From positions 77,020-141,019 of the forward strand of contig CAZAYU010000002.1 in NCBI GenBank assembly GCA_964489445.1: a stretch of 64,000 nt of DNA. The letters are read 5' to 3'. The notes beneath the pieces are model-generated. The model worked only from the letters and a program-made list of their open reading frames with translations, ran no database searches and had not been told where the DNA came from. This document shows positions 1 through 64,000 of the stretch, piece by piece. How positions within the stretch are numbered: the first letter of the stretch is position 1; each line of letters starts with the position of its first letter. The stretch is from an uncultured Planctomycetia bacterium (lineage in GTDB: Bacteria > Omnitrophota > Gorgyraeia > Duberdicusellales > 4484-171). The translations under genes were made by a program, and so were the position numbers.

Positions 1-88
1 TAAAGATATAGAAAATGCTTTCACAGAGGATAATTCTTTAAAAAGAGTAAGTGTTATTCTCTCGACTCGGAAAAAACCAAGTAGTATT

Positions 89-3000
89 TTGTCACGGGTT
101 AACGGAAAAGAGGAAGAACATTTGCCTAGCTGGCAGGATAGGTTTTCTGCTCTCAAAGGGTTCTTGGAAAAAGAAGGTATCTCTCAGGATATTTGCATTG
201 CAGTTTCTTATGCTGTCTGTTCCAAGATTGTGGATTCTCGAAAATTAAAATATCGATTACGTTTTTTTCAAAAGTACGGATTCTTAACAGAAAAAGAATG
301 CCGTCTTTTGATTAAAAGAAAATACATTGATTGGGAAAGATTTTCTCAAAGGATAGCGGAAGAGTATAGAGTATTGATAAACTCTTCACAGAAGTTTACG
401 GAGAAACAAGTTAAACTTATTTTAAAAAGAGGGTTTTCTGAGCAAGCAGCATGTGATTTAAAAAATAAATATCGAAAGTATGGAATTACAAAGAGTGAGC
501 TTGTTCAGTCAATGTGTAATCAGGATCCGGAAAAATACTTAGGTAAATTAATCATGCCTCGCGCTAGAGCAGATGGGAATAGAATGATATTTCGAAGGCA
601 TCTGGAAGATGAAATAGGAGTATTTTTCCTTCCAGCGGAAAGAAACGAAATAATAGACGGATTATTAGAATTTATTACTGGGAGGAAATGGGAGCACAAT
701 GAAGTTTTCGTTCGTAAATTAAATAAATTAACCCAATGTAACACTATAACCTTAAAGCAGAAAAATATGCTACTGAATATTGGAAGATATGCTTCCGAAG
801 CGTTTACCAATCAATTTAAACCTAAAGATGTTGCTCAACGGATAAAACAAAATATGATTTTGTATTTGGATCCATCATTGCAGAATGGACTGGTTACTCC
901 CCGGCAAGCTTTATTTTTAGTAGTTAGGGGGTATTTATATCCGGAATTTAAAAGCATTATGAATGAATACTGCTTGACTAAAACTGAGTTGTTGGAGGTT
1001 ATTCATGGGTATAGCAATCCGGGAGAAATTTTGGAAAAACTAAGGCCACAAAGGATTAATTATTTGCATCGAAAAACAAAATTGCCTGAATATTTCATAA
1101 AAATAATATTGATTAAACGGGGCAGCAAGATTACAGATGGATATTTAGAGGATTTGCTTAAAGAAGCAAAATACCTAATTAAAACATACGCAATACCTGT
1201 ATACATTGCTTTGAATTGGTATATCCGAGGCAATAATGCACAAAGCTTTAAGCAAAGGGTAGTCGGTTTAAGCCGACAGGAAGGGCTTCCGATTAGGTTG
1301 ACTTATCACTTATTTTTTCAAAGGGAGCTAACACAGAAAGATATCAATCGAAATATTATTATGCTATCTGAATCCTGTGGGAGAATTCTTCAGGAGAAAA
1401 AGGTGGCATATCAAAAGATGCAGGAGTCGTTATCTGCTTTAGAAAAAGATATTTATCGGGATGTAAGTTTTGTTCAGGCCGTGATTATCCGAAAAAAAAT
1501 CGAACAATTAGTAAAAGCACGTCCGAATAATGAAATATTAAATGGCTTAAAAAAAGAATTTGGGGTTAAGTATCATATACTACAGGAATTAGTAGATTTA
1601 ATTTTTAATCAACTTAAAAATGATAATTTAAGTGAGGCGATTTATTCTGGGGCAAGAAATAAAGGAGTGTCTCTGGCGGTGTATAGAATAGTAGAAGCAA
1701 GAAAGGAAATAAAAAAAATTGCCAAGACTGCTAGCAAAGAAATAACTGATTTTCAAAATAATAATTTAATGTATTTATACCAAAAACGTAAAAAAGCCAG
1801 TGTGAGAGAAAATTCAGAATTGAAAAAATGTTTGTCTGAAAAGATTGTTCAAAGAATATCTGGGAAGCTTGGAGGAGTTTTAGAAGAAAGTGTAATTATA
1901 GAATTAGGAGAAAAGATTATTTCCGGATTTTTTAATACTAAAAATGGAAAAGTAAAAAATAAATTAGAGCGTTTTAGAGAAAATGGATCATTGACTTTGC
2001 AACAATGTGCGCTTGTTGAGTCACACAGGTGGCAGGTGTTTAGTCGGGAAAACTGGCTTGACCGATTATCGGATAATTTAGTATTTGATGTCTCTAGGCT
2101 TAAAAGAGAGTTTGATTTTTCTGATAGTTTGGTAATAAATATTATTCTTAAAGGATATTATTACTCTTGGATTTGCGAGTTATATAGGCAATACCCTCAT
2201 CTTAAAAAATCCTTTTTAGACAGAATGTTTCGTGCTGAATTTCCGGAAAAATATCTTTTATGTCATTGTGGGCCATTGGATAGAGAGGTTAAAGCTGCTC
2301 AAGTTTTTATGAAAGAGCTGACCAAAAGTACTGATTTTTCTCTACCGAAGCAGGTTGAGGAGCTGTTAAGTCAGGATTATACATATCGGCAGTTAGTAGT
2401 TTTGGTATTGAATGCCAGGGTTAACCATTCAGAGTCAAATATTAGTTTAGGTAAGCAAGCGGCTCGTTATTTTGTTCAAGCGCATCTTTCAATTGCTGAA
2501 GAAATTGCTAAGGAATATCGTTATCGGTATTGTAGCAGGCAATGTATTCAAGAGGGAACAACGGCTTTATACGAAGCCTTAAAAAGTTATACTCCGGATT
2601 ATCAAAGCGAAAACGGATTTCCGGAACATGCGCGTAAGTTTATAAAACAGCGATATGAACAAATATTAAAAATGACAAGGAAGGATTATCAAAACCAAAA
2701 TTACCATTCTGTGAGTATTGATGCGCCGGCATATGGTGATTCTAGCCGAATTACAAAGCAGGAGATATTGGGTGTTAATGACATAGCCTCTGGTTTTGGA
2801 AATAATCTTCATCAGCTTAATCCGGAAGATAACATTATTTTTTCTGAAAAAGCTCAAAATGGATCAATAAAGCAAAAAGAAGAAAGGGAAGACCTAAGGA
2901 AAAATATTTTTTCAGATGTTGCAAGAAAACTTTATCAGCAAAAAAATATTTCTTCTGCTTGGTTAGAAATTTTATTAAGTGAAATTAATCAATATTCCGG

Positions 3001-6000
3001 AGATTCGGAAGATCTTTCTCAGCAATTTAATGTCGACGTTGAGGAGGTCGAGAAATGCCTTAAAATTGGGTTAGCAAAAATAGGTGAGCATATTATTGCT
3101 CATCCAGAGTTGATTGCACATTTTTCTATTTCTGCTGTTTCAGAAGTTAAACAGAAAAAAGGAACTTTGCAGTATGAGGAAAAAAAGGGTTCTAGTTCAG
3201 CATTAAAGGTAGTTGAACATTTATGTTGCAATGAAGAATTTATTGAAATTACTAACTGTGCTTCTTATCGTCATTTACGTTCTCCGCCTAAAAAGATAGT
3301 TATCCCTGAATGCAGCTACAGTCTCGCCAGATTTTTTCGCTTGTCTTTTGGCAGGGCAAGCTCGCCAGTAAATCAAGACAAAAATATTGCTTTCAAATAT
3401 AATCAAAATAATCCGGAGTCTATCATCGCTGAAACTTTCCTTGCTCGAATGTACGGAAACATAAATCCTGATAGAAAGGCTAAGATACTCTGGCAGCTAT
3501 TATTAGGAGCGGGGATAATTCCTTTTTGGCAGACAGCAAAGATAATATCAAAAACTATTATTTTTATGGTTTGGGCTACTTTTTGTTTCAAGTGGAACCA
3601 AAAATACAGAGAGCAGTTTTTTAAGACAGTCAAGGAAGACCTTAGTTGCCGCTATAGTAAGACTGCGTATATCGGCAATCAGACGACCGCGTGTAGAGTA
3701 GATTTTAAAGAAAGAATACAGAATAGAAAAATTGTGGAAGAGTTTACTCAATGCATAAGAAAAATATTCTCCTCCGTTATATTTATCTGGTGTTTTACAA
3801 CATTTTCTTGTTTGATGAAATTTGTTGATACGCTTGATGGACGTGCTGTAATAGTGTATTGTTTTGGTCTTCCAGAAATGGTGTTGTTTTTTGTTATATT
3901 GCCTGCGGCTGCATATTTATTCCTGATTAATGTGATCTATAATATCGACGTAATAGTTAGAGATTTAGAAAAATCTTTAGCTATAGAAACATCTATTATT
4001 TCGAGAAAATCTTCTTCTAATTGCGATAACAGTTCTAGCTCGTCGATTGAACGTAGATATACATCAAGTTTAAGAGAAATTAGCCATATTGGTGAAATTA
4101 TCAGGGAGTTAATCCGAAAAGATCCCTTTGCGGCTTTTTCATTTAATAATGAAAAACTTTGGATGCAAATTGTTCCGGATAAGAGTAATTGTCTGCGGTA
4201 TGTAATTTATCCTGAGGTTGGAGAGGTGCGTAGGCTATTTTTTCTAAGGGCGTTAAACAAACCGGTCGGTGATCCCTTTGTCGCTCCTTCTGGATCGTTA
4301 GGCCAAATTATTTTTTTCCTGAATAATTCTATTGAAATAGAAAAATTAGCCAGTGGTATGTTTTTGGAGGTGCAATCAAACATATGGCTGCGGCGGATGA
4401 ATCCAGAAATGCGTAATCTCCTTTTGCGCTGGATTATTTCGGCAGTTCAGCATATTATTTCAGCCGCGCATAAAGAGGGAATTTACGATTTTTACGCTTC
4501 GACTCCAAAATTTATAAAGAGTATATATTTAAGAGACGGCATAAGACTGGACCAAGGAAATTTAAAGAAACACTATCAACGGCCGTTTAGGCGACAATGG
4601 CAGAAAAAGGATATAGAAGTTTTAGATAAATATGTTAACTATACAGATAGTAATATTGTTCCACTTTGGTACTACAACAGAGAAAGTCGTTTATTAAAAA
4701 GCAGTAGCTCAATAAGTATTATTTCTGGCAAAGAACCGGAACCAATATCGGCAGTAAAGATAAATACTAACCCATTGACATCTAGCCAACAGGTATACCT
4801 AGAGAATGCTGCTAAAGGAAGAAAAATTCCTAGTTATTACTTAAATGTTATTTTTGAAAAATTCCGCAAATTAGAATTGATTAGTTCAGAAAGAGAATCT
4901 TGGGATAGATGCAGGCCTATTGTTCGGCTAGAAGCATTAAGAGTAGCCATGGCGAACCATTGGATAAAGCCGGGTAATATTAGCTTTTTAGAAGAAGTTA
5001 TCCGAAACCCGTTATCTCCGAAACAGCAAGATATTTTAGAGTTAATTTTAGATTTAGAACTTGATGTTCGGAATTTTTCACGAACGTACCAGATATTAGC
5101 TGATAAATTTAAAATAACTGTAAATTCTGTGGCGAATAACCATGTCAGACAGATATACAAAAAATTAAAAGTTAATTCTGGTTTAATTAAATCTGGATGG
5201 GGCCTAGTTGAGGCAGCAAAAATAGCAGCAGAAAGTGGATATATAAAATATGATGTTTCTAAATATGAAAGATTTGTGCAGAAATATTCTAAAATAGAAT
5301 TAACTGTTGGAGAGAAAAAATGTTTGATAAAGCAGATTTTTGGTATCGATAGTGAATATGTAAGGTCGCGTGACGCAAAGTTGATGAATGCAATGAGTAG
5401 CTGTAACCGGAGAATACGCAACAAATTGGGCATTCGCAAGAAATGGAATCGAGGCGATAGCATGATGCCGGTAGCAGATTATGTTTTACGGCAAGATATG
5501 ATTTCTACTGAAGACATAGTTACAGTTGCCGTGAGCTTGCCGTACATTACCAAAATATTTAGTGTAGATTTCCTGAAAGTTTATTTTTCTAGAAAACATT
5601 CTGCCAGAGATATAAAGGAAGCTTTTAAAGTATTTTTACCCGGTAATGTCGAAAAAACGAAGAAAATTATTCTTTTTTATATTTGCAATGTAAAACAAAT
5701 TATATATCCACTAACGTCTGGATGTTTAGAAGCTTTAGAAGATGCCTTGAGAGTGAATTTACCGGCAACAGTAAAACAATTTGGGCCGACAGTGTTTTTT
5801 GGTTTATTCGGCGAGGGAGAAAAAGATCTCGGAGCATTGGTAAGAAAATTAATAAGTAAGCGCGTTCATGATTTTAATCCGGGAGATCTTTCTTGCAGGA
5901 AGGAAAAGCTTGCTAGAGTATCAATAAAAGAACCGGAAGAAGAACCAGAGGAAGAATTTAAAACCGCTAATTCCGCTAACGTTGAGGAAATCAAAATGTT

Positions 6001-9000
6001 AACTAAATTTTTTAGTCCAGAGGAATTTGACCCCAACCTTCTCTATAAGGTTGGCGAAAAAATATTAGGAAACGGTTTTCTTTTGCCTGTTTTGGAAGAG
6101 AAAATTGATTTTATAATGGGTTTGCTTTTAGATCGTAACCGAAGGCATGATTATGTTTATGCTTTTTTAATTTTAAAAAAGGCAATGGAGGACCATCCTC
6201 AAAGAACCGCAGAGTTGTTTATTCCGCATCTCTTTTCTAAACAGTTGCCAATTAATAATGACGGGCTACCGTTTATTGAAAAGTTATATAAAGAAAGAAA
6301 TGGCTGGTTTGATTATTTTATTCATAAGCTATGGCCATATTTATCACAACCGTTAAAAAATGATATAAGCCAATTACAGAATCACAAGTCTTTATCATCT
6401 ACGGGTGTTGATTATTGGGGCATGAGCAGCTCATCTATAAATTACAAAAATTATAACGATTATGTTTGCACAAACAAAGAAACTATTGTTGGTTCTTCAG
6501 CGATAAATAATCGGCCGGTTAAATCTTTTACCGAATTAAATAAAGAGGAAGTTTTTAAATTAGTACCTAAAGGGTCCCGGCGGCACACAAGGAATGTTAT
6601 TCGACTAGTTGGGCAAATAGGAAATGTAGTCGGTTTAGCTCAGAAAGAGTTATGTTGTCTAAAATATCTTGCTTGCGCACATGATATTGGCAAGGGAAAC
6701 AAAAATATTTCTCACCTTTTCTTATCTTCAGAAATTTGGGACAAAAATGCAAAAGAAAGAAGGCTAGCCAGAAAACATTCTCGGTATACAGTTGTTATAC
6801 TGGAAAAACATTTTGGCATTCAGCTTCCACATGGCGAACGGCAGATTATTTTTTGGCATAATCGTTTGAAGGCGATTAATTGGAAATGGGTATCTTCGCA
6901 GAATAAGTTATTTTGGTTGATTTTAATCATCGCTGATATTATTGATGGTAGCATTGATACTTCAAGAAAACATAAGGTTGGAAAAAATCTTAAATTTGAT
7001 CCGGCTATGACGCTAAAGCGAATAAGGATAGTGGTTGGTGATTTGCTATCTGCCGATGACAATGTTAAAAAAATATATAATGTAGTTGAACGTTTATGTT
7101 TCAATGAAGAATTTATCGAGACAGCCAACCGCGCTTCCTATCGTCATTTACGTTCTCCGCCTGAAGAAATAGCTATTCCCAAATGTGGTGATAGCGTTAG
7201 TAAATCTGTTTATTCGGGCTGGAAGAATGGAAAGGCTGTTTCTAGCTCTGCAGTGTTTAGAGGAGTAAATTATTCTGCCAGCAAGATAGATATTAAGGAA
7301 ATAAGTATACCTAATATCCGTAATCATCATTATCAAATAATACTTAAAAAAACTAATAATGGTAATTGGCCGGGAATATGCAAGGTTTGGGTTAATTCAA
7401 CCTCAGTAGGTGACCTTGAATATTGGGTGCGTGAAACTCTAGTAGTTCTTAGACGTTTTTATATTAAAAGGAAATATCGAGGGGAGGGTATAGGCCAAAC
7501 GGTTATGCATTTTATTGCTGATTTAGTGTGGGAGAAAAATATTCGTTTTAATACTAAGACATTACTGGGGATAAGCGCTGTTACTGATGCCGTTCTCGTG
7601 CGTACCTTCTGCAATGCTATTGAAAATATTGTTTACGGCTCATTAGACGATCCTAAATCGACAGACAAAGAAGATCTTTTATCTAAAGTAAATAGTGGAG
7701 GAGGATTAAATTTTAGAGGCGATCCGATTGGCTTAAGCGCTCTTTATCCTAAAGAAAAAGAATGGCCTATTTTTTTTGAAAGCGCATCTTCAGTTGTAAA
7801 TGCTGACTATTGTAGCTCTAGTTTGCCGGTTAGTATATCGGATGAATTAATCACAGAAATTAAAGTTTTACGCAGAAGGGATGAGCCAGGTTACTCTAAT
7901 TTTATGCAATTACTGGATAAGGCCAACAGTTATGATATTAAGGCTGCCATAGACAGGATTGAACCTTATTTAAGAAGTTATTTTATATTGTTATTATCTA
8001 AAAAAGATCCTGAAAAATTAATTTTAAAATCAATTTCTCCCATGGATATTCTCCCTCTTGAAAAGATTGCTGATATTTTATCGATAGATTCTAGCGCCTT
8101 CATGATAGCCCAGTCGGCAGATGAATACAAAAATAGTATTTCTTTATATATCCCGGGTGAAACTAAATTGGTTAAGATATTTATCAGGTCGCTTAGTATG
8201 TTGCCGATTACAATATCTCGGTTTGCAGACAATAGGGAGCCGCTACCGCCATATATTAATGAATTTTTAGGCCGGAAAGGCGTCAAGAGCTGCATAATAC
8301 ATGACGGCTATCGCACAAGAGTACAACTGTTTTATGGATTGACTTGGAGATTTTCTATAGATTATTTTGAACTTGATTCTTCTCTTTGGGGCAAAGGTAT
8401 CGGCGATATTTTGTATGTGAATCTTGAACGCTACGCAAAGGAATGCGGGTTTACTGTTATATCGGTTGAAGGAGGATGTCCGGTAGAGCCGAAAAGTGAG
8501 GTGTTTTTTGCTAGGCAGGGATTCTCAGAATCTTTTGCGATTAGAGATGAAGGCGGAAGAGAAAGCAATCCCCAAATGACATTTATTGTGTTTAAAAAAA
8601 TAATTTCTAGCGCATTTGCAGATAACTCTAGCTCTCCAATGGATAAAGAAGATTATAAGGATTTTGGTCAAAAACAAGGATCAAAAGAACAAGCCGCTAA
8701 TGAAAAAGAAGAAATTGAAAATGCTTTGAGAAAAACAAGAGTCAGGAATGAAGCTGCAAAGATTTTTGGTATCTCTCCTGCTCAATTTTACCGGAAAATT
8801 AAAAAACATGGCATTGATCTAAACACATTTTCGAAAAAAAAGGGACGGCTTTCTGATATTACAAAAGAAAAAATGGAGGAATTGATTATCAGACACAAAG
8901 GTTCTGTTGCCGCTATAGCTTATGAATTGAAGGTGTCTGGCACAGCGGTTTCTCTCTTATTAAAAAAATATGGACAAGCAGATTGGGCCAAGGAACAAAG

Positions 9001-12000
9001 AAAAAAATATGGCAAAATAATAAATAAAAAACGTTTTCAAATGATGATGTCTTCCTGGAAAAAGAATAGAAAAACTGCGGTAAGAGAAGTAACCAGAATT
9101 TGCTTTGGTGAAGAGAATATCAACGCGGATGATGAAATATTTTTTTGGGAAAAAGAAAATCGGATAAAAGTGACAAAAATATTGGATGCTGTAGTAAAGG
9201 ATATTATCGGAGAAGGGTTTCATGTGATACCCGAAATCAGGAGGAACAAATTTATTTTGGCTTGTGGCTTAAGAGAGTTATTGGTAAGCGCTAAAGCGGC
9301 TTCTTCCCGGGAACTATTAAAGGAAGCTGGATTGATTCCGGCTGGAAACTGTTTAGATGGCTTAGAAGTAAGTAGCTCTGCGTTGTTTAATTTTGGTTGG
9401 AGGTTGGCTTTACCGGTAAGTAGAGCGATTAATCATTATTCGCTTAAATGCTTTAGAGTAAAGCAGCCAAAAAGCAATTTAATAGTTATTGATGTGAAGA
9501 TAGGAAAGGAAAAAAAAGGATGCATAAAGTCATTAAGTAGCAAGCGTTTGATTTTGTCTGCCGGAGAAAGTTTGCCATTTAAGTCCTGTGAAATAATAGA
9601 TGTTAAAAGTATTGAATTTATCGAAAAAGATAGCCGGAAAAAATCCAGCTCTTCACTTAAAACAATAGGATTTGGTTCATCTGATTTATCGTTTGACAGG
9701 TGTCACAAAGAAGCACAAAGATTAATTAAGACTTTGCAATATAAAGGCATACCCTGGACAGATGCTTATATGCGGGTATTGCCGGAGGTAGAAAAGGTTA
9801 CGAAAAAATATCCGGATAAATGGTTTATATCAGCAATTAATTTGGGTATAGCAATTACAAAAGAAGGTCTTCTTCCTTGCCCAATATTATATTACGGTGT
9901 GGGGCTAGCAGTTATAAGCTCTAATGCAAGCTTTGACCAGTATAAACAAAATCTTAATTGTCTAAAATATTGGGCGGAAGAAATAAGCCGAATTGTTTGG
10001 AAAAATGTAAATGAGGAAGGTGAGAAATATAATTTTAGACAGATAAGCACAACAAAGAGTAAAAATATAATTTGGAGAAATACTGCTTATAGGAAAATAG
10101 ATGATTCGCTAAAAAGTATTGAAGTCAATGGAATAACCAGTTCAAGGCGTTTACGAACTGCGTTGGATGAGTCTTCTGGCTATTCAATAAATTGGCCTTC
10201 CAGTTGTCTAGTTACGTTTTGTAGTGATCAATCCGAGTATAAAAATTACATAATACGTTTTTTATCTAGATGTTTGGGTAATGGGCATTCGAAGAATGTA
10301 AATGTAAAGGAAAGATTGGAAGAGAATGTTTCAAGTTCATCGGTAGAGATAGTATTTAATTCACCAGATTGGGAGGCCATTAGGAATACAGAGCTTTTTT
10401 CTGTAGTTGTGCCTATTTCCGGTCGTACCGATGATTACAATATATTTTATCAAAAGACATATGATTGGCTATTATATTTTTTCCGATTATCTTTGTTTAA
10501 AGAGCAAATCGCAGATTTATTGTCATATACTTTGGCGGAGATATTTCACGATGCAGTAAGAAAAAATTTAGATTTGCGTGCAGCGTATTCACTTTCCGGA
10601 TTTTTTGTTTTGGATAATAGTACAGAATGCGCACCGGTATATTTAAATGCGGAATTTATTCAAAAAGCAAATAGTCAGACTGATTATCAATGGTTGCTTT
10701 CAACTCAGAAAGAATATGCAAAACAAGGTCCGGATTATTTATTAAGTGAAAAGATTCAAAAAAACAGACAAGATATTGATGATGATTTTAGGTATGGATT
10801 AGCGCAATTCGCTAGATTAATTTATGAGTTGCCTTGTTGTCTAAAGTATGCGGTAAGCTCTATAGCGCCTTTTAAAACTACAGTAGAATTTACTGTCAAA
10901 ATTATGAATTTACCTGATTTTGTAGAAAAAGATGTTCCAATTTGTACATTGAAAAAAGAAAAATTGCAAAAAGCAAAAGTGTTACTTACGAGCGAATTAT
11001 CAAAATGGAAGAATCAGTTAGACCTAACTTTAGCGTTTAGCGGGCAAGAAAATCGTGAGCATATTTTTTTCCGTAAAGGTTTAATGCAGTTATCAATGAA
11101 AAATCTTATTAGTTTACGGACATTTGAAGAAATTAGAGAGGTATTATTAAGTGCGCATAAGATTATTTTTAAAATACATGAAAATATCATAACTTTACCA
11201 TCTTTATCAGGAAAAGAAAAACTTAAAATTTCTTCAGGACGATTAGCAAATATAAACTTTAACTGTGCATTTTTAAAGCAATGGCTTGGAGAACTTTTTA
11301 AGGAAATAGAGGTTATTGAAAATATTGGTCATCATTCAAACGGAAAAGCTAAAGTAAGAACACTTTTGCCTAAAAAAGTCAGTTCTTCAATTATGAAAGC
11401 AGAGAAAGAAGCTATTACCTCACTGGCGGTTATTTCTTGTTTGACTAGAGGAGAAGAAGAATTATCTTTGTTGGATACCTCCTTTTATTTCCCGCAGTAC
11501 CTGCGAAAAAAAACAAGCGAATTTGTCTATGGTTCAAATAATCCGGTTTCTTCTTCGGCGGTTAAAAGTAATGAATATTTATTTGGCCTCAAAATCATCA
11601 GCATGAAAATTATTTACTCAGAGAACCCGGAAAGTGTTTTAGAACAAATTCTACAGCTTAGCATGCGTTTTGCGGTTGAAGACGGAGAAATGCTGATGAC
11701 AAAAGAGTATATAAAAGATGAGATCGAAAATGATTCCAAAGATTTCAATTTAGCCTTTGTTGATGCCGCCGGAGTAATTATTGGATATCTTTTGACTCAA
11801 GAATCTCCGCGTCATCCCAATGCCTTGTGGTTTACTTTTATGGGAGTAGAGAAGGAACGCAGGAATAAAGGTTTTGCAAAGATGATGATGAAAATCGCCG
11901 CCTTGAAGGCTGTAGAATATAATATAGAAAGGATAAAATTAGGAGTAAGAAAAGAGAATAAAATAGCTATCGCTATGTATGAAAGATGCGGGTTTCAAAG

Positions 12001-15000
12001 AGATCCAATAACTTATTTTAAAAGCGAAAAAGAGGAAATTAATTTCCAAGATTATTCGGAAACGATGAGTAAAAAATATGGTTTTAAAATGAGCTCTCAA
12101 GATAAAATCACAATTGACGGAGTTGGCTATGAATTTGTGGATTTCTCTGCTGTGCCGTCTGAGATAGTAAAAAGTATAATAAACACTTCGTCGTTAGAAT
12201 TAAACGAGGAATTTAAGGAGTCGCGTATTATTGCCTTTGGTTTAAATTATAACCCTAGATTAACCAGCTTCCTGCGGGTTATAAGCACATTAATTGAAGT
12301 GTATGGGCGCTTTAAGGAAAAAGACATCAGTTTACGAATCGTTCGCCTCTGGGATGAACAGGAGTTGAATTTTGAGAAACCGATAGAGTGCTATACTTTT
12401 CAAATTTCTCATAGTGAGCAAATTAAATTGGTTATCGAGAGCAAAACAAGATCTAAGGAAGCAGTTGTTGAGGCAATGAATATCGTTGCCTGTCTTCTGA
12501 CGCAACCGGAATTTGAAAACGGATTAAACTGTCGTAATGCTCCTGAAAAACAAAAATTCGATGAGCTCTTCCATAAATTTAGAATAATTTTGTCTTTGGA
12601 AGGATCGTCGCCTGATTCTCCTCTTTCTGTTGCTACCGCTGCCTCACCGAAGAGCACTAGCTCGCCTGTTAATAAAAATTGGCGCCAGAAACTTATAAAT
12701 GCCGCAGATGATTTAAGAGTATTAAAATTGGAAGGTATTATTTTAAGCCGGCTTAGTGATTTCGAAAGAACAATACTGCAAAAGCGTACGGAATTTCCTC
12801 CGGTAGATAGAAAAAATGTGGCTGCTGAACTAGGGTATCCAGTATGGAAGGTAGCCAATATTGAGCGAATGCTTTCGGTAAAGGTTCCGGCACTGTTAAA
12901 ATTATGGAAACATGCCGATGCAGTCTTAATAGCATTATTCAACGGCTGTAGGGTAAATATTAATTATATCGGTATAAAAAATATAGATTTGCTCAGCCGG
13001 ATGATTGAACCTGCTGTTCGTTTCAGTAAGAAAGAGACCGAATTAATGAAATTTTTGTGTCAGATTATCGAATACAGAGAACAAAAAAGCAGCGAAATTA
13101 ATAGTCTTATAGTAATCAAAAGAGAAATGTCTTTAGGAATTTTTCAAGTTAAACCATCTACGTGGAGAATATTTGTTCAGAACTTCCGTGGTACAGATGA
13201 TCCTCTTTCTTCATCATCTCTGGTTTTTAGTTCCAGTTTGTCGACGGAAATAGAAGAAGTAATTGCACAGACATTAACGTCTGTCGCCTCGCCGGTGAGT
13301 ATAAGTGAAAAAAGAATCAGGAAAGTAAGAATATTTTTAAAAGAGCACCTTAATCCTAACATCATCGGTATTATAGTACACGGCTCTACAGCTAGAGGTG
13401 ATGCCTTAGAAGAAAGCGATTTTGATTTTGGTTTAATTAAAATAAACGGCGATTTTACTTATGAATTGACTCAGGCGGACCTAGATTTTCACAGAGGGCT
13501 TTTAAGATGTTTGGCACCTGTGAAGGTAGATAACCAGCTTAAACCTCTAATTTGGAAAGGAGAGGAGGCTTTTAATAAATTTGTAAGTTTATATTTTTTG
13601 GAACGCAAATACGCTACTGCCATTGAAGATGTACCGTGGGTTAATAAGCTGGAAGCTTTTATTAAAAGTTACCGCATAATTGCGAGAAACAAAGAGCTGG
13701 AAAATATAATTTATCAAAGAATAGAGGATGCTAGAAAATCGATTATGAAATCTGTACGAAATAAAGAAAATAAAACAGCTTTTACCAGCTCGTCAATAGA
13801 TGGTAGCAAGAGGCAAAGGATTAATAATCTGGCTGAATATAAGAGGCTAATGAAATTGAATGCACAGTTGTTAGTACGAAGTAACACTGTTTCTTCGAGC
13901 TTTCCGGCGGAAAAAGATGGAGAGGTAGAACGCTCTTTGATAAGTGTGGATTCTTTTATGGATTTTACAGGGCCGGTTTATTATCCTGCCAGCGAATTGG
14001 ATTTAGAAAGTATGGTTTGGTTGGCGAGATTATTTCCAAAACTTAAGATGTTGATGTATGTCGATGTTTTGGATCCGGATGAAATGAATGCAGCAACTGT
14101 TTTTAAACCAGAGGAAGATGACGGTGAAGGTGTTAGTGGAGCATTTCGATATTATGGGCCCGACGATATGTCATTATTGCAGCGTCAGATGCAAAATAAA
14201 CTATCTCAATTTCAATATCATAATGAGGCTATTATTGATTACAAAAATACTGGGGTAGATATTATTTCGGTTGAAGACATGGAATTGCTACTTAAGGTAT
14301 CTTTTAAAAGAAACATCAAAAAAGCCCCGTGGCTAAATAGCAGAGTTATAGAAATTAATTTTTTAGTTTGTGATATTTTTGATTACAAAAAAATATTTAA
14401 CGTAATTTATGTTAACTATCCCGGATATTGTGGTGGCTTAGCAAGAGTAGAAGAATTTTGGGTATTAATGCGTAAGCAGATTTCTGAGCAGGGATGTTTG
14501 TTAGAGACAAATATACATCGTAAAACACCTAAAACTAGAGTTTTTAAGAAGAAACTTTTTTCTAAGACGGACCAGATAAAATTAACCCAATATCCGCGCA
14601 TAGATGTTTTACGACCGATAAAAATTATCTCTGCCTCGCCGCTAAACTACTCGAACTTAGCATTGGGTTCAGTAAGAGAATCCAGGGTTAGCTCGACAAT
14701 AAGTCATTGTTCCAAAGTTGTTTCGATAAGAAAATTAACGCTTGCTGATTTTGATGTGTCTAATTACTCATCTTCTTCTGTATCCGCAAGTTCTAATTTA
14801 GTGACAAGTAGTATTCTCGGTAATTTATACAATATGAGAAACATGTTCATTGCGTATCAGGATATTCTTAGTAGTTCCGGGAAGATGATTCAAGCGTGGG
14901 TTAATGAGTCAATAGCTGCTATGTATAAGCCGGATATTAGGTCAAAAGAGATCAGAAGAGCAAAAAAGATTACAGAGCTAATGCCTGATCCTCAAAGAAT

Positions 15001-15991
15001 AAGTCTTACGGACAATGGAAGATATAACTGGTTTGGTTGGTTTAATCTTGAGAATATTGATGTTTGGCGGATTTTAGGGTTTGGATGTATTGATCCTTGT
15101 CAATTTTGTCTACAGGAAAATGTAAAATCAAAAGCAGTTAATTATCCATTACCGGTGATTATCAAGTTGGTAATTGAAGAGAACCCAGCAGCGCAATTTA
15201 ATTTTTGGCATAATAATGAACCGTTTCAGTGGTATGATCCGTTTTTTAAGAGTTCCTTAGACGGACTAATTGAATTTACTGTACGACGATATCCGCATAT
15301 GTTTTTTTATGTGACAACAAGAGGCTTTGAATTGAGTGATTGTCGTTCAGAAAAGACTGCCAGAAATATTTGCAATTTGGTAAATGAATATCCGCAACTA
15401 AAGAATCGTATTTTTAATGTTTCTTTTCATCTTTGCTTAGGAACTCTTAAGTATGACATTATCCGCGCGATAGCATATCGGGGTAAACAGCCAGAAATAT
15501 TTAATCAAGTCCGAAAAAATTATATTGAAAGGTATAGAAATATCTTTTCAGCTTTAAACAGTGCAATTCAAAGAATTTATATTTATCGAGACGGTCCAAA
15601 TAATTTTTTAGGAGAAATTAATTGGGATATTTTTGCTAAAGCAACTCAAGAGATAGGGAGGCACGAATGGCAGGTAGAGTCACATACGATAGGCAATCAT
15701 GATTCTTATAATAAAAGCAGGGATTTTATCAACAGGCTTAAGCAGGCATTTAATGGCAAATATGTTAGGGCTTCTTATATGAGAATACAGAACCGGGATT
15801 TTATTCCAGAGGATAACGTTCCTCAGATAGAGACATTCAAGAGTGGAAAAGTTATTATTCGCAGTAATGGGGAGGAAATTGCAAGATCGACATTAGTTGA
15901 CTTAGATTATCATCCAGAAGCTGCGCTGAGAATTAATGGGTGCGGATTAGGTGTTGAGAGCAATTATGGTGCACCAATAAATGTTCAGTAA
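89..15991 (+). CDS. Giant multidomain protein of at least 5300 aa. The 5' end is uncertain. The first in-frame start-like codon is TTG at 89; a TTG at 122 has a GAGGA Shine-Dalgarno 7 nt upstream. The same frame is open, with no stop, back to window position 2, so the gene may begin upstream of the window.
   Basis: Single stop-free frame of 15.9 kb in an AT-rich sequence, which is impossible by chance. Codon and composition usage match the neighbouring genes. Multiple enzyme and HTH motifs are recognisable (listed as separate features). No N-terminal signal peptide. Confidence 0.85.
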   Translation: MSRVNGKEEEHLPSWQDRFSALKGFLEKEGISQDICIAVSYAVCSKIVDSRKLKYRLRFFQKYGFLTEKECRLLIKRKYIDWERFSQRIAEEYRVLINSSQKFTEKQVKLILKRGFSEQAACDLKNKYRKYGITKSELVQSMCNQDPEKYLGKLIMPRARADGNRMIFRRHLEDEIGVFFLPAERNEIIDGLLEFITGRKWEHNEVFVRKLNKLTQCNTITLKQKNMLLNIGRYASEAFTNQFKPKDVAQRIKQNMILYLDPSLQNGLVTPRQALFLVVRGYLYPEFKSIMNEYCLTKTELLEVIHGYSNPGEILEKLRPQRINYLHRKTKLPEYFIKIILIKRGSKITDGYLEDLLKEAKYLIKTYAIPVYIALNWYIRGNNAQSFKQRVVGLSRQEGLPIRLTYHLFFQRELTQKDINRNIIMLSESCGRILQEKKVAYQKMQESLSALEKDIYRDVSFVQAVIIRKKIEQLVKARPNNEILNGLKKEFGVKYHILQELVDLIFNQLKNDNLSEAIYSGARNKGVSLAVYRIVEARKEIKKIAKTASKEITDFQNNNLMYLYQKRKKASVRENSELKKCLSEKIVQRISGKLGGVLEESVIIELGEKIISGFFNTKNGKVKNKLERFRENGSLTLQQCALVESHRWQVFSRENWLDRLSDNLVFDVSRLKREFDFSDSLVINIILKGYYYSWICELYRQYPHLKKSFLDRMFRAEFPEKYLLCHCGPLDREVKAAQVFMKELTKSTDFSLPKQVEELLSQDYTYRQLVVLVLNARVNHSESNISLGKQAARYFVQAHLSIAEEIAKEYRYRYCSRQCIQEGTTALYEALKSYTPDYQSENGFPEHARKFIKQRYEQILKMTRKDYQNQNYHSVSIDAPAYGDSSRITKQEILGVNDIASGFGNNLHQLNPEDNIIFSEKAQNGSIKQKEEREDLRKNIFSDVARKLYQQKNISSAWLEILLSEINQYSGDSEDLSQQFNVDVEEVEKCLKIGLAKIGEHIIAHPELIAHFSISAVSEVKQKKGTLQYEEKKGSSSALKVVEHLCCNEEFIEITNCASYRHLRSPPKKIVIPECSYSLARFFRLSFGRASSPVNQDKNIAFKYNQNNPESIIAETFLARMYGNINPDRKAKILWQLLLGAGIIPFWQTAKIISKTIIFMVWATFCFKWNQKYREQFFKTVKEDLSCRYSKTAYIGNQTTACRVDFKERIQNRKIVEEFTQCIRKIFSSVIFIWCFTTFSCLMKFVDTLDGRAVIVYCFGLPEMVLFFVILPAAAYLFLINVIYNIDVIVRDLEKSLAIETSIISRKSSSNCDNSSSSSIERRYTSSLREISHIGEIIRELIRKDPFAAFSFNNEKLWMQIVPDKSNCLRYVIYPEVGEVRRLFFLRALNKPVGDPFVAPSGSLGQIIFFLNNSIEIEKLASGMFLEVQSNIWLRRMNPEMRNLLLRWIISAVQHIISAAHKEGIYDFYASTPKFIKSIYLRDGIRLDQGNLKKHYQRPFRRQWQKKDIEVLDKYVNYTDSNIVPLWYYNRESRLLKSSSSISIISGKEPEPISAVKINTNPLTSSQQVYLENAAKGRKIPSYYLNVIFEKFRKLELISSERESWDRCRPIVRLEALRVAMANHWIKPGNISFLEEVIRNPLSPKQQDILELILDLELDVRNFSRTYQILADKFKITVNSVANNHVRQIYKKLKVNSGLIKSGWGLVEAAKIAAESGYIKYDVSKYERFVQKYSKIELTVGEKKCLIKQIFGIDSEYVRSRDAKLMNAMSSCNRRIRNKLGIRKKWNRGDSMMPVADYVLRQDMISTEDIVTVAVSLPYITKIFSVDFLKVYFSRKHSARDIKEAFKVFLPGNVEKTKKIILFYICNVKQIIYPLTSGCLEALEDALRVNLPATVKQFGPTVFFGLFGEGEKDLGALVRKLISKRVHDFNPGDLSCRKEKLARVSIKEPEEEPEEEFKTANSANVEEIKMLTKFFSPEEFDPNLLYKVGEKILGNGFLLPVLEEKIDFIMGLLLDRNRRHDYVYAFLILKKAMEDHPQRTAELFIPHLFSKQLPINNDGLPFIEKLYKERNGWFDYFIHKLWPYLSQPLKNDISQLQNHKSLSSTGVDYWGMSSSSINYKNYNDYVCTNKETIVGSSAINNRPVKSFTELNKEEVFKLVPKGSRRHTRNVIRLVGQIGNVVGLAQKELCCLKYLACAHDIGKGNKNISHLFLSSEIWDKNAKERRLARKHSRYTVVILEKHFGIQLPHGERQIIFWHNRLKAINWKWVSSQNKLFWLILIIADIIDGSIDTSRKHKVGKNLKFDPAMTLKRIRIVVGDLLSADDNVKKIYNVVERLCFNEEFIETANRASYRHLRSPPEEIAIPKCGDSVSKSVYSGWKNGKAVSSSAVFRGVNYSASKIDIKEISIPNIRNHHYQIILKKTNNGNWPGICKVWVNSTSVGDLEYWVRETLVVLRRFYIKRKYRGEGIGQTVMHFIADLVWEKNIRFNTKTLLGISAVTDAVLVRTFCNAIENIVYGSLDDPKSTDKEDLLSKVNSGGGLNFRGDPIGLSALYPKEKEWPIFFESASSVVNADYCSSSLPVSISDELITEIKVLRRRDEPGYSNFMQLLDKANSYDIKAAIDRIEPYLRSYFILLLSKKDPEKLILKSISPMDILPLEKIADILSIDSSAFMIAQSADEYKNSISLYIPGETKLVKIFIRSLSMLPITISRFADNREPLPPYINEFLGRKGVKSCIIHDGYRTRVQLFYGLTWRFSIDYFELDSSLWGKGIGDILYVNLERYAKECGFTVISVEGGCPVEPKSEVFFARQGFSESFAIRDEGGRESNPQMTFIVFKKIISSAFADNSSSPMDKEDYKDFGQKQGSKEQAANEKEEIENALRKTRVRNEAAKIFGISPAQFYRKIKKHGIDLNTFSKKKGRLSDITKEKMEELIIRHKGSVAAIAYELKVSGTAVSLLLKKYGQADWAKEQRKKYGKIINKKRFQMMMSSWKKNRKTAVREVTRICFGEENINADDEIFFWEKENRIKVTKILDAVVKDIIGEGFHVIPEIRRNKFILACGLRELLVSAKAASSRELLKEAGLIPAGNCLDGLEVSSSALFNFGWRLALPVSRAINHYSLKCFRVKQPKSNLIVIDVKIGKEKKGCIKSLSSKRLILSAGESLPFKSCEIIDVKSIEFIEKDSRKKSSSSLKTIGFGSSDLSFDRCHKEAQRLIKTLQYKGIPWTDAYMRVLPEVEKVTKKYPDKWFISAINLGIAITKEGLLPCPILYYGVGLAVISSNASFDQYKQNLNCLKYWAEEISRIVWKNVNEEGEKYNFRQISTTKSKNIIWRNTAYRKIDDSLKSIEVNGITSSRRLRTALDESSGYSINWPSSCLVTFCSDQSEYKNYIIRFLSRCLGNGHSKNVNVKERLEENVSSSSVEIVFNSPDWEAIRNTELFSVVVPISGRTDDYNIFYQKTYDWLLYFFRLSLFKEQIADLLSYTLAEIFHDAVRKNLDLRAAYSLSGFFVLDNSTECAPVYLNAEFIQKANSQTDYQWLLSTQKEYAKQGPDYLLSEKIQKNRQDIDDDFRYGLAQFARLIYELPCCLKYAVSSIAPFKTTVEFTVKIMNLPDFVEKDVPICTLKKEKLQKAKVLLTSELSKWKNQLDLTLAFSGQENREHIFFRKGLMQLSMKNLISLRTFEEIREVLLSAHKIIFKIHENIITLPSLSGKEKLKISSGRLANINFNCAFLKQWLGELFKEIEVIENIGHHSNGKAKVRTLLPKKVSSSIMKAEKEAITSLAVISCLTRGEEELSLLDTSFYFPQYLRKKTSEFVYGSNNPVSSSAVKSNEYLFGLKIISMKIIYSENPESVLEQILQLSMRFAVEDGEMLMTKEYIKDEIENDSKDFNLAFVDAAGVIIGYLLTQESPRHPNALWFTFMGVEKERRNKGFAKMMMKIAALKAVEYNIERIKLGVRKENKIAIAMYERCGFQRDPITYFKSEKEEINFQDYSETMSKKYGFKMSSQDKITIDGVGYEFVDFSAVPSEIVKSIINTSSLELNEEFKESRIIAFGLNYNPRLTSFLRVISTLIEVYGRFKEKDISLRIVRLWDEQELNFEKPIECYTFQISHSEQIKLVIESKTRSKEAVVEAMNIVACLLTQPEFENGLNCRNAPEKQKFDELFHKFRIILSLEGSSPDSPLSVATAASPKSTSSPVNKNWRQKLINAADDLRVLKLEGIILSRLSDFERTILQKRTEFPPVDRKNVAAELGYPVWKVANIERMLSVKVPALLKLWKHADAVLIALFNGCRVNINYIGIKNIDLLSRMIEPAVRFSKKETELMKFLCQIIEYREQKSSEINSLIVIKREMSLGIFQVKPSTWRIFVQNFRGTDDPLSSSSLVFSSSLSTEIEEVIAQTLTSVASPVSISEKRIRKVRIFLKEHLNPNIIGIIVHGSTARGDALEESDFDFGLIKINGDFTYELTQADLDFHRGLLRCLAPVKVDNQLKPLIWKGEEAFNKFVSLYFLERKYATAIEDVPWVNKLEAFIKSYRIIARNKELENIIYQRIEDARKSIMKSVRNKENKTAFTSSSIDGSKRQRINNLAEYKRLMKLNAQLLVRSNTVSSSFPAEKDGEVERSLISVDSFMDFTGPVYYPASELDLESMVWLARLFPKLKMLMYVDVLDPDEMNAATVFKPEEDDGEGVSGAFRYYGPDDMSLLQRQMQNKLSQFQYHNEAIIDYKNTGVDIISVEDMELLLKVSFKRNIKKAPWLNSRVIEINFLVCDIFDYKKIFNVIYVNYPGYCGGLARVEEFWVLMRKQISEQGCLLETNIHRKTPKTRVFKKKLFSKTDQIKLTQYPRIDVLRPIKIISASPLNYSNLALGSVRESRVSSTISHCSKVVSIRKLTLADFDVSNYSSSSVSASSNLVTSSILGNLYNMRNMFIAYQDILSSSGKMIQAWVNESIAAMYKPDIRSKEIRRAKKITELMPDPQRISLTDNGRYNWFGWFNLENIDVWRILGFGCIDPCQFCLQENVKSKAVNYPLPVIIKLVIEENPAAQFNFWHNNEPFQWYDPFFKSSLDGLIEFTVRRYPHMFFYVTTRGFELSDCRSEKTARNICNLVNEYPQLKNRIFNVSFHLCLGTLKYDIIRAIAYRGKQPEIFNQVRKNYIERYRNIFSALNSAIQRIYIYRDGPNNFLGEINWDIFAKATQEIGRHEWQVESHTIGNHDSYNKSRDFINRLKQAFNGKYVRASYMRIQNRDFIPEDNVPQIETFKSGKVIIRSNGEEIARSTLVDLDYHPEAALRINGCGLGVESNYGAPINVQ
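2530..2700 (+). other. Sigma-70 region-2-like segment inside the giant ORF (CIQEGTTALYEALKSYTPDYQSENGFPEHARKFIKQRYEQIL).
   Basis: Resembles the sigma-70 r2 consensus (LIQEGNxGLMKAVEKFDPxxGxxFSTYAxxWIRQAI) in spacing and residue classes. Motif-level only. Confidence 0.35.
3208..3313 (+). repeat. Copy A of a 35-aa intragenic motif (VVEHLCCNEEFIEITNCASYRHLRSPPKKIVIPEC).
   Basis: About 80% nucleotide identity over roughly 105 nt to copy B at 7082..7186. The same reading frame is conserved. Confidence 0.85.
3480..3960 (+). other. Cluster of 3-4 hydrophobic, putative transmembrane, segments inside the giant ORF, about aa 1131-1291.
   Basis: Stretches IIFMVWATFCFKW, IFSSVIFIWCFTTFSCLM and AVIVYCFGLPEMVLFFVILPAAAYLFLINVIY are each 13-30 consecutive hydrophobic residues. 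Confidence 0.5.
5012..5180 (+). other. LuxR/GerE-type helix-turn-helix module inside the giant ORF (LSPKQQDILELILDLELDVRNFSRTYQILADKFKITVNSVANNHVRQIYKKLKV).
   Basis: Matches the LuxR-type pattern LSxRExxVLxLxxxGxSxxEIAxxLxISxxTVxxHxxxIxxKL. Confidence 0.45.
6590..6900 (+). other. HD-domain phosphohydrolase-like module inside the giant ORF. The HD dyad is at nt 6680..6685 (H2198-D2199).
   Basis: RRHTRNVIRLVGQIG...LKYLACAHDIGK has the HD-superfamily signature of a first His followed by the xxHDIGK motif. His and Asp residues further downstream fit the metal-ligand positions. Confidence 0.5.
7082..7186 (+). repeat. Copy B of the 35-aa intragenic motif (VVERLCFNEEFIETANRASYRHLRSPPEEIAIPKC).
   Basis: Paired with copy A at 3208..3313. 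The two copies are 3874 nt apart. Confidence 0.85.
7447..7640 (+). other. GNAT acetyltransferase-like core number 1 inside the giant ORF (RRFYIKRKYRGEGIGQTVMHF...).
   Basis: Matches the acetyl-CoA-binding motif A pattern R-x-x-G-x-G/A (YRGEGIGQTVM). Confidence 0.45.
8368..8500 (+). other. GNAT acetyltransferase-like core number 2 inside the giant ORF (LWGKGIGDILYVNLERYAKECGFTVISVE).
   Basis: WGKGIGDIL followed by an aromatic/acidic and GF segment is typical of GNAT motifs A and B. Confidence 0.4.
8707..8975 (+). other. Two tandem Fis/NtrC-type HTH motifs inside the giant ORF (NALRKTRVRNEAAKIFGISPAQFYRKIKKHGIDL and EELIIRHKGSVAAIAYELKVSGTAVSLLLKKYG).
   Basis: Both fit the C-terminal HTH of sigma-54 activators and Fis (AL..T.GN...AA..LGISR.TLYRKLKKYGI). 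Confidence 0.5.
11790..12010 (+). other. GNAT acetyltransferase-like core number 3 inside the giant ORF (VEKERRNKGFAKMMMKIAALKAVEYNIERIKLGVRKENKIAIAMYERCGFQ).
   Basis: RRNKGFAKMMM (motif A) followed by AIAMYERCGF (motif B, YxxxGF) is classic GNAT spacing. Confidence 0.5.
12737..12900 (+). other. Sigma-70 region-4-like HTH inside the giant ORF (LSDFERTILQKRTEFPPVDRKNVAAELGYPVWKVANIERMLSVKV).
   Basis: Resembles the r4 pattern LxxRERxVLxLRF...TLxEVGxxxGVTRERIRQIExKAL. Confidence 0.3.
13361..13445 (+). other. Minimal Pol-beta-type nucleotidyltransferase motif inside the giant ORF (IIGIIVHGSTARGDALEESDFDFGLI).
   Basis: hG[GS]x9-13Dh[DE]h signature: HGSTARGDALEESDFDF. Confidence 0.5.
15078..15988 (+). 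other. C-terminal radical-SAM-like segment of the giant ORF. Cys codons lie at nt 15086, 15098 and 15107 (C5000-x3-C5004-x2-C5007).
   Basis: GFGCIDPCQFC is a CxxxCxxC cluster. It is followed by WHNNEPFQW (GGEP-like) and YVTTRGF (TNG-like) at the expected spacing for a radical SAM core. Confidence 0.4.
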
Positions 15992-16069
15992 ACATAAGTC
16001 AAATATCTAATAATTTGGTAGAAAAAAAATATTGATGTGATAAAATAAAGTTATAAAGGAGGTAGATTA

Positions 16070-16381
16070 ATGAATATTCAAGGATTGAAGAATCGCAGGT
16101 TATTTGAAAGAACTCCTTGCGCTCTTCTGGGAGACTACAACAATAGCAATCATAAGGCAGTAGGAACCAAGTGCTATGACATATCTACAACTGGTGCCGG
16201 ATTATTTCTGTTTGAACGTCTAGCTAAGGGATTTGAAATGCAGCTTAACCTGATTACTAAAAAAATAGCGCCTTTATCTTTAGCCGGAAAAATTTGCTGG
16301 TGCCGAAAGGAAGCCACTGGCTATCGGGCTGGAATCGCTTTTAATAAAAGTTTAAATCTTCCCTTAGAGGCACTTGCCTAA
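16070..16381 (+). CDS. PilZ-domain protein, a putative c-di-GMP receptor.
   Basis: RRLFER (RxxxR) and DISTTGAGL (DxSxxG) motifs. A strong AAGGAGG Shine-Dalgarno lies 7 nt upstream. The start is 79 nt downstream of the giant ORF stop. Confidence 0.6.
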   Translation: MNIQGLKNRRLFERTPCALLGDYNNSNHKAVGTKCYDISTTGAGLFLFERLAKGFEMQLNLITKKIAPLSLAGKICWCRKEATGYRAGIAFNKSLNLPLEALA

Positions 16382-16409
16382 GAAAATTTCTGTTTAGTGT
16401 CTATCAATT

Positions 16410-17381
16410 ATGTGTCGGTTTATATTTAGAAGGTTGTTGTTTTTATTACCGCTTTTATTGGGGGTAACATTTCTTACATTCTTCTTGATCAAGATTGCTC
16501 CGGGTGATTTTCTCGATAGTCTAAGACTAAATCCGCAAATTTCTCCGGATACTGTAAAAATATACGAACAAAAATTTCACCTGGATAAACCGTTTGCTAT
16601 TCAATATTTAGTCTGGCTAAAAAATGTGCTTCAAGGTGATTTTGGCTATTCTTTTTCCCACAAAACAGAAGTATTCAGAGTAATAACCTCACGCTTGTTT
16701 AATACTTTTATTCTTTCGTTGTCTGCATTAATTTTTACTTGGATATTTGTTATTCCTTTGGGAGTGGTCTCTGCACTAAAGAAAGGAAAATTTATTGATA
16801 AGTTTCTTTCTTATTTTTCTTATTTAGGAATATCTGTTCCCTCTTTCCTTTTAGCGTTTATCTTTCTTTATTTAGCTACGTTTACCGGCTGGATTCCTTT
16901 AGGCGGAATGCGTTCAGTTAGATTTGATGAATTTACTTTTTTGGGTAAGATCTTAGATTTAGGAAAACATCTAATAATTCCGACTTTAGTTCTATCCATT
17001 GGTAGCATTTGTTCTTTGCAACGAGTATTACGTGCTAACATGTTGGAAGTATTAGGCTCACCGTATATTTTAGGAGCCAAAGCAAGAGGAATTTCTAAGT
17101 GGCGGATTGTTTATGTACATGCACTAAAAAATGCAGTAAATCCGCTAATTACTATTTTTGGGTATCAATTTTCAGCTTTATTAAGTGGAGCAGCGTTGGT
17201 AGAAATTATTTTAGGCTGGCCGGGTTTAGGTACGGTAATGTTGGAAGCGGTTCAGTCTCAAGACTTGTATCTTGTTATGGGGGCGATACTTATGGGGGGA
17301 GTTTTACTTGTTTTTGGAAATTTATTAGCCGATATTTTATTAGGAATTTTTGATCCGCGGATAAGACACGAGAAAAGCTAA
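16410..17381 (+). CDS. ABC transporter permease of the OppB/DppB family.
   Basis: Six transmembrane segments with the BPD_transp_1 layout. N-terminal segment MCRFIFRRLLFLLPLLLGVTFLTFFL is typical of OppB. Confidence 0.8.
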   Translation: MCRFIFRRLLFLLPLLLGVTFLTFFLIKIAPGDFLDSLRLNPQISPDTVKIYEQKFHLDKPFAIQYLVWLKNVLQGDFGYSFSHKTEVFRVITSRLFNTFILSLSALIFTWIFVIPLGVVSALKKGKFIDKFLSYFSYLGISVPSFLLAFIFLYLATFTGWIPLGGMRSVRFDEFTFLGKILDLGKHLIIPTLVLSIGSICSLQRVLRANMLEVLGSPYILGAKARGISKWRIVYVHALKNAVNPLITIFGYQFSALLSGAALVEIILGWPGLGTVMLEAVQSQDLYLVMGAILMGGVLLVFGNLLADILLGIFDPRIRHEKS

Positions 17382-17399
17382 TTTTAGAGTAGCCATGGG

Positions 17400-17560
17400 G
17401 CAATAAATAGGATTAAGCGGTAAGGATTAAGGGGTAGCGAGAAGCAAAGTGCATCGAGCAGAGAGCATGGAGAAAGAAGAGGGTAAAAATTAGAAGGGAG
17501 AAGTTTTCGAGGGGTGATGGGACGACAGGCGAAAGGACGACAGAAAATAGGAAAGTTTAT
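17400..17560. repeat. GA-rich intergenic element, copy C. It contains the tandem short repeats AGGATTAAG (x2) and GGACGACAG (x2).
   Basis: Shares TAGGATTAAG and GATGGGACGACAG / GATGGACGATAG with the copy at 23600..23720. Confidence 0.55.
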
Positions 17561-17602
17561 AGTTGATAGTCTAGAGTCTATAGAAAGAGTAAGTAAATAA
17601 AA

Positions 17603-17629
17603 ATCTGTTTTAACTTAGTTAAAACAGAT
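17603..17629 (+). promoter_or_regulatory. Perfect 11-bp stem with a 5-nt loop (ATCTGTTTTAA cttag TTAAAACAGAT). It lies 12 nt upstream of the oppC-like start, between oppB and oppC.
   Basis: Inverted repeat read directly. It abuts the AGGT Shine-Dalgarno of the downstream gene. Confidence 0.45.
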
Positions 17630-17640
17630 AGGTAAACAGA

Positions 17641-18696
17641 ATGAATATTTGGAAAAAAATTTTTAAGAGTAAAGCCGGAGCAGTTTCTTTGGTTACTTTA
17701 TCTGTGCTTTATCTGGGGATAATTTTTGCTGCTTTCTTTGCGCCTTACAACTATGATCAGGATGATGTTCTGAATTCTTACTCTCCGCCGACAAAAATTC
17801 ATTTATTTAATTTTTCTGCCAAGCAGTTTACACCGTTTGTTTACGGAAAAAAATGCGTGGTTAATAAATATTATCAGCGTATTTATTCTGAAGATAAGAG
17901 CAAAATATATCCAGTAAAGTTTTTTACTAAAGGTTTCAAATATAAGCTATTCGGGATTTGGAATTGCAATCGGCATTTGTTTGGAACGGATGAGGGTAAA
18001 ATTTATTTGTTGGGTGCAGATTTAAGAGGCCGAGATTTATTTTCTCGGATTCTTTACGGAGGAAGGATATCGCTTTCTATAGTGGTTGTTGCTGGTTTGA
18101 TTTCTTTTTCCATTGGACTGTTGGTCGGAGGAATTTCTGGTTACTTTGGCGGTAAAATTGATAATTTTACTATGCGTGTTTGTGAAATAATCATGATGAT
18201 TCCTTCTTTTTATTTATTATTAGTATTACGTTCTTCTTTTCCGGTAAACTGGGGATCGGCACAAGTATATTTTATGGTAGTAATAATTCTTTCATTGATT
18301 GGCTGGGCTTCTTTAGCCCGGACGATTCGGGGGATGGCGCTTTCTTTGCGGGAGAATGATTTTGTTTACGCGGCAAAATCTGCCGGATTAGGAAATTTTA
18401 AAATAATCATTAAGCATATTTTACCGCATACACTTTCGTATTCGCTAGTTGCATTAGTATTAAGTATTCCTTCTTATATTTTAGCAGAAGCGGCTCTTAG
18501 CCTTATTGGATTGGGAATCCAAGAGCCGCAAGCAAGCTGGGGAAATTTATTGTCTTCGGCTTTAGGAATAGTAAATATTCGTCTTTATCCCTGGATATTA
18601 ATTCCCGGAATATTTATTATAATTACCGGGATGTGTTTTTATATTTTAGGCGATACATTACGTGATATTTTTGATCCGAAAAGAAAGATTCTATGA
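17641..18696 (+). CDS. ABC transporter permease of the OppC/DppC family.
   Basis: N-terminal transmembrane segment, a long periplasmic loop, then a permease core. Its stop overlaps the start of the next gene. Confidence 0.8.
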   Translation: MNIWKKIFKSKAGAVSLVTLSVLYLGIIFAAFFAPYNYDQDDVLNSYSPPTKIHLFNFSAKQFTPFVYGKKCVVNKYYQRIYSEDKSKIYPVKFFTKGFKYKLFGIWNCNRHLFGTDEGKIYLLGADLRGRDLFSRILYGGRISLSIVVVAGLISFSIGLLVGGISGYFGGKIDNFTMRVCEIIMMIPSFYLLLVLRSSFPVNWGSAQVYFMVVIILSLIGWASLARTIRGMALSLRENDFVYAAKSAGLGNFKIIIKHILPHTLSYSLVALVLSIPSYILAEAALSLIGLGIQEPQASWGNLLSSALGIVNIRLYPWILIPGIFIIITGMCFYILGDTLRDIFDPKRKIL

Positions 18697-19478
18697 TTTT
18701 AGAAATTAACAATTTAAGTGTCGCATACAATAGCGAAAAAATATTAGTTTCTGCCCTAAATAACATCAACCTTTACTTAGAGCAGGGTGAAATATTAAGT
18801 GTGGTTGGAGAATCAGGCTCAGGTAAAAGTACGCTTGCTTTCTCATTATTAGATTTATTGCCACAGGATGCGCAAAGAAAAGGTGAGGCTTACTTTAAAG
18901 GAGAAAATATTTTTTGTTTTAAAGACAAAGAAATGGAAAATTTACGCGGGAAACGAATCGGCCTTATATTTCAAGAACCGTCGGTAACTTTTAATCCGGT
19001 ATTAAGTATTAGCTATCAGTTCCAGGAGATTTTAAAAACTCGGATGGGGATAAATAGTAAAGAGGAAAGAATAGAAATTATGGTTGATCTTTTTAAAAAA
19101 GTACATTTGGATGGTTGGAAGCGAATATTGAGTAGTTATCCGCACCAATTAAGCGGAGGTGAACTTCAACGGATTGCAATCGCGATGGCTGTTTCTTTTA
19201 AGCCGGATATTTTGCTTTGCGATGAGCCAACTAGCTCTTTAGATGTGACTATTGAGAGTCAAATTATTCATTTATTTAAAGAGTTGAAGGAAACATTGGG
19301 CTTAACTTTGTTGTTTATTACGCATAATCTCGAATTGGCAAGAGTGTTATCGGATCGGGTGGCTGTTTTACATCAGGGTTGTTTGCGGGAAGTAAATAAT
19401 AAACAAAAGTTGTTTGATTACCCCCAAGACAAATACACAAAACAACTTTTATCTTCTTTCCAAGAGTTAGAAGGGTGA
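18693..19478 (+). CDS. Oligopeptide/dipeptide ABC transporter ATPase, OppD-like.
   Basis: Walker A GESGSGKST, the LSGGELQR signature, and Walker B ILLCDEPTSSLD. Confidence 0.85.
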   Translation: MILEINNLSVAYNSEKILVSALNNINLYLEQGEILSVVGESGSGKSTLAFSLLDLLPQDAQRKGEAYFKGENIFCFKDKEMENLRGKRIGLIFQEPSVTFNPVLSISYQFQEILKTRMGINSKEERIEIMVDLFKKVHLDGWKRILSSYPHQLSGGELQRIAIAMAVSFKPDILLCDEPTSSLDVTIESQIIHLFKELKETLGLTLLFITHNLELARVLSDRVAVLHQGCLREVNNKQKLFDYPQDKYTKQLLSSFQELEG

Positions 19479-19488
19479 TTTCTAATTC

Positions 19489-20442
19489 TTGAAAAGTGGA
19501 AAGGTAGATAAATATTTATGGGATGCAAGAATGATTAATAGCATTTATAAGTTATTGGAAGTAAAAGACTTAAGTGTGCAATTTTCCCAGGGTAAAAAAA
19601 ATGTTAAAGCAGTAGACGGGGTGAATTTTTTTCTTCAAAAAGGAGTTATTACCGCTTTAGCCGGTGAGAGTGGATGTGGGAAAACTACACTGGCAAAAAC
19701 AATTTTAAAATTTCATAAACCGGCTGGAGGAAAGATATACCTAAATAGTAGAGACATTACATTAAAAAGTAATGAGCGGTATTTAAGAAAAAATATTCAA
19801 GTTGTTTTTCAAAATCCGTTTTCTAGCCTTGATTTCCGGTATTCTATTTTTTCCTCTCTTTATGAATCTTTATCCGTATTTAAAAAGATAAAAAAAGATC
19901 AAGCCGAAGAAATTATTGTAAAATCGTTAAACGATGTAGAATTAGATAAAGGGATAATGCTTCGCTATCCGCAGCAATTAAGCGGAGGACAGGTACAAAG
20001 AGTGTGTATTGCCCGTGCTTTAATCAACAAGCCTTCTTTAGTCATTCTAGACGAGCCGACATCAAGCTTAGATGTAACTACTGCTTCCAAAATTGTTAGG
20101 TTGCTTGCGAAAATACAACAGGATTCAGGCGTTACTTTTTTATTTATTTCACATAACTTGCGGCTTTTAAAGAAAGTTTCTGATTTTTGTTTTATTATGT
20201 ATGCGGGTAAGGTTGTAGAGTTTGGTCCTAAGCAGCTGGTCTATGATAATCCGCTTCATCCTTATACTAAACTTTTGATGGAAGCCTCTTACTATAGATT
20301 AAAACGTTTTAAAGATTCAAAGGTTTCTTTAAATGGATGTTCTTTTTCTTCGCGCTGCACCTACCAAGAGGATAAATGCTCAAAGGAATCCAACTTCAAG
20401 GAGGTAGAGCCAGGTCATTTTGTCTCTTGCTGTCTTTTTTAA
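19489..20442 (+). CDS. Oligopeptide/dipeptide ABC transporter ATPase, OppF-like, with a Cys-rich C-terminal extension. The start may be the internal ATG near 19531.
   Basis: Walker A GESGCGKTT, LSGGQVQR, ILDEPTSSLD. The C-terminus contains CSFSSRCTYQEDKCS...CC. Confidence 0.8.
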   Translation: MKSGKVDKYLWDARMINSIYKLLEVKDLSVQFSQGKKNVKAVDGVNFFLQKGVITALAGESGCGKTTLAKTILKFHKPAGGKIYLNSRDITLKSNERYLRKNIQVVFQNPFSSLDFRYSIFSSLYESLSVFKKIKKDQAEEIIVKSLNDVELDKGIMLRYPQQLSGGQVQRVCIARALINKPSLVILDEPTSSLDVTTASKIVRLLAKIQQDSGVTFLFISHNLRLLKKVSDFCFIMYAGKVVEFGPKQLVYDNPLHPYTKLLMEASYYRLKRFKDSKVSLNGCSFSSRCTYQEDKCSKESNFKEVEPGHFVSCCLF

Positions 20443-20471
20443 CCATCTTCCACCTTGAAGGTGGAAGATGG
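20443..20471. terminator. Perfect 14-bp-arm palindrome CCATCTTCCACCTTGAAGGTGGAAGATGG immediately after the oppF-like stop, followed by TTGTTGTG. Likely an intrinsic terminator and a member of a repeated palindromic element family.
   Basis: The reverse complement is identical except for the single central base. It starts 1 nt after the stop codon at 20440..20442. Confidence 0.55.
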
Positions 20472-20488
20472 TTGTTGTGACTGAAGGT

Positions 20489-20517
20489 GTTTGACATAGT
20501 ATGCATTTTTGGGTAAT
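20489..20517 (+). promoter_or_regulatory. Candidate promoter TTGACA-N17-TAATTT upstream of the metH activation-domain gene.
   Basis: Consensus -35 box with a weak -10 box. Confidence 0.3.
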
Positions 20518-20566
20518 TTATAGTATAATTGTTTTAATTTAAAGATATTAATTTAAGAAATATAAG

Positions 20567-21199
20567 ATGAGATTAGAATTTTTTGAAAACATTAATATTC
20601 CTGCGCCTAAAGAGAAGATTTATTTGCGTTTGGGATTTTCCAAGCAAAATACACAATTATCCACCGATGAATTCCTAAAGTATGAAGCAGATATTAATTC
20701 GGCCTTAGAAAAAATAAGTTTAAAAGGCTCGTTGGTGATTCTGGATATAAAAAATAATGATGGCAAAAAAATTATGCTAGAAGGAAATATTGGAATAGAA
20801 AGTAGTCGTTTGGCTAAATTTTTAGGTGAATGCTCCGAGCTTATTTTTATCGGGATAACTGCTGGAAGTGATATAATAAAAATGATAAATATCGAGCAAA
20901 TTAGTAAAAATTTAAGCAAAGCGGTAGTCCTTGATGCAGTAGCTAGTGAGATGGTTGATTTTGCTTTGGGTTGGGTTGCCGGACGTAAAGCAAAAGATCT
21001 AAGACGACAAAACAAATTTATTACTGAGCAAAGAATGTCAGCAGGGTATGGTGATTTTAATATCCAATATCAAAAAGTTATTTGTGAATTATTAAAATTA
21101 GACAGATTAGGCGTGCAATTAACGCAGAGCTATATTCTTGATCCTGAGAAGTCGGTTACTGCAGTCTATGGAGTTAAACAAGAACATATTAATAAATAA
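20567..21199 (+). CDS. Stand-alone activation (AdoMet-binding/reactivation) domain of cobalamin-dependent methionine synthase.
   Basis: About 210 aa with the RMSAGYGDF (RxxPGYGD-like) motif, encoded immediately upstream of a MetH core that lacks this domain. Confidence 0.55.
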   Translation: MRLEFFENINIPAPKEKIYLRLGFSKQNTQLSTDEFLKYEADINSALEKISLKGSLVILDIKNNDGKKIMLEGNIGIESSRLAKFLGECSELIFIGITAGSDIIKMINIEQISKNLSKAVVLDAVASEMVDFALGWVAGRKAKDLRRQNKFITEQRMSAGYGDFNIQYQKVICELLKLDRLGVQLTQSYILDPEKSVTAVYGVKQEHINK

Positions 21200-21217
21200 G
21201 GGTGAGTGTAGAGTATT

Positions 21218-23614
21218 ATGAAAAAAATTGATCAAATACTAAAACAAAGAGTGTTGATTTTAGACGGTGCCGTCGGAACTCAATTGCAAAAAATGGGGCT
21301 TCCTTGCGGAGTTTCTCCGGAAATTTGGTGTGTTCAGAATCCGAATATATTAATGAAATTGCATCAAGAATATATTCAGTCCGGCTCAGATGTTATTTAT
21401 ACTGCAACTTTTGGCGCAAACAGAATTAAATTGGCACAGTTTGGCTGTAAGTCGGTGCCTGAGATAAATAATCAGTTAGCGTTAATTGCTAAAAAAGCTG
21501 CTGGTAAAAATGCTTTAGTTGCCGGAGGTATCGGGCCAACGGGTGAGTTAATCGAGCCGTTTGGAAATTTAAAATTTGAAGAGGCAGTTAATATTTTTAA
21601 AGAGCAAGTTAAAAGTTTATTGAAAGCTGGTGTTGATTTTTTTGTTATTGAAACAATGATCGATATTCAGGAGGCTCGTGCTGCGTTAATTGCGGTTTCG
21701 GAATTAACGGATAAGTTTAGGATGGTAAGTATGACTTTTGAGCCCGATGGAAATACTTTGGGTGGAACACCGCCTGAAGCAGCATTGATTACTTTGCAAA
21801 GTTTAGGGGCCAGTGCTTTTGGTTGTAATTGCTCAACCGGACCTGAGGCGATGGTTGATATTATCAGAAAAATAAAGCCGTATGCGACAATTCCGTTGTT
21901 AGCAAAACCGAATGCCGGTTTTCCCAGATTGTCCGGTGGTAAGACTATTTTTACTATGAATTCTAAAGAATTTGCTAAATATTCAGTGGATCTGGTTAAA
22001 GCTGGTGCTAATATTTTGGGTGGCTGCTGTGGAACTGATCCCGAATATATTAAGGCATTAATAGAAAAAATAAAACATATTAAGCCGAAAGAAATTAGGC
22101 AAAAGAATTTATCAGCATTATCTTCGGCCCGAAAAAGCATTATTCTTGGAGATAATATGCCTTTGGTGGTTGTTGGTGAGTGCATTAATCCTACCGGAAA
22201 AAAAGAATTGAGTTCGCAGCTTAAAAAAGGTCAAATATCATTATTAAGGGATTTAGCTAAGCAGCAACAGCAGAAGGGCGCAGACATTTTAGATGTTAAT
22301 ATTAGTGTCGGTCAAATAGATGAACAGAAATTAATAATTGATGTTGTTTCTGCGTTGAGTAATGACACACATTTACCGTTGGTAATTGACTCATCGACAC
22401 CGGAAGTTATTGAAAAATTTTTAAGGCTTTATCCAGGAAGAGCGTTGATTAATTCTATTTCTGCAGATAACCAAAAGATGAAAAAATTGCTTAATATAGC
22501 TTCTCGGTATGGGGCAATGTTTATTTTGCTTCCGATTAGCGGGAAAAATATTCCGAAAAATTTACCAGAAAAGAAAAAAAATATTAATACTATTATTCGG
22601 GAAGCAAAAAAAGTTGGATTTAATAAAGATGGTTTTATAATTGATGCTTTAGCCTTGTCAATTTCTGCAAATCCTAATTCTGCTTATGAAATATTGGAAA
22701 CAATTAAATGGGCAAAAGAAAATGGACACAAAACAGTAATTGGATTGTCTAATGTTTCGTTTGGAATGCCGCAAAGGGCATTGCTGAACTCCACCTTTCT
22801 TATTTTAGCGCGGAGTAAGGGTTTAGATTGTGTTATTGCTAATCCTTTATCTAGTGAAGTTACAAACGCAAAAAAAGCAGTTGATTTATTATTGCGGGAA
22901 AAAGGAGCCAACAAAAGGTTCTTCCAAAATGTAAACGATAGATTGTTAATTATTCCGGATGTAAAAAATCTTAATCAAGTAGAGAAAGAAATTTATCAGC
23001 TTATTTTAGAAGGTCGGAAAGAACAAATTAAAAAAGCAATAAATAAAGCGGTGGCTAATGGTGTAAAAGCACAGTCTTTAATTGATAAAGTATTAGTTCC
23101 GGCGCTTGAGCAAACCGGAAAACTTTTTGATCAACGGATTTATTTTTTACCCCAATTAATTTCTGTTGCTGAAACCGCAAAAATTGTTTTTGGGCTTCTT
23201 CAGGCAAAACTTAAAACTAAAAAAACAATAGCTAAAAAAGCAATAGTTATTTTAGCAACAGTCAAAGGAGACATCCACGATATCGGGAAGAATATTGTTG
23301 CCTTGATGTTGGAAAATTACGGGTTTAAAGTAATTGATTTAGGAAAAGATGTTTCCGCAGAAAAAATTATTAACGCGGCTATTTTTTATAAAGCTTCACT
23401 TATTGGTCTTTCGGCATTAATGACGACTACAATGATAAATATGAAAGATGTAGTAGAATTAGCTAAAACAAAAAAAATAGAATGTAAGTTCTTAATTGGT
23501 GGGGCGGTAGTAACTCAAAATTATGCTAAAACCTTAGGTGCTGAGTATGCATCGGATGGCTTGGAAGCGGTGAGAGCGGCGAAGAGACTGGTGAAAAGTA
23601 CTAAGATAGGATAG
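21218..23614 (+). CDS. metH: Cobalamin-dependent methionine synthase core (Hcy S-methyltransferase, pterin-binding and B12-binding domains). It lacks the activation domain.
   Basis: N-terminal Hcy-binding barrel (ILDGAVGTQL...GGCCGT), a pterin-binding segment (VVGECINPTGKK), and the B12 DxHxxG motif GDIHDIGKNIV plus the SAL/GG motifs. Confidence 0.85.
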   Translation: MKKIDQILKQRVLILDGAVGTQLQKMGLPCGVSPEIWCVQNPNILMKLHQEYIQSGSDVIYTATFGANRIKLAQFGCKSVPEINNQLALIAKKAAGKNALVAGGIGPTGELIEPFGNLKFEEAVNIFKEQVKSLLKAGVDFFVIETMIDIQEARAALIAVSELTDKFRMVSMTFEPDGNTLGGTPPEAALITLQSLGASAFGCNCSTGPEAMVDIIRKIKPYATIPLLAKPNAGFPRLSGGKTIFTMNSKEFAKYSVDLVKAGANILGGCCGTDPEYIKALIEKIKHIKPKEIRQKNLSALSSARKSIILGDNMPLVVVGECINPTGKKELSSQLKKGQISLLRDLAKQQQQKGADILDVNISVGQIDEQKLIIDVVSALSNDTHLPLVIDSSTPEVIEKFLRLYPGRALINSISADNQKMKKLLNIASRYGAMFILLPISGKNIPKNLPEKKKNINTIIREAKKVGFNKDGFIIDALALSISANPNSAYEILETIKWAKENGHKTVIGLSNVSFGMPQRALLNSTFLILARSKGLDCVIANPLSSEVTNAKKAVDLLLREKGANKRFFQNVNDRLLIIPDVKNLNQVEKEIYQLILEGRKEQIKKAINKAVANGVKAQSLIDKVLVPALEQTGKLFDQRIYFLPQLISVAETAKIVFGLLQAKLKTKKTIAKKAIVILATVKGDIHDIGKNIVALMLENYGFKVIDLGKDVSAEKIINAAIFYKASLIGLSALMTTTMINMKDVVELAKTKKIECKFLIGGAVVTQNYAKTLGAEYASDGLEAVRAAKRLVKSTKIG

Positions 23615-23720
23615 GATTAAGAGATAAGTGAAGAAAACGATGGACGATAGATGGCGGAAGAGGGACGATAGAGAGAAAGGATAAAGGAAAAAGTAAAAAA
23701 TAGAGAATCTTAAAACTTAT
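23600..23720. repeat. GA-rich intergenic element, copy A (GATAGGATTAAGAGATAAG...GATGGACGATAGATGGCGGAAGAGGGACGATAGAGAG).
   Basis: Purine-rich. Motifs shared with copies at 17400..17560 and 25700..25770. Confidence 0.55.
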
Positions 23721-23834
23721 GTTAGAAGGAAAAGAAGCAGAAAAAAAAGTTATAAAGTAGCAATTATCTACATAATCTATATAAAATGAGTTTAATAAAA
23801 AAGAAGTATAGTATTTGAGTTAAATTTTTTAATT

Positions 23835-23880
23835 TATCCTTTATCCTTGAACCTTTAACCTTTTTATCAATCAGCCAATA
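23835..23880. repeat. CT-rich element (TTTATCCTTTATCCTTGAACCTTTAACCTTTTTATC), partner of the element at 25838..25885.
   Basis: Shared TTTATCCTTTA and CTTGAACCTTTANCCTT cores. Partly complementary to GGATAAAGG in the adjacent GA-rich tract. Confidence 0.5.
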
Positions 23881-23891
23881 ACAGGGGGAGA

Positions 23892-24842
23892 ATGAAAAAA
23901 GGTGTTTTAAAAATCAGCTGTTTAAGTATATCTCTTTTATTGTGTTTTGTATCTATTCCGATATTTGGTGCAGGATCAGGTGTTCCGGAAGAAAAAATTA
24001 CAATTATTACTTATTATCCTGCACCTTTTGGTGTATACAATGAATTACGTTCTAGGAAAATGGCAATCGGCGATGAATACGTTGATAATGCCGGAGACTA
24101 TTGCTGGCAAGGAGAAGGATGCTCAAACGAAATACCTGAAAATATTCGCTTGCAGGTAAACACTCCTGGTTCCTATTTGTCAATCGGAGAAATGACAATT
24201 GCAGGAGGTAGTGCCAGAGGTCTACATATTGGCACTACACATGACCTTAGCGGTAAAGGCGGAGGCATCTGGTATACAACAAACACTTCAGGAGGTAATT
24301 TGTCTGTTGCCAGCACTGATTATATGAGTATCGATACCTCTGAAGACCCTACCACCGGTAGACAATACCCAATCAGAATGCAAACCTGGAGCGACTCCGG
24401 AAGCTGGAAATTGGGTAATGTAGGTATTGGAACGGTAACTCCCCGAGCAGTTTTAGATGTTGCATCCACTACCAGCGGTTTTGTTCCTCCGCGGATGTCT
24501 GCTTTCCAGCGTGATGTTATTTCTAGTCCTGTAGAGGGCTCAATGGTTTATGTTAATGACCCAACAGTTAAGGAGTACAACTACTATGATGGAGTCAGTT
24601 GGCAGGCGTTAGGGGGAGGCGGAGGTTGTTATGTAGACTATAGTCGACCTGGGGGGCAACCGGTAGGAGCAAGCTGTTCAGTAAGTGGATTTACTATCAG
24701 GGCTTCGCTTGGTTCCTGGGGGTTTTGTAGCAGTTATATTTCTGGAGAGAGTGCAGCAGCTTATTTCCTTCCACCAGGTGGTTCATGTTATTCTGGTACA
24801 ACTTCTAAGCCTTATAGTTACGCTTATCTTTGTTGTGAATAG
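23892..24842 (+). CDS. Secreted Gly/Ser/Thr-rich protein with a Cys-rich C-terminal module (8 Cys in the last 90 aa, ending CCE).
   Basis: N-terminal signal peptide MKKGVLKISCLSISLLLCFVSIPIFGAGSG. The internal motif pair GNVGIGTVTPRAVLDV...PRMSAFQRDVISSPVEGSMVYVND is reminiscent of widespread tail-fibre/lectin-like exported proteins. Confidence 0.6.
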   Translation: MKKGVLKISCLSISLLLCFVSIPIFGAGSGVPEEKITIITYYPAPFGVYNELRSRKMAIGDEYVDNAGDYCWQGEGCSNEIPENIRLQVNTPGSYLSIGEMTIAGGSARGLHIGTTHDLSGKGGGIWYTTNTSGGNLSVASTDYMSIDTSEDPTTGRQYPIRMQTWSDSGSWKLGNVGIGTVTPRAVLDVASTTSGFVPPRMSAFQRDVISSPVEGSMVYVNDPTVKEYNYYDGVSWQALGGGGGCYVDYSRPGGQPVGASCSVSGFTIRASLGSWGFCSSYISGESAAAYFLPPGGSCYSGTTSKPYSYAYLCCE

Positions 24843-24909
24843 TTATTTATTTTGTTTCTTGGGAACATACTTAGTGTTTTTTTGCTTAATAGACTTATTT
24901 AAAAGAGTA

Positions 24910-25701
24910 ATGATTAGTAAGCGCTTATGTTGTATTTTGATTTTTTTTGCCTTTATTTTTCCGGTTTTTGCTTGGCAAGTTGAAACACTTCAAACCGATA
25001 GTCCTAAACAACAATTAACTATTAATCTAGTTTTTGCGCCTTTAGATTATTCGGGAAAAGAGGAAATTAAGGAGGATGTTTCTTTAATTACTACACGTTT
25101 AAAAAGTATTTTTCCGTTTAATGAATTTAATGGTTTTCGGTTTTTTTTATTAATATTTGATGGGCAAAAGTCGGGTGACATATTTGAAGAGAGTAAGACT
25201 TTTCCTTATCTCAAAATAAATAATGATTTTATTCAAGAATTAAATGATGAAATCAGGGGAAATTATAAATTAGTAATTTTGAATAAACAAGGAAATGCTA
25301 GCGGTGCCGAGTTGTCAAATATAAATGAGACCTCGATTATAATTTTAGGGAAAAACAGTTTTGGAGAAAAGAATCGATTAGCTAAAGCGTTTTTACATGA
25401 GTTTGGGCATAGTTTGGGTTTAAGAGAAGAAAATCCAACGAGCATTCAGGAAATTATCCCCGGAAAACCAAATTGTGCTTTAAATAAGAACATTGCGGTT
25501 GAGTGGTGGGGTGAGATAGCCGAAGAAAATAGTGGAGTAGATTATTTTGAGATAAAGTCAAACGATAAAATATTTATAAAACCGACTTTGCGTTCAATAA
25601 TGAATGACCCGTTTAAGTCTTACGGTTATGGACCGGTGAATGAGCAATATTTATGTGAAGAACTGGAAATTGAGAGAGATAGAGGAAACTATGGAAGATA
25701 G
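24910..25701 (+). CDS. Secreted HExxH zinc metallopeptidase-like protein.
   Basis: Signal peptide MISKRLCCILIFFAFIFPVFAWQ and the HEFGHSLGL zincin motif. The start was moved to the ATG at 24910; the track ORF beginning at 24685 overlaps the upstream gene in another frame. Confidence 0.6.
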   Translation: MISKRLCCILIFFAFIFPVFAWQVETLQTDSPKQQLTINLVFAPLDYSGKEEIKEDVSLITTRLKSIFPFNEFNGFRFFLLIFDGQKSGDIFEESKTFPYLKINNDFIQELNDEIRGNYKLVILNKQGNASGAELSNINETSIIILGKNSFGEKNRLAKAFLHEFGHSLGLREENPTSIQEIIPGKPNCALNKNIAVEWWGEIAEENSGVDYFEIKSNDKIFIKPTLRSIMNDPFKSYGYGPVNEQYLCEELEIERDRGNYGR

Positions 25702-25770
25702 ATGATGAAAGAGGGACGAAAAAGTAGAGGAGAAAAGAATAAAAAATAAAAAAGTAAGAGAAAACCGGAT
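25700..25770. repeat. GA-rich intergenic element, copy B (GATGATGAAAGAGGGACGAAAAAGTAGAGGAGAAAAG...).
   Basis: Shares AGAGGGACGA with copy A. Confidence 0.5.
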
Positions 25771-25772
25771 TG

Positions 25773-25794
25773 CCACCTTCAAGGTGGAAGATGG
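25773..25794. repeat. Second copy of the palindromic element (CCACCTTCAAGGTGGAAGATGG).
   Basis: Exact 22-nt match to the reverse complement of the 20443..20471 element. Confidence 0.6.
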
Positions 25795-25837
25795 ATAATC
25801 ATTGACGTGTTACATATTTTATTGAATTTATTTTCTG

Positions 25838-25885
25838 ATTTATCCTTTAATCTTTAATCTTGAACCTTTATCCTTGAGAACTGTT
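25838..25885. repeat. CT-rich element (GATTTATCCTTTAATCTTTAATCTTGAACCTTTATCCTTGAGAA), partner of the element at 23835..23880.
   Basis: Direct-repeat relationship with the CT-rich element upstream of the secreted cassette. Confidence 0.5.
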
Positions 25886-25955
25886 TAACTAATTCTGGTA
25901 GCAGGTTTCTGGTTCCTGATAGTAATTACCCAATTTATCCGGCTACGTATTTAGT

Positions 25956-25984
25956 TTGACAGGGTAGAGGTTAGTATATATAAT
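25956..25984 (+). promoter_or_regulatory. Perfect-consensus sigma-70 promoter TTGACA-N17-TATAAT immediately upstream of lysS.
   Basis: -35 at 25956..25961, -10 at 25979..25984. The predicted transcription start is about 25991, only 3-4 nt before the lysS ATG at 25995. Confidence 0.55.
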
Positions 25985-25994
25985 CGTAAGCACT

Positions 25995-27434
25995 ATGGAA
26001 ACTGAAGAAAAACTTAATAGAATTAAGAAGGAATTTGGAAATCCATTTTCTGAAAACTACTTTTCTAAACCATTGCTGGCCAATGAGATATTATCTGCAT
26101 TTGAAGAGGGGAAAGTAGTTTCGTTTGCTGGAAGGCTAATTACGAAAAGAGAACACGGAAAGTCTGGTTTTGCTCATTTAAGTGACGAAAGCGGAAAAAT
26201 ACAAATTTATGCCCAGGCGAATGCATTAGGAGCCGGTTTTCAATTATTTAAGGAATTAGATATTGGAGATATTATTGGGGTAAGCGGTGAGCTATTTAAA
26301 ACTAGAACTGGGGAATCAACAATAGTAGTCAAAGAAATAAAATTGCTTTCTAAGGCTTTGAGACCGCTGCCGGAAAAGTGGCACGGGCTAAAAGATGTTG
26401 AAGTTCGTTATCGTCAACGATATTTAGACTTGATTGCTAATCCGGATTCAAGAGATGTGTTTATTAAACGCTCAAAGATTGTTTCTTTAATCCGTGATTT
26501 TTTTAATAACCGGAAATTTACCGAAGTAGAAACTCCAATGCTTCATCCTCTTCCCGGAGGTGCAGCCGGCAAACCATTTGCGACACATCATAATGCTACC
26601 GACGCACAAGTTTATTTACGAATAGCTCCGGAGCTTTATCTTAAGCGCTTGCTAGTCGGCGGATTAGAGAAAGTGTACGAAATCAATCGGAGTTTTCGTA
26701 ACGAAGGGGTGTCTACTCGGCATAATCCGGAATTTACAATGCTGGAAGCGTATTGTGCCTACAATAATTATGAATACATGATGAATACTTGTGAGGAGTT
26801 ATTTTTATTCCTTATCAAGGAGATGGGATTAAATACAGTTTTGGAATATCAAGGGAAAAGGATAGATTTTACTTCTCCTTGGCCGAGGATTTCGTTTGCG
26901 GAGTTATTCAAGAAAGAATTTGATATCAACCCGGATGATTCACAGGAGGTTATGGTTGAAAAGATTAGCAAGAAATTGAAATTGTCCCAGGGATTAAGTC
27001 GTAGTCAAATATTGAACATTACTGAAGAGTTAATTGAAAAAAATTATCCGGATGATAAACCAGCGTTTATTACTGATTTTTTTACCTGGACTTCTCCATT
27101 AGCTAAGAATAAGAAGGATAATCCGGACATTGTGGAGAGGTTTGAATTATTTATTGCCGGGCTAGAAGTAGCTAATGCTTATTCGGAGTTAAATGATCCA
27201 GTAGAGCAAAGAAAAAGATTTAAAAAACAGTTAGATGTTGAAGAAGAATTGCCTAAAAAAATAGATGAAGATTTTTTATTGAGCTTAGAATACGGAATGC
27301 CGCCGGCCACCGGGCTGGGGATTGGTATTGATAGATTAGTAATGATTATTTTAAACCAGCCTTCAATAAGAGATGTGATCCTTTTTCCTCTCCTCAAAAA
27401 TAAAGAGAATGACGGCGCAGAGAATAGAGAGTAG
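25995..27434 (+). CDS. lysS: Lysyl-tRNA synthetase, class II.
   Basis: N-terminal OB fold plus class-II core motifs (FRNEG, GxGxGxDR). Full-length 479 aa. Confidence 0.9.
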   Translation: METEEKLNRIKKEFGNPFSENYFSKPLLANEILSAFEEGKVVSFAGRLITKREHGKSGFAHLSDESGKIQIYAQANALGAGFQLFKELDIGDIIGVSGELFKTRTGESTIVVKEIKLLSKALRPLPEKWHGLKDVEVRYRQRYLDLIANPDSRDVFIKRSKIVSLIRDFFNNRKFTEVETPMLHPLPGGAAGKPFATHHNATDAQVYLRIAPELYLKRLLVGGLEKVYEINRSFRNEGVSTRHNPEFTMLEAYCAYNNYEYMMNTCEELFLFLIKEMGLNTVLEYQGKRIDFTSPWPRISFAELFKKEFDINPDDSQEVMVEKISKKLKLSQGLSRSQILNITEELIEKNYPDDKPAFITDFFTWTSPLAKNKKDNPDIVERFELFIAGLEVANAYSELNDPVEQRKRFKKQLDVEEELPKKIDEDFLLSLEYGMPPATGLGIGIDRLVMIILNQPSIRDVILFPLLKNKENDGAENRE

Positions 27435-27479
27435 AAGGTAGAGGGTAGAGAAAATTATCCATCGACTATTTTTTTAATA

Positions 27480-28646
27480 ATGAAAACAGAATTATTTTTA
27501 GCTAGCCGTTATCTTTTTCGGGGAAAAGCTCGTCATGTATCTTTTATTGGGGTTATTTCTTGTTTGGGAATTGCTTTGGGAGTGGCTACGTTAATTGTGG
27601 TAATTTCGGTAATGAACGGATTTGACAATGATTTAACTGAAAGGCTAACAAGATTTAACTACCATTTAATTGTGGAGGCTGGAGACGATACTGAAGACGT
27701 AAATTTAGCACAAATTAGTGAAGAAATAAGCGAACTTAAGGAAGTTAGCAATTGTTCACAGTTTTTACAAACCCAAGTGTTTGCAAAACTAGGAAAAATA
27801 GTATTTCCTTTGACGGTAAAAGGGATAGATTTAAATAATGAGCAAGAAAGAGAAGAATTCTATAAATATGTGTTGCAGGAAAATGGAGAAAAAGGATTTT
27901 TTATTGGTGAAGGCTTAAGCCGAAAAATTTCTCCGGTAAAAAATATTGAATTTTATCCGTTAAAAAAGAGCTTTAAATCGCAAACAGAAGAAATCAGGGG
28001 AGTATTTAAGGTTGGTTTGTATGATGTAGATAATGGTTATTTAATTTCTGATTTAGAAACTGCAAAATCTTTGTCAGATAACTATCTTATTTTTTTGGGA
28101 ATACGGCTTAAAGATTCGTTTTCAGCACCTAACGTAAAACAAAAGATACTGGAAAAGTTAAAATACAGGGTGTTTGTGTCAACATGGATAGAGTCGAATC
28201 AGATTCTGTTTTCTGCATTAAAATTAGAAAAAATAACGATGTTTATTATTTTAAGTTTAATAATTTTAGTTGCTTCGTTTAATATCTTTGCTACGTTAAC
28301 TACCGGAGTAGTGGAAAAAACTAAAGATATCGGAATTTTAAAATCGCTGGGTTTTTCAAAGCGAAGAATTCTTATGCTGTTTAGCTTGCAGGGAGTATTA
28401 TTGGGTGGCATTGGTACGGCAATAGGCACGATGTTAGGACTGGGAATATGTATTTTTTTAAAACAGTATCCGCTTATTAAATTACCAGAAGCAATTTATT
28501 ATATTGAATATCTTCCAATAGCCATAAATTATCGGGACATTTCATTAATTATGTTTACCGGTTTTTTGCTGTCTTATATTTGCAGTTTTTTTCCGGCCCT
28601 ACGGGCAGCAAAAATGCTTCCTTCGGAGGCGTTGCGTTATGAATAA
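27480..28646 (+). CDS. Lipoprotein-releasing system permease, LolC/LolE (FtsX-like) family.
   Basis: N-terminal transmembrane segment, a large periplasmic domain, then a C-terminal four-helix FtsX domain. The start MKTELFLASRYLFRGKARH is typical of LolC/E. Confidence 0.8.
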   Translation: MKTELFLASRYLFRGKARHVSFIGVISCLGIALGVATLIVVISVMNGFDNDLTERLTRFNYHLIVEAGDDTEDVNLAQISEEISELKEVSNCSQFLQTQVFAKLGKIVFPLTVKGIDLNNEQEREEFYKYVLQENGEKGFFIGEGLSRKISPVKNIEFYPLKKSFKSQTEEIRGVFKVGLYDVDNGYLISDLETAKSLSDNYLIFLGIRLKDSFSAPNVKQKILEKLKYRVFVSTWIESNQILFSALKLEKITMFIILSLIILVASFNIFATLTTGVVEKTKDIGILKSLGFSKRRILMLFSLQGVLLGGIGTAIGTMLGLGICIFLKQYPLIKLPEAIYYIEYLPIAINYRDISLIMFTGFLLSYICSFFPALRAAKMLPSEALRYE

Positions 28647-29337
28647 AGACAACAGCCTGGCAGAAAGACAATTGATAGAAGTTGCAGAGGTAGATAAAGT
28701 GTATATATCAGCGAAACAAAGATTTTATGCGCTTAAAGAAGTTTCCTTAAATATTAAACAGGGGGATTATCTTGCTTTAGTGGGTCCTTCAGGGGCGGGA
28801 AAATCTACATTACTCCATATTCTAGGAGGAATAGATTGCCCGGCAGGTGGTTCTGTAAAATACAAAGGGAAAAATATTTATCAAATGAATGATAAACAGC
28901 TTTCTTCGTGGAGGGCTGCTCATATAGGTTTTGTATTTCAATTTTATCATTTAATTGAAGAGCTAACGGTACTAGAGAATGTGACATTAGCTCTTAATTT
29001 GCGCAGGAAAAAATATGCTTTAAAAACAGGATTAGAATTGTTAGAATATCTAGGTATTGAGAATCGCAAAGAAGCTTTTCCTTCGCAGCTAAGCGGAGGA
29101 GAACGCCAAAAAACAGCCCTAGCTAGAGCTTTAGCTAATGATCCGGATATTTTACTTTGCGATGAGCCAACAGGTAATTTAGATAGTGACTCTCAGGCAA
29201 AGGTTGCTCAGCTTTTGTGTAAGCTGAATAAGGAAAAAGGAAAAACCATTATACTAGTTACGCATAATCTAGAATTAGCGAAAAGTGCAAAAAATACGCT
29301 ATTTCTTAAAAACGGACAAATTGTCATCAACTGTTAA
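28639..29337 (+). CDS. lolD: Lipoprotein-releasing system ATPase.
   Basis: Walker A GPSGAGKST, LSGGERQK, LLCDEPTGNLD. Overlaps the end of lolC/E. Confidence 0.8.
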   Translation: MNKDNSLAERQLIEVAEVDKVYISAKQRFYALKEVSLNIKQGDYLALVGPSGAGKSTLLHILGGIDCPAGGSVKYKGKNIYQMNDKQLSSWRAAHIGFVFQFYHLIEELTVLENVTLALNLRRKKYALKTGLELLEYLGIENRKEAFPSQLSGGERQKTALARALANDPDILLCDEPTGNLDSDSQAKVAQLLCKLNKEKGKTIILVTHNLELAKSAKNTLFLKNGQIVINC

Positions 29338-29436
29338 GTTGACGACAAAGATAAGTTGCGAATTTGTATTGATGTTTAAGTGACAAGCTTAAAAAAACTT
29401 TTTATATTATGATGAACTCAATAAGGGGGTAGTTAT

Positions 29437-30315
29437 ATGAAGATTTGGTTGAATGGGAAATTAGTGGACAAGAAAGACGCAAAAGTTTCAGTATTTGATC
29501 ATGGGTTTTTATATGGAGATGGCGTGTTTGAAGGTATACGTTCTTACAATTGTCTAGTATTTAAACTCAATGAGCATATTGACCGGTTGTTTGAGTCAGC
29601 TCATTCTATCATGTTGGATATTCCGCTAACCAAAAAAGAGATAGTTAAAGAAATTATAAATACCTTAAAAGCTAATTGTCTAAAGGATGGCTATGTTAGA
29701 GTGATAGTCTCCCGTGGAGAGGGTGATTTAGGTTTAGATCCACGGAAATGCAAAGGGAAAGAGTCAGTAGTTATAATTGCTGATAAGATTGCTCTTTATC
29801 CTAAAGAACTTTATGAAAAAGGGATGGATATTGTAACTGTTCCGACTGTAAGGAATATTCCGGAAGCATTGAATCCTCAGATTAAATCTTTAAATTATTT
29901 AAACAATATTTTAGCAAAAATCGAAGCATTAAACTCTGGTCATCAAGAAGCGCTAATGCTTGATCATCTTGGTTATGTGGCTGAATGTTCGGGAGACAAT
30001 ATTTTTGTAGTTGAAGGAGGCCAACTATATACACCCCCTCAATGTATGGGTACCTTAAGAGGGATTACCAGAGATAGTGTTTTGAAGATTGCGAAAAAAT
30101 TAAAAATACTTACTCACGAACATGTATTAACTCGGCATGAGTTGTATATTAGCCAGGAGTGTTTTTTAACCGGAACAGCAGCGGAGACCATACCAGTGGT
30201 AAAGGTGGATGGAAGGGTAATAGGTGATGGGAAGCCGGGTAAAATTACTAAAAAAATAATGTCTGAATTTCATAAAGTAACCAAAACCGAGGGTGTAAAA
30301 TACAGAATTACTTAA
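29437..30315 (+). CDS. ilvE: Branched-chain amino acid aminotransferase (class IV PLP aminotransferase).
   Basis: VFDHGFLYGDGVFEGIRSY N-terminus and the overall class IV layout. Confidence 0.8.
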   Translation: MKIWLNGKLVDKKDAKVSVFDHGFLYGDGVFEGIRSYNCLVFKLNEHIDRLFESAHSIMLDIPLTKKEIVKEIINTLKANCLKDGYVRVIVSRGEGDLGLDPRKCKGKESVVIIADKIALYPKELYEKGMDIVTVPTVRNIPEALNPQIKSLNYLNNILAKIEALNSGHQEALMLDHLGYVAECSGDNIFVVEGGQLYTPPQCMGTLRGITRDSVLKIAKKLKILTHEHVLTRHELYISQECFLTGTAAETIPVVKVDGRVIGDGKPGKITKKIMSEFHKVTKTEGVKYRIT

Positions 30316-30345
30316 TCCCTAAGCTATATTGCTTAATCTACAATT

Positions 30346-30819
30346 ATGTTGTGTAATATTTGCCATAAGAATTTAGCGACAGTTCATTTTACAGAGATCG
30401 TTAGTGATGAAATTGTAGAAATGCATATTTGTCAGGATTGTTCTAAAAGTAAAAAAAAAGAACTAATCGGGAGTGTAGATATTTTTGATTTTATTAAAAA
30501 AGAAAATAAAGAGAAAAATGATAGTTTGCCAAAGTGCAATATTTGCGGTATTTCTTACCAAGAATTTAAAAAGAATGGACTGCTGGGTTGCGCAAGGTGC
30601 TACAGTGGTTTCCGTAAGCAACTTTTACCGCTACTTAAAAAGATTCACAGTCGCACTTGGCATGTTGGGAAGAGTCATTTTTTAGATGAGAAGCAAGCGG
30701 TTGCTAAGATGACTGTTGGAAAGTTGAGAGAGCAGCTAAATAGAGCTATTAGCCTTGAAGAATATGAAGAGGCATCGAAATTACGTGATAAAATAAAAAT
30801 AATTGAAAAAGATGCTTAA
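30346..30819 (+). CDS. mcsA: McsA-like protein arginine kinase activator (zinc fingers plus a UVR motif).
   Basis: Two CxxC pairs, then a C-terminal UVR-like EEYEEASKLRDKI. Located immediately upstream of mcsB. Confidence 0.7.
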   Translation: MLCNICHKNLATVHFTEIVSDEIVEMHICQDCSKSKKKELIGSVDIFDFIKKENKEKNDSLPKCNICGISYQEFKKNGLLGCARCYSGFRKQLLPLLKKIHSRTWHVGKSHFLDEKQAVAKMTVGKLREQLNRAISLEEYEEASKLRDKIKIIEKDA

Positions 30820-30915
30820 AAAAGAATATTCTAGATAAAAGGTGTTTTAGCCGTAATGTGTGGAAAAATAAGCTATCTGTGATAAATTTATCCAAAAAAA
30901 TAATAGGGGAAAATA

Positions 30916-31974
30916 TTGGAAGACTCTATTGATATTCAAAATAGTTGGTTGAGCAAAACTGAATCAGATATTATTTTTTCTTCCAGAATTCGTTTAGCAC
31001 GAAATATGATGGATTTACCTTTTCCTTCACGTGCTGATGATTCGCAGAAAAAAGAAATTTTAAAAAAAGTCAATGCAAACTGGTTTAATACAGAATTGTT
31101 AAACGACTGTCAATTTATTGAAATGCAAACGCTAAGCAACTTAGATAAACAGGTGTTTTTAGAGCGTCATTTGGTAAGCAATGAGCATATTGTAGATGGA
31201 GATGGAAAAGGGTTAATTGTTTCGGATAACCAAGAAATTTCAATTATGATTAATGAGGAAGATCATTTAAGGATGCAGGTTATTACTAGTGGCTTTAATC
31301 TTCAAAAATGCTGGAGATTGTTATCTGGCATTGATGAGTATTTTAATAAGCAGTTTTCTTTTGCCTTTCTGCCAGACTTAGGTTATTTAACAGCTTGCCC
31401 TACAAATTTAGGCACGGCAATGAGAGCCTCATGTATGATGCATTTGCCAGGGCTAATTTTAACTAAGAGAATTAATAAAGTACTAGAGTTATTAGCAAAA
31501 ATATCCTTTACGATCAGAGGATTTTTCGGAGAAGGAACTCAAGCATTAGGCAATTTTTTTCAAATATCTAATCAATCTAGTTTAGGGTTTTCCGAAGAAG
31601 AGATAGTTGAAAATCTGGAAGGGGTTATTAACCAGGTTAAAAAGCAGGAGGAAGATGCTCGTTTAATCTTATCCAAAAAGCAGAATTTGCAGGTGGAAGA
31701 CAGTATTTGGCGGGCATTAGGGATATTAAGAAATGCTCGGATGATTAATAGCCAAGAAGCATTAAGTCACCTTTCTCTCTTGTTTTTAGGGGTAGATTTA
31801 GGTATAATTAACGATAATGATTTTTTTGGAATTTGCAACGCTAGAAAGTTAGTATTTAGCTTGTTGCTTATTATCCAACCGGCACATTTACAATTAGCCA
31901 AAGGTAAAGTGCTGAAAGAAAAAGAAAGAGATTGTGTGAGGGCAGAAATTTTGAGGGAGAAGTTAAAAAAGTAG
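30916..31974 (+). CDS. mcsB: Protein arginine kinase (ATP:guanido phosphotransferase). TTG start.
   Basis: Active-site CPTNLGT motif. Located between mcsA and clpC. Confidence 0.8.
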   Translation: MEDSIDIQNSWLSKTESDIIFSSRIRLARNMMDLPFPSRADDSQKKEILKKVNANWFNTELLNDCQFIEMQTLSNLDKQVFLERHLVSNEHIVDGDGKGLIVSDNQEISIMINEEDHLRMQVITSGFNLQKCWRLLSGIDEYFNKQFSFAFLPDLGYLTACPTNLGTAMRASCMMHLPGLILTKRINKVLELLAKISFTIRGFFGEGTQALGNFFQISNQSSLGFSEEEIVENLEGVINQVKKQEEDARLILSKKQNLQVEDSIWRALGILRNARMINSQEALSHLSLLFLGVDLGIINDNDFFGICNARKLVFSLLLIIQPAHLQLAKGKVLKEKERDCVRAEILREKLKK

Positions 31975-32153
31975 ACTGTTAGAAGATTACTGTCACAGTT
32001 TGATTAATAATTTAGCATTGTATATTTTGTTTTTAGGGAAGATGTTGTAAAATTTTCTAGTTATAAGTTCACAATCCTGAGAGGGATTAATTTGATTGTG
32101 TAATTTTTTCGTGTTTTGACTTAAAAAATTATAATTTTATTGAGGAGGGAAAA

Positions 32154-34601
32154 ATGTTTAATCGTTTTACAGAAAGAGCGAGAAAAGTATTAGTATTATC
32201 AAAAGAGGAAGCTAGAAGGTTTAATCATGATTATATTGGAACAGAGCATATCTTGCTGGGGCTTATTCGTGAGGGAGAAGGAGTAGCTTGCGCAGTATTG
32301 CAGAACTTAGGTGTTGATTTAGAACGATTACGCATAGAAATTGAGAAATTATTGCCTACTGGAAGTGCTGCTTCGGTTTTAGGTGATATTCCGTTTACTC
32401 CTCGATCTAAAAAGGCTCTGGAATTATCTGCAGAAGAAGCACGTAGTTTGGGGCATAATTATATTGGGACAGAACACATATTATTGGGTTTATTGCGTGA
32501 AGAAGAAGGCATTGCCTCGCAAGTATTATTTTCTTTAGGTGTTGACTTAAGAAAAATACGAAAAGAAATTTCTACTCTTTTAGGAGGAGAAGGAAGTCCT
32601 CAGCCGTCCGGCAATCATCCAGCGTCTAAAACTCCGGCGCTTGATTCTTTTGGGAGAGAGTTAACAAAGTTAACAAAAGAAGGAAAGCTAGATCCGGTAA
32701 TTGGAAGGAAAGCAGAAATCGAAAGAGTTATCCAAATCCTTTCTCGCAGGACAAAGAATAATCCGGTTCTTTTAGGTGAAGCTGGTGTTGGGAAAACAGC
32801 AATCGTTGAAGGGCTGGCCCAAAATATTGTTAAAGGCGATGTGCCGGAATTATTGCGTAACAAAAGAATAGTAGTATTAGATTTAGCACTAATGATTGCC
32901 GGGACAAAGTATCGAGGGCAGTTTGAAGAAAGAATCAAAGCAGTAATGGAAGAAATAAAACGTTCAAAAGATGTTATTATTTTTATTGACGAGTTGCATA
33001 CATTAGTTGGTGCGGGTGCTGCAGAAGGGGCTATTGATGCTTCGAATATATTAAAACCGGCTCTATCGAGAGGAGAGATTCAATGTATTGGAGCAACTAC
33101 TCTTGATGAGTATCGCAAGCATATTGAAAAAGATTCAGCGTTAGAAAGAAGATTTCAACAGATATACGTTGAACCAAGTACAGTAAAAGAAACTATTCAA
33201 ATTCTAGAAGGGTTAAGAGATAGGTATGAGGCACATCATCGGGTAAAAATTACTGATGCAGCATTGGAGGCGGCTTCAAAAATGTCGGATCGCTATGTTT
33301 CTGGAAGATTTCTTCCGGATAAAGCGATTGATTTAATTGATGAAGCTGGTGCTAGATCACGGTTATCAGTACTAACTGCTCCTAAAGAAATAAAAGAGTT
33401 AGATGAGAAAACAGTGGATATTGTTACTGAGAAGGAAGCACTAATAAAACAGCAAGATTTTGAAAAAGCTGCTCGTTTACGCGATGAGGAGAAAACACTT
33501 CGTCTTAAATTGGAAGCGTTAAGAAGAGAATGGAGCAAGAAAAGAGATCAGATTACTCCGGAAATTGGCGAAGAAGAAATAGCTCGTTTGGTAGCTCAAG
33601 TAACTGGGGTACCGATTTATCGTTTAGAGGAAAAAGAGTCAGAAAGATTAATGAAGATTGAAGAAGAGTTAGGCAAAAAAGTGATCGGACAAGGGGAGGC
33701 AATTACCTCTATTGCTCGGTCTGTTCGTCGAGCGCGGGCGGGAATAAAAGAGCCTCGCCGACCGATAGGTTCATTTATTTTTTTAGGTCCTACTGGAGTA
33801 GGCAAAACACTTCTTGCTCGAGCGTTAGCGGAGTTTATGTTTGGTAATGAAGAATCGTTAATTCAATTGGATATGAGTGAATATATGGAAAAGTTTAATG
33901 TGTCCAGGTTGATTGGGGCTCCTCCAGGGTATGTTGGATTCGAAGAGGGTGGACAGCTTACCGAACGGATAAGAAGAAGACCTTATGCTGTAGTATTATT
34001 AGATGAGATTGAAAAAGCCCATCCAGATGTGTTTAATCTGCTTTTACAAATACTGGAAGAGGGGCGGCTAACAGATAGTTATGGCAGAAGAGTTGATTTT
34101 AGGAATGTTATTTTATTAATGACTTCCAATGTCGGGGCGGATATTATTCAAAAAAGAGGCTCTTTGGGGTTCAAAGCTATAAGTGAAGATATAAGCTATG
34201 AAGATATAAAACAGCTTTTAATGAATGAAGTCAAGAAGACATTTAAGCCAGAGTTTTTGAATCGTTTAGACGAAATTACTGTTTTTCGGCCGCTAAGCAA
34301 GAAGGATCTAGAAAAAATAGTAGATAATGAAATTTCTTATGTTAATAGCCGGGTTGCAGAGCAGAATTTTATGATTCAGTTGTCATCAAAAGCCAAGAGT
34401 TTTTTCATCGAAAAAGGCTTTGACCCAGTTTTTGGTGCTCGTCCACTTAAAAGGGTAATTCAGAGATTTTTAGAAGATCCGTTAGCTGAAGATATTATTA
34501 AAGGGACTTTTTCTCAAAAAATAAAGCAAGGCAGCCAGGAGGGGAAAGGCTTAGTAAAGATAAAAGTAACCCTTAAAGGGGAAAATTTAAAATTTGAATG
34601 A
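32154..34601 (+). CDS. clpC: ATP-dependent Clp protease ATP-binding subunit ClpC.
   Basis: Two Clp_N repeats, two AAA+ modules ([16 protein letters not shown]), and a UVR-like linker. Confidence 0.9.
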
Positions 34602-35503
34602 GACAGTGGATAGCTGTTTTTCTCGGGATAACTTTTTTATTGATTACGAATAATGCTTTTTCTTTTTCGGAAGACTGTTTAGAAATTAATCTAAACGAGA
34701 ACCGAATTAAATTAGTGAATTTAAATGTTGGGGGTTATATTGTAAACGGTAATGTCGCTTACAATATAAAAAAAGAAAATGGCTCTTTGCTGATAAACTT
34801 AGAAAGTAAAGAAATAAAGTTACTAAATGAAAAAGAGACAGAGAAAAGTATATCCTGGGTAAAATTACGTTTGGTAAAAACAAAAAACATTGTCTTCATA
34901 AATCATTTTTCTTCTTCTCAGCTTACAGCCACTGGATTATTGGATTTAGAAAGAGGAGAGTTAAAACTTAATGTTAGTGCAAACTGGCATGAATCTTCAA
35001 AATATCTTCAAGGTAATATTAAACTGAAAGCAAAGCTTTGGGGAAGATTCAGCGATTTCTTAACCAGTGGGTCATTGACGGTTAAGAAAGGTTATTACCA
35101 GGGTAACGAGTTTGATAATTTACGTATGGATTTTTTTGGAAAATTACCTTTGTTAAATATTACTGACTCAGAAGTTATTCTTTCTGATGGAAGCATCTTG
35201 GAGATAGAAGGAAGTTTGAATTTAAGCGACTCCTCTAATATGATGCCGGGTGCAGAGTTCATTGCTCAGAAAATTGTTGTTGATGGCTGGCAATTATTTT
35301 CGGCGAAAAAATCAGAGATCGGGCTTAAAAAAAATATTGATGAGAAAATAGGAGTATCCTTGAATGCAGGACGGGAAGAGGAGTGTTCCAGTACATATCC
35401 TAAAACAGAATTGCGTTATAACTGGCAAGGAGACAATTTTTTAAAGTTGAGAGTTGACGAAGAAGAAACTACTTTTGGTATTGAAAAAAGAAGGGATTTT
35501 TAA
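34598..35503 (+). CDS. Exported hypothetical protein, beta-rich, possibly AsmA/TamB-like.
   Basis: Signal peptide [23 protein letters not shown]. Start overlaps the clpC stop. No recognisable catalytic motif. Confidence 0.5.
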
Positions 35504-36267
35504 TGGAACTATTTAATAAAGCGAAGGAGTTATTCCATTATTCCGGAAGCTTGGGATTCTTTATAAAGGATACTCTTAAGTGGACGTTAATAAAGAAAAG
35601 AGATGTAAAAACATTATTTAGGGAGATAGTTTTTATTGGCATAGACAGCTTTCCTCTAGTTTCGCTAATCGCTTTTTTTATTGGAATAATTATTGCTTTT
35701 CAAAGCGCACATCAACTAAAAATGTTCAATTCAGAAATTCAACTGGCTCCATTGGTAGCTCTATCAATGGTCAGAGAACTAGGACCGGTTATCGGAGCTT
35801 TAATTGTCGCAGCTAGAAGTGGAGCGTCAATTACTGCTGGCATTGGCGCGATGAAGATCAGTGAACAGATAGACGCTTTAGAATCTTTTGGCATTGAGCC
35901 GATAGATTATCTAGTGGTGCCTAAGTTTATTGCCTTGATAGTGTGTATGCCTATTCTGGTTATTTATGCTGATTTTTTAGGAATATTGGGTGGTTATTTA
36001 GTGGGAGCCTTTAAACTTTCGATTCCCTATGCTCTTTATTTTAGGATGACTTTTGATGTTTTAGGGATAAAAGATATTCTTAGTGGGTTTATTAAGAGTA
36101 TTGCTTTTGGAGGAATAATTGCATTTATTTCTTGTTATGAAGGATTTCGTCCCTTTTCCTCTAAAGATGTTTCTCGGGCGGTTACTCATTCAGTAGTACG
36201 TTCTTTTATTTTAATTATTATCTGTGACAGCATACTAACTGCAATTTTTTATTTTAGCTGGATGTAA
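35503..36267 (+). CDS. mlaE: Mla-system ABC transporter permease.
   Basis: MlaE/Ttg2B topology and conserved segments. Confidence 0.8.
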   Translation: MELFNKAKELFHYSGSLGFFIKDTLKWTLIKKRDVKTLFREIVFIGIDSFPLVSLIAFFIGIIIAFQSAHQLKMFNSEIQLAPLVALSMVRELGPVIGALIVAARSGASITAGIGAMKISEQIDALESFGIEPIDYLVVPKFIALIVCMPILVIYADFLGILGGYLVGAFKLSIPYALYFRMTFDVLGIKDILSGFIKSIAFGGIIAFISCYEGFRPFSSKDVSRAVTHSVVRSFILIIICDSILTAIFYFSWM

Positions 36268-36301
36268 GATAGTTATAAAAAAAGTATTTTAAGCAAAAGC
36301 A

Positions 36302-37054
36302 ATGATAAAAATAAATAATATTTATAAATCTTTTTCCGGGAAGCAAGTTTTAAAAGGAATAAACTTAACAGTTAACAAGGGAGAAACATTTTTATTGATT
36401 GGCAGAAGTGGTGCGGGCAAAACAGTTCTTCTTAAAAATATCATTGGATTAATAACTCCTGATTCAGGAAGCATCCATATTGATGGAGTTGATATAACTC
36501 AATTAAATAAGCAAAATCTGGAAAAGGTAAGATTGGAATTTGGACTGGTGTTTCAAAGTGGAGCTCTTTTTGATTTTTTAACTGTAAAAGAAAATGTTGG
36601 TTTTTTTTTAAAGCAATACACTGATTTGAAAGATTCGCAAATTACAGAAAGAGTACAAGAAACATTAAGTATGGTAGGATTAAAGGGCATTGAAAAACTG
36701 TATCCTTATGAATTAAGTGGGGGTATGCAAAAACGAGTAGCAATCGCCCGGGCAATAATTTATAATCCGAAAATTATAATTTATGACGAGCCAACTACTG
36801 GCATAGACCCGATTTCGGTTGATAAGATAGTGTCTTTGATTGAAGATCTTCATAAACGACTATCAATTACTTCGTTAGTAGTTACTCATGATTTAGAAGT
36901 TGGGTTAAAATTAGCTAATCGTCTCGCTTTTTTATTAGGCGGGAAAATTATTTTTGAAGGTGACACTCAGGATCTACAAACAACAAGTGACCAACGGTTG
37001 ATACAATTTTTAAAGGGAAGTTCTGGCGGGCCGATTAAGGAAATGGAAGTATAG
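36302..37054 (+). CDS. mlaF: Mla-system ABC transporter ATPase.
   Basis: Walker A GRSGAGKT, LSGGMQKR, IIYDEPTTGID. Confidence 0.8.
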   Translation: MIKINNIYKSFSGKQVLKGINLTVNKGETFLLIGRSGAGKTVLLKNIIGLITPDSGSIHIDGVDITQLNKQNLEKVRLEFGLVFQSGALFDFLTVKENVGFFLKQYTDLKDSQITERVQETLSMVGLKGIEKLYPYELSGGMQKRVAIARAIIYNPKIIIYDEPTTGIDPISVDKIVSLIEDLHKRLSITSLVVTHDLEVGLKLANRLAFLLGGKIIFEGDTQDLQTTSDQRLIQFLKGSSGGPIKEMEV

Positions 37055-37160
37055 GTATAATTTTTTGTCTTAGATGAGGAAGGCTATCTTTAGACAATGT
37101 TTAAAGTGTAAATATTCAATTAAGTTATTATTTTTCTTAATTTAGTTAAAAGGGGGATAA

Positions 37161-37877
37161 ATGGGAAAAAATTTATGGGATAAAAAAACTAGCTTTATGT
37201 ATGTAAAAGTAGGAATTTTTTTTCTGACAGCTTTTTTTTTACTATTTATTGCTCTTTTATCAATGCGAAAGGTGGATATTTTTAAGGAAAAATATGTTAT
37301 TGCTGTTAAGTTTTATTTTGTTGAGGGCTTGCGTCCTTCTTCGCCGGTACGTTTTTGTGGTGTAGATGTTGGGGAAGTAGGCAAGTTAGTTATTCAAAAT
37401 GAGGAGGGGGGACATTCAGTTAAGGTTTATGCCCGGATAGAAAAAGGAGTAAAAATTCCTAAAGGTTCTTATTTTTTCATTAACAGTTTAAGTTTATTGG
37501 GAGAAAAGTATTTAGAGATTGACCCACCTTCTGTATTGACGGGGTATATGAATGCAGGAGACGTTATTGAAGGAATTTCTCCAATTCCGTTGTTTAATGT
37601 TTTTGCCAGCTTTAACAAAACAATGAAAGAAGTCAGTGAATTTGTAAAAGAGGGAAAAATAAAAACTTCTTTAGAATCTATTTTTTCAAATACTGAAGAC
37701 ATAACTATGGAATTAAAAGGGTTGGTAAAAGACTTAAAAGATAAGAAAGGAACGATAGGGCGGTTGCTCTATGATGATTCTTTATACCAAGAAACGGAAG
37801 AATTTATCCAAGACTTAAAGCAGCATCCCTGGAAATTATTGCATAAACCGAAGAAGTCTCGAGCAAAAAAGAGATAG
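37161..37877 (+). CDS. mlaD: Mla-system MCE-domain substrate-binding protein.
   Basis: N-terminal transmembrane anchor followed by an MCE domain (VRFCGVDVGEVGKL). Confidence 0.75.
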   Translation: MGKNLWDKKTSFMYVKVGIFFLTAFFLLFIALLSMRKVDIFKEKYVIAVKFYFVEGLRPSSPVRFCGVDVGEVGKLVIQNEEGGHSVKVYARIEKGVKIPKGSYFFINSLSLLGEKYLEIDPPSVLTGYMNAGDVIEGISPIPLFNVFASFNKTMKEVSEFVKEGKIKTSLESIFSNTEDITMELKGLVKDLKDKKGTIGRLLYDDSLYQETEEFIQDLKQHPWKLLHKPKKSRAKKR

Positions 37878-37986
37878 CTGATAGTAATGTGAAAGTAAAG
37901 TGTCGGGTTTAATTGTCGGCTATTGAATATGAGTTATTTATTCAAGCACAACAAGGACAAGCTTTAATTAGGTAGAAGGAACGGTT

Positions 37987-39315
37987 ATGTTTTATTGCGG
38001 AGAATGTGGTTATAAATCAATTAAATGGGTAGGTAAATGTCCGCTTTGCCAAGGCTGGGAGACTTTTATTCGGGAGAGCGATAGCCCTCAGAAAGAAATT
38101 GGGAGTAAATCTCCTCCTTGTTTACTGAGAGATGTCGAAAAAAAAGGAATTAAGAGAATTTCTACCGGATTAGATGAGCTCAATCGTATTTTAGGGGGAG
38201 GATTAGTTGAGGGTGAAATAATTTTAGTGGGAGGTCCTCCAGGAGTAGGTAAATCTACGCTTCTTTTGGATGTTGCTCGTCGACTTACAACTAAAGGAAA
38301 AACTCTTTATGTAAGCGCTGAGGAATCTCCCCGGCAAATTGCAATAAGAGCACAACGCTTAGGAGAAAAAACATTTGAAAATGTTTACATTGCGGGGGAA
38401 GATAATGCTGAAAATGTTTTTGAATATATTAAGCAAGAAAATTTTAAATTTGTAATTATTGATTCTATTCAAGTGGTGCATATTTCAAGTTGTGAGGGAG
38501 CAAAAGGAAGTGTTTCTCAAATTCGGGGGTGCGCTGATTATTTTACCAGGATTGCTAAAGCAATGGACGTGATTATTTTTTTAGTAGGACATGTCACTAA
38601 GGATGGGGTAATTGCTGGGCCGAAATTATTAGAACATATTGTAGACAGTGTTCTTTATTTTGAAGGTGAAAGCTTATCAAATTACCGGATTTTACGGTCA
38701 ATAAAAAATAGATTTGGTCCAACAGGAGATATTGCAGTGTTTGAGATGAAGTCTTCAGGACTGGTCGAAGTCAAAAAAATTACTGATATCTTCTTACCAC
38801 ACAAGGATGAATCTCTACCGGGAAGTTGTGTCATTTGTGCAATTGAGGGGTTGAGACCGATATTGATTGAATTGCAATCTTTGGTTAGTAAGGCGAGTTT
38901 TGGTACTGTCAGAAGAAGAAGCTTGGGTTTTGATTTTAATCGCTTTTCGCTTCTGGTTGCAATTATTGAAAAAAGAATAAAGATTTCCTTATCTAGCCAA
39001 GATATTTTTTTAAGCGTTGCCGGAGGACTAAAAATAAATGATCCAGCGGCAGATTTAGGAGCGGTTATGGCGATAATTTCTAGCTTTAAAGATAAAAGTA
39101 ATCCGCAAAGCATGGTATCTATTGGAGAAGTGGGTTTAGCCGGGGAAATCAGGAGAGTTAATAATATTAATCTAAGGCTGAAAGAAGTAGAAAGAGGTAA
39201 CTTTGAATTTTGTATTATTCCAAAGTCAAACTTAAAGGAGGTAGATAAACGGTTTAAATTTAAAATCAGAGGCTTTTCTTCTTTAAAAGATGTTATCAAC
39301 GAAGTGTTCAAGTAG
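37987..39315 (+). CDS. radA: DNA repair protein RadA/Sms.
   Basis: N-terminal C4 zinc finger CGECG...CPLCQ, a RecA-like ATPase GGPPGVGKST, and a C-terminal Lon-like domain. Confidence 0.9.
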   Translation: MFYCGECGYKSIKWVGKCPLCQGWETFIRESDSPQKEIGSKSPPCLLRDVEKKGIKRISTGLDELNRILGGGLVEGEIILVGGPPGVGKSTLLLDVARRLTTKGKTLYVSAEESPRQIAIRAQRLGEKTFENVYIAGEDNAENVFEYIKQENFKFVIIDSIQVVHISSCEGAKGSVSQIRGCADYFTRIAKAMDVIIFLVGHVTKDGVIAGPKLLEHIVDSVLYFEGESLSNYRILRSIKNRFGPTGDIAVFEMKSSGLVEVKKITDIFLPHKDESLPGSCVICAIEGLRPILIELQSLVSKASFGTVRRRSLGFDFNRFSLLVAIIEKRIKISLSSQDIFLSVAGGLKINDPAADLGAVMAIISSFKDKSNPQSMVSIGEVGLAGEIRRVNNINLRLKEVERGNFEFCIIPKSNLKEVDKRFKFKIRGFSSLKDVINEVFK

Positions 39316-39398
39316 AATCTTGGGATGTTTTATTCTACAGTGATTTCGGGTAGGCATAGTATAAGTATATCCGAATAATTATATTTAGGAGGAATATT

Positions 39399-40385
39399 AT
39401 GAGGGGATTAATTTTTTTGAGGATATTGTTTGTTTTTATCTTTGCTAGTATTGGTTATTCTTTAGGTGGAGATAATGCGCTTATCTTTGCTAGTATTGGT
39501 TTAGTCTTTGGCATGGGAATTGTTTTTTTTGAGGCTTTTGCTCGTAAGGTTTCTTTGAAAGGATTATCTAGCGCAGTATTTGGGATAGTGTTAGGTTTAA
39601 TAATTACTTGGATATTTTCCAAAACGTTGAATCAATTTTCTTTTCCGGAAGGGTTCGATAATATCATCAATACTATTAAATTGTTTGTTACGTTTATTTT
39701 TGTGTACCTAGGCCTTACATTAGGAATCAAAGGCAAGGACGATTTTTGTTTAGTTATTCCATATGTTAAGTTTAAACGCCAGGATTTAAGAGAAGAATCC
39801 ATAATTATTGATACTAGTAGTATCATTGACGGAAGGATATTGGATATTGTAAAAACAAAATTTATCGAGGCGAAATTTGTTGTTCCTCGATTTGTCCTTA
39901 ATGAACTACATGCTTTGGCTGATTCTACTGATCATATGAAGCGTCAAAAAGGAAAACGAGGGATAGAAATTCTCCATTCACTAAAAAAAGAGCCAAACAT
40001 TGAAGTAGAAGTCCAAGATGCTGATGTAGATAGCGTAAAAAGTGTGGATGAAAAAATAATTAGGTTGGCCCAATATTCAGATGCTCGAGTACTAACTACT
40101 GATTATAATTTAAATAGGATTGCTCAACTTCAAGGAGTAACGGTTTTGAATATTAATGATTTAGCTAATGCTTTAAAGCCGACGTTTATTGCCGGACAGC
40201 AATTTAATTTAAAATTAATCAAGGAAGGAAAAGAGCACAATCAGGCCCTAGGATATTTAGAAGACGGAACAATGGTGGTTGTTGAAAATGCTCGGAAACA
40301 TATTAGCCGTAATGTTGCAGTTGAGGTAACTTCTATATTGCAAAGTTCAAGCGGACGGATAGTGTTTACTAAAATGGTGCAGTAA
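39399..40385 (+). CDS. PIN/TRAM domain membrane protein (YacL-like).
   Basis: N-terminal transmembrane helices, a PIN domain with acidic residues, and a C-terminal TRAM-like beta segment. Confidence 0.6.
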   Translation: MRGLIFLRILFVFIFASIGYSLGGDNALIFASIGLVFGMGIVFFEAFARKVSLKGLSSAVFGIVLGLIITWIFSKTLNQFSFPEGFDNIINTIKLFVTFIFVYLGLTLGIKGKDDFCLVIPYVKFKRQDLREESIIIDTSSIIDGRILDIVKTKFIEAKFVVPRFVLNELHALADSTDHMKRQKGKRGIEILHSLKKEPNIEVEVQDADVDSVKSVDEKIIRLAQYSDARVLTTDYNLNRIAQLQGVTVLNINDLANALKPTFIAGQQFNLKLIKEGKEHNQALGYLEDGTMVVVENARKHISRNVAVEVTSILQSSSGRIVFTKMVQ

Positions 40386-40435
40386 GTTTTATATGCTTTA
40401 CAGGAGCAACATGAACCTTCTATAAGCATTTAATT

Positions 40436-41572
40436 ATGAAAGTTGCAGCAATAATAGTTTGTGCCGGAAGAGGAAAAAGGTTGAAAGGCCCAGATAAAGC
40501 ACTTTTAGACATTGGTGATGGACCGCTTTTTTCTTATAGCGTCAAATTATTCAAAGGAATTAGGCAAATTGAACAAATAATTTTAGTTTTAAGGAAAGAG
40601 AATTTTAAAATAGCGGAAAAATATATTTTAGGTGGACGTATCACGTTAACAAAAGGGGGGCCAAAAAGAAAAGACTCCGTATTTAATGGTTTGTCGGCTC
40701 TAAAGCCGGAAATAGATTATGTGCTGATTCATGATGCGGCAAGACCGTTTGCAAGCAAGAAAGTAATCTTACGCATTTTAAAAGAGCTAAAAAAATACCC
40801 AGGAGTTATTTGTGCTATGAATCCTGTGGATACTGTTAAATCTATAGATGGTAATTTTATCAAAAAAACACTTAACCGAGATAGCATAATCTTGGCACAA
40901 ACTCCTCAAGGATTTAGAAGAAAAATAATCTGTAAAGCCTACAATCAATTTAAGCACAAAAAGTTTACTGACGATGCGCAGCTTTTAGAATTATCTGGGC
41001 ATAAGGTAAAGTATGTTAAAGGTGAATCTGGCAATTTTAAAATAACCTATTTTCCTGATTTTCTATTGTCTAAGCAGATTTTTGCTAAGAAAAAACATTA
41101 TAAATCTGGTTTGGGGTTTGATGTGCACAAAATAAGTCGTCGGAAAAAAGATTTAATTTTAGGAGGCGTGAAAATTCCTTGTTTGTTTAGCTTGGAGGCA
41201 ATTTCTGATGGCGATGTGGTACTACACGCTTTAAGCGACGGATTGTGCGGCGCGTGCAATTTAGGAGATATTGGCGATTACTTTCCTCCGGAAGCAAAAG
41301 AATCAAAAGGTATTAACAGCTGTAATATTTTAAAATTTATATTGAATAAGCTTCACAATAAGTATAGTATTGAAAATATTGACATTACTATTGTAGCTGA
41401 AAAACCTCGTCTTGTTTCTTATAAAAAAGAAATAACTGATTCTCTAAGGAGCATTTTAAATATTACAATGGTAAATGTAAAGATTAAGTCAAAAGAAGGT
41501 TTGGATATTTTGGGAGGAAAAAACAGTATTAGTTGTTTTGCTAATGTCTTGGTAAGTGGCAATAAAAAATAA
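40436..41572 (+). CDS. ispDF: Bifunctional MEP cytidylyltransferase / MEcPP synthase (IspD-IspF fusion).
   Basis: N-terminal AIIVCAGRGKRL (IspD). C-terminal GLGFDVHKI...DGDVVLHALSDGL (IspF). Confidence 0.85.
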   Translation: MKVAAIIVCAGRGKRLKGPDKALLDIGDGPLFSYSVKLFKGIRQIEQIILVLRKENFKIAEKYILGGRITLTKGGPKRKDSVFNGLSALKPEIDYVLIHDAARPFASKKVILRILKELKKYPGVICAMNPVDTVKSIDGNFIKKTLNRDSIILAQTPQGFRRKIICKAYNQFKHKKFTDDAQLLELSGHKVKYVKGESGNFKITYFPDFLLSKQIFAKKKHYKSGLGFDVHKISRRKKDLILGGVKIPCLFSLEAISDGDVVLHALSDGLCGACNLGDIGDYFPPEAKESKGINSCNILKFILNKLHNKYSIENIDITIVAEKPRLVSYKKEITDSLRSILNITMVNVKIKSKEGLDILGGKNSISCFANVLVSGNKK

Positions 41573-41581
41573 AATAAATAA

Positions 41582-43018
41582 ATGGATAAGCAGAAAATAG
41601 TGGTTTACAATTCCTTAACCAGGAAAAAAGAAGAGTTTTTCCCAATTGATGATAAACAAATTCGCATGTATACTTGTGGAGTTACGGTATACGATGATTG
41701 TCATATAGGGCATGCTCGTAGTCTTTATGTATTTGATGTTATTCGTAAATATTTTGAATATCGTAAATTTAAAGTTAACTTTGTGAGAAATATAACAGAT
41801 ATTGATGATAAGATTGTCAACCGTGCTAAACAACTAAATGTTAGTTGGGAAAAACTATCGGCTAAATATATCAAAAGATATCAAGAAGACCTAAAAACCC
41901 TAGGCGTAAGTAGTAATCATGATGGAGTCGAAGAAGAGCCTCGAGCTACCAATAATATTCAGGAAATGATTGATTTTATTAGCGATTTAATTTGTAAAGG
42001 ATATGCTTACTGTGCGGAAAATGGTGTTTATTTTCGAGTCAGAAAATTTGATAAATATGGAGAATTATCTGGCCAGAATACCAATCAAATGTATAACAAT
42101 ATTCGGATAGAAGCTGACACTCAAAAAGAAGATCCTCTTGATTTTGCTCTCTGGAAAAAAAGTAAGGAAGGAGAGCCTTTCTGGGATAGCCCTTGGGGGG
42201 CAGGCAGGCCTGGTTGGCATATTGAGTGTTCAGCTATGAGCCAAAAATATCTTAGAGCAGAAACACTAGATATCCATGGAGGAGGAAGAGATTTAATATT
42301 TCCCCACCATGAAAATGAAAAAGCGCAAAGTGAAGCAAGAACTGGTAAATCTTTTGCTAACTATTGGATTCACCATGGGCTGCTAACGATTAACGGTCAG
42401 AAGATGTCTAAATCATTAGGTAATTTTATTACAATAAAAGACTTTATGAATAAATATCAAGACGCGGATATTTTGAAATTATTTTTTCTCTCGACACACT
42501 ACTCACATTCTATAGATTATACAGAAGTAAAGATTAACGAAGCAAAGAAACAACGGAAAATTTTTAATGAATTTTTTGATAAAGTGCATCTACGTGTTTT
42601 AAAGCCAGAAGGAAAAAATAATCCATTCTCTGAGAAGGATAAAACATGGATAGACGATATTTGTGCCAAGTTCAGAAAAGCTATGAATGATAATTTTAAT
42701 ACTCCACAGGCTTTAGGATATTTGTTTGAGCTAATTGATGCTGGGAATGGTTTCATTTCCTCTGATAAGCAAGACGCGAGTCTTTATGTTGTAACGAAAA
42801 TAGAAGAATTTTTTAGTATTTTAGGGCTGCGGGTGAAACCACATATTACTATGCCGCAAGACGTGGAGAAGCTCATTTGCAAGAGAGATGAAGCTAGAAA
42901 ACGAAAGGACTTTAAACAGTCAGATGAGATACGGAAAGAAATTGAGTTGCTCGGATATTTGGTTGTAGATACCAGTAGCACTATAAGACTTATTGAAAAG
43001 GAGCCGGATGAGCTATAA
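41582..43018 (+). CDS. cysS: Cysteinyl-tRNA synthetase.
   Basis: HIGH (HIGHARS) and KMSKS motifs; class I layout. Confidence 0.9.
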   Translation: MDKQKIVVYNSLTRKKEEFFPIDDKQIRMYTCGVTVYDDCHIGHARSLYVFDVIRKYFEYRKFKVNFVRNITDIDDKIVNRAKQLNVSWEKLSAKYIKRYQEDLKTLGVSSNHDGVEEEPRATNNIQEMIDFISDLICKGYAYCAENGVYFRVRKFDKYGELSGQNTNQMYNNIRIEADTQKEDPLDFALWKKSKEGEPFWDSPWGAGRPGWHIECSAMSQKYLRAETLDIHGGGRDLIFPHHENEKAQSEARTGKSFANYWIHHGLLTINGQKMSKSLGNFITIKDFMNKYQDADILKLFFLSTHYSHSIDYTEVKINEAKKQRKIFNEFFDKVHLRVLKPEGKNNPFSEKDKTWIDDICAKFRKAMNDNFNTPQALGYLFELIDAGNGFISSDKQDASLYVVTKIEEFFSILGLRVKPHITMPQDVEKLICKRDEARKRKDFKQSDEIRKEIELLGYLVVDTSSTIRLIEKEPDEL

Positions 43019-43673
43019 GAGCAGAAATAAAAGACAAGCTTTATTTATTACAGTTGAAGGGTTAGAAGGAAGCGGAAAGAGCAGTGTTATTAAATATATT
43101 TATGGTTTGCTTAAAGAAAAAAAATTTAAAGTAAATGTGTATCGAGAACCTGGGTCAACTAAAATCGGAGAAAAAATTAGAAAAATATTATTGGATAACA
43201 AGAACAAGAAATTATCTTCTCATACGGAGCTTCTCTTGTATCTGGCTTCCAGAACACAACTCATCGAAGAGAAGATCAAAATTGATATGAAGAGATATGA
43301 TTTTATAATCTGTGATAGATTTTTTGATTCAACGCTTGTTTATCAAGGGGTTGCTCTAAATCTAGGTAAAATAACTGAAGAAGCAGTAAAATTATTCTCG
43401 TTGGGAGTAAGTCCGGACTTAACATTTTTTTTAGACACTCCGGTCGAGGATGGATTAGCGCGTTTAACGACTAAAGATCGAATTGAATCACGGCCGCTAG
43501 ATTTTCATAAAAGATTACGTGTAGGTTATTTAAGGATTGCTAAAAAATATCCGAAAAGAGTAATCAAGGTAAACGCGAAAGGAAATTTGCCAGAAATCTA
43601 TAAAAGAGTAAAGGTGTTGTTGGATGATTTTATTGTTCGGAAGCTAAAGCAAGGAAATATCGATAAGCTGTAA
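42993..43673 (+). CDS. tmk: Thymidylate kinase. The start is ambiguous: 42993 or the internal ATG about 15 nt downstream.
   Basis: P-loop VEGLEGSGKSS and a DRF-like segment. Confidence 0.85.
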   Translation: MKRSRMSYKSRNKRQALFITVEGLEGSGKSSVIKYIYGLLKEKKFKVNVYREPGSTKIGEKIRKILLDNKNKKLSSHTELLLYLASRTQLIEEKIKIDMKRYDFIICDRFFDSTLVYQGVALNLGKITEEAVKLFSLGVSPDLTFFLDTPVEDGLARLTTKDRIESRPLDFHKRLRVGYLRIAKKYPKRVIKVNAKGNLPEIYKRVKVLLDDFIVRKLKQGNIDKL

Positions 43674-43677
43674 AAAA

Positions 43678-44442
43678 ATGGATATTCTGAACTATTTTAG
43701 CATTTTAAAAGATCAGGAAACTATAGGGTCTTCTTATCTGTTTGTGGGTGGCGATTTTTTATTAGTTCAAGATGTATTCAGAACTATTAATTGCCAGAAG
43801 GAGAAAAATTTTTGTGGTATTTGCTGGGATTGTAAAAAAATAAAAGAGATGAACCATCCGGACTTGTTTATTGTCGAGCCGGAAGGGATGACAACTAAAA
43901 TTTCTGCTATACGTGGAATAAATCAGTTTCTTTCTTTGAAAAGTTTTCGAGCGCCGTACAAAATAGTAATTATTAAAGATGGGTTGAGTTTGTCGACAGA
44001 CGCAGCAAATGCTTTCTTAAAAACATTGGAAGAACCACCACATAATTCGTTTATTGCTATTTGTACTCCCAAGATAGAAGGGCTCCTGCCAACAATAGTG
44101 TCTCGTTGTCGGAAGATTTTTCTTCCTTGCGCTGGCAACAGCAGCGGTTTTACTAATTCACTAGATGTCATTGATTTTGTAAATGGAAAAAAGATGGAGT
44201 TTAGAGATCGCCGTAAATTTTCTGTTTTTCTCTGGGAATTTATTCTATTTTTACGCGGCACATTAACAAATAAAGCTGGGTACCAAAAGGGAGCTAACGG
44301 ACTTTGTAAATATCCTGAATCTTGGAAATTTTATAGTGTAAAACAAATTTCTTGTATGCTAAAAAATGCTTTGAGAATTTATGAATCACGCGGTAACATT
44401 AATATAAATTTGGCATTAGAATTGATAAGAGCAGAGTTTTAA
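43678..44442 (+). CDS. holB: DNA polymerase III delta-prime subunit-like protein.
   Basis: KTLEEPP...LPTIVSRCRKIF box. Sits in the conserved tmk-holB position. Confidence 0.65.
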   Translation: MDILNYFSILKDQETIGSSYLFVGGDFLLVQDVFRTINCQKEKNFCGICWDCKKIKEMNHPDLFIVEPEGMTTKISAIRGINQFLSLKSFRAPYKIVIIKDGLSLSTDAANAFLKTLEEPPHNSFIAICTPKIEGLLPTIVSRCRKIFLPCAGNSSGFTNSLDVIDFVNGKKMEFRDRRKFSVFLWEFILFLRGTLTNKAGYQKGANGLCKYPESWKFYSVKQISCMLKNALRIYESRGNININLALELIRAEF

Positions 44443-44489
44443 TATTTATGGTAGAGGTAATAAGGAAAAAATAGGAATATAATTTTAAA

Positions 44490-45296
44490 ATGGAGACAAA
44501 CATGAAAACAATATTAGTACGATTGAGAGAGTCTGGTCAAATGATTGCTTATCGAGTGAATGACGATGTCAACCTTCATGACTCTGTTATAGTAGAGGCA
44601 GATAGAGGCGTTGACTATGGAGAGGTTATCAAAGTTTGTAGGGCTGATTTTGGGACTGACAAACAGGATGGCAAGATCAAGGTTTCTAAAAGCATTATTC
44701 GTAAAGCTTCCTCAGAGGATTTAAAGCAAATAAAGTCTAATAAACAGGAAGCAAAAGATGCTGCTAAATTATGTTCACGTAAAATAAAAGAATATAAATT
44801 AGCAATGAAATTAGTAGATTCTGAGTATTCTTTTGATAAAAAGAAAATTGTTTTTTATTTTACTTCTGAAGAAAGGGTTGATTTCCGGGAGTTAGTTAAA
44901 GAATTAGCAAAAGTATTTAAAATTAGAATAGAAATGCGCCAAGTGGGAGTAAGGGACGAAGCAAAGCTTTTTGGAGGGGTTGGCCCTTGTGGGCAGACAC
45001 TATGTTGTGTCCGGTTTTTAAAGAGCTTTGAGCCAGTGAGCATGAAAATGGCTAAATTGCAGAGATTATCCTTAAGCTCAGGAAAGATTTCCGGAATTTG
45101 TGGAAGGTTAATGTGTTGTTTATTCTATGAGTATAAGAATTATCGAGAATTATCAAAAGGCCTTCCCAAGGAAGGGCAAACCATAGCAACACCCCAAGGC
45201 AAAGGTAGAGTGATATCTGTTAATGTTTTGAAAAGAACAATTTGTGTTGAGCTAGAAGATGGAAGGATGGAGAAAATATCATTCAATAATGAGTAA
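44490..45296 (+). CDS. ricT: PSP1-domain protein (RicT/YaaT family).
   Basis: FGGVGPCGQTLCC...GICGRLMCC Cys motifs of PSP1/RicT. Conserved position after holB. Confidence 0.7.
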   Translation: METNMKTILVRLRESGQMIAYRVNDDVNLHDSVIVEADRGVDYGEVIKVCRADFGTDKQDGKIKVSKSIIRKASSEDLKQIKSNKQEAKDAAKLCSRKIKEYKLAMKLVDSEYSFDKKKIVFYFTSEERVDFRELVKELAKVFKIRIEMRQVGVRDEAKLFGGVGPCGQTLCCVRFLKSFEPVSMKMAKLQRLSLSSGKISGICGRLMCCLFYEYKNYRELSKGLPKEGQTIATPQGKGRVISVNVLKRTICVELEDGRMEKISFNNE

Positions 45297-46818
45297 GTTC
45301 TATATTACAACCCCATTATATTATGTAAATGCCAGCCCGCATATCGGTCATGCGTATACAAATGTTATTGCTGATTGTTTATCTCGCTTTAAAAAGACAT
45401 GTGGTGATCAAGTTTTTTTTCTAACTGGAACTGATGAGCACGGAGAGAAAGTGAAAAAGATGGCTCAAGCTTCTGGCAAAGATATTGTCGAGTTTACAGA
45501 AGAGAAGTCATTGGTGTTTAAAGATTTATGGAAAACACTTAATATATCTTATGATTATTTTATTCGGACTACGTTTCCATTTCATGAACAAGTTGTTCGG
45601 GAGACAATTAATTTTTTGTTTCAAAAAGGCGATATATACAAGGAAAAATACAAAGGATTTTATTGCACTCCCTGTGAATCATTTTGGACTAATTCTCAAT
45701 TGTCGGATAAGAAAAATTGTCCTGATTGCAAGAGAGGTTTAGAATTAATTGAGGAAGAAAATTATTTTTTCCGGCTTTCTAAATATCAAGATTGGTTGAT
45801 AAAACATCTTATTGACAATCCTAATTTTGTAAGGCCAAGCACGAGGTACAATGAGGTTGTTTCTTTTTTAAAAATGAACAAGCTGGATGATCTATGCATA
45901 TCTCGTCCCAAAAAACGTTTATCTTGGGGAATTAATTTTCCACTAGATGATAATTATGTTGTTTATGTTTGGTTTGATGCATTGCTTAACTATGTCAGTG
46001 GTGCTGGTTTTAAAACTGATGATAAAAAATTTAGTCAATTATGGCCAGCAGATATTCATCTTATGGCAAAGGACATTTTAAGGCATCATGCTATTTTTTG
46101 GCCAATTATTTTAAAAGCATTAGAGCTAAAAATTCCTAAGATGATTTTTGCCCATGGTTGGTGGAAGAAGGATGAAGCGAAGATGTCCAAGTCAATAGGG
46201 AATATTGTTGACCCGAATGATTTGGTTAAGATAATTGGAGCAGATGCAGTAAGATATTTTTTGTTACGGGAAATTTCTGTAGGGTCAGATGGAAATTTTT
46301 CTTGGCCGGCAATTATTAATCGGGTAAATAGTGATTTAGCGAATGATTTAGGCAATTTAGTGTATCGGACGCTTAATATGGCAGAAAAATATTTTAATGG
46401 AGTAATTGTTTCTGAAATATGTGATATTCCTCCTGTATTTGAAAAAACCATCAATAGTCTACACTCACAATATATCGGGCATATGAATAATAGCCAACTA
46501 TCATTAGCGCTTGAGCGTGTATTTGAATTTATCGGTATAATGAATAAATATATTGAAGACTCTAAACCCTGGATTCTCTGGCGGGAGAAGAAGGAAATGC
46601 AGATTAAATATTTTCTTTTTTCTTTGTTGGAGGGAATTCGTATTGTTTCTTTATATCTTTATCCATTCATTCCTCAAACTGCTAACTCTATTAATCGACA
46701 ATTGGGGCTCAAAGAAGATAATTTTAATTTCCAAGATATCGCCTGGGGGACAGTTAAAAGCTTTACAGTTAAAAAAGAATCTCCACTTTTTCCTCGCGTT
46801 GAACAAGAGAAAGAGTAA
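45289..46818 (+). CDS. metG: Methionyl-tRNA synthetase, short form. The start was set to the ATG for MSKFYITT; the track ORF begins 30 nt earlier, inside ricT.
   Basis: HIGH-region PHIGHAYT, zinc knuckle CPDC, and KMSKS. Confidence 0.9.
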   Translation: MSKFYITTPLYYVNASPHIGHAYTNVIADCLSRFKKTCGDQVFFLTGTDEHGEKVKKMAQASGKDIVEFTEEKSLVFKDLWKTLNISYDYFIRTTFPFHEQVVRETINFLFQKGDIYKEKYKGFYCTPCESFWTNSQLSDKKNCPDCKRGLELIEEENYFFRLSKYQDWLIKHLIDNPNFVRPSTRYNEVVSFLKMNKLDDLCISRPKKRLSWGINFPLDDNYVVYVWFDALLNYVSGAGFKTDDKKFSQLWPADIHLMAKDILRHHAIFWPIILKALELKIPKMIFAHGWWKKDEAKMSKSIGNIVDPNDLVKIIGADAVRYFLLREISVGSDGNFSWPAIINRVNSDLANDLGNLVYRTLNMAEKYFNGVIVSEICDIPPVFEKTINSLHSQYIGHMNNSQLSLALERVFEFIGIMNKYIEDSKPWILWREKKEMQIKYFLFSLLEGIRIVSLYLYPFIPQTANSINRQLGLKEDNFNFQDIAWGTVKSFTVKKESPLFPRVEQEKE

Positions 46819-46821
46819 AAA

Positions 46822-47598
46822 ATGTTGATTGACGCGCATTGTCATTTTAATTCACTTTCTAAAGATAAGATACACCAGGTTGCCTCTGCTTGTTCAGAAA
46901 ACTATTGGTTTATTGATTCCAGTATTGACAAAAAGAGCTCTCAAATTTCTTTGGAAATATCTGGTAAATATGATTTCATTTATTCCTCTTTAGGGTTTCA
47001 CCCTTTTAGCTTAGAACAATATACTTCTCAGGATATTAATGATTATCAAAAGATGGTTTCAAATAATAAAAAAATTATAGCTATCGGGGAAATTGGCTTG
47101 GACTATAAAGCTAAAACTTCCCTAAGAAAACAAGAAGAAACTTTAAAAGATTTTCTTCAGTTAGCAAAAAAAAATAATTTAGCGATAGTTATTCATAATC
47201 GGCTAGAGCTTTTTGAAAAAAGAGAAGACTTGCGAATATTAAATATTTTAGATAGTGTGGTTTTCAATTATCCAAAGGTTATGTTCCATTGTTTTTCTTA
47301 TTCTCCTGATTTTTTACAGGAAGCTATCAAACGCAAAGTATTCATTTCGTTTTCGCTTAATATTTTAAGAAACAACAAAAATATTATTGCTTCTTTAAAA
47401 CAATGTCCATTAAACAAGCTTATCCTAGAAACTGATTCTCCGTATATGCGAATTAACAATTTGCCTTCTAGTCCGTTGAACATTTCTGAAGTCTATTCTC
47501 ATGTTGCTTCAGTTCGAAGTATCAAAGAAGAAGATTTAGAGGATACAGTGCTTAGTAATATTAATAGTTTATTTTTTAAGGAAAAAGGGGCAGAATAG
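46822..47598 (+). CDS. tatD: TatD-family metal-dependent hydrolase/DNase.
   Basis: MLIDAHCHFN start and the TIM-barrel TatD layout. Confidence 0.8.
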   Translation: MLIDAHCHFNSLSKDKIHQVASACSENYWFIDSSIDKKSSQISLEISGKYDFIYSSLGFHPFSLEQYTSQDINDYQKMVSNNKKIIAIGEIGLDYKAKTSLRKQEETLKDFLQLAKKNNLAIVIHNRLELFEKREDLRILNILDSVVFNYPKVMFHCFSYSPDFLQEAIKRKVFISFSLNILRNNKNIIASLKQCPLNKLILETDSPYMRINNLPSSPLNISEVYSHVASVRSIKEEDLEDTVLSNINSLFFKEKGAE

Positions 47599-47693
47599 AT
47601 ATTGGTTATGATGGTATCTAAAGTTAGGTGGGAGTCCTTATGGCTAATATGATAAAATAAGTTGATTCGTTCTTTAGTCTGAAATATTGTGCT

Positions 47694-48713
47694 ATGAATA
47701 AAAAAAGAAAAAACACTAAAGACTCCCAATCATTAAGGATGGTTCTTCAGGAATTAAACGATAATCCTTATCGTCAGTTCAAGGTTGCTTTTTGTTTAAC
47801 GAGCTTGATACCGTTTTTGGTATTTTTTTATCTTTTAGTTGGAAGAATTGGTACTTTTGATGTTTTAACTGGCAATATTGGCTGGATATTGGGAATAACT
47901 GTTTTTATTGTGGTTTGTGGCTTTTATTTTGGCTATATAATCATTAAAAAGATTTTAAAGCGAGTTATATTTTATGCGATAAAAGCAAAACGTAGTGATC
48001 AGTTAAAGTCGGTGTTTGTTGCTTCTGTTTCCCATGAGTTAAAAAATCCCCTTTCGATAATTAAAATGAACCTTTTCAATATGCTAAAAGGCTTAGCTGG
48101 AGAGATAAATAATGAACAGAGAAGGATAGTTGAGCTTTGTCGCAATGTAACTGATCGGATGAGTTGTTTAGTCAATAACCTTTTAGATTTGCACAAGATT
48201 GAAGTAGGAATGGTTGAAATAAGAAGAGAGCTTTGTGATTTTACGAATATTTTGGAGACACAGGTACGTGAGCTTGAAAGTGGAATTAAAAAGAAAAATA
48301 TAAAATTGGTTAAAAATTTAGTTACAAGTAATTTATTCATGTGGTTAGATGGGGATAAGATTACCCAGGTGGTTAATAATATTTTAGGAAATGCTGTCAA
48401 ATATACACCGGAAGGTGGCAGGATTACATTAAATGTCACTTGTAATCAGGAATTAGTTCGGTTAGAATGTGCAGATAGTGGCTCAGGAATACCGGCAGAC
48501 AAAACAGAAAAAATATTCGATAAGTTTGAAAGAATTGGTAGTTTAGAAGAAGGTACTGGGTTAGGTTTAGCAATAGCTAAAGATATTGTTGAGTTGCATA
48601 AGGGAAGAATTTGGGTTGAAAGCCTTCTTGGTAAAGGCAGTAACTTTATTGTGGTTTTGCCGCGTAACTTAAGACGGACTAAAAAAGAGAACAATGCAGG
48701 CGGACAAGAGTAG
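47694..48713 (+). CDS. Membrane sensor histidine kinase (HisKA plus HATPase_c).
   Basis: Two N-terminal transmembrane helices, the H-box VSHELKNPLS, and G1/G2 boxes (GSGIP, GTGLGL). Confidence 0.8.
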   Translation: MNKKRKNTKDSQSLRMVLQELNDNPYRQFKVAFCLTSLIPFLVFFYLLVGRIGTFDVLTGNIGWILGITVFIVVCGFYFGYIIIKKILKRVIFYAIKAKRSDQLKSVFVASVSHELKNPLSIIKMNLFNMLKGLAGEINNEQRRIVELCRNVTDRMSCLVNNLLDLHKIEVGMVEIRRELCDFTNILETQVRELESGIKKKNIKLVKNLVTSNLFMWLDGDKITQVVNNILGNAVKYTPEGGRITLNVTCNQELVRLECADSGSGIPADKTEKIFDKFERIGSLEEGTGLGLAIAKDIVELHKGRIWVESLLGKGSNFIVVLPRNLRRTKKENNAGGQE

Positions 48714-49089
48714 AAAAATATTAATCATTGAAGACGAAGAAGAATTAGCTTTTGGGTTGGCTATTTTTTTAAAATCACGGGGGTACTCAGTGGTGATTGC
48801 TAACGATAGCTTGCACGGAATAAGTTTGTCTCACAAAGAAGATGTAGACTTTGTGATTTTGGATTTAGGGCTTCCGGCCGGCGGTGGTTTATTCGTTTTA
48901 GAAAATTTAAAAAGATCAGTCGATACTATTAATATACCTGTTGTAATCGTGACTGCTAGCCAAGATCAAGAAGCCCAGAAAAAGGCTTTTAAGCTAGGAA
49001 TAGAAGCTTATTTACAAAAGCCTTTTGAGCCTGAGGACATATTAAGTTATATTGAAAAAGCTATTGGCAAGAATAATCCTTCTTTTTAA
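48694..49089 (+). CDS. Single-domain response regulator (CheY-like receiver).
   Basis: ILIIEDEEE...DFVILDLGLP...VVIVTA receiver motifs with no output domain. Confidence 0.8.
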   Translation: MQADKSRKILIIEDEEELAFGLAIFLKSRGYSVVIANDSLHGISLSHKEDVDFVILDLGLPAGGGLFVLENLKRSVDTINIPVVIVTASQDQEAQKKAFKLGIEAYLQKPFEPEDILSYIEKAIGKNNPSF

Positions 49090-49100
49090 AAAATAAAATA

Positions 49101-50135
49101 ATGCGTGCTTTAAAATTCAAGGACAACCGTCTTTTTTATTTAGATCAAGCTCAGCTTCCTTTAAAGGAGATTTGGCGGGAGTGTAAAAGCTTAGAAGTCG
49201 GATTTGATGCGATAAAAAAATTAAAAGTACGCGGAGCTCCATTAATCGGTGTATTTGCAGCGTATTGCGTCTGCATACATTTACATAATTTATCGCAAGA
49301 GAAAACTAAATTTCTAAAAGAAATAAAACATTGCTTAAAATATTTAAAATTCTGCCGACCTACAGCTGTCAATTTATCTTGGGCTTTGTCTAGATTAGAA
49401 AAAATAATTTATGCTAATCAAAAACAAAGCTTATCAGAAATAAAAAAAGAAATTTTGAATGAGGCAAAAAAAATACATAGAGAAGATATTTATCTGTGCA
49501 ATAAGATGGCGGATTATGGTGTTGAACTTATTTCTAAAGGAGATAGAATACTAACCCATTGTAACGCTGGGTTTTTAGCTACTTCTGGAGAAGGAACTGC
49601 TTTGGCGGTGATATTTAAAGCAAAGAAAGTTTATCAAAATATCAAAGTCTACATGGGCGAAACACGCCCTTTGTTACAGGGAGCTCGCTTAACTGCCTGG
49701 GAAATGCTTAAGAAAAAAATACCGGCAGTTTTGATTTGTGACAATATGGCTGCGCATTTTATGCAGCAAGGGTGTATTGATAAGATTTTTGTCGGAGCTG
49801 ATAGAATTGCTGCCAATGGTGATGCAGCAAATAAGATTGGCACTTATAGCTTAGCAGTTTTAGCTAAGTATCACAAAATACCGTTTTATATAGTTGCTCC
49901 CTTTAGCACTTTTGATTTAGGTTTATCTACGGGAAAACTTATTCCGATTGAGCAACGTGACCCTGAAGAAGTTAGCAGAGTAATGAATACATTGCAAATA
50001 GCCCATCATCGAGTAAAATCTGCAAATCCCGCCTTTGATGTTACTCCGAACAAGCTAATTACGGCGATAGTTAGTGACAAGGGAATAATCCTTCCGCCGT
50101 TTAAAAAAAATATTGCCAAGGTAATTAAAGAGTAA
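49101..50135 (+). CDS. mtnA: Methylthioribose-1-phosphate isomerase / eIF-2B-family isomerase.
   Basis: Full-length eIF-2B alpha/beta/delta fold with a conserved Cys/Asp catalytic region (LTHCNAG). Confidence 0.7.
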   Translation: MRALKFKDNRLFYLDQAQLPLKEIWRECKSLEVGFDAIKKLKVRGAPLIGVFAAYCVCIHLHNLSQEKTKFLKEIKHCLKYLKFCRPTAVNLSWALSRLEKIIYANQKQSLSEIKKEILNEAKKIHREDIYLCNKMADYGVELISKGDRILTHCNAGFLATSGEGTALAVIFKAKKVYQNIKVYMGETRPLLQGARLTAWEMLKKKIPAVLICDNMAAHFMQQGCIDKIFVGADRIAANGDAANKIGTYSLAVLAKYHKIPFYIVAPFSTFDLGLSTGKLIPIEQRDPEEVSRVMNTLQIAHHRVKSANPAFDVTPNKLITAIVSDKGIILPPFKKNIAKVIKE

Positions 50136-50300
50136 TTTTTTCTTAGATTATCTCAGATACGCTTAGTGGCAATTGATTGGATTTTGAATTACAGCAGAAA
50201 TAAATTTTTTAATAAAGTGTCGTGTTTTTAAAATTTTTGCAATTTACGCCCGGAATATTTGTAATAAAAAATTGTAGCTATTTAGATGGATAGAAGATGC

Positions 50301-50329
50301 TTGATAGTTGCTCTTAAGTATCTTATAAT
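50301..50329 (+). promoter_or_regulatory. Sigma-70-type promoter upstream of tsaE: TTGATA-N17-TATAAT.
   Basis: -35 box at 50301..50306, -10 box at 50324..50329, spacer exactly 17 nt. About 100-nt leader to tsaE. Confidence 0.5.
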
Positions 50330-50435
50330 GGCAGAAAATATAGGTTCCTTTACTACTGTACTGGGAATAAACTATCATAAAAAAATTATTATATTTAAGG
50401 TGAGAGCTCAGTTTGTATAGATTAGGTTATCAAAA

Positions 50436-50936
50436 GTGAAGCTAAAAGAGAAAGACTTAAAATTTAGGATCAACAGTGATTCTGTAGCTTGCACAATTGC
50501 GTATGGAAAGGTTTTTGCTAAAACCCTGAAGGAGAAAGATGTAATTATCCTTGAAGGAAATTTAGGCGGCGGGAAGACCGTGTTTACTAAAGGGGTATTA
50601 AGCGGGCTTGGTTATAAAGGAAGAGTACAGAGTCCATCATTTACTTTGATTCGGAAATACAAAGTAAACAGTCTCGAGGTTTATCATCTTGATTTGTACC
50701 GCTTAAAATTAAAGGATATGTTTAATCTGGGAATAGATGATTTTTTGTATACTCAAAAGACAATAACATTAGTTGAATGGGGAGGGAAGATAAAACAAGA
50801 TTTAGACAGATACTTAAAAATAGAGTTTTTATTTTTAACTGAAAGTAGCCGGCAGATTAGCTTTTATGCGAAAGGCTATTCTCAAAAAGAAATTAATTTA
50901 ATAAAAGGAACCAAACATGCAGTTGTTGGCTATTGA
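50436..50936 (+). CDS. tsaE: tRNA t6A biosynthesis ATPase TsaE (YjeE).
   Basis: P-loop GNLGGGKT. Confidence 0.8.
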   Translation: MKLKEKDLKFRINSDSVACTIAYGKVFAKTLKEKDVIILEGNLGGGKTVFTKGVLSGLGYKGRVQSPSFTLIRKYKVNSLEVYHLDLYRLKLKDMFNLGIDDFLYTQKTITLVEWGGKIKQDLDRYLKIEFLFLTESSRQISFYAKGYSQKEINLIKGTKHAVVGY

Positions 50937-51579
50937 TGCTTCAAGTGAAAATATTTCTGTTTGTATTAGGCGCAACGAAAAAGAACTAATTAATATTAAC
51001 CGGCGGATAAAATTTGGGGCTTCCAAGCTGATAAGTTTTATTGATCAGAGCCTAAAGAAAACACACTTAGAACTGGAAGATTTTGATGCATTTATAATTG
51101 GCAAAGGTCCGGGGTCATTTACGGGTTTGAGAATATCTTTTAGTGTGATTAAGGCATTTACGATGGTCTTGGGTAAGCCGGTTATTGGGGTAGGTAGTTT
51201 TTTTTCCTGCGCTTATCCCTTGAGAAAGGTAGCAGAAAAGGTAGCAGTTGTCTCTGATGCTCGAAGAGGGCTGTATTATTTGGCACTATATAAGAGTAAA
51301 GGAAAAGTGTTTAAAAAAGATGGCAAAGAAAGGTTAGCTACGATAGAGGATATTTTGAAAATAGGAAGAGAATATCTTTTTGTTACTTACGACTCTAAGC
51401 TGAGAACACAGATTTTAAAACTCAAGTCAAATATTAAGTTTTATTCTCGGGATGTGTATCCTCAGGCGAAATATCTTTTACCAGAGGCAGAAAAGTGTTA
51501 TGCCGAAGGTAAGTTTATTCCAATCGAAAAGCTTAAACCACTATATTTGCATCCTAAAACATGCCAGATAAGGAGATAG
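50917..51579 (+). CDS. tsaB: tRNA t6A biosynthesis protein TsaB (YeaZ).
   Basis: MQLLAIDAS start and an inactive Kae1-like fold. Overlaps the tsaE end. Confidence 0.75.
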   Translation: MQLLAIDASSENISVCIRRNEKELININRRIKFGASKLISFIDQSLKKTHLELEDFDAFIIGKGPGSFTGLRISFSVIKAFTMVLGKPVIGVGSFFSCAYPLRKVAEKVAVVSDARRGLYYLALYKSKGKVFKKDGKERLATIEDILKIGREYLFVTYDSKLRTQILKLKSNIKFYSRDVYPQAKYLLPEAEKCYAEGKFIPIEKLKPLYLHPKTCQIRR

Positions 51580-51583
51580 CTTT

Positions 51584-52699
51584 ATGATTAGGCCGTTGTG
51601 GATAGATGTGGATTTAAGAGCTTTAAGGGGTAATTTTAAGGCTATTAAGAATTATGTGGGGCCGAAGATTAAAATTGCTGTTACGATAAAACAGAATGCT
51701 TATGGTTATGGGTTTCTCCCGGTAGCCAGAGAATTGGCTGGTCAGGGAGTTGATTTCTTCGGAGTAGGAAGTTTAGAGGAGGCGATTACTTTAAGGAAAG
51801 ATGGGTTTAAAGGAGCAATACTTGTGCTAAGCTCTATATTGGATGAATTTGCTAGTATTTTCATTCAAAATGACATTACTCCAACCGTAGTTGATTTAAA
51901 ATTTGCCCAAAAATTAGATAAAGAGGCAAAAAAGAATAATAAAGTCATCTCGGTACATATAAAGGTCGATACTGGTATGGGCCGGCTGGGTTTTGATTGC
52001 CAGAAGTCAGAGGATTTTATTAAACAAGTAGCGGAATTAAAAAATGTTTACCCGGAAGGTATTTATACTCATTTTTCTTCTGCGGAAAGCGATCCTGAGT
52101 TTACCAATTTTCAAATCGAACAGTTCAATAAACTAATCGCAAAACTTAAGAAAAAAAATATTAACTTTAAATTTTCTCATTGTGCAAATAGTGTAGGGAT
52201 ACTTAATTATCAGAATGTCCACTTTAATATGGTTAGACCCGGAATTGCTTTATTCGGAGTTAATTTTTTAAGGAATGCCAATTTAAAGTTTAAGCCGGTT
52301 TTGAGTCTAAAAGCGAAAGTTATTTTTGTAAAAAGTGTGCCTAAAGGAAGCGGAGTAAGCTATGGGCGGACGTATATTGCTTCTGAGCCAACAAATATTG
52401 CTACTATTTCTATAGGTTATGCTGACGGTTATCCATGGTCTCTATCTAATCGGGCCAAAGTAATTATTAAAAATAAGTTTTACAAGGTGGCTGGGCGAAT
52501 TTGTATGGATCATACCATGGTAGATTTAGGAAAAACAACGTTGGTCAAACCGGGAGATGAAGTGGTTTTGATCGGGAAAAGCAAAAATTTAAAAATAGCT
52601 GTCAATGATTTAGCATGTTGGGCTCAAACTATTCCTTATGAAATAATTAGCCGGCTTTCATTAAAAATACCCCGCGTTTATAAATTTGCCTCTGCTTAG
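51584..52699 (+). CDS. alr: Alanine racemase.
   Basis: PLP-lysine motif VTIKQNAYGYG and the C-terminal beta domain. Confidence 0.85.
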   Translation: MIRPLWIDVDLRALRGNFKAIKNYVGPKIKIAVTIKQNAYGYGFLPVARELAGQGVDFFGVGSLEEAITLRKDGFKGAILVLSSILDEFASIFIQNDITPTVVDLKFAQKLDKEAKKNNKVISVHIKVDTGMGRLGFDCQKSEDFIKQVAELKNVYPEGIYTHFSSAESDPEFTNFQIEQFNKLIAKLKKKNINFKFSHCANSVGILNYQNVHFNMVRPGIALFGVNFLRNANLKFKPVLSLKAKVIFVKSVPKGSGVSYGRTYIASEPTNIATISIGYADGYPWSLSNRAKVIIKNKFYKVAGRICMDHTMVDLGKTTLVKPGDEVVLIGKSKNLKIAVNDLACWAQTIPYEIISRLSLKIPRVYKFASA

Positions 52700-52743
52700 C
52701 TTATGTTTAGCGTTGAGTGTATAAAGTGTTGGTACTTTTGCAA

Positions 52744-53832
52744 TTACTTAATCAGCAGAAGGCCAGTTATTCCTATAGTTAAAAAGAATAACGGAGTAAG
52801 CCAGACGCTAAAGAAAGGAAGGAGTATTCCTGATTTGCCTAAAGCGATACTAAACGAAAATAATACGTAATAAATAAATCCAAAAATAAATCCTACCCCC
52901 AAGGAAGAAAGTGCCACTTTGCGTTTTTTTATTTCTAAAGCTAGAGGAAGAATGCCGATGATTAAGAAAAAATGTGAAAATGGTTCAGCTATTTTCCGAT
53001 AGTAATCAATAATCAAATTAGACAGAAAACTTCCAGCATTTATTTGCTTCAGCCTGTAGATTTCCCTTTTTAGTGTATTCAATGAATAAAATTGTGAAAA
53101 GATACTTTGCTTTAGTAGCAATTCTTTAGGTTTTTCTCTTAAGTCAATTTTTTTTGTTTTCAAATTTATGGGGATATCCAACAATTCTCCTTGCTTGTCA
53201 ATGTTATATTCCATTACATTTTTACCAACCCAAGAGTCATTTTCAAATACAATTCTTTTGCATATTATTTTTTTAACGATTGTTTGATTTTTTCCTTCTT
53301 GGAAGACCATTACATTTGTAAGAGTTTTTTTCGAAGGAGAAAATGTCTCAGCGAAGATAATCATATTTCCGGAAGTAAAGGCAATATTTTTTTCTTCTGT
53401 TTTGGTGTTTGTTTGTTTATGCAAGAATTGTTCTTTTATTTCTTCGGCTTTTCTTTGTGAATGAATGAGTGTTTTTTCTTGGAGAAAAAATATGAATATT
53501 GAAACAAATAAGGCAAAAAATAATGCGGGTGCGGCAATTCTCAAAACGCTTAAACCGGAAGCCCGGATGCTAATAATTTCATTGTTTTTATTTAATTCAC
53601 CAAATGTGTAAAGGGTGCTGATGAGCAATGCCAGAGGGCTAACTTGAAGAATAATCAATGGTATAGAGTATAGATAGTATTGGATAATTTTTAAAAATGA
53701 AGGCTTTGTTTCCAGAATATTTTCAAGGTTCGAAAATAAGTCAATTATAAAATAAAGACCAATAAATATTAAAGCTATAAATATATAGCTGTAAATTATG
53801 TTTTTTAGTAGGTATTTATCGAAAATGCGCAT
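52744..53832 (-). CDS. LPS export permease, LptF/LptG (YjgP/YjgQ) family.
   Basis: Six transmembrane segments with a periplasmic beta-jellyroll insert. Paired with the adjacent paralogue. Confidence 0.75.
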   Translation of the reverse strand: MRIFDKYLLKNIIYSYIFIALIFIGLYFIIDLFSNLENILETKPSFLKIIQYYLYSIPLIILQVSPLALLISTLYTFGELNKNNEIISIRASGLSVLRIAAPALFFALFVSIFIFFLQEKTLIHSQRKAEEIKEQFLHKQTNTKTEEKNIAFTSGNMIIFAETFSPSKKTLTNVMVFQEGKNQTIVKKIICKRIVFENDSWVGKNVMEYNIDKQGELLDIPINLKTKKIDLREKPKELLLKQSIFSQFYSLNTLKREIYRLKQINAGSFLSNLIIDYYRKIAEPFSHFFLIIGILPLALEIKKRKVALSSLGVGFIFGFIYYVLFSFSIALGKSGILLPFFSVWLTPLFFLTIGITGLLLIK

Positions 53833-54907
53833 TTTTCAAGAGGAGAAAACCTCCAATAGAGCCAATTATTAAATTGGGAAGCCACATGCCTAGAAAAGGA
53901 GAAATCAAACGATAGTCAATAAGCGTTTCACCGAGAATAAATAGCAAGTAGTAGGAGATTGCGGCTACAAAAGCAATAACAAAATTAATTGATTTTTCCC
54001 GATGTTTTACTACCAAGGATATTCCAAATCCTAAAATGACAAAAGTAATTACTGAGAAAGAAAAGCTGATTCTTTTGTGGAATTCTGCTTGTAATTCTGT
54101 TGGGTCAACATTTAGTTTTTTTAGGTGTTTTATTTTTTTCCGTAGTTCCTTTAATCTCATATCCGAAGGTTTTTTGTTGATGCTTACTTGTTCTTTCTTT
54201 TGAATCGGAATATCCATAAAAAATACTTTAAAATTAAGACGGTAAAGTTCGGTTTTGTTTTTGGCGACTGTTTCATCCCGGAATCCGTCTTCTAGCTTTA
54301 TTGTCAATATGTCGTTTTCAATTACAAATTCACCTTCCTTAGCGAATATTGTTTTAGTGCTTCCTTGTTTTTCGTCTAGCTCATAAATATAAACATTTTT
54401 GAGTTTGTTTCCATTTTTATCTGTTACATATAGAATGTAGTTTTCGAAATGATCTAAAAATATTCCTGGCTCAATAAACGCAGAAATATTTTTAGAATAA
54501 ATATTTTTCATTTGACTACGATAACGATAGTGAAAGTCAGGAATGAATTGGTCGTTGAGAATAAAAAGGAGCAGGGAAAACATAGCTCCGATTATTAAAA
54601 AAATATTTAAAATTCTAAACAAAGATATTCCGGCAACGCGGATAGCAGTAATTTCGTTATCAGCTATTAATCTTCCCATTACTAGCAGCACACCCAACAA
54701 AAAAGAAAGAGGTATTGTAAAGCCTAAAAGATAGGGAACAAAAAAGGAGAATATTTTTAAAGCATCAATGGCATTGACGCCCTTGCGGATAACCATATCT
54801 GATATCTTCATCAGGTTCCCCATGAACATTACCATGCTAAGGATTAATAAGGAAAATATGGAAACAGAAACGAAATCTTTAATTATGTGGGTTCTGAGTA
54901 TTTTCAT
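53816..54907 (-). CDS. LPS export permease, LptF/LptG (YjgP/YjgQ) family.
   Basis: Same architecture as the adjacent paralogue. Overlaps it by 17 nt. Confidence 0.75.
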   Translation of the reverse strand: MKILRTHIIKDFVSVSIFSLLILSMVMFMGNLMKISDMVIRKGVNAIDALKIFSFFVPYLLGFTIPLSFLLGVLLVMGRLIADNEITAIRVAGISLFRILNIFLIIGAMFSLLLFILNDQFIPDFHYRYRSQMKNIYSKNISAFIEPGIFLDHFENYILYVTDKNGNKLKNVYIYELDEKQGSTKTIFAKEGEFVIENDILTIKLEDGFRDETVAKNKTELYRLNFKVFFMDIPIQKKEQVSINKKPSDMRLKELRKKIKHLKKLNVDPTELQAEFHKRISFSFSVITFVILGFGISLVVKHREKSINFVIAFVAAISYYLLFILGETLIDYRLISPFLGMWLPNLIIGSIGGFLLLKNAHFR

Positions 54908-55622
54908 TGTTGGTTATTGTTTTTGATAAAGTTATTACTGTTATTATTTTGGCCCCATTTTCTTTTAAAACTTGCGAGCAAGAATTAATTGTTGCTCCGG
55001 TAGTAAAGACATCATCGATAAGAATAATATTTCTATTTTTGAGTTCCTTTGCTATCCTAAATATCCCTTCTACATTTTTTTGTCTTTTTTGTCTTTTAAA
55101 TTTTGTTTGAGAAGGTCTAAATTCAGTAACGCTTATTATATCATCACTTAACGGAATTTTAAAATAATTTGACAGCAACTTAGCTAAGAGAAGAGATTGG
55201 TTGTATCCCCGTGCTTTTAGTTGGTGTTTATGAAGAGGCACGGGCACTATGCCGTCATAATTACTGCCATTGAACCCGATTTTTGTTAAGTGACTTATCA
55301 TTAATTGGGAAAATAGGTTTTTAAGGTAATCAAGATTGTGGTATTTAAATGAATGGATTAATGTGGGCATTGGCTCTTGATAAGCTGTAATGCTTATCAG
55401 ATTTGAGTAGTAAATTATTTTTTTAGAGCATCTCTTGCAAGGTGTTATTCTATAATGGAAAAGTTTTCTGAAACAATATGGGCAACGCGGAGGATACAGC
55501 AAAATTATTTTTTCTTTGCATTCTCGACACAAATAATTTTTGGGTATTTTTTTCTTACAGTATGCGCAGAGGCACGGGAAAAATATATTTTTGATTGCCG
55601 AAATATAGTTAATAGCCAACAT
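54879..55622 (-). CDS. comF: ComF-family protein (N-terminal zinc ribbon plus a phosphoribosyltransferase domain).
   Basis: CxxC pairs at the N-terminus and the PRTase motif IILIDDVFTTGATI. Confidence 0.7.
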   Translation of the reverse strand: MLAINYISAIKNIFFPCLCAYCKKKIPKNYLCRECKEKIILLYPPRCPYCFRKLFHYRITPCKRCSKKIIYYSNLISITAYQEPMPTLIHSFKYHNLDYLKNLFSQLMISHLTKIGFNGSNYDGIVPVPLHKHQLKARGYNQSLLLAKLLSNYFKIPLSDDIISVTEFRPSQTKFKRQKRQKNVEGIFRIAKELKNRNIILIDDVFTTGATINSCSQVLKENGAKIITVITLSKTITNNENTQNPHN

Positions 55623-55795
55623 GTTTGTATTTTAAAGAGTTTTCATTCTGTTGCAAGACAAATAAATCATGCTATTATTGTATTTTGGATCTAAGATTTT
55701 TAATTATTTTAGACTATAATTGATTTATCTATTCTTATTTTCTTATTTGTAGTATAATAAATTTTATATTTAGCAAAACTATTTAAATAATTAAA

Positions 55796-58549
55796 ATGAT
55801 TTTTTTTACGATAGGCGCAAGCTTAATCTATTGGTTATTTTCTGCATCAGTAAACTATTTTGTTTTATCCAATAAGACTTTCCTGAACGAAATTTTCAAT
55901 CCTAACCTTGAAGAAGTTATAACTCGTTTGACGGCAGTTTTTTTCTTAATTATGTCTTGTGCATATTCTCGGGTTATTTTTAATAAACGGCGGAGTATTG
56001 AAAAGCAGTTAAATGATGACTATGATTTAATTCCGTTAGTTTTGGATAAAATTAATTCACTGGTAGCAGTTTTTGATTCTTTGGGCAGAATAGTCAGATT
56101 TAATCGTGCTTGTGAGCAATTGACTGGATACACATTTGAGGAAGTGCGCGGAAAATACTTTTGGAAAATATTTTTAAGCGAAAAAGATGCGGATGAAGTC
56201 AAAATTAAGTTAATGAAAATAAAAACAGGAAATTTTCCAAAAGAATATGAGGAGCACTGGCTAACTAAAGAGGGTAGCTGTCGGCTGATAAAATGGTCTA
56301 ATACCGTAGTATTTAGCGAGAAAGAAGAGAAAAGGTATGTAATCAGTGCTGGCATTGATATCTCCGCCCATCAACATGTAGAAGAGTTTTTAAAAAAATC
56401 AGAAAAAGAGTATAAGGATATAATTGAGAATATCGGTATTGGCATTTCGTTTATTTCTGCGGACAGGAAAGTAGCATACATGAATAAGCAGATGGAGGCG
56501 TGGTTTCCGTCGAGAAGTGTTTTAGGTAGCTCACCCTGCCACAGCATTATTAGTGGTACCGATAAACAGGTCTGTACTGAATGTCCGACTTGTTTGGTTT
56601 TAAAAGACGGAAAAACTCACGAAGCGATAATTAAAATTTCTCTGGAAGAAAAAATATTACCTTGCAAGGTAGTGTCTTTTCCGGTTGAAAACCGACAGGG
56701 AAAAGTTGTGGCAGTAATAGAAACAATTGAAGACTTTACCGAAGTTGATAAGCGCGAGTCTGAAACTCGATATAAGTTTTTTGTGCAGGCAGTTTTAAAT
56801 TCATTATTACGCTTTTCTTTAGAAAATATTTCCTTAGATGGTTTTTTAAAGTGTGCTTTAAACGTCATTTTAACTGCCCCTATTTTCTCATCTTCATCGA
56901 TTGGATCGATATCTATTATCGACGACAAGACCAATACTTTAGCGCTAAAGGCTCAGAATCAAAATTCACAAATATTCCAGAAGCAGATTAAAGAAAATAA
57001 TTTAGTAAAGAAGCTACAGGATAGAGCGCTATCTACGGGGAAAATGCAATTTTCTGTTATGCTTTCGGTTTTTCCTGATTCCCGAAATAAACAAAAGAAC
57101 CAGTGTGGATACTATGCTGTTCCTATTTTATATGGAAATAATGTGTTAGGGGTTATTGATTTATATTTTGATGAAAACCAGCGGAAAGGCAAACGAGAAG
57201 AAGAGTTTTTTATTGCTTTGGTCAGTACATTGGCTGGGATTATCCACCATAAGAAATTCGAATCTAGGCTAAGAAAGACTAATGAATGTTTTGCTAGCCT
57301 AGGGGTTGATCCGCATAGTAATATTAAAAATCTTGTAAAATTATGTGGCGAGGTTTTAGGAGCCACTTCGGTGTTCTATAACTGCCTAACTCCTCAAGAG
57401 GATCAATTTTATAGTGCTGGATGCTATAACTCAGACTTTCATTATATTGAAAAGTTTGAAGCTTTCGGGAGTGTAGGCTATGATTTAATTAATAAGCAAC
57501 AAAAAGAACCGCTAGTGATAAATAACTTTTCTAAAACTATTTACGCAAAAACAGACGCTTGTTATTTGAATTACAAGTTTCAATCATATGTTGGGCAGGT
57601 TGTTGAGTCGCGAGGAGTTTTAACCGGGGTGCTAAATATTATTTTTCAAAGTGAATTTAACCTAGGAGAGGAAGATCGAAGGTTTTTAAGCGTTATTAGA
57701 TTAGCAATTGGTGTGGAAGAAGAAAGGATAAGTGCTAGTGATGAATTACAAGAAGCATATTCCAAACTAAAGGAAGCTCAACAAGGGTTGGTTCAATCAG
57801 AAAAATTAGCTGCTTTAGGAAGATTCTCTTCCGGTGTAGCCCATGAAGTAAAGAATCCTTTGGGAGTAATTTTAGGAGGCATAGAGTTCTTAGAAAAGAA
57901 ATTAGCTTCTAGTGATGCGATTGTGATCACTGCCATGAAAAAGATCAAAGAGTCTACTCTTAGGGCAGATAGTATAGTTCGTAATTTATTAAAATTTGCG
58001 ATGCCTTCGGAAGCTAAAAAAATAAAATTACGTCCCCAAGAGTTAATAAACGATACACTAGCTTTGTTAAAATATCGTGTTCCGCTAATAAATATTGATA
58101 TCAAAACTGATTTTTCTAAGGAAAATATTTATATTGAGGTTGATAAAAATCAATTAGGACAGGTATTGTTTAACGTGCTTATAAATGCTATAGAGGCAAT
58201 GGCTAAAAGAGGGAAAATAAAAATTAAAACTTATAAAACCATTATTAAAGAGTTTTCTTCTACTAAGGAAGTTTGTATTATAGAAATTAACGATAATGGG
58301 GAAGGGGTGTCCAAAGAAGATTTGCCTAAGTTATTTGAGCCATTCTTTACTACCAAAAGAGATAAAAAAGGAACTGGACTAGGATTATCAATGTCTAAGA
58401 TGATTGTTGAAAATCATAAAGGGTCTTTGTTAATTGAAAGTGAAGCGGGTAGAGGGACTATGGTGAAAGTAATTTTGCCGTATGTTGAGTGTAAGGATGA
58501 CGAACTTAATAGTAACTTAAGAACTAATGAAAAAAATATTAGTAATTGA
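55796..58549 (+). CDS. Multi-sensor histidine kinase (PAS/GAF plus HisKA plus HATPase_c) with a Cys cluster in a sensor domain.
   Basis: N-terminal transmembrane segments; a PAS-like segment with PCHS...CTECPTC at about nt 56536..56600; H-box VAHEVKNPL; G-boxes GTGLGL. Confidence 0.8.
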   Translation: MIFFTIGASLIYWLFSASVNYFVLSNKTFLNEIFNPNLEEVITRLTAVFFLIMSCAYSRVIFNKRRSIEKQLNDDYDLIPLVLDKINSLVAVFDSLGRIVRFNRACEQLTGYTFEEVRGKYFWKIFLSEKDADEVKIKLMKIKTGNFPKEYEEHWLTKEGSCRLIKWSNTVVFSEKEEKRYVISAGIDISAHQHVEEFLKKSEKEYKDIIENIGIGISFISADRKVAYMNKQMEAWFPSRSVLGSSPCHSIISGTDKQVCTECPTCLVLKDGKTHEAIIKISLEEKILPCKVVSFPVENRQGKVVAVIETIEDFTEVDKRESETRYKFFVQAVLNSLLRFSLENISLDGFLKCALNVILTAPIFSSSSIGSISIIDDKTNTLALKAQNQNSQIFQKQIKENNLVKKLQDRALSTGKMQFSVMLSVFPDSRNKQKNQCGYYAVPILYGNNVLGVIDLYFDENQRKGKREEEFFIALVSTLAGIIHHKKFESRLRKTNECFASLGVDPHSNIKNLVKLCGEVLGATSVFYNCLTPQEDQFYSAGCYNSDFHYIEKFEAFGSVGYDLINKQQKEPLVINNFSKTIYAKTDACYLNYKFQSYVGQVVESRGVLTGVLNIIFQSEFNLGEEDRRFLSVIRLAIGVEEERISASDELQEAYSKLKEAQQGLVQSEKLAALGRFSSGVAHEVKNPLGVILGGIEFLEKKLASSDAIVITAMKKIKESTLRADSIVRNLLKFAMPSEAKKIKLRPQELINDTLALLKYRVPLINIDIKTDFSKENIYIEVDKNQLGQVLFNVLINAIEAMAKRGKIKIKTYKTIIKEFSSTKEVCIIEINDNGEGVSKEDLPKLFEPFFTTKRDKKGTGLGLSMSKMIVENHKGSLLIESEAGRGTMVKVILPYVECKDDELNSNLRTNEKNISN

Positions 58550-58901
58550 TGATGAAGAAGATCTAACATTCTTTGTAAAAGCTAACCTAGAATTATCTGG
58601 TGATTACGAAGTTTTTGTGGCTACCAGTGGAAAGGAAGGCATACGCGCAGCCATACGTAGCAATCCTGATATAATACTTCTGGATATTATGATGCCTCGC
58701 ATGGATGGGTTTGAGGTTATCAGAAAACTAAAGAAAAACAGAAAAACATCAGGTATACCGGTTATAATGCTTACAGCTAAGGGAGACGAAGACTCTCGGA
58801 TGAAATCCGCTAGCTTACACAGTGAAGGATTTATTGTTAAGCCGGTACAGGTGGATTTTTTAAGGTCAAGCATTGAAGAGATACTTAAGGAAAGAAAATA
58901 A
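58527..58901 (+). CDS. Single-domain response regulator (CheY-like receiver).
   Basis: ILVIDDEED...IILLDIMMP...IMLTAKGD. Overlaps the kinase stop. Confidence 0.8.
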   Translation: MKKILVIDDEEDLTFFVKANLELSGDYEVFVATSGKEGIRAAIRSNPDIILLDIMMPRMDGFEVIRKLKKNRKTSGIPVIMLTAKGDEDSRMKSASLHSEGFIVKPVQVDFLRSSIEEILKERK

Positions 58902-58931
58902 AGCCAAGCTATTTATAATAATAGTAAAATA

Positions 58932-59318
58932 ATGAAGGGTGTTTTTTCGTGGAAAGTTGTTTTGTTGTATTCGTTATTAATTGTATTTTTTTCTACTATC
59001 CCACTTACAATCTCTGAAAGTTTAAGTTTTCCTTTGTCGGATAAATTATTTCATTTATTGATTTATTTTTTTTTATCATTAGAAGTTACAAATACTTTTT
59101 TAATTTCAAACCATAAGATCTTTATTCTTAGATTAAAGATGGGTAATTTTGTTAAGAAAAGAGTTTGTGCCCAGCTAGTCGGGTTTTTCTATGCTTTTTT
59201 TCTGGGTTTGTTGGTTGAAGTGGTCCAGCTGTGTTTGCCATTTAGAAATTTTGAGGCAGCAGATATTTTATCCAATGTTAGTGGAAGCCTATTGGGTTGC
59301 TTGGTAAAAATAATTTAA
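58932..59318 (+). CDS. VanZ-like family membrane protein.
   Basis: Four hydrophobic helices and the C-terminal DxxxNxxGxxxG-like motif (ADILSNVSGSLLG). Confidence 0.55.
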   Translation: MKGVFSWKVVLLYSLLIVFFSTIPLTISESLSFPLSDKLFHLLIYFFLSLEVTNTFLISNHKIFILRLKMGNFVKKRVCAQLVGFFYAFFLGLLVEVVQLCLPFRNFEAADILSNVSGSLLGCLVKII

Positions 59319-59319
59319 A

Positions 59320-60051
59320 ATGCTAATGTCTATAAAAAAAATACTTATATTTGTTTTTATTCTGCCAGCTCTTTTATCTTCCCCGTTTTTACAAGCAGCA
59401 AGTATTGAAAGCCGAATAGGAGACAAAAATATCTTACGTTATAAAGTGAGTTTTAACGGAATTCCTTCCGGAATAATAAACTGGCAATATCTTGGGCAAG
59501 AAGTTCTTGGGGGAGTTGACGTTGACGTGTTAAGAGTGACGTCTAATGCAAAAATAATGAATCTTTTAAATTTAGAGAGTGATGAGAGAGTTTTCTTAGA
59601 AAGCAAAACATCTCTTCCCTTGAAAGTGGAAAGAGATTTAAAAGTGTTTGGTAAAAAAGAAGTGATTAAGGAAGTGTACAATCAAAAAGAAGGTTACGTA
59701 GAGTTGATTAACAAGACAACAGAGGTGAAAAAAAGCACTATTTATCAAGATAAACCAATACAAAATATCTTAGCACTTCTGTATTTTTTTCCGGATGATA
59801 TAAAATTAATTTCCGGAAAATGGATGAATTTTAATCTTCCGACTTGTAAAATAAGAATAAAATTCATAAAAGAGAGAATCCTAAATATTGGAAAAGAAAA
59901 AATAAATACTTATTTTTTAATTGGCCGAGGGGCAAAAAGATTTAGTCTCTGGCTAGATAAAAAAACCAAGCTTCCTCTTAGACTAGAATTTATTTCTTTT
60001 GCCGGAAAAATTACTATTATTCGCGATGAGACTCCAGTGGATAGTCAGTAA
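59320..60051 (+). CDS. Exported hypothetical protein, DUF3108-like.
   Basis: Signal peptide, then YKVSFNGIPSG, as seen in DUF3108 proteins. Weak. Confidence 0.4.
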   Translation: MLMSIKKILIFVFILPALLSSPFLQAASIESRIGDKNILRYKVSFNGIPSGIINWQYLGQEVLGGVDVDVLRVTSNAKIMNLLNLESDERVFLESKTSLPLKVERDLKVFGKKEVIKEVYNQKEGYVELINKTTEVKKSTIYQDKPIQNILALLYFFPDDIKLISGKWMNFNLPTCKIRIKFIKERILNIGKEKINTYFLIGRGAKRFSLWLDKKTKLPLRLEFISFAGKITIIRDETPVDSQ

Positions 60052-60084
60052 GCCTCAAAAAACGGATTTTTAATTTTAGGGTTA

Positions 60085-60846
60085 TCAAGGAAAGACTTTT
60101 GTGGCAAATACTAGCCAACCAGTATGACAAGGCATTCTTTGTTCAGGTCGAGTTTTCCCCCGCCTTACTAATATTTTTCTTAACAAAATTTCCATAGTTT
60201 CAATATTTACAAATCCCTTATCCTCAAGAGCAAATACGAATTTAGTCAACTGTTCAAATGTAGGGCAAATAGATGCTAGGCGGCATCCACCTTTTAATGA
60301 TTTATAAGCAGCATCGATTAATTCCCATTGGCTTCCGATGTCAATCATTACAAAGTCTACTTCTTTTTCCGGGAATTCATCATGTATCTCAGCATGATTA
60401 AATTCTACCCACTGGCTTAATTGATTTTTTTCTAAGTTTTTTTGGGCGTTATCCAGAAATTCTTTATTTCGTTCATAGCTGAAAACTTTTCCGGTAGGTC
60501 GGACAAAATTAGCTAAAGCAGTAGTTAAGGCACCGCTTCCAATGCCTGATTCAATTACTTTAGCACCGGGAAATATATGTGCACGGGTTATTATTATTCC
60601 TATGTCTTTTGGATATAAAATCTGAGTTTTTCGCCTAACTTTCATGATCATTTCATGTAAATATGGCCTTAATATATAAAACGGGAGGTCAAGATTAGTT
60701 TTGACTTTTTCACCAAACTGTTTTCCAACTAAAGTATTAATCTTTATAAAACCTTTATCGGTGTGCAAGGTTCTATCATCTACCTTTAGGAGGAAATTTC
60801 TTTTTTCATCATTATACAAAAATACAAGATCACCTGTTTTTACCAT
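60085..60846 (-). CDS. trmI: tRNA (adenine-N1)-methyltransferase, TrmI/GCD14 family.
   Basis: SAM-MTase motif I VIESGIGSGALT and the N-terminal TrmI beta domain. Confidence 0.7.
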   Translation of the reverse strand: MVKTGDLVFLYNDEKRNFLLKVDDRTLHTDKGFIKINTLVGKQFGEKVKTNLDLPFYILRPYLHEMIMKVRRKTQILYPKDIGIIITRAHIFPGAKVIESGIGSGALTTALANFVRPTGKVFSYERNKEFLDNAQKNLEKNQLSQWVEFNHAEIHDEFPEKEVDFVMIDIGSQWELIDAAYKSLKGGCRLASICPTFEQLTKFVFALEDKGFVNIETMEILLRKILVRRGKTRPEQRMPCHTGWLVFATKVFP

Positions 60847-61105
60847 AGAATAGATTATAGCTTGATTTTTTTATTAATCAACCTGATTAATTTTGTATAG
60901 GTAAGATTGTAATCAAAGGTGAATTCTTTTTTTAGTGTTTAAATAATATTTAATTGCTTGTTTTTGGTAATACAATAAAAGTAAGACACGCATAGTGTTA
61001 ATTTGTTATCATTTTTTAACCTTTCCGCGAATTTAAATACTTCTTGCAAAACAATATGGTTTGTACTAAACTTTTCCTAAGATATTTCACCTTAAAAATT
61101 AAAAA

Positions 61106-62302
61106 ATGAAGTATATAGTTATTATTCCAGATGGAGCGGCAGATTATCCTATAGATATTTTAGGAGGTAAAACTCCCCTAGAGGCAGCGGATACTCCTTA
61201 TATGGATGCTTTGGCCCAGCAAGGTTTATTAGGAAGGGTAAAAACGGTTCCTAAAGGTTTTATTCCTTCTAGCGATGTTGCTAATTTATCTTTACTTGGG
61301 TATGATCCTAATGTTTATTATACAGGAAGAGGGCCTCTGGAAGCTGCTAACTTAGGTGTTGAGATAGGCAAAGATGACCTAGCGTTTCGCTGCAATTTGA
61401 TTACTGAGTCTGAAGGCATGCTTCTTGATTATAGCGCTGGGCATATTACTGACAAAGAAGCCAGAATTATCATGGAGGTTATCGGAAAAAGACTAGGAAC
61501 GGAAACAATAGAGTTTTTTTTCGGCACTAGCTATCGTAATCTAATGGTAATTAGAAATGTAAGCAATTTACAACTAGATAAGTTAAAGTTTTTTGCTCCT
61601 CATGATATTATAAGGAAGAGCATTAAAAAACACCTTCCTCGGGGCAAGAATAGCAATATTATCAATAAACTCATGGAAAGTTCAAAAGAGATTTTAGAAG
61701 GGCATGAAATCAATAAAGTGAGGGTCGATTTAGGTGAAAATCCAGCAAATATGATTTGGCTATGGGGCTGTGGCGGTAAGCCAGAAATGCCTTCCTTCGA
61801 AAATAAATTCGGATTTAAAGGAGCAGTTGTCTCTGCGGTAGATTTAATAAAAGGAATTGGAAGAATAATCAAGTTTAGAGTTCTAGATGTCGAAGGTGCT
61901 AATGGTTATTATGATACGAATTATCAAGGTAAAGCAGAAGCGGCGTTAAAATCTTTAGAGGACTTGGATTTTGTGTTTTTACACGTTGAAGCAACAGATG
62001 AGGCTGGGCATAATCAGGATTTACGAATGAAAATGACTTGCCTGGAAAGGATAGATAGATTAGTTGTTGGCACGTTGGTAAAACAATTAAAAGGAAAAGA
62101 TTGCCGATTTTTAATAACTCCGGATCATCCTACTCCTGTATTATTAAGAACTCACACTGATGAGCCTGTACCGTTTATAATTTCCGGGACAGGGATAAGT
62201 GGTGGAAAATTCTCCGCTTATTCTGAAGCAGAAGCTCAAAATAGCTCATTATATTTCGACAAGGGTTCGGATTTGCTTAACTACTTTTTGAAAAATGAAT
62301 AA
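61106..62302 (+). CDS. apgM: Cofactor-independent phosphoglycerate mutase, archaeal-type (ApgM family).
   Basis: MKYIVIIPDGAAD N-terminus and the metalloenzyme-superfamily motifs (HVEATDEAGH). Confidence 0.75.
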   Translation: MKYIVIIPDGAADYPIDILGGKTPLEAADTPYMDALAQQGLLGRVKTVPKGFIPSSDVANLSLLGYDPNVYYTGRGPLEAANLGVEIGKDDLAFRCNLITESEGMLLDYSAGHITDKEARIIMEVIGKRLGTETIEFFFGTSYRNLMVIRNVSNLQLDKLKFFAPHDIIRKSIKKHLPRGKNSNIINKLMESSKEILEGHEINKVRVDLGENPANMIWLWGCGGKPEMPSFENKFGFKGAVVSAVDLIKGIGRIIKFRVLDVEGANGYYDTNYQGKAEAALKSLEDLDFVFLHVEATDEAGHNQDLRMKMTCLERIDRLVVGTLVKQLKGKDCRFLITPDHPTPVLLRTHTDEPVPFIISGTGISGGKFSAYSEAEAQNSSLYFDKGSDLLNYFLKNE

Positions 62303-63542
62303 ACAAAAAAAATATTTTAAAAATAAATTAGTTATTCAAAAATATGGTGGCAGTTCGGTGGGAAATGTTGCTAAGATAAAAAATGCTGCTAATAGAATAA
62401 TTACGTATGTCAAACAGGGGAAAGGTGTGGTAGCTGTTGTTTCGGCCATGGGCGATACTACCAACGAGCTGATTGGTTTGGCTAAAGAAATTAGCCCTCG
62501 ACCTTCTTCTCGGGAAATGGACATGTTAATCTCAACTGGTGAACAGATATCTTGCGCATTATTGGCGATGGCTATTCATAAAAAAGGGTTTGACGCGGTT
62601 TCATTTACCGGATCACAAGTTGGAATAATTACAGACACCTATCATACTCAAGCAAAGATTTTAAATATTGAAGCTGACCGAATAAAGAAAAGCTTAAGAA
62701 AAGGAAAAGTTGTTATTGTAGCCGGGTTCCAAGGCTTGAGTACTTCTGCGGAGATAACTACTTTAGGCCGGGGTGGTTCGGATTTAAGCGCGGTGGCTTT
62801 AGCTGTGGTGCTTAAGGCTGATGTGTGTGAAATTTATACTGATGTTGAGGGCATATATACTGCTGATCCGCGAATTGTTCCGGAAGCTAAAAAGTTAAAA
62901 TGTATAACGTTTGATGAGATGCTTGAGCTTGCTTCTCGGGGAGCTCAAGTTATGCATACTCGCGCGGTAGAAGTAGCAAAAAAATTTAACATTCCTTTGT
63001 GTGTTCGAGGAAGTTTTTCGAAAAAGGAGGGGACAACTATTATGGAGAGATCATCATCTATCGAAGAGTCGGTAGTAAGAGGTGTAACTCTTGCTACTAA
63101 TGAAGCAAAAGTAACATTATGCAATGTGTATGATGCTCCGGGCGTTGCGGCGCGAATATTTAACGAATTAGCCAGTGAAAATGTTAATGTAGATATGATT
63201 GTTCAAAATGTAAGTCACAAAAGAACAACTGATATTTCGTTTACTGTTCCCAAAAATGATTTGGCGAAGACATTGAAGGTTTCTAAAAGTATTTCTAAGA
63301 GTATAAAAGTGGGGCAAACTGGCGTGGATGAAAATATTGCTAAAGTTTCTGTTGTTGGTGTAGGGATGAAATCACACTCAGGAGTAGCAGCAAAATGTTT
63401 TTCAATTCTGGCTAAAAATAAAATCAATATTGATATGATTTCTACTTCGGAAATTAGCATCTCTTGTGTGGTGAAAAAGGATTCCGGTAGAAAAGCGTTA
63501 AAAGCTTTGCACAGTGCGTTTAAATTAGAAAAAATAAAATAA
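62295..63542 (+). CDS. lysC: Aspartate kinase with tandem ACT domains.
   Basis: KYGGSSV start, kinase core, and two C-terminal ACT repeats. Confidence 0.85.
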   Translation: MNKQKKYFKNKLVIQKYGGSSVGNVAKIKNAANRIITYVKQGKGVVAVVSAMGDTTNELIGLAKEISPRPSSREMDMLISTGEQISCALLAMAIHKKGFDAVSFTGSQVGIITDTYHTQAKILNIEADRIKKSLRKGKVVIVAGFQGLSTSAEITTLGRGGSDLSAVALAVVLKADVCEIYTDVEGIYTADPRIVPEAKKLKCITFDEMLELASRGAQVMHTRAVEVAKKFNIPLCVRGSFSKKEGTTIMERSSSIEESVVRGVTLATNEAKVTLCNVYDAPGVAARIFNELASENVNVDMIVQNVSHKRTTDISFTVPKNDLAKTLKVSKSISKSIKVGQTGVDENIAKVSVVGVGMKSHSGVAAKCFSILAKNKINIDMISTSEISISCVVKKDSGRKALKALHSAFKLEKIK

Positions 63543-63563
63543 GACACTATTTTTGGAGTTAAT

Positions 63564-64000
63564 ATGAAAACTATACAAATATACGACACAACATTACGTG
63601 ATGGATCACAAACAGAAGGTATTTCTTTTTCTTGCCAAGATAAAATAATGCTCGCTAAAAGATTTGATGACTTTGGTATTGGTTTTATTGAAGGTGGTTG
63701 GCCATATTCTAATCCTAAAGATCAGGAGCTTTTTTCTTATTTTAGAAAAAACAAATTAAAGAAAAGCAAGTTAGTCCCTTTTGGATCGACAGCCCATCCG
63801 TTAAATCTTGCTAAAAATGACAAAAATCTTATCAGTCTAATTAAAGCTGATACTGAATATGTGACTATTTTTGGGAAAACTTGGGATTTACATGTGCGGG
63901 AAGTGTTAAGGATAAGCTTGGAAGATAATCTAAGAATAATTTTTGAGAGTGTAAATTTTTTAAAGAAAAAAAAGAAAAAAGTATTTTATGATGCTGAACA
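63564..64000 (+). CDS. 2-isopropylmalate/citramalate synthase family protein. The 3' end is truncated by the window.
   Basis: IYDTTLRDGSQ HMGL-like N-terminus. Only about 145 aa lie in the window. Confidence 0.75.
   Translation, partial: MKTIQIYDTTLRDGSQTEGISFSCQDKIMLAKRFDDFGIGFIEGGWPYSNPKDQELFSYFRKNKLKKSKLVPFGSTAHPLNLAKNDKNLISLIKADTEYVTIFGKTWDLHVREVLRISLEDNLRIIFESVNFLKKKKKKVFYDAE

Follow-up and report, generated by a model that had tools for sequence, protein, structure and literature searches.

Genomic Setting of the Giant ORF

The window, the whole 64,000-nucleotide stretch of DNA that was analyzed, opens inside a giant open reading frame on the forward strand. The ORF listing gave 5,300 uninterrupted codons at positions 89 to 15991, in DNA of 35% G+C, and an open frame of this length is not a product of chance. 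This is because stop codons are expected at a frequency of ~7% per random codon. A preliminary description of the locus had reported a single giant ORF of 5,300 aa; the ORF is real and uninterrupted, but that length is only the part within the window. The whole gene, P0001 (ENA contig k141_159262), encodes 6,616 aa over 19.9 kb, and the window carries its last 5,300 aa. A second, independent contig (JGI) was 100% identical across window positions 12999–16368. The upstream neighbor of P0001 is an even longer ORF, of at least 12,639 aa, which lies in the same frame with one TAA, 3.9 kb before the window begins, between the two; joined in frame, they would read at least 19,280 aa. Our observations on the upstream ORF pertain to its visible part, the last 3,308 residues.

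The host is a member of the Omnitrophota, as the best matches that the window's ClpC found in 185,579 species genomes are all Candidatus Omnitrophota MAGs, at 79%, 72% and 72% identity. The 48 kb downstream of P0001 are ordinary chromosome, with genes for Opp, MetH, LysS, LolCE, McsB-ClpC, Mla, RadA, IspDF, CysS and MetG, and phage, conjugation and secretion genes were absent from them. The G+C content is even along the window, no tRNA gene was found in it, and an Rfam scan of its whole length returned no match. With these housekeeping neighbors, even G+C and no tRNA gene, a location within a phage, plasmid or conjugative element, the setting of polyvalent proteins, was considered and rejected. 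In related genomes, no giant ORF was found within 10 kb of the ClpC loci.

As a whole protein P0001 is a singleton. Queried with 5,000 aa of P0001, a word-indexed search of proteins returned the self-match only, even at E ≤ 10, and scans of genome contigs and metagenome contigs found no close relatives of its last 1,590 aa. An exhaustive HMMER search identified 59 relatives, so that true orphan status was rejected and the word-indexed result represents a limit of sensitivity. The homologues of individual modules carry the labels Candidatus Omnitrophota or Omnitrophica.

Modular Composition of P0001

The ORF is a string of about 20 unrelated, protein-sized modules. The features of its window part are given below, the junction motif being defined as S-S-S-(S) followed by L, I, V, A, P or F.

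1–15991, forward: C-terminal part of P0001, 5,300 codons plus stop; the frame leaves the window at the 5′ edge, and the first listed start codon is at 89
3191–14779, forward: 17 junction motifs, SSS(S) plus hydrophobic residue, starting at 3191, 4031, 4700, 6425, 7241, 7814, 8627, 9371, 9644, 10331, 11381, 11549, 13208, 13229, 13787, 13892 and 14768
3359, 12605, 12659 and 14630, forward: degenerate junction forms, SSP or ASP
3200–4009, forward: candidate membrane-anchor module between junction motifs (Kyte-Doolittle scan, simple hydropathy only)
3209–3331, forward: 41-aa internal repeat, copy 1 (VVEHLCCNEEFIEITNCASYRHLRSPP...), directly 3′ of a junction motif; 66% identity to copy 2
6437–7240, forward: HD phosphohydrolase-like module, aa 2117–2384 of the window ORF; HDIGK at 6680–6694
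7082–7204, forward: 41-aa internal repeat, copy 2, closing the HD module C-terminally and immediately followed by a junction motif
7250–7813, forward: GNAT-like module 1, 188 aa, a length that suits GNAT; motif A RGEGIGQ, within YRGEGIGQTVM at 7475–7507; weak in Pfam (15–18 bits)
7823–8626, forward: GNAT-like module 2, 268 aa; WGKGIGDIL (motif A WGKGIGD) at 8387–8413; Pfam 19.7 bits; blastp match to P0013 residues 1384–1633, E 2e-18
8636–9370, forward: Fis-type HTH (HTH_8) module; Pfam 38.5 bits, cut-off 22
9380–11548, forward: four junction-delimited modules of 88, 225, 346 and 53 aa, without family assignment
11558–12604, forward: GNAT acetyltransferase module 3, the firm one of the three, extended C-terminally by ~200 aa; RRNKGFAKMMM at 11858–11890 and YERCGF at 11978–11995; Pfam Acetyltransf_1 51.7 bits, cut-off 20.7
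12668–13207, forward: 180-aa module between SSP and SSSS junctions, HTH-like by eye; no Pfam match
13238–13786, forward: minimal (MNT/Pol-beta type) nucleotidyltransferase (NTase), 183 aa; HGSTARGDALEESDFDF at 13379–13429; Pfam NTP_transf_2 (PF01909) 30.6 bits, cut-off 21
13901–14629, forward: "FxGPVYYPASELDL" module of a family without a Pfam model; predicted fold class I SAM-dependent methyltransferase
14780–15988, forward: C-terminal radical-SAM-fold module, 403 aa; CIDPCQFC at 15086–15109

All of the motifs quoted in the preliminary description were located in this one frame. Its proposal of three GNAT domains stands firmly for the third, an Acetyltransf_1 match, while the first two are weak in Pfam (about 15–20 bits) with motif A present in both. 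The HTH and NTase assignments were borne out by Pfam, and in the NTase the catalytic hGS and SD.D are kept in 10 of 10 aligned homologues. The HD module scored 20.2 bits against PF01966, just below the cut-off of 22, and contains the canonical H..HD..D arrangement (RHTRNV ... AHDIGK ... IADIIDG); the HD module of the upstream ORF scored 23.6 bits, and its homologue in another long relative, P0003, scored 27.9 bits.

The C-terminal module had been described as radical-SAM-like. Its CxxxCxxC cysteines (C103, C107 and C110 of the module) are invariant in 19 sequences, and its fold corresponds to a partial TIM-barrel radical SAM core. The window sequence did not match PF04055, and only 2 of the 19 homologues did so, weakly (E 0.013). 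NCBIfam has no model matching the family, and PDB sequence searches with the HD module, the C-terminal module and the profile of the C-terminal family returned nothing. Taken together, profiles, homologues and fold support a divergent module of radical-SAM fold in which the CxxxCxxC is invariant. The earlier hint that it might be viperin-like did not hold, as viperin was no closer to it than were ~25 other radical SAM enzymes.

The chain is tiled by HD, GNAT (three), HTH_8, NTase, methyltransferase-like and radical-SAM-like modules together with modules without a family and short spacers, none of which is dominant in copy number, and most modules have no Pfam match. The only internal repeat in the ORF is the 41-aa one. 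The module at 3200–4009 is probably a membrane anchor, based on simple hydropathy, since it contains the only strongly hydrophobic, TM-like segments of the ORF (3761–3826 and 3839–3958, Kyte-Doolittle). Neither P0001 nor the last 3,308 aa of its upstream neighbor showed a protease motif or domain in Pfam and pattern searches.

A Serine Motif at Module Boundaries

The modules described above are complete protein units, and a specific, recurring word lies between them. In the 9.9 kaa of the two neighboring giant ORFs, SSS plus a hydrophobic residue occurred 29 times, whereas shuffled sequences averaged 2.1 copies and never exceeded 8. In 41 neighboring ORFs (14.5 kaa) there were 2 copies, against 2.1 expected. 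No other homotriplet was enriched. The motif is not spread throughout P0001, as residues 413–2350 (1,938 aa) are without a strict SSS junction.

Serine codon use was the same within and outside the serine runs (chi-square p = 0.43), and because of this equality the junction signal is not one of DNA or RNA. Two candidate explanations were rejected at this point. A nucleotide-level signal, such as a recombination site, an RNA processing site or a recoded codon, was discarded, the recurring "AGCTC" being ordinary serine codon use. Internal translation starts at the junctions were also discarded, as no start codon or ribosome-binding pattern follows the motif.

The position of the motif relative to known domains was consistent in several proteins. 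None of the 17 motifs in the window ORF fell within a Pfam or homology envelope (P = 0.009), nor did any of the 19 in P0003 (P = 0.002) or the 7 in P0017, another relative. The exhaustive HMMER matches to three modules begin and end at junctions, and in AF2 models, the second of which was only moderate (pLDDT 70.5), the junction-flanking residues form low-confidence tails around compact folds. As read from the sequence, the junction motif acts at the peptide level and marks the edges of modules.

A short specific word of this kind might just as well be recognized by a kinase, a glycosyltransferase or a docking partner.

Module Families and Junction Words in Other Omnitrophota

Comparison with the relatives of P0001 revealed that the same module families occur in other arrangements. 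The NTase homologue P0055 is a standalone protein of 176 aa, and standalone homologues of the radical-SAM-like module have 380–450 aa. P0003 unites two modules that are related to this locus: an HD module with 65% identity to one in the upstream giant and, placed internally, a radical-SAM-like module with 39% identity to that of P0001. P0013 has 74% identity to the upstream giant up to a junction motif and different modules beyond it. Module order varies among the relatives.

The limits of these similarities coincide with junctions. Six of eight blastp blocks shared with P0003, P0013, P0004 and P0017 start 2–20 residues from a junction motif in both partners, and the other two start at 28–40. 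In P0017, a PfkB kinase (residues 176–494) is flanked by junctions at 149 and 512, and the sigma-70 factor of P0003, complete with regions 2, 3 and 4 (residues 3652–3866), begins 10 residues past a junction. The C-terminal end of P0058 is exactly "...GSSS".

Other Omnitrophota bracket the same module families with other words, including SSSPV, DRTSP[VM], RRRSPSG, AAPAGR, D-x-A-M and R[SA]E[VLM]R. The last of these occurs in 7–17 copies per protein, compared to ~0.1 expected, a figure which, like the other enrichments for these lineages, is descriptive since the words were defined post hoc on the same sequences. In a crude test of the most frequent 4-mer, 7 of 33 long relatives exceeded all of their shuffles. 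From these sequence comparisons, the modules behave as cassettes, in that their families are found standalone and in other long Omnitrophota proteins, reordered, and always bracketed by the word of their own lineage.

P0003 also carries a Pfam Peptidase_M28 domain, and some relatives have trypsin-like (GxSGxP) or HExxH motifs (pattern matching only).

Is P0001 a Polyprotein?

Short, sharp words that lie between domains and differ between lineages are characteristic of the cleavage sites of viral polyproteins. We hypothesize that P0001 is a cellular polyprotein that is cut at its junction words, a reading to which we assign a probability of roughly 0.45 and in which we infer cleavage from the motif evidence. 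In this scheme, a protease specific to the lineage would act on the junction words of the single translated polypeptide and free the individual enzymes and regulators; some of the products may stay attached to the probable membrane-anchor module. Of the two possibilities raised in the preliminary description, a fused megaprotein or a polyprotein, it is the latter that the junction motifs favor.

The likeness to the polyproteins of picornaviruses, flaviviruses and birnaviruses extends to the many complete proteins per ORF, the lineage-differing words and the small spacer peptides between junctions. Unlike those, P0001 is a gene of a cellular chromosome, no protease was found in cis, and its cleavage is deduced from sequence.

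A somewhat unlikely alternative is that the chain is never cut and that P0001 is an intact, membrane-anchored multi-enzyme or regulatory megaprotein, the words being linkers, insulators or serine phosphorylation or glycosylation sites that regulate nearby modules. The TM-like module within the chain and the visible sequence without a protease are consistent with such a scaffold, serine-rich motifs are plausible targets of kinases and glycosylation, and a 2026 catalogue of Omnitrophota interprets almost half of the long proteins as arrays of cytoplasmic enzymes, with GNAT, HD and methyltransferase content, that are anchored in the inner membrane (bioRxiv 10.64898/2026.06.07.730766). However, linkers are usually long and loose in composition, whereas the junction words are sharp and of 4–7 residues. 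The words are also chemically unlike one another across lineages (SSSPV, RAEVR, DxAM) and yet lie at the same positions, and a module such as the complete sigma-70 factor of P0003 would presumably have to be released before it could act. Improbable, in our view, is a delivered effector array, in which the chain or its modules would be exported into a host or prey and processed there, as are MARTX or polyvalent proteins, with the enzyme modules as effectors. In favor of this, members of the Omnitrophota are regarded as predators or as dependent on a host, and a link has been drawn between their giant proteins and contact with hosts (bioRxiv 10.1101/2023.11.21.568195; PMC10066038); many unrelated enzymatic heads per polypeptide is moreover the defining trait of polyvalent proteins (PMC5512222). 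Against export, searches for a signal peptide, a secretion domain, RTX repeats and a cysteine protease domain were all negative, the downstream region offers no secretion, phage or conjugation genes, and the modules look regulatory or housekeeping (the HTH, and the sigma factor and PfkB kinase in relatives).

The preliminary description had framed the ORF in terms of toxin-antitoxin (TA) and anti-phage defence, and GNAT, MNT-type NTase, HD and radical SAM domains do recur in such systems. The NTase motif also matched PDC-S09, a candidate family in PADLOC, with 27 bits. That match, however, covers 38 residues of generic motif, and PADLOC otherwise gave a 14-bit trace of a Cas3 HD domain. No HEPN family was found on the tiles surrounding the NTase in Pfam (E ≤ 0.1) or PADLOC (E ≤ 0.01), there is no antitoxin arrangement, and the neighborhood is ordinary chromosome rather than a defence island. 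The same domain mix is common in Omnitrophota giant proteins (bioRxiv 10.64898/2026.06.07.730766), and the radical SAM module has no specific tie to viperin. A GNAT toxin of a type II TA system was likewise rejected, the GNATs being internal modules of one 6,616-aa frame. We consider a fused TA or defence megaprotein very unlikely, and the framing was not upheld. Still less credible is an artefact, be it a misassembly, a decayed pseudogene or several genes misread as one. Such an origin might be suspected from the singleton status of the whole protein and from the many modules lacking Pfam matches, but DNA that is non-coding or in decay could not contain 5,300 stop-free codons at 35% G+C, the assemblies in two separate repositories agree exactly, homologues conserve the catalytic residues, and the junctions have neither stop codons nor start or ribosome-binding signals.

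Comparison with Known Giant and Multidomain Proteins

Giant ORFs are a hallmark of the Omnitrophota, and their function has been called "poorly understood" (PMC10066038). Members tiled with GNAT, HD, methyltransferase, HATPase and radical SAM domains have already been catalogued (bioRxiv 10.64898/2026.06.07.730766; bioRxiv 10.1101/2023.11.21.568195; PMC10066038), so that the fusion seen in P0001 is not unique in architecture, which qualifies the earlier view of it as highly unusual. A public catalogue of Omnitrophota proteins with lengths of at least 10 kaa has more than 900 entries. P0001 resembles the multi-enzyme giants of the phylum (the Archaeovorin type of West-Roberts et al. 2023, the "multi-enzyme" class and Pfam module 1 of Nielsen & Lui 2026, and those of Seymour et al. 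2023) in its very long ORF, many divergent enzyme domains, few Pfam matches, whole-protein uniqueness, candidate membrane segment and suspected cleavage. Unlike them, at 6,616 aa and 19.9 kb it falls just below the thresholds of >20 kb and ≥10,000 aa, which its upstream neighbor exceeds, and neither it nor the last 3,308 aa of that neighbor contains a SecA-DEAD, C39 or S8 domain, domains that are common but not universal among the catalogued giants. Earlier workers could not decide whether such proteins are cut or stay whole, because they had no cleavage points to go by. The papers on the catalogued giants report no junction motif, and nothing relevant emerged from our literature searches on the junction words or on polyproteins in the Omnitrophota. 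The S-S-S-hydrophobic punctuation, its counterparts in other lineages and the shuffling of cassettes at junctions are new with respect to the Omnitrophota giant-ORF catalogues.

P0001 shares with the MARTX toxins a chain of several thousand residues with unrelated domains, which in MARTX are released by cutting at inter-domain linkers. It differs from them in having no RTX repeats, cysteine protease domain or nearby type I secretion genes, and in that many of its modules look regulatory. Polyvalent proteins likewise bring enzymatic domains of very different kinds (methyltransferase, HD, NTase-type and others) together in a single chain, and some include a peptidase for processing (Iyer et al. 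2017, PMC5512222); those, however, have 2–15 domains and lie in mobile elements, whereas P0001 has ~20 or more modules, a housekeeping locus and a regular junction word. With the building blocks of TA and defence systems (GNAT toxins, MNT-HEPN, prokaryotic viperins), P0001 has the broad superfamilies in common, all in one frame, and lacks the partner genes, defence context and specific family matches.

Implications for the Omnitrophota

More tentatively than for P0001 itself, we suggest that the giant genes of the Omnitrophota may in general be cellular polyproteins, from which dozens of enzymes and regulators, even sigma factors, would be released at words that differ between sub-lineages because they co-evolve with a dedicated protease, modules being gained, lost and reordered as cassettes at the junctions. 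In practical terms, the junction words represent exact candidate peptide termini that are testable by proteomics, and with them any giant ORF could be divided into its actual units before structure prediction and annotation. Looking for proteases that vary together with the words would offer a route to the processing enzyme. If cleavage were confirmed, P0001 would represent a polyprotein strategy in a cellular organism and would explain how such small genomes can accommodate so many orphan enzymes. Bacterial gene expression would, in that case, be organized here in the manner of RNA-virus polyproteins and not in operons.

The giant open reading frame

Window positions 89..15991 (+) stay open in a single frame for 5,300 codons, and the DNA has 33–37% G+C. 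At such a composition about 7% of random codons would be stops, so the frame has been kept by selection. It runs past the left edge of the window; on an ENA metagenome contig that matches the window exactly across 23,962 nt, the whole gene product is 6,616 aa (P0001). A separate JGI contig is identical to window 12999–16368. Another giant gene lies immediately upstream on the ENA contig; its call of 12,639 aa extends to the contig start, so it is at least that long. Both ORFs are in one reading frame, with a single TAA between them and a 72-nt spacer that has no further in-frame stop. On L001, a stretch of DNA that spans the boundary of the two ORFs, this codon is located as follows:

L001 9926–9928, 3.9 kb upstream of window position 1: TAA between the giant ORFs

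The two could be one frame of at least 19,280 aa, the division being a nonsense codon, readthrough or an assembly error. The annotated start of the 6,616-aa ORF is a 19-aa stub, with SSSS-L immediately after it.

Enzyme modules in the giant ORF

The preliminary description saw a fusion of enzyme modules in this ORF, and as a whole that observation is confirmed, as the frame is uninterrupted and all seven of the quoted motif strings were found in place. Pfam searches of ten overlapping tiles of the ORF assigned a nucleotidyltransferase (NTP_transf_2, 30.6 bits, above threshold) and a Fis-type HTH (38.5 bits). Of three proposed GNATs one was firm at 51.7 bits and the others were weak (15–20 bits). 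The HD motif has its canonical residues, with a Pfam score slightly under threshold (20.2 versus 22). The same tiles had no match to Radical_SAM.

An exhaustive HMMER search with the last 1,200 aa against 1.84 billion representatives returned 59 relatives. The G-S and D-x-D residues were kept in every aligned nucleotidyltransferase homologue, one of which is a standalone protein of 176 aa. The C-terminal module had >30 homologues by HMMER, about half of them standalone proteins of 380–450 aa and about half within long proteins, and its C-x3-C-x2-C triad was invariant in all 19 aligned sequences. An AlphaFold model built from the homologue alignment was confident (pLDDT 85, pTM 0.85). The module was beyond the reach of Foldseek, PDB sequence profiles, Pfam and NCBIfam. 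Together these results identify it as a predicted, divergent radical-SAM-fold family that is not specifically viperin-like. The module at nt 13901–14629, a family without a Pfam model, gave a model (pLDDT 70.5) that matched class I SAM methyltransferases only.

The modules had also been read as toxin-antitoxin or defence components. PADLOC yielded only a 38-residue match of a generic nucleotidyltransferase motif and a 14-bit HD trace, and nothing indicates a toxin-antitoxin or defence locus; that reading is not supported.

Junction motifs between modules

A run of at least three serines followed by a hydrophobic residue repeats every 30–570 residues along the translation. The pattern SSS+[LIVAFPMC] occurs 29 times in the two giant ORFs (shuffles: mean 2.1, maximum 8) and twice in 41 neighbouring ORFs, where 2.1 were expected. 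No enrichment of other amino-acid triplets was found. Serine codons inside the runs are used as elsewhere (p = 0.43), which indicates that the constraint is on the peptide rather than on the DNA or RNA. The pieces between motifs are the size of entire single-domain proteins (183, 188, 225, 243, 245, 268, 346 and 403 aa), and there are also short spacers of 30–90 aa.

The motifs avoid domain envelopes, defined as Pfam matches or blocks of homology to another protein. None of 17 fell within an envelope in the window ORF (P = 0.009), nor did any of 19 in P0003 (P = 0.002) or seven in P0017, both Omnitrophota relatives. The sole SSS inside a module is SSSG at aa 4928, where the next residue is not hydrophobic; the radical SAM model places it in a loop of high confidence.

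A 41-aa element, VVE[HR]LC.NEEFIE..N.ASYRHLRSPP..I.IP.C, has two copies (window 3209–3331 and 7082–7204, 66% identity), each adjoining a junction motif, and is the sole internal repeat of that size in the 6,616-aa protein.

Modules as cassettes

HMMER matches to three query modules start and stop at junctions. When the two giant ORFs were compared by blastp with four Omnitrophota relatives, six of eight blocks started 2–20 residues from a junction motif in both partners, and the other two started 28–40 residues off. Module order differs between relatives. P0013 is 74% identical to the upstream giant up to a junction motif and then has different modules; farther along it carries homologues of the nucleotidyltransferase and second GNAT of the window ORF. 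In P0003 the upstream giant's HD module (65% identity) is followed 640 residues on by the radical-SAM-like module that is C-terminal in the window ORF. By Pfam, entire proteins lie between junctions in relatives, for example a PfkB kinase at 176–494 of P0017 with junctions at 149 and 512. The P0003 chain holds Peptidase_M28 and HATPase_c modules (Pfam), as well as a sigma-70-family factor, complete with Pfam regions 2, 3 and 4, that begins 10 residues past a junction word:

P0003 residues 3646–4006: sigma-70 module, internal to a protein of >4,224 aa

A 4-mer enrichment scan of long relatives gave each group its own word: SSSPV, DRTSP[VM], RRRSPSG, AAPAGR, D-x-A-M and R[SA]E[VLM]R. When counted as degenerate patterns, they are present 5–17 times per protein versus 0.0–1.0 expected, figures that are descriptive since the patterns were set after seeing the same sequences. 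In a cruder test with nothing fixed beforehand, seven of 33 proteins passed outright. Three module families are flanked by the host protein's own word, whichever is used. Named examples of four word types are all Candidatus Omnitrophota.

Four D-x-A-M users (P0005, P0033, P0041 and P0048) share a conserved module, GGIDL(N/T)...KFHID.AM...G..PVIINI, at or near the C-terminus; in P0005 and P0033 it is at the very end. It may act as a sorting signal, and the window protein lacks it.

A possible polyprotein

Viral polyprotein cleavage sites are short, sharp words between complete units, act at the peptide level and change wholesale between lineages. Based on the resemblance of the junction words to such sites, the best reading of the window ORF is that it may be a polyprotein, whose chain would be cut at S-S-S|hydrophobic junctions. 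A polyprotein was one alternative in the preliminary description, and the junction motifs and cassettes now back it indirectly. No protease was found by Pfam and motif patterns in the visible part of the locus; pattern matching gave trypsin-like or HExxH motifs in some relatives.

The chief alternative is that the array of enzymes stays uncut and anchored in the membrane, the words serving as linkers or as sites of modification. This agrees with published views of similar proteins and with one junction-delimited module:

Window 3200–4009: module with transmembrane-like segments

All segments of the ORF that are strongly hydrophobic and transmembrane-like lie at 3761–3958 within this module, and the remainder of the chain appears soluble. 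An uncleaved array accounts less well for the sharpness of the words and their turnover between lineages. The ORF might also be an effector array delivered in the manner of MARTX toxins or polyvalent proteins, but it has no secretion signal.

Genomic neighbourhood and host

The 48 kb downstream are ordinary chromosome (Opp transporter, MetH, LysS, LolCE/D, McsB-ClpC, Mla, RadA, IspDF, CysS, Tmk, HolB, MetG, TatD), and G+C is even throughout the window. ClpC is 79%, 72% and 72% identical to that of three Candidatus Omnitrophota MAGs, the best among one genome each of 185,579 species, and all module relatives bearing names are Candidatus Omnitrophota or Omnitrophica. The 64-kb window has no tRNA gene and no match to Rfam families. 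Other features were:

16070–16381: small PilZ-domain gene (103 aa), 79 nt past the giant ORF stop and before the Opp transporter operon
23892–24842 (316 aa) and 24685–25701 (338 aa): two overlapping ORFs between MetH and LysS

The overlapping ORFs had no NCBIfam match, and their shared 158 nt point to a frameshift or a wrongly placed start. A McsB-like arginine kinase gene adjoins ClpC (30916–34601); the organism has Lol and Mla systems as well. Every 2-kb bin of window 1–64000 shows positive GC skew (0.09–0.30), and, leaving nested antisense ORFs aside, the ORFs taken to be genes lie on the + strand with four exceptions. Only some window genes have a recognisable Shine-Dalgarno sequence.

Comparison with known Omnitrophota giants

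Omnitrophota often carry giant ORFs (PMC10066038). A 2023 preprint reported glycosyltransferases, methyltransferases, peptidases, GNATs and more in these giants and suspected proteolytic processing, and lack of cleavage-point information prevented the giants from being divided (bioRxiv 10.1101/2023.11.21.568195). A 2026 preprint catalogued 916 proteins of at least 10 kaa and defined a "multi-enzyme" class, with methyltransferase, HATPase, GNAT, HAD and HD in one domain community, radical SAM in a second, and singletons making up 80% of sequence clusters (bioRxiv 10.64898/2026.06.07.730766). The window ORF resembles the Omnitrophota multi-enzyme giants in organism, content and divergence, although it is somewhat shorter unless joined with its in-frame neighbour, and it belongs to this already known type. 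Junction motifs are unmentioned in both preprints and in the literature found on the words or on "polyprotein" with Omnitrophota. As far as we searched, neither the punctuation at the junctions nor the modules' behaviour as cassettes has been described before; both make the question of cleavage in these giants testable.

Follow-up and report, generated by a model that had tools for sequence, protein, structure and literature searches.

A conserved C-terminal domain of a giant bacterial protein is probably a divergent, unannotated radical SAM module

A giant open reading frame (ORF) is already open on entering the window (the whole stretch of DNA analyzed, 64,000 nt). Its C-terminal 5,329 codons occupy nt 2–15991 of the forward strand, as do all features described below within it, and the frame has no stop from nt 2 until the termination codon at nt 15989–15991. 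An earlier note on this DNA described a 5300-aa protein, but that length is only the part of the ORF that the window retains. In public assemblies, the gene is called at 19,512, 19,273, and 19,280 aa. By coordinate arithmetic, all three calls run up to a contig edge, and 19,512 aa is a lower bound for the protein. It is most likely a multi-enzyme giant (19.5 kaa or more) such as those described for Candidatus Omnitrophota. Residue numbers of the ORF (e.g., C5000) use 89-start numbering, and ORF residues 4898–5300 correspond to residues 1–403 of the terminal domain.

The terminal domain (403 aa; nt 14780–15988) was delimited by an exhaustive HMMER search, alignment, and an AF2 model; serine runs at nt 14768 and 14870 precede it. 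Its family, which is unannotated, consists of 38 clusters at 50% identity, and conservation was counted over 31 aligned homologues from these clusters. Across the 31 homologues, at 20–38% identity, a cysteine motif and about 20 further positions are conserved. The family includes stand-alone proteins of ∼400 aa, among them the products of genuinely separate genes in other phyla. Both genome loci in which the family was found belong to Candidatus Omnitrophota MAGs, and at one of them the ORF runs uninterrupted for at least 6,836 aa. Neither the gene neighborhood of stand-alone homologues nor the domain neighbors within giant proteins are conserved. The findings support that the C-terminal ∼400 aa of the giant protein are a discrete, conserved domain that lacks prior annotation.

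The domain is modeled with confidence. Two AF2 models have pLDDT values of 88.4 and 90.2, the former with a pTM of 0.87, and both follow the order β1-loop-α1 through β6-α6. DSSP of the model delimits an N-terminal helical subdomain (domain residues 3–65; nt 14786–14974) with the pattern RMxxMFxAYxxxLSxxG, in which Y26, L30, and G34 are conserved in at least 90% of aligned sequences and no cysteine is conserved. The family-specific motif NWxxWF (nt 15029–15043; W84 in 29 of 31 homologues, W87 and F88 invariant) directly precedes β1. The predicted β/α ×6 core spans domain residues 96–324 (nt 15065–15751). Its first half comprises β1 (100–103), α1 (124–134), β2 (∼139–143), α2 (160–170), β3 (178–180), and α3 (188–203), and its second half β4 (212–216), α4 (238–262), β5 (263–270), α5 (276–292), β6 (298–303), and α6 (311–324). 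Alignment and model place a small C-terminal β subdomain, which carries the conserved motif YPxV...GxVxV...LDxLxP, at residues 349–375 (nt 15824–15904).

The cysteine motif, G-C-x2-P-C-x-[H/F]-C (nt 15083–15109), is defined by both alignment and model. As claimed in the earlier note, cysteine codons at nt 15086–15088, 15098–15100, and 15107–15109 yield GCIDPCQFC, a CxxxCxxC cluster. The cluster is retained across the family: C103, C107, and C110 (ORF C5000, C5004, and C5007) are invariant in all 31 aligned homologues, and there is no fourth invariant cysteine. Adjacent positions are nearly as constrained (G102 in 30 of 31, P106 in 29, and histidine or phenylalanine before the third cysteine in 23). 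The AlphaFold check that had been proposed gives the β/α ×6 order, with the three cysteines at the end of β1 and in the following loop. The pattern is expected 0.02 times at the composition of the giant protein and was seen in 37 of 2000 shuffles, and no other CxxxCxxC occurs among the window's ORFs of 150 aa or longer. That about 2% of shuffles contain the pattern at such a protein size would leave room for a chance arrangement of cysteines in a very long ORF whose tail is nonfunctional or degenerate. Conservation of the motif, together with about 20 further positions, in 31 homologues, including the stand-alone genes in other phyla, refutes this explanation, and the confident fold prediction also argues against it; we give it essentially no credence.

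Motifs downstream of the cysteines occur in the order that had been claimed, with NNEP followed by TTRG and then SFHL. The peptide WHNNEPFQW is present but its spacing was misjudged, with its first tryptophan 33 rather than about 25 residues past the last cysteine. NNEP (nt 15212–15223) follows β2 and is, by alignment, a candidate equivalent of the GGE(P) motif that binds SAM. The family consensus at this site is x-N-[D/E/N]-x, with N146 in 22 of 31 homologues and an aspartate or glutamate at position 147 in 24. The motif WxDPFF (nt 15230–15247), with D153 and P154 invariant in the alignment, is set by hhalign on GGEPSL of MoaA. Judged from sequence, the register of a GGE equivalent is thus ambiguous between NNEP and DPFF. 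TTRGF, part of the peptide YVTTRGF, lies at the end of β3 (nt 15314–15328) and aligns with TTNGY of MoaA; TTRG corresponds to T179–G182 (nt 15314–15325), and G182 is conserved in 29 of 31 homologues. SFHL on β4 (nt 15422–15433), each residue of which is kept in 28–30 of 31, lies where radical SAM enzymes have their ribose motif, and this position may indicate a corresponding function. NWxxWF, WxDPFF, SFHL, and YAxRYAN are invariant motifs of the family's own.

Similarity to radical SAM profiles is present in the family but is weak and indirect for the copy in the window. This copy has no match in Pfam, including PF04055, in NCBIfam, or among PDB sequences, and most family members are below every Pfam and NCBIfam threshold. 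Conversely, the domain at the start of the second giant ORF in L012, which matches the family HMM with an E-value of 8.9e-35, passes the gathering score of PF04055 (31.9 bits versus 29.5; E-value of 1.8e-7) over positions 3–133 of the 166-position profile, and carries S-G-E-S at the NNEP position. The PF04055 search suggested in the earlier note is therefore negative for the window copy and positive for a relative. Three of 31 family members have weak PF04055 matches (best E-value of 0.011), P0006 has a weak match with an E-value of 0.024 over profile positions 3–116, and weak NCBIfam matches are to rSAM_YfkAB, MiaB-like-B (3.4e-4), GggB, and MiaB/RimO. Comparison by hhalign with MoaA of E. 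coli aligned 89 columns, from the cysteine motif to TTRG/TTNG (P of 0.003), and, with this motif included, radical SAM proteins of E. coli are ranked 1, 2, 3, 5, 9, 12, and 13 of 184. When the cysteine motif is left out, they show no enrichment, and the PF04055 match of the L012 member is lost when the three cysteines are changed to alanine or the motif is removed. The profile signal therefore depends on the cysteine motif.

This dependence would also be expected of a TIM-barrel-like enzyme outside of the radical SAM superfamily, in which the three cysteines, perhaps with His217 of SFHL (29 of 31 homologues), bind a metal with a structural or catalytic role (zinc or a non-SAM Fe-S center) and the CX3CX2C pattern is convergent. 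The glycine-rich GGE and GxIxGxxE motifs are not recognizable in the family. Foldseek against 350,542 PDB chains returned nothing at an E-value of 1e-3 or lower, and its top E-values are to TIM-barrel epimerases, amidohydrolases, and other barrels (D-tagatose 3-epimerase, allantoinase, Cel6A, and ornithine decarboxylase). The best TM in the PDB, however, is to the radical SAM methylase MgmA (prob 0.77). Against BFVD, a set of predicted viral structures, the only match at an E-value of 1e-3 or lower is a viral, MtaB-like radical SAM methylthiotransferase (E-value of 9.1e-4, prob 1.00, TMq of 0.41, 246 columns). Eight further radical SAM proteins align at length, and seven of them have the highest TM values (0.40–0.42). 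The longest of the structural alignments are likewise to radical SAM proteins. Moreover, the L012 domain is a bona fide family member and clears a curated threshold over ∼130 positions, beyond the motif alone. Exactly three invariant cysteines at the end of β1 and in its loop, with glycine before the first and histidine or phenylalanine before the third, match the radical SAM signature. We consider the alternative barrel enzyme unlikely, though it deserves more weight than any other competing explanation.

The motif, its invariance, the predicted order of secondary structure, and links to radical SAM enzymes in profile and fold, weak yet convergent, make a radical SAM module the best available assignment, as the earlier note had proposed; its statement that such a module would be unprecedented and its protein length do not hold, and its analogy with defense is unsupported. 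We suggest that the terminal domain is probably a module of a highly divergent, unannotated branch of the superfamily, with links that point weakly to MiaB/RimO/MtaB-type cores as nearest. Cluster binding, use of SAM, and radical chemistry would follow from this assignment. For C103, C107, and C110 (ORF C5000, C5004, and C5007), we propose a role as ligands of a site-differentiated [4Fe-4S] cluster, in which they would hold three irons on the loop after β1 of a partial β/α barrel and SAM would chelate the fourth. One-electron reduction would then cleave SAM to a 5'-deoxyadenosyl radical, which would take a hydrogen atom from a substrate held by the N-terminal helical and C-terminal β subdomains, both of which are specific to the family.

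A viperin-like or other antiphage radical SAM effector borne by the giant protein, as suggested by analogy in the earlier note, is very improbable. Another part of the ORF, a separate nucleotidyltransferase domain, does weakly match the PADLOC candidate system PDC-S09 (E-value of 2.4e-5), but PADLOC gives no match to the C-terminal domain. Neighbors are of a housekeeping type: genes downstream encode PilZ, an oligopeptide-type (Opp) ABC transporter, a B12 methionine synthase (MetH) in split form, and a tRNA synthetase of class II (D/K/N-type), and stand-alone homologues lie near flagellar, Mur ligase, Rho, PriA, and RsfS genes. The closest radical SAM relatives are of the MiaB/RimO type rather than viperin.

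The finding is plausible and modestly new in light of known systems. A radical SAM module on a giant protein is not unprecedented, contrary to what had been proposed, because canonical radical SAM domains (PF04055) have already been reported for 90 Omnitrophota proteins of at least 10,000 aa (bioRxiv 10.64898/2026.06.07.730766). The giant "multi-enzyme" proteins of Omnitrophota (bioRxiv 10.64898/2026.06.07.730766; West-Roberts et al., bioRxiv 10.1101/2023.11.21.568195) likewise have a radical SAM-type module in a giant mosaic, alongside GNAT, HD, methyltransferase, and similar modules. Their reported modules are detectable with PF04055, whereas the window copy is invisible to this profile and the family would thus have counted as unannotated sequence. 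With the PF04055 core, the domain shares G-C-x3-C-x-[aromatic/His]-C at the end of β1 and its loop, the β/α ×6 order, an acidic motif at the strand end after β2, T-x-G after β3, and a polar motif on β4, but N-[D/E] stands in place of GGE. By weak matches, the nearest subgroup is the radical SAM domain of the MiaB/RimO/MtaB methylthiotransferases; the family lacks their UPF0004 domain with its second cluster, TRAM is undetectable, and it has instead the helical N-terminal subdomain without conserved cysteines and the short C-terminal β subdomain. Prokaryotic viperins (pVips) have in common only that both would be radical SAM enzymes; the domain has no PADLOC profile match, is not in a defense-island context, and has different nearest relatives. 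MoaA (GTP 3',8-cyclase) is similar over the 89 hhalign columns, with a probability of only ∼10% in a single-sequence comparison and no detectable similarity without the cysteine motif; the spacing from (D/E)P to TT(R/N)G is equal in the two, and MoaA differs in having a C-terminal auxiliary-cluster domain.

Read back from its stop codon at nt 15989–15991, the plus-strand reading frame has no other stop as far as nt 2 of the window. Close to its end, Cys codons at nt 15086, 15098, and 15107 encode C5000, C5004, and C5007 (counted from a TTG at nt 89) within the peptide GFGCIDPCQFC; the codons and the CxxxCxxC cluster are as the earlier note had described. The order of motifs it described, from the Cys cluster to FNFWHNNEPFQWYDPFF and then YVTTRGF, also holds, but its spacing of about 25 residues is slightly off, as FNFWHNNEPFQWYDPFF starts 30 residues past the last Cys of the motif; NVSFHL is likewise downstream of the cluster. 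Given composition, 0.02 CxxxCxxC motifs are expected in this giant ORF; 37 of 2000 shuffled sequences contain one, and among all window ORFs of 150 aa or longer this motif is the only one of its kind. This rarity and the conservation of the motif across homologues rule out a chance occurrence. No canonical radical SAM gene was found elsewhere in the window.

The protein is considerably larger than the 5300 aa that had been assigned to it. The 29 codons upstream of the TTG are open and coding-like. In public assemblies with an identical downstream PilZ gene, the upstream gene is called at 19,512, 19,273, and 19,280 residues. Arithmetic from contig coordinates and gene lengths places the edge of each of the three calls at a contig end, indicating that the assemblies break inside the gene and that the true gene is longer still. 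With public calls reaching at least 19.5 kaa, the 5300 residues represent the C-terminal quarter or less.

The terminal 403 aa of the ORF (nt 14780–15988, ORF residues 4898–5300; domain residues 1–403) form a domain whose relatives are few and divergent. The last 400 aa had no match in Pfam, NCBIfam, PDB sequences, or a word-indexed protein search. A word-indexed homology search returned nothing with the domain alone and only protein P0036 with the family profile, and phmmer and hmmsearch identified no radical SAM protein among PDB sequences at E ≤ 10. When 1.84 billion cluster representatives were scanned exhaustively with HMMER, 38 proteins matched at E ≤ 1e-3, 33 of them at E ≤ 1e-10. The domain occurs in two settings. 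In the first, it is N-terminal, internal, or C-terminal within giant proteins of 2–5 kaa or more, many of which are probably fragments. In the second, it makes up stand-alone proteins of ∼380–440 aa. In-frame stops immediately upstream of three of these (P0007, P0010, and P0018) indicate that they are genuine stand-alone genes. P0012 is annotated in Candidatus Omnitrophota and P0018 in a Candidatus Margulisiibacteriota MAG; the latter, being stand-alone, indicates that the family is confined neither to Omnitrophota nor to giant proteins. P0018 (positions 8001–9245 of its locus, L014/L015) has as neighbors a cluster of flagellar export/hook genes and a protein of 638 aa without a Pfam match. 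The Margulisiibacteriota protein MFA4858811.1 is among the stand-alone homologues. The full family alignment was too divergent for a genome-locus search, and a six-sequence sub-alignment used in its place recovered only two genome loci and one metagenome locus. Both genome loci are in Candidatus Omnitrophota MAGs, and one, 20.5 kb long, stays open in one frame for at least 6,836 aa. In metagenome locus L012, positions 7700–10800 hold two copies of the domain back to back: the first lies at the end of a giant ORF (at least 3,119 aa; stop at ∼9359), and a more divergent copy opens the giant ORF that comes next (at least 2,370 aa).

Across an alignment of 31 sequences (20–38% identity to the query), residues W87, F88, C103, C107, C110, D153, and P154 are invariant, and G102, P106, F155, G182, S215, F216, H217, L218, Y248, and F316 are conserved in at least 90%. 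Conservation of the three Cys in orthologues had been raised as a check on the radical SAM reading, and they are present in 31 of 31 sequences; no fourth conserved Cys was found in the alignment. The third Cys is preceded by His or Phe in 23 of 31, and every giant homologue examined likewise has a single CX3CX2C motif.

Profile comparisons link the family to radical SAM enzymes through one member rather than through the window copy. The latter has no match to PF04055 (Pfam Radical_SAM) at E ≤ 1 and is hence below the gathering score, so that the proposed Pfam search of the C-terminal region fails for this protein but succeeds for one relative. The divergent copy in L012 aligns with 283 positions of the family HMM (E 8.9e-35), and its match to PF04055 scores 31.9 bits against a gathering score of 29.5 (E 1.8e-7; residues 111–246, profile positions 3–133 of 166). 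At the level of sequence profiles, this copy is the decisive link to radical SAM, and because it alone passes PF04055, the link of the window copy is transitive, not direct. When members of the alignment were scanned separately, PF04055 was the only Pfam family matched by more than one (3 of 31, weakly; best E 0.011). Weak NCBIfam matches are mostly to radical SAM models: YfkAB (two members), MiaB-like-B (E 3.4e-4), GggB, and MiaB/RimO.

The link depends on the region of the Cys cluster. Changing the three Cys to Ala, or removing the motif, abolishes the PF04055 match of the L012 member. When the family profile was compared by local hhalign with nine Escherichia coli radical SAM proteins and 175 control ORFs, the radical SAM proteins ranked 1, 2, 3, 5, 9, 12, and 13 with the Cys motif and were not enriched without it. 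E. coli MoaA was also used as the seed of a homology search meant to yield a varied radical SAM profile; all relatives that it recovered were at least 80% identical and therefore useless for profile–profile work. As judged from these comparisons, the sequence link to radical SAM is real but thin and is centered on the cluster loop. The motif equivalent to GGE is ambiguous in register. After β2, the family consensus is N-[D/E], acidic in 24 of 31 sequences, and the L012 copy has F-S-G-E-S, which favors the equation of NNEP with GGEP in the earlier note. In the hhalign alignment to MoaA of E. coli, by contrast, it is W-x-D-P-F-F that falls on GGEPSL, and the distance to TT(R/N)G is the same in both. 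SFHL is located on predicted β4, and no GxIxGxxE motif is recognizable on β5.

Structure predictions are consistent with the same affiliation. AlphaFold2 with the 31-sequence alignment modeled the 403-aa domain with a pLDDT of 88.4 and pTM of 0.87, and a trimmed core with 90.2 and 0.88. DSSP assignments for the two models follow the order N-terminal helices, β1 (residues 100–103, ending at C103), a loop with C107 and C110, α1, β2, α2, β3 (ending at TTRG), α3, β4 (SFHL), α4, β5, α5, β6, α6, and a small β subdomain. In the models, the predicted order of strands and helices is that of the radical SAM partial barrel, with Cys at the sites expected within that order. The modeling suggested in the earlier note thus recovers the β/α order and the positions of the Cys along it. 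Neither model has a Foldseek match in the PDB at E ≤ 1e-3. The lowest E-values against the PDB are to the TIM-barrel enzymes D-tagatose 3-epimerase, allantoinase, and Cel6A. The highest probability and TM score are to the radical SAM methylase MgmA (9ccb; probability 0.77, TMq 0.33), and RimO is at E 0.18–0.25. Among predicted viral structures in BFVD, the single match at E ≤ 1e-3 is a radical SAM t6A methylthiotransferase (E 9.1e-4, probability 1.00, TMq 0.41, 246 columns). The top 50 include eight further proteins named radical SAM, seven of which hold the highest TM scores (0.40–0.42). A barrel that binds a metal but not SAM is the main rival to a radical SAM assignment; it accommodates the TIM-barrel matches and the invariant Cys, and we consider it unlikely given the L012 profile match and the BFVD result. 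We predict that the domain is probably a divergent module of the radical SAM superfamily, which is the best explanation overall and retains the core of the earlier proposal.

The remainder of the ORF gives few clues to function. Its other modules are sigma-70-like, HD, GNAT-type acetyltransferase (one strong match and one weak), Fis-type HTH, and nucleotidyltransferase, with Ser runs between them. Runs of 3–5 Ser occur at 19 sites versus 3.1 ± 1.7 in shuffled sequences (maximum of 11 in 2000), for example, at nt 3191, 7241, 9371, 11549, 13208, 14768, and 14870 (plus strand), typically as hydrophobic-SSS(S)-hydrophobic. They tend to fall between recognizable domains, and in the closest homologue, P0002, they are on both sides of the same domain. 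Such runs may serve as linkers or mark processing sites. Beside Ser runs, a repeat of ∼35–50 aa (consensus ERLC(C/F)NEEFIE(I/T)xNxASYRHLRSPPxxIxIPxC) occurs twice, at ∼3155–3370 and ∼7028–7240 (plus strand). The sigma-70-like region (∼2350–3080, plus strand; ORF residues ∼754–998) has weak NCBIfam matches (E 0.003–0.008). Clear sigma-70 r2-r3-r4 domains are within giant homologue P0002 and r2 is within P0009; for giant enzymes, embedded modules of transcription factors are an odd feature. Beyond the terminal domain, the window ORF has nothing in common with its giant homologues, whose other modules are HD, methyltransferase, M28 peptidase, sigma-70 r2–r4, HATPase, and DnaJ, and no module is a constant neighbor of the domain in giant proteins.

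Gene neighborhoods argue against a role in defense, for which viperins had been cited as precedent. The domain has no PADLOC match, and neighbors of the giant gene and of stand-alone homologues are housekeeping genes. Those downstream of the giant gene encode PilZ, an Opp-type ABC transporter, a split B12-dependent methionine synthase, and a class II (D/K/N-type) tRNA synthetase. The methionine synthase (20567–23614, plus strand) appears to be split: a 210-aa ORF that weakly matches the MetH activation domain precedes a 798-aa ORF with Hcy, pterin, and B12 domains. The neighborhoods of stand-alone P0007, P0018, P0010, and P0004 have nothing in common (in the four, HD/LytR/RsfS/CARDB; flagellar/Mur ligase/Rho; PHP/FAD oxidoreductase/PriA; and a faint GNAT match/PRTase). 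The nucleotidyltransferase module (NTP_transf_2; ∼13316–13540, plus strand; ORF residues ∼4410–4483) weakly matches PADLOC PDC-S09 and the MntA antitoxin, which is probably generic nucleotidyltransferase similarity.

A further, quite improbable reading is that the family is a distinct radical-SAM-derived clade that kept the site-differentiated cluster and remodeled its SAM pocket. It might carry out unusual chemistry, possibly in cis on the giant polypeptide or on a product passed on by neighboring modules. The replacement of GGE by N-D/E and the invariant WxDPFF and SFHL motifs could reflect such remodeling. In that event, the giant would act as an assembly line, with a radical reaction as one of its steps. 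Under the assignment to a divergent radical SAM module, the superfamily gains a small family of 38 clusters at 50% identity that is both stand-alone and fused. Much giant-protein sequence in Omnitrophota is unannotated, and a recurring block of ∼400 aa is now a probable radical SAM module. The findings suggest that giant "regulatory" proteins, with sigma-70-like, HD, GNAT, and nucleotidyltransferase modules, also host oxygen-sensitive radical chemistry. No new kind of biology is opened by this assignment. The superfamily is extremely diverse, and giants with canonical radical SAM members are already on record.

The earlier note called it unprecedented for a giant protein unrelated to nonribosomal peptide synthesis to have a radical SAM module, but precedent exists: PF04055 is reported on 90 Omnitrophota proteins of at least 10 kaa, among 779 with any Pfam match (10.64898/2026.06.07.730766). 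"Multi-enzyme" giants whose modules include GNAT, HD, methyltransferase, and HATPase are described in the same 2026 preprint, which also reports that 137 of 916 proteins of at least 10 kaa have no match in any database (10.64898/2026.06.07.730766). GNAT domains on such giants were also noted by West-Roberts et al. (10.1101/2023.11.21.568195). Unlike MiaB, RimO, and MtaB, which have an N-terminal UPF0004 domain with a second three-Cys cluster and a C-terminal TRAM domain, the domain has no Pfam match to either, and its 95 N-terminal residues are helical with no conserved Cys. What is new is a family that escapes existing models, with invariant motifs (NWxxWF, WxDPFF, and SFHL) and flanking subdomains of its own.

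Follow-up and report, generated by a model that had tools for sequence, protein, structure and literature searches.

What are the purine-rich tracts that lie downstream of several genes in this part of the genome of an uncultured Candidatus Omnitrophota bacterium: a small-RNA family, the remnant of a mobile element, a 3′-UTR element, or something else? Those LysS homologues that carry a name belong to Omnitrophota, a group of uncultured bacteria whose genomes are compact and biased towards one strand. The window, by which we mean the whole 64 kb stretch that was analysed, does contain four such tracts at the coordinates given by the initial annotation, and these are mutually related. Their shared motifs are above chance. 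Compared with shuffles of the window that preserve dinucleotides, GGACGAYAG is observed 4 times against 0.21 expected (0 of 100 shuffles reaching 4) and AGAGGGACGA twice against 0.05, with AGGATTAAG (4 observed, 1.3 expected; 3 of 100 shuffles reaching 4) being weak taken alone. Words are also shared among tracts A, B and C.

The feature that unites the tracts is a 7-nt periodicity. In a self-similarity scan, period 7 is the only one strongly enriched across the window, coinciding with the four flagged sites, where TRF reports arrays of period 7/14. The lag-7 segments fall at 17412-17593, 23637-23731, 23807-23884, 25704-25774, 25813-25894 and 27401-27470, with no other real ones; a signal at 10930-10980, within a giant ORF, is merely A-rich coding sequence. 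Amongst these segments are two pyrimidine-rich arrays overlooked in the initial annotation, built of the purine-rich units in reverse-complement form (types AAGGATW, AAGSGGT, GGACGAY and AGAGRGT in the source genome); also absent from it was a repeated hairpin, at 20443-20471 and 25773-25794. All arrays of the window sit within spacers or overlap only the last codons of genes. We therefore read the tracts, with a probability of roughly 70%, as degenerate tandem heptamer arrays that fill spacers between co-directional genes and form a dispersed family. The features are as follows:

17405-17593, + strand: tract A, a purine-rich patchwork with local 7/14/15-nt duplications, within the 259-nt oppB-oppC spacer
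20443-20471, no strand assigned: perfect 29-nt palindrome directly 3′ of oppF, CCATCTT CCACCTT g AAGGTGG AAGATGG
23600-23712, + strand: tract B, purine-rich, starting at the metH stop codon (23612-23614)
23833-23865, - strand: pyrimidine-rich heptamer array, TTTATCC TTTATCC TTGAACC TTTAACC; units of AAGGATA/AAGGTTC type in reverse complement
25665-25768, + strand: tract C, purine-rich, overlapping the last codons and stop (25699-25701) of a 263-aa ORF
25765-25800, + strand: hairpin module TTGCCACCTTCAAGGTGGAAGATGGATAATC, present also in L138 (below), with its full palindrome form at 20443-20471
25838-25880, - strand: pyrimidine-rich heptamer array, TTTATCC TTTAATC TTTAATC TTGAACC TTTATCC
27414-27455, + strand: tract D, five units AGAATAG AGAGTAG AAGGTAG AGGGTAG AGAAAAT, spanning the lysS stop codon (27432-27434)

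All five purine tracts (5/5) are on the sense strand, and they begin at, or no more than ~25 nt from, the upstream stop codon; because nearly all genes here lie on one strand, sense and leading-strand orientation are confounded. The suggestion of a 3′-UTR element is borne out as regards position, the tracts lying at the 3′ ends of genes with tracts C and D overlapping the upstream stop codons.

Tract A starts ~25 nt past the oppB stop codon. It holds AGGATTAAGCGGTA twice, a 14-nt unit (TRF consensus AGCAAAGAGCATCG) in 2.6 copies, GGACGACAG twice, and the run GTTTATA GTTGATA GTCTAGA GTCTATA; the internal tandem repeats ascribed to it earlier are confirmed, with period 14, at 17409-17436 and 17443-17477. 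Its mod-7 phase coherence is weak overall (z 1.4), the periodicity being local with no single coherent register, and it has no complementary partner array. In relatives with 77-79% LysS identity the oppB-oppC gap is just 3-10 nt, and oppF is directly followed by lysS. Here, oppF is followed instead by the palindrome, itself made of heptamer units, the right half of which recurs at 25773-25794; the whole spacer that holds it folds with a z of -4.25.

In the metH spacer, tract B contains AGGATTAAGAGATAAG, two copies of GGACGATAG, AGAGGGACGA and (AAAGGAA)n, again with a local periodicity and no single coherent register (mod-7 z 0.6). Its pyrimidine-rich partner at 23833-23865 is far more regular (z 5.1), is complementary to 23677-23701 (25 nt, 92%), and is followed by TTTTT, ending 27 nt ahead of the next start codon. 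The resulting long A/U-rich stem, together with the trailing TTTTT, is suggestive only of a possible terminator; the predicted fold of the whole spacer is no better than that of shuffles (z -0.8).

The spacer between the 263-aa ORF and lysS is built in similar fashion. That ORF (24910-25701) had been called a ‘peptidase gene’; it is without a Pfam match on record. Tract C is followed by the hairpin module and then by the second pyrimidine-rich array, which is coherent in register (mod-7 z 5.6), 83% identical to the array at 23824-23863, and separated by ~75 nt from the lysS -35 box downstream; here too the whole-spacer fold is no better than shuffles (z +0.35). Complementary-unit arrays thus come after the purine arrays in two spacers of the window, and a read-through transcript could therefore fold back on itself. 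Tract D shows intermediate coherence (mod-7 z 2.7). Two other Omnitrophota genomes carry similar GAGAGTA-type arrays 3′ of lysS: one (L098) along with a complementary partner, the other (L054) in shorter form.

Another contig from the same lake population, L138, provides a fifth copy with the same modules, which makes this a dispersed family and upholds the earlier proposal of a lineage-specific family of non-coding repeats at gene 3′ ends. Tract C and L138 have an exact 20-mer in common (AGAGGGACGAAAAAGTAGAG), and the two spacers also share the 31-nt hairpin module; this is the sole statistically solid pair (nhmmer E 1e-7 to 2e-8). Tract B aligns with both, its spacer matching L138 marginally (E ~0.05), and the spacer of tract A has no homology to other copies detectable by nhmmer, only short words in common. 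Matches to the hairpin 22-mer in two further contigs (L140 and L141) fall inside ABC ATPase coding sequence and are unrelated.

Could the tracts specify an RNA product of their own? The initial annotation had raised an sRNA family, and a trans-acting sRNA or protein-sponge RNA (e.g. CsrA-type, with repeated GGA) transcribed from the purine tracts would be in keeping with several GGA/AGGA motifs, with motifs common to different copies, and with the prediction that purine tracts alone are unstructured and single-stranded. GGA and ANGGA are, however, at or below composition-matched expectation (7 GGA against 8.1 in tract A; 0 against 3.3 in tract D), and the tracts overlap the stop codons of upstream genes. 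None of them is bracketed by a sigma-70-like promoter or a terminator, and the four spacers hold no + strand site resembling a canonical intrinsic terminator. Rfam returned no match for the tracts at gathering threshold or E<=1, and RNAalifold gave 0 consensus base pairs on four copies; as no more than 3-4 copies can be aligned, this leaves nothing on which to base a covariance model. Identical units also appear inverted on the same strand, and related genomes have unrelated units. Nor do the three long spacers conceal peptides, every reading frame in them being crowded with stop codons. We consider an sRNA or sponge highly improbable, and the unpaired purine tracts A and D are most likely remnants, neutral or in decay, that yield no distinct product.

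A small non-autonomous mobile element (MITE- or REPIN-like), in which a hairpin cassette would insert downstream of genes and its copies then decay, would account for several observations: the dispersed copies with common modules, up to and including the 20-mer and 31-nt module held by tract C's spacer and L138; the differences in presence and absence between close relatives; the 22-nt hairpin half on either side of the 5.3 kb insertion that separates oppF from lysS; and the near-identical arrays that occur in two spacers each in four other Omnitrophota genomes (L128, L070, L080 and L066). Against it, the copies are mosaics of short modules, none full-length and without defined or common ends, and the filled oppB-oppC site displays no target-site duplication relative to the empty sites of relatives. 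Neither a transposase nor a RAYT-like gene lies nearby, with no RAYT (Y1 transposase) gene seen in ~83 kb of the source genome; the spacer of tract A, as above, is without nhmmer homology to other copies; and the hairpin 22-mer occurs at only one extra genomic site in JGI metagenomes. Viral contigs lack matches to the 20-mer and 22-mer, on which grounds a phage origin is rejected as well; the 17-mer CTTGAACCTTTAWCCTT has 46 single matches in viral contigs, consistent with chance. The MITE-like remnant of the initial annotation is accordingly not supported, and we judge a mobile element to be distinctly unlikely.

The heptamer-array reading extends well beyond this locus. We surveyed 773 kb from ~55 Omnitrophota genomes alongside 384 kb from other phyla. 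The Omnitrophota sample has 48 period-7 tracts, as against no more than 8, and in the lag scan 1-4, for any of periods 4, 5, 8, 10, 11 and 13, with 33 of the 48 mostly non-coding (by crude ORF calls); other phyla have 6 lag-7 tracts in their 384 kb, and intergenic autocorrelation peaks at 7/14/21 in Omnitrophota only. Arrays are held by ~18% of co-directional spacers of 60-450 nt, and the first array begins between -22 and +30 nt from the upstream stop in ~15 spacers. Other members of the phylum share one layout, with different units (those of related genomes being unrelated): an array at the stop codon, a loop, and a complementary array running to the next ribosome-binding site, the consensus units of neighbouring arrays being complementary at 5-7 of 7 positions. 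Where relatives with 77-90% LysS identity have the orthologous junctions, these contain no array or a different one; the best match to the source genome in surveyed genome contigs has 79% LysS identity.

As to how such arrays might come about, they may arise through replication slippage in a 7-nt register, a bias that has been put forward for bacteria before, with complementary arms generated via inverted duplication or template switching, and related modules may then move between spacers by recombination or duplication, on one occasion along with the 5.3 kb gene block. There is no length polymorphism among 6 assemblies of the same population, nor between L138 and L139 (a further contig), so ongoing slippage is not observed. 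Paired arrays might work at the RNA level as 3′-end or intercistronic hairpins—terminators, mRNA stabilisers or processing sites—and would then resemble in action REP elements or the stem-loops between cistrons in selective RNA processing. We hold this hairpin function to be possible but less likely than not. Since the folds of both paired spacers in the window match shuffles, the proposal has little weight at this locus and draws mostly on other genomes.

Slippage by-products without function anywhere, tolerated wherever spacers can expand, would be an alternative account, and one that suits the quick gain and loss of arrays among relatives, the heavy degeneracy of tracts A and B, and the fold-free paired spacers of the window. 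It is also in line with the number of stop codons in arrays, which lies at the level of composition (106 against 100.5 expected); on the same count we reject the idea of a three-frame stop barrier, with TAA/TAG/TGA in each unit and every frame blocked after three units. Complementary arrays, however, are not a product of simple slippage, and three properties of the phylum-wide sample speak against neutrality. Array-containing spacers have a median fold z of -2.5 to -2.9, with 17/30 below -2 (one example, L056, reaching -4.3), compared with a median of -1.1, and 12/45 below -2, in spacers without arrays; in 9 of 10 pairs the purine content of the 5′ arm exceeds that of the 3′ arm; and ~10 of 13 pairs reach exactly from the stop codon to the next start. 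One further test of selection at the RNA level, which sets sense against antisense folding, was discarded: sense folding prevails in array-free spacers too, as expected from G>C skew, and so is not specific evidence for RNA function. Overall, arrays that are neutral throughout strike us as rather unlikely.

At the other extreme, Omnitrophota spacers may be built phylum-wide from paired arrays as stop-to-start hairpins, a lineage-specific device that a dedicated mechanism, not generic slippage, would make and spread; we offer this as a speculative and improbable extension. Were it true, purines would predominate in the 5′ arm of each hairpin and pyrimidines in its 3′ arm, each hairpin would serve termination, selective mRNA processing or translational coupling, and the purine-rich family of the window would represent such devices in various states of assembly or decay. 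The arrays of Omnitrophota make a clean comparative system in which to ask whether such repeats are RNA structures under selection or only by-products of mutation, and annotators should beware of labelling heptamer tracts as sRNAs or MITEs.

The tracts belong to a kind of bacterial intergenic repeat already known, if poorly understood, and common in Omnitrophota. In most genomes no long-repeat class is more abundant than heptanucleotides, for which slippage has been hypothesised (Mrazek 2007, as summarised in PMC4679880); noted as such since 2007, they are yet without an established function or mechanism. One close likeness is to the GGGAATC/(GGGANTN)n repeats of Xanthomonas (Rehm et al. 2015, PMC4692102), whose 7-nt units are often heterogeneous and typically number ~4; these are ~90% intergenic and far nearer the end of the upstream ORF (mean 28 nt) than the next, form many convergent inverted pairs (70-75) capable of stem-loops, and vary in array length and sequence between related species. 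Beyond belonging to a different phylum, they differ in having a single G-rich unit in each genome, potentially able to form G-quadruplexes, where the source genome has several purine-rich units and no regular G-tracts, and in showing no strand preference, where all five purine tracts here are sense (a bias confounded, as noted, with replication strand). Cyanobacterial arrays, as cited in PMC4692102 (the STRR of Calothrix PCC 7601 and GGGGAYT of Nostoc PCC 7120), are likewise intergenic tandem heptamers, found also in operons (pecE-pecF), with several families per genome and a function described there as not established; they are, however, frequently long, at up to 26 units, and almost perfect, whereas those of the window are short and strongly degenerate.

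Marine Beggiatoaceae carry TAACTGA direct repeats, also intergenic heptamers, in 2-6 copies, for which a post-transcriptional action has been proposed (MacGregor 2015, PMC4679880). These lie just upstream of start codons and comprise a single unit that is almost never inverted (one indirect repeat), whereas Omnitrophota arrays start from stop codons and often have a complementary partner. A last likeness is to REP/BIME elements and to the intercistronic stem-loops through which RNA is selectively processed and stabilised, as in Clostridium cellulolyticum (PMC4423207): both are dispersed intergenic hairpins, in operons or at 3′ ends, with the capacity to stabilise the mRNA upstream or to set the stoichiometry of subunits. 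The comparison is one of how the arrays might work only; REP elements have no 7-nt internal periodicity. As a separate observation, stop codons within the surveyed arrays are twice as dense on the sense strand as on the antisense strand (106 against 47).

Four purine-rich tracts lie where the initial annotation placed them, after oppB (tract A), metH (B), a 263-aa gene (C) and lysS (D), and they do share motifs: GGACGAYAG occurs four times in the window against 0.21 expected and AGAGGGACGA twice against 0.05, with AGGATTAAG (four times against 1.3) of weak significance. The window has a G+C content of 34–35%, a strongly positive GC skew over its whole length and nearly all of its genes on the + strand. 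According to TRF, all four sites hold short arrays with a period of 7 or 14, and so do two pyrimidine-rich stretches (23833–23863 and 25839–25877) absent from the initial annotation. On scanning the window for self-similarity at lags 4–15, with a strict and a looser threshold, lag 7 is nearly the sole lag to score at the strict setting (lag 15 scoring in a few scan windows), and every lag-7 hit falls inside the flagged spacers; the looser setting delimits the regions below.

Regions of lag-7 self-similarity (looser threshold)
17412–17593, tract A, after oppB
23637–23731, tract B, after metH
23807–23884, around the first pyrimidine-rich array
25704–25774, tract C, after the 263-aa gene
25813–25894, around the second pyrimidine-rich array
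27401–27470, tract D, after lysS

On this evidence the tracts are degenerate heptamer arrays, that is, tandem runs of 7-nt units; a further signal at 10930–10980 was discarded as merely A-rich coding sequence. Coherence is highest in the pyrimidine arrays, each of which stays in a single register (mod-7 information z 5.1 and 5.6), and takes an intermediate value in tract D (z 2.7); the long purine tracts A and B (z 1.4 and 0.6) are pieced together from local duplications of 7, 14 or 15 nt.

The tracts belong to an already described class of intergenic heptamer repeats. The closest described system is the (GGGANTN)n repeat of Xanthomonas (PMC4692102): ~90% intergenic, at a mean distance of 28 nt from the end of the upstream ORF, with 70–75 convergent pairs per genome and variation between species. 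The remaining heptamer families on record are the cyanobacterial STRR/GGGGAYT repeats and the TAACTGA repeats of Beggiatoaceae (PMC4679880). Within the literature searched, we found no mention of heptamer repeats in Omnitrophota.

The units of the two pyrimidine arrays (TTTATCC / TTGAACC / TTTAACC; mutual identity 83%) correspond to AAGGATA / AAGGTTC-type units read on the opposite strand. In the metH spacer, 23677–23701 and 23824–23848 are 92% complementary over 25 nt, and these arms are predicted to pair in both the minimum-energy and centroid folds. Yet folding the whole spacers yields a z of just -0.8 here and +0.35 for the spacer holding tract C, so that the predicted structural signal in the window itself is weak; since, in addition, tracts A and D are without a partner array, we consider these two to be heptamer arrays that are either decaying or neutral. 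As a separate observation, a perfect 12-bp hairpin (ATCTGTTTTAAC TTA GTTAAAACAGAT, 17603–17629) stops 11 nt short of the oppC start codon and contributes the bulk of the structure predicted for the oppB–oppC spacer.

Beyond the window, we examined the lysS region (up to 20 kb) of 80 species genomes. The Omnitrophota set (~55 loci, 773 kb, G+C 34–66%; grouping assumed from LysS similarity and record title, several loci being titled ‘uncultured Planctomycetia’) holds 48 lag-7 tracts, of which 33 are largely non-coding, against one to four (eight or fewer) at lags 4, 5, 8, 10, 11 and 13; 384 kb from other phyla holds six, and pooled intergenic DNA shows autocorrelation peaks at 7, 14 and 21 in Omnitrophota only. 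The usual architecture is (unit)n, short loop, (reverse-complement unit)n, consensus units of paired arrays agreeing at 5–7 of 7 positions. In ~15 spacers the first array begins at -22 to +30 nt relative to the stop codon upstream; in ~10 of 13 pairs the second finishes no more than ~30 nt from the start codon of the following gene, and in 9 of 10 pairs the 5′ arm is the richer in purines. Arrays occupy ~18% (30/165) of co-directional spacers of 60–450 nt; these have a median fold z of -2.5 to -2.9 against dinucleotide shuffles (17/30 below -2; L098, -6.0, and L056, -4.3 to -5.2, being examples), the median for other spacers being -1.1 (12/45 below -2). The window's AAGGTTC unit recurs even in a genome of 66% G+C (L102). 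Genome-specific dispersed families like that of the window appear to be general in Omnitrophota, since in several single genomes two different spacers hold near-identical arrays.

Spacer pairs sharing such arrays within one genome (locus handle, positions)
L128, 6012–6158 and 16279–16450
L070, 13354–13417 and 14443–14520
L080, 14306–14365 and 15987–16073
L066, 3283–3352 and 6534–6602

The initial annotation had proposed an sRNA family, a MITE-like remnant or a 3′-UTR element; its observation holds and is now sharpened, and of its interpretation the lineage family survives. When JGI metagenomes were scanned with the hairpin 22-mer, one further genomic site was recovered, on contigs L138/L139 (33% G+C; the L139 sample, Ga0222696, also gave a contig identical to the window): a 259-nt spacer that begins right where a 160-aa gene ends in its stop codon and that carries, in order on the sense strand of this gene, AGGATTAAGAGATAAGGATTAAGGGGTAAG, GACGATAGATGACAGAAGAGGGACGAAAAAGTAGAG, TTGCCACCTTCAAGGTGGAAGATGGATAATC and AGGATTAAGTGATAAAGATTAAGCGGTAAG. 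By nhmmer, the spacer of tract C matches L138 at E 1e-7 to 2e-8 and that of tract B at ~0.05, with the spacer of tract A matching only itself; the family is thus real, but as a mosaic of short modules rather than a unit-length element. The copies have no shared ends, the oppB–oppC site shows no target-site duplication against the empty sites of relatives, and no transposase lies nearby, which speaks against a MITE. Nor does an sRNA fit: an Rfam scan gave no match, no promoter/terminator brackets the tracts, the copies share zero consensus base pairs and the purine tract is predicted to be unstructured. Four more readings were rejected: a sponge of the CsrA type, as GGA shows no enrichment; an origin from phage, as nothing viral matched; a coding function, as stops occur in all frames; and a three-frame stop barrier, as stops are just as dense as composition predicts. 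L138 and L139 are 99.8% identical; nine of their 12 differences fall within 300 nt (L138 4433–4732, which takes in an intergenic gap together with the adjoining ends of the flanking ORFs, 4337–4624 and 4719–5870), three at 8485–8500 and none inside the repeat element.

Period-7 arrays, their position at stop codons, complementary pairing, phylum-wide excess fold stability and rapid gain/loss are the established features of these heptamer arrays. Slippage in 7-nt register, a hypothesis that PMC4679880 and PMC4692102 credit to Mrazek et al. 2007, would generate the arrays; template switching could make the arms symmetrical and recombination spread the modules, the paired arrays perhaps acting at the RNA level as 3′-end or intercistronic hairpins.

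The window locus represents a metagenome population present in several JGI and ENA samples; six assemblies agree here at 100% identity. Its named LysS homologues are Candidatus Omnitrophota (Ca. Susulua stagnicola, 76% identity). Four relatives of 77–79% LysS identity (L055, L056, L057, L143) are compactly spaced. Three of these (L055, L056, L143) supply the gene order, giant gene, PilZ, oppB, oppC, oppD, oppF, lysS, lolC, with an oppB–oppC gap of 3–10 nt versus 259 nt in the window, from which it follows that the latter, with tract A, is a lineage-specific expansion. In all four, oppF lies 59–100 nt from lysS, which means that 20443–25994, which places a 210-aa gene, metH, a PTL_trimer-domain gene and the 263-aa gene between them, is a 5.3-kb insertion flanked by a 22-nt hairpin half. 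This direct repeat (CCACCTTSAAGGTGGAAGATGG, 20450–20471 and 25773–25794) resembles a duplicated insertion site within the terminal palindrome of oppF, a perfect, heptamer-built 29-nt element 3′ of oppF (20443–20471; CCATCTT CCACCTT g AAGGTGG AAGATGG) whose right half is found again at 25773–25794. Comparison with closer relatives reveals rapid turnover: in L054 (82%) the 263-aa gene is followed by a purine heptamer tract that is shorter and different, and the lysS stop by a short array similar to the window's, whereas L053 (90%) has another gene 5′ of lysS and a 127-nt lysS–lolC spacer with a reversed AAGGATTAAG-type unit at its end.

In L142 (LysS identity 80%), lysS and lolC are separated by an inserted small gene for a GIY-YIG nuclease (2539–2799), a further sign of rearrangement-prone junctions around lysS. 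Upstream of lysS, a perfect 12/12 sigma-70-type promoter (TTGACA, 17 nt, TATAAT; 25956–25984) and its preceding TTTAGTTTGACA context are kept in L053–L057, L142 and L143. Upstream of the PilZ–opp cluster lies a giant ORF of ~5300 aa (89–15991), whose syntenic counterpart (L056 1–4756) is called at 14,105 aa. Finally, a cluster of mcsA-like (UVR domain), mcsB (arginine kinase with McsB_C) and clpC genes (30346–34601), best known from Firmicutes, adjoins lolCD–ilvE and is conserved in the window's Omnitrophota clade.

What the first reader, a model, noticed from the sequence alone, without database searches (positions are those of the whole stretch)
23600..25994. Two-gene secreted cassette (Cys-rich exported protein plus HExxH peptidase) bracketed by copies of a composite repeat
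Between metH and lysS, in otherwise housekeeping surroundings, sit a signal-peptide protein with a Cys-rich C-terminal module and a signal-peptide HEFGHSLGL zincin. Both flanks carry the same ordered set of elements: a GA-rich tract, then a CT-rich TTTATCCTTTA...CTTGAACCTTTANCCTT tract. The right flank also has the palindrome. This looks like an inserted accessory module, a possible exported effector or toxin plus a processing protease, delimited by direct repeats.
Basis: partly seen in the sequence, partly recalled or inferred. Interest (0 to 1): 0.65.

Follow-up and report, generated by a model that had tools for sequence, protein, structure and literature searches.

The report
Orphan retroelement-target fibre plus peptidase pair
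The two genes are a copy of a gene pair conserved in Omnitrophota bacteria: an exported fibre protein whose cysteine-rich tip is the part that mutagenic retroelements (DGRs) rewrite in related genomes, followed by a small exported zinc peptidase. Here the pair has no retroelement nearby, and it is flanked by members of a dispersed intergenic repeat family rather than by insertion scars.

Summary
ORF1 (23892-24842) and ORF2 (24910-25701) both have Sec-type N-termini. ORF1 ends in a Cys-rich module and ORF2 carries HEFGHSLGL. Both flanks carry a GA tract followed by a CT tract.

The interpretation needs revising.

- **ORF1 tip.** It is homologous to the variable region that diversity-generating retroelements (DGRs) hypermutate in related Omnitrophota. 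In L021, 13 of 14 template/variable mismatches sit at template adenines.
- **ORF2.** It is a compact M64-like metallopeptidase. Of 31 informative loci, 27 encode an ORF1-like protein next to it, and 6 also carry reverse transcriptase and Avd.
- **This window.** It has no RT, Avd or template repeat in 64 kb. ORF1 is the same protein on 10 contigs, so the pair looks like a frozen orphan.
- **Synteny.** Two relatives join oppF directly to lysS, so the stretch holding metH and the pair is extra here.
- **Flanking repeats.** They are two diverged copies (76%) of a GA-rich mosaic element. Four copies were found in about 116 kb, all beside fibre-family genes. Each flank copy is closer to a copy elsewhere than to the other flank. 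The CT tract is an inverted partial copy of the element.

There is no toxin domain, integrase or tRNA. Function is inferred.

The parts
23598..23725 (+). GA-rich mosaic intergenic element, copy 1. It lacks the hairpin/promoter module and overlaps the last codons and stop of metH.
   Evidence: nhmmer with the 4-copy profile gives E 7e-21. Alignment A5. 86% identity to the L015 copy and 76% to copy 2.
23824..23863 (+). CT tract, copy 1. It is an inverted partial copy of the A-rich middle of the GA element and ends 28 nt before the ORF1 ATG.
   Evidence: Family D1 at 83%. Inverted repeat I1, 23677-23701 with 23824-23848, is 92% complementary. Minus-strand match to L059 7814-7843 at 87%.
23892..24842 (+). 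ORF1, 316 aa. Order of parts: Sec-type signal peptide; invariant TYYPAPFGVY motif; variable beta-rich middle; PTL_trimer-type module (residues ~174-246, 24411-24629); Cys-rich tip (residues ~244-316).
   Evidence: (precomputed PF26696). The module at residues 174-246 is found in 15,796 representative proteins.
24705..24839 (+). The part of ORF1 equivalent to a DGR variable region: SLGSWGFCSSYISGESAAAYFLPPGGSCYSGTTSKPYSYAYLCCE.
   Evidence: It aligns with verified variable regions of L021, L024 and L011. No template copy exists in the window. The 3' end 24600-24860 shows 100% nucleotide matches in the fetched loci L005 and L006 in the part of the output that was displayed, and all six loci L001-L006 carry the same tip peptide.
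24910..25701 (+). ORF2, 263 aa. An exported compact M64-like zinc metallopeptidase with HEFGHSLGLREE at 25396-25431 and a conserved SIMN Met-turn candidate. The last 9 codons (25675-25701) come from the GA element.
   Evidence: Family alignment A3 has H163, E164, H167 and E174 invariant and M231 nearly invariant. AF2 pLDDT is 86.5. Foldseek top hits are the M64 structures 4df9, 9qdi, 3p1v and 9i4z. DNA homology to L011 stops at 25674.
25655..25810 (+). GA-rich mosaic element, copy 2. It includes the hairpin CCACCTTCAAGGTGG inside a promoter-like TTGCCA-N18-GATAAT (25770-25799).
   Evidence: nhmmer E 1e-34. Promoter scan scores 10 of 12. The same module lies 29 nt upstream of the P0003 ATG in L015. 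Contigs L005 and L006 end at 25798.
25830..25877 (+). CT tract, copy 2 (inverted partial copy of the GA element).
   Evidence: Minus-strand match to L059 at 90% over 30 nt.
25956..25984 (+). The lysS promoter itself (TTGACA-17-TATAAT), ending 10 nt before the lysS ATG. It marks the right-hand limit of sequence not shared with relatives.
   Evidence: 12 of 12 match. Homology with the sister contig L061 begins at 25944, and the same promoter is seen in L062 and L064.
20439..20473 (.). 33-nt perfect palindrome AACCATCTTCCACCTTGAAGGTGGAAGATGGTT just after the oppF stop. It shares 22 nt with the hairpin of GA element copy 2 and marks the left limit of the 5.5 kb absent from relatives.
   Evidence: Relatives lack it in their oppF-lysS spacer.

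Best explanation
Identity of the two genes:
- ORF1 and ORF2 are one copy of a two-gene module conserved in Candidatus Omnitrophota.
- ORF1 is a Sec-exported protein that resembles a trimeric tail fibre. Its order of parts is signal peptide, invariant YYPAPFG motif, variable middle, PTL_trimer-type module, then a roughly 70-residue Cys-rich tip ending in CC[EQK].
- In related genomes, the last ~43 residues of this tip are the variable region rewritten by a diversity-generating retroelement (reverse transcriptase, Avd and an adenine-rich template repeat).
- ORF2 is a Sec-exported minimal M64-like zinc metallopeptidase. It is nearly always encoded directly behind such a tip protein, often with overlapping or abutting reading frames.

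State of this copy:
- RT, Avd and the template repeat are missing here, and the tip sequence is fixed across samples.
- So this copy is a frozen ('orphan') target-plus-peptidase pair, not an active hypermutation locus.

Inferred working model (not shown):
- The fibre tip is the ligand-binding part.
- The peptidase works with it outside the cytoplasm, most likely on whatever the tip binds. Alternatively it matures the fibre.

Location and flanks:
- The pair lies in a 5.5-kb stretch (with a split metH) that relatives lack between oppF and lysS.
- The flanking 'composite repeats' are two old, diverged members of a dispersed GA-rich mosaic intergenic element. This element accompanies fibre-family genes in this genome.
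- The element carries a promoter-like TTGCCA-N18-GATAAT wrapped around a hairpin. The CT tract is an inverted fragment of the same element.
For: Tip homology to DGR variable regions (shown):
- ORF1's closest homologues share the tip.
- In L021 the tip-coding 129 nt (6000-6128) has a template copy at 7248-7373. 13 of 14 substitutions fall at template adenines, and AAC codons are prominent.
- The same holds in L044 (11 of 12), L034 (11 of 16) and L011 (9 of 15).
- L021 RT matches RVT_1 at 1.9e-17 and its Avd matches bAvd at 8.6e-23.

ORF2 family and pairing (shown):
- The family comprises 24 clusters plus 34 genome loci, almost all from Omnitrophota.
- Of 36 distinct family genes, 31 are informative. 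27 have an ORF1-like neighbour and 6 have RT plus Avd.
- Typical gaps between the two genes run from -27 to +400 nt, though a few are larger. L012 has two tandem pairs.
- The nearest ORF2 relative (80% identity, L011) sits in a decayed DGR locus.
- Fold: AF2 pLDDT 86.5; Foldseek E 1e-8, probability 1.0, TMq 0.65-0.68 against M64 structures.
- H163, E164, H167 and E174 are invariant and M231 is nearly invariant.

Orphan state (shown):
- No RT, Avd or template repeat is detectable in the 64-kb window.
- The ORF1 protein is one sequence on 10 contigs.

Extra DNA at this locus (shown).

Repeat family (shown).
Against: - The tip fold is unresolved. The ORF1 model has pLDDT 67 overall and 58-84 in the tip, with no PDB match. 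Neither a C-type lectin fold nor a new fold can be claimed.
- No physical or functional link between ORF1 and ORF2 was tested. It rests on gene neighbourhood alone.
- Only 64 kb of the genome was searched. A DGR elsewhere could still act on ORF1 in trans.
- Consensus assemblies can hide minority variants.
- ORF2 itself does not reach Pfam M64. Its motif is HEXXHXXGXXE, whereas the family's is HEXXHXXXGXXD.
- Three of the four repeat copies come from loci that were fetched because they hold fibre genes. Those loci are assumed, not proven, to belong to the same genome (GC 0.357-0.359 against 0.345).
Confidence: 0.7

Rival explanations
1. A mobile accessory cassette (toxin or effector plus its processing protease) inserted between metH and lysS, with the flanking direct repeats created or used by the insertion.
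For: - The pair is absent from the oppF-lysS junction in two relatives.
- Both flanks share ordered repeats.
- The right-hand element abuts the exact point where ORF2 homology ends.
Against: - The flanks are 76-83% alike, and each is closer to the L015 copy than to the other flank.
- No recombinase, transposase or tRNA is present.
- GC3 is host-like.
- No toxin domain was found in Pfam, NCBIfam or PADLOC.
- metH is itself part of the extra DNA, so 'between metH and lysS' is not the ancestral junction.
Confidence: 0.12
2. ORF1 is an active DGR target, diversified in trans by a retroelement encoded elsewhere in the genome.
For: - The tip is homologous to verified variable regions.
- The motif TG(T/C)TG(T/C)..(A/G)TAGTT, which spans the stop codon, is kept as in active loci.
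- Most target-peptidase pairs lack RT within the flanks fetched, up to 8 kb each side and often less because the contigs end. Remote targeting could therefore be common.
Against: - The protein is identical on 10 contigs from several samples. The 3' end is nucleotide-identical in the fetched loci whose hits were displayed, L005 and L006.
- No template repeat, RT or Avd is found in 64 kb.
- Third codon positions in the variable-region equivalent are 28 T against 4 C of 45. Active loci show NNC codons. This is weak evidence because the genomes differ in GC.
Confidence: 0.12
3. A prophage remnant: a phage tail fibre with an associated peptidase left behind after prophage decay.
For: - The paralogue P0013 matches many phage tail-fibre families and carries the S74 chaperone domain.
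- ORF1 residues 174-251 weakly match phrog_1417.
- DGRs are often phage-borne (PMC8144416).
Against: - Both proteins have Sec-type signal peptides.
- No other phage genes lie nearby.
- Family members sit singly inside housekeeping operons.
- The ORF2 family has no PHROG match, and nearly all its genome hits are named Omnitrophota MAGs.
Confidence: 0.05
4. The GA and CT tracts form a structured RNA (leader, riboswitch, small RNA or stabiliser) in which the GA arm pairs with the CT arm.
For: - In both flanks the minimum-energy fold pairs the GA tract with the CT tract.
- The 25-nt arms are 92% complementary.
Against: - Folding energy is no better than for shuffled sequence (z -0.40 and +0.26).
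- There is no Rfam match.
- The L015 copy has no CT arm.
- In L059 the CT-like sequence lies in the GA strand itself.
Confidence: 0.1

Closest known systems
DGR variable (target) proteins such as Bordetella phage Mtd or Treponema TvpA
   Same: - The C-terminal ligand-binding tip is homologous to regions that, in related loci, show template/variable repeat pairs with adenine-specific changes, next to RT and Avd.
- The variable part is at the extreme C-terminus of an exported, fibre-like protein.
   Different: - This copy has no RT, Avd or template repeat nearby and does not vary between samples.
- The tip is only about 70 residues with 8 Cys. It is not demonstrably a C-type lectin fold, which is the fold reported for essentially all DGR variable regions (PMC8144416).
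- Known DGR accessory genes are not peptidases. This last point is from my own knowledge.
M64 metallopeptidases (Thomasclavelia ramosa IgA protease, B. fragilis BF3526, BACOVA_00663)
   Same: - They are the best structural matches, covering the whole ORF2 model.
- They share a HExxH helix followed by Gly and an acidic ligand.
- More distant family members reach weak Pfam PF09471 hits.
   Different: - ORF2 is about 240 residues when mature. It lacks the extra beta domains that M64 enzymes use for substrate recognition (TMt only 0.20-0.46; PMC12402451).
- Its motif is one residue shorter and uses Glu (HEFGHSLGLREE against HEXXHXXXGXXD).
- It falls below the Pfam threshold.
REP/BIME-type or MITE-like intergenic mosaic repeats
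   Same: - It is a short dispersed intergenic element with a hairpin module and inverted partial copies.
- It sits at gene 3' ends and sometimes supplies the stop codon.
- It breaks metagenome assemblies.
   Different: - Only four copies were seen in about 116 kb, and all are beside one gene family.
- It is strongly purine-rich on the coding strand.
- It carries a promoter-like module.
- No associated transposase was seen, and no target-site duplication was looked for.
Phage tail fibres with an S74 intramolecular chaperone
   Same: - They share GNVGIGT-type repeats and a trimer module.
- The paralogue P0013 ends in Peptidase_S74.
   Different: - ORF1 has a Sec signal peptide, a Cys-rich tip in place of S74, and a cellular, non-phage context.

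Membership tests
DGR target (variable protein) | A variable region with a cognate template repeat that differs almost only at template adenines | tested here: not met
   No second copy of ORF1's 3' end is found in the 64-kb window. The feature is met in the homologous loci L021, L044, L034 and L011.
DGR target (variable protein) | DGR reverse transcriptase and Avd encoded nearby | tested here: not met
   tblastn of the L021 RT and Avd against the window gives nothing below E 0.38.
DGR target (variable protein) | Homology of the C-terminal domain to a domain shown to carry a variable region | tested here: met
   Alignment A6 has invariant C, Y, G, C, P, C and CC columns shared with the L021, L024 and L011 targets. 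P0002 is 49% identical.
DGR target (variable protein) | Hypervariation of the variable region within populations | tested here: not met
   One protein sequence is found on 10 contigs. The 3' end shows 100% nucleotide matches in the fetched loci displayed (L005, L006), and all six loci L001-L006 carry the same tip peptide. Read-level data were not available.
Peptidase family M64 (PF09471) | Pfam PF09471 match above the gathering score | tested here: not met
   ORF2 has only weak Reprolysin_3 (E 0.028) and DUF4932 (E 0.068) matches, both below their gathering scores. The L021 homologue scores 23.1 bits against a cut-off of 26.
Peptidase family M64 (PF09471) | Catalytic motif HEXXHXXXGXXD (PMC12402451) | tested here: not met
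   ORF2 has HEFGHSLGLREE, which is HEXXHXXGXXE: one residue shorter, with Glu for Asp. The paper notes that some M64 clusters use Glu.
Peptidase family M64 (PF09471) | M64 catalytic-domain fold | tested here: met
   Foldseek against PDB: the top 17 hits are all M64 structures, E 1e-8 to 2e-6, TMq 0.58-0.68. The model has pLDDT 86.5.
Peptidase family M64 (PF09471) | Zinc-dependent peptidase activity | not testable with these tools
   This needs a biochemical assay.
PTL_trimer (PF26696) | Match to the Pfam model | tested here: inconclusive
   The databases' precomputed annotation lists PF26696 for the identical protein P0001. The local Pfam copy returned no hit and appears to lack the model. No paper mentioning the name was found.
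Mobile cassette bounded by insertion-generated direct repeats | Flanking repeats that are each other's closest relatives, identical or nearly so | tested here: not met
   The flank copies are 76% (GA) and 82.5% (CT) alike. Each GA copy is 86-89% identical to the L015 copy.
Mobile cassette bounded by insertion-generated direct repeats | A recombinase or transposase, or a tRNA attachment site | tested here: not met
   No tRNA is found in the window. The neighbouring genes are opp, metH, lysS, lolCD and ilvE.
Mobile cassette bounded by insertion-generated direct repeats | Presence/absence polymorphism at the site | tested here: met
   oppF abuts lysS in L062/L063 and L064/L065. These are different species (lysS 76-77% identical), not strains.
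REP/BIME- or MITE-like dispersed intergenic repeat | Several dispersed intergenic copies with a hairpin module and mosaic structure | tested here: met
   There are four copies plus a lone hairpin, with inverted partial copies.
REP/BIME- or MITE-like dispersed intergenic repeat | High genome-wide copy number, and terminal inverted repeats with target-site duplication | not testable with these tools
   The genome is in neither searchable contig collection. Only about 116 kb could be read.

The most novel reading that the evidence does not exclude
The conserved pair is a two-component 'programmable' extracellular protease. A DGR-diversifiable, disulfide-rich mini-domain at the tip of a trimeric fibre supplies substrate or target recognition in trans. 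This mini-domain would be a variable-region scaffold that is not a C-type lectin. A minimal M64-like catalytic subunit lacks the recognition domains of its relatives and relies on the fibre. The peptidase would then be a new class of DGR accessory gene, and Omnitrophota would use the system on host or prey surfaces. The copy in this window would be a fixed-specificity version.
Probability: 0.15. Interest if true: 0.85.

Novelty: new variant of a known kind. Interest (0 to 1): 0.55.

Why it matters
- DGR targets are described as C-type-lectin-fold binding proteins. The known accessory genes are Avd and a few nucleic-acid-related domains.
- This lineage-wide pairing joins a small Cys-rich variable tip to a dedicated secreted metallopeptidase. 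It would add a possible new variable-region scaffold and a new, enzymatic partner.
- That would point to how ultra-small, probably host-dependent Omnitrophota recognise and act on other cells.
- RT-less pairs appear to be the majority. This raises a testable question: are they fossils, remote targets, or a module that works without diversification?
- For this window specifically the result is more modest. The pair is an orphan copy, and its 'bracketing repeats' are a dispersed regulatory or recombinogenic element, not an insertion scar.

Tried and rejected
**Tried, with no useful result**
- Pfam and NCBIfam on ORF1 returned nothing.
- PADLOC returned nothing for either protein.
- Rfam on 23400-26200 returned nothing.
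- RNA folding of both flanks gave z-scores near 0, so a structured-RNA reading has no support.
- A metagenome scan with the GA core (GATAGATGNNGNAAGAGGGACGA) found only an unrelated organism of 0.48 GC with a long GA tract after a tRNA-like sequence, plus one chance-like hit. The window's genome is in neither that collection nor genome contigs.
- No paper was found for 'PTL_trimer', for DGRs in Omnitrophota, or for a DGR-peptidase link.

**Considered and rejected**
- L011 (ORF2 homologue) and L061 (lysS 90%) come from one sample. I tested whether they are adjacent pieces of one locus. They do not overlap, and the partial gene before lysS in L061 is none of ORF2, metH or oppF.
- A remnant of a fibre-gene 5' end in the right flank. 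The only evidence is a 16-nt match at 81% that is not collinear, which is treated as chance.
- Foreign origin of ORF1 inferred from its GC. This is rejected because GC3 is host-like.

Full report
**1. Observation**

The region holds two co-oriented genes between metH (21218-23614) and lysS (25995-27434).
- ORF1 (23892-24842, 316 aa) starts with a basic and hydrophobic Sec-type N-terminus. Its last 73 residues hold 8 Cys and end in LCCE.
- ORF2 is best read from ATG 24910 (263 aa). Public gene calls use the same start. It also has a Sec-type N-terminus (…FPVFA/WQ) and carries HEFGHSLGLREE.
- Signal peptides were judged from sequence features and from their conservation in all homologues. No SignalP run was possible.

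The flanking repeats are real.
- GA tract: 76% over 72 nt. CT tract: 82.5% over 40 nt (blastn E 2e-7 and 3e-5).
- Exact TTTATCCTTTA occurs nowhere else in the window.
- The palindrome pattern CCACCTTSAAGGTGG occurs exactly twice in 64 kb, against 0.04 expected for up to 2 mismatches. The two copies differ at the centre base.

**2. Organism and neighbourhood**

Homologues are named Candidatus Omnitrophica/Omnitrophota.

The window runs in this order:
- a giant ORF of at least 5300 aa (89-15991);
- oppBCDF;
- a 33-nt perfect palindrome;
- a 210-aa gene similar to the MetH activation domain;
- metH, ORF1, ORF2, lysS, lolCD, ilvE, mcsAB.

Two related genomes (lysS 76-77% identical) keep the order giant gene, PilZ x2, oppBCDF, lysS, lolCD, ilvE, mcsAB, clpC. 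In them oppF is followed by lysS after 61-74 nt. The window therefore carries about 5.5 kb that these relatives lack at this position, and metH is part of it.

A closer relative (lysS 90%, L061) has yet another gene ending 62 nt before lysS. Its DNA homology to the window begins only at 25944, which is the lysS promoter. The space upstream of lysS is thus variable between species.

**3. What ORF1 is**

ORF1 has five parts:
- a signal peptide;
- an invariant TYYPAPFGVY..L motif;
- a variable, low-confidence beta-rich middle;
- a module at residues ~174-246 (GNVGIGT…STTSGFVPPRM…EGSMVY…YYDG.SW);
- the Cys-rich tip.

The module at 174-246 is the best-predicted part (pLDDT ~90). It is very common: 15,796 representative proteins match at E<=1e-3, and it is often repeated 5-10 times in proteins of 2,000-4,000 aa. 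The databases' precomputed annotation calls it PF26696 'PTL_trimer'. My local Pfam copy lacks that model.

Paralogue-like genes from the same sample series share the signal peptide and the N-motif but end differently. P0013 ends in the tail-fibre S74 chaperone and matches many phage tail-fibre families. ORF1 is therefore a tail-fibre-like exported protein with an exchangeable tip.

**4. The tip is a DGR variable-region homologue**

The locus of ORF2's nearest relative (L011; ORF2 80% identical) starts with P0002, which is ORF1's best homologue. The 3' end of P0002 is repeated about 400 nt downstream. Of 15 differences, 9 fall at adenines of the downstream copy, which encodes …GCNSGWNSNDIGTAYVCCQ.

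Better-preserved loci settle the point:
- L021: tip-coding 6000-6128 against the copy at 7248-7373, 13 of 14 substitutions at template adenines;
- L044: 11 of 12;
- L034: 11 of 16.

Between target and template, L021 encodes a 351-aa RT (RVT_1, 1.9e-17), with a bAvd (8.6e-23) further downstream. These are textbook diversity-generating retroelements.

The variable region is LGSWG.C…F.PPGG.C…G..[YC][LV]CC[QEK]*. It aligns column for column with ORF1 residues 272-316, with invariant Cys, Gly and Pro positions.

In the window there is no second copy of this DNA and no RT or Avd. The protein is one sequence on 10 contigs. The 3' end shows 100% nucleotide matches in the fetched loci that were displayed, L005 and L006, and L001-L006 all carry the same tip peptide. 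I therefore read ORF1 as a frozen, orphan version of a DGR target. A trans-acting element elsewhere in the genome is not excluded.

The fold of the tip could not be established. At about 70 residues with 8 Cys it is small for a C-type lectin fold, which is the fold reported for DGR variable regions (PMC8144416).

**5. What ORF2 is**

ORF2 belongs to a small, sharply defined family: 24 clusters in 5.8 billion proteins, and 34 loci in 185,579 species genomes, nearly all Omnitrophota.
- H163, E164, H167, G170, E174, P187-N-C-A and W200 are invariant.
- W199 and S229-x-M231 are nearly invariant.
- The AF2 model is good (pLDDT 86.5).
- Its 17 best PDB matches are all M64 peptidases (BF3526, BACOVA_00663, T. 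ramosa IgA protease). E runs from 1e-8 to 2e-6 and TMq from 0.58 to 0.68. Other metzincins follow far behind.

It is not a formal M64 member.
- There is no Pfam hit above threshold.
- The motif is HEXXHXXGXXE, not HEXXHXXXGXXD (PMC12402451).
- It lacks the extra beta domains of M64 enzymes.

**6. The pair is a conserved module**

I called ORFs in all fetched loci and flagged ORF1-like proteins by phmmer, by the YYPAPxG motif and by the CC end. Among 36 distinct ORF2-family genes, 31 have readable surroundings.
- 27 of the 31 have an ORF1-like gene beside them. It is usually directly upstream, with gaps typically from -27 to +400 nt.
- 6 have RT plus Avd within 3.5 kb. Typical orders are target-RT-Avd-peptidase, Avd-RT-peptidase, or peptidase-target-RT.
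- One locus has two tandem target-peptidase pairs.
- A few loci place a NosD-like beta-helix protein between Avd and the peptidase.

The conserved core is therefore tip protein plus peptidase, and the retroelement is an optional addition. I found no paper describing this.

**7. The flanking repeats**

The GA tract is part of a 110-200-nt purine-rich mosaic element.
- A third copy lies upstream of the fibre gene P0003. That gene sits between kdsA-like and kdsD-like genes (L015).
- A fourth copy lies upstream of P0013. That gene sits between rnfB-like and rseC (L059).
- A profile built from the four copies finds nothing else in about 116 kb, apart from the lone palindrome after oppF.

The element ends in AAACCG.ATTGCCACCTTCAAGGTGGAAGATGGATAAT. 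This reads as a sigma-70-like TTGCCA-N18-GATAAT with the hairpin in its spacer. In L015 it sits 29 nt before the fibre gene's ATG.

The L059 copy contains, in the purine strand, AAGGTTCAAGAATAAAGGTTAAAGGA. This is the reverse complement of the window's CT tract. The CT tract is therefore an inverted fragment of the same element.

Further properties:
- The two flank copies are less alike (76%) than either is to the L015 copy (86-89%).
- The element supplies the stop codon of metH and the last nine codons of ORF2. Homology with the sister ORF2 gene ends exactly at 25674.
- Several metagenome contigs break at the element or in the shared 5' part of ORF1.

These are old members of a dispersed family that travels with, or regulates, fibre-family genes. 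They are not a duplication made by one insertion. Their function as a promoter or operator, or as a recombination substrate, is inferred only. The structured-RNA alternative has no support.

**8. Composition**

ORF1 GC is 0.433 (z +4.7 against 33 other genes), but its GC3 is 0.306 (z +1.1). The excess reflects its richness in Gly, Ser, Thr, Ala and Pro, not foreign codon use. ORF2 is ordinary at 0.322.

**9. Mechanism**

Shown:
- homology of the tip to DGR variable regions;
- the M64-like fold and intact catalytic residues of ORF2;
- tight, lineage-wide gene pairing;
- absence of the retroelement in this window.

Inferred:
- The fibre tip binds a ligand.
- The peptidase acts with it outside the cytoplasm. 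I think it most likely acts on what the tip binds. The peptidase lacks recognition domains of its own, and tandem duplicates keep a 1:1 pairing.
- A role in maturing the fibre, for example at the Pro-rich N-motif, is the main alternative.

**10. Verdict**

The feature is a new variant of a known kind. For this window it is of moderate interest. The family-level pattern it reveals is of more interest.

Noticed in passing
window 89-15991 (+): A giant ORF of at least 5300 aa, open at the window start. At the same syntenic position, relatives have genes called at 14,105 and 25,853 residues (L062, L063).
   Followed up: no
window 25956-25994; L061 ~110-152; L062/L064 ~6960-7000: lysS has a perfect TTGACA-17-TATAAT promoter ending 10 nt before its ATG, and this is conserved in three related genomes. 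This suggests a leaderless or nearly leaderless lysS mRNA.
   Followed up: partly
window 20439-20473: A 33-nt perfect palindrome, AACCATCTTCCACCTTGAAGGTGGAAGATGGTT, lies directly after the oppF stop. It shares 22 nt with the hairpin of the GA element. It has no T-run, so it is not a canonical terminator.
   Followed up: partly
window 20567-23614: Methionine synthase is split into a 210-aa ORF with a weak match to the activation domain (Met_synt_B12, E 2.5e-4) and a 798-aa MetH lacking that domain. The whole block is absent between oppF and lysS in two relatives.
   Followed up: partly
L011 972-1325: A decayed DGR. The RT is reduced to a 99-aa N-terminal fragment that runs straight into the remaining 3' part of the template repeat. 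The template/variable pair also shows non-adenine changes and a 6-nt indel.
   Followed up: partly
L012/L030 2187-5200: Two tandem tip-protein plus peptidase pairs in one locus, next to a DUF772 transposase-like gene and an ATPase. The two tip genes share 80-85% identical stretches without adenine bias, so they are paralogues rather than a template/variable pair.
   Followed up: partly
L010 589-1416; L011 1823-2638; L036 1-477: In some DGR-linked loci a signal-peptide NosD/beta-helix protein is encoded between Avd and the peptidase. It may be a second kind of partner or target.
   Followed up: no
L054-L058 (e.g. L054 ~5150-5450, minus strand): An unrelated organism of 0.48 GC has a purine tract of about 180 nt right after a tRNA-like sequence. 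The tract is rich in GGATATCAGG and GATGGACGAGGGACGA, and it shares the 23-nt core of the GA element.
   Followed up: no
L015 8001-8951; L018 8001-9302; L059 8001-9638: Fibre-family genes sit singly and co-oriented inside housekeeping gene strings: kdsA|kdsD-like, trpS|scpA, and rnfB|rseC. This looks like insertion into operons. The P0009 locus has only a degenerate GA-rich tract downstream.
   Followed up: partly
proteins P0205-P0212 and others: The ORF1 module at residues 174-246 is repeated 5-10 times within proteins of 2,000-4,000 aa in public data. It is therefore a common building block of very large fibre-like proteins.
   Followed up: no
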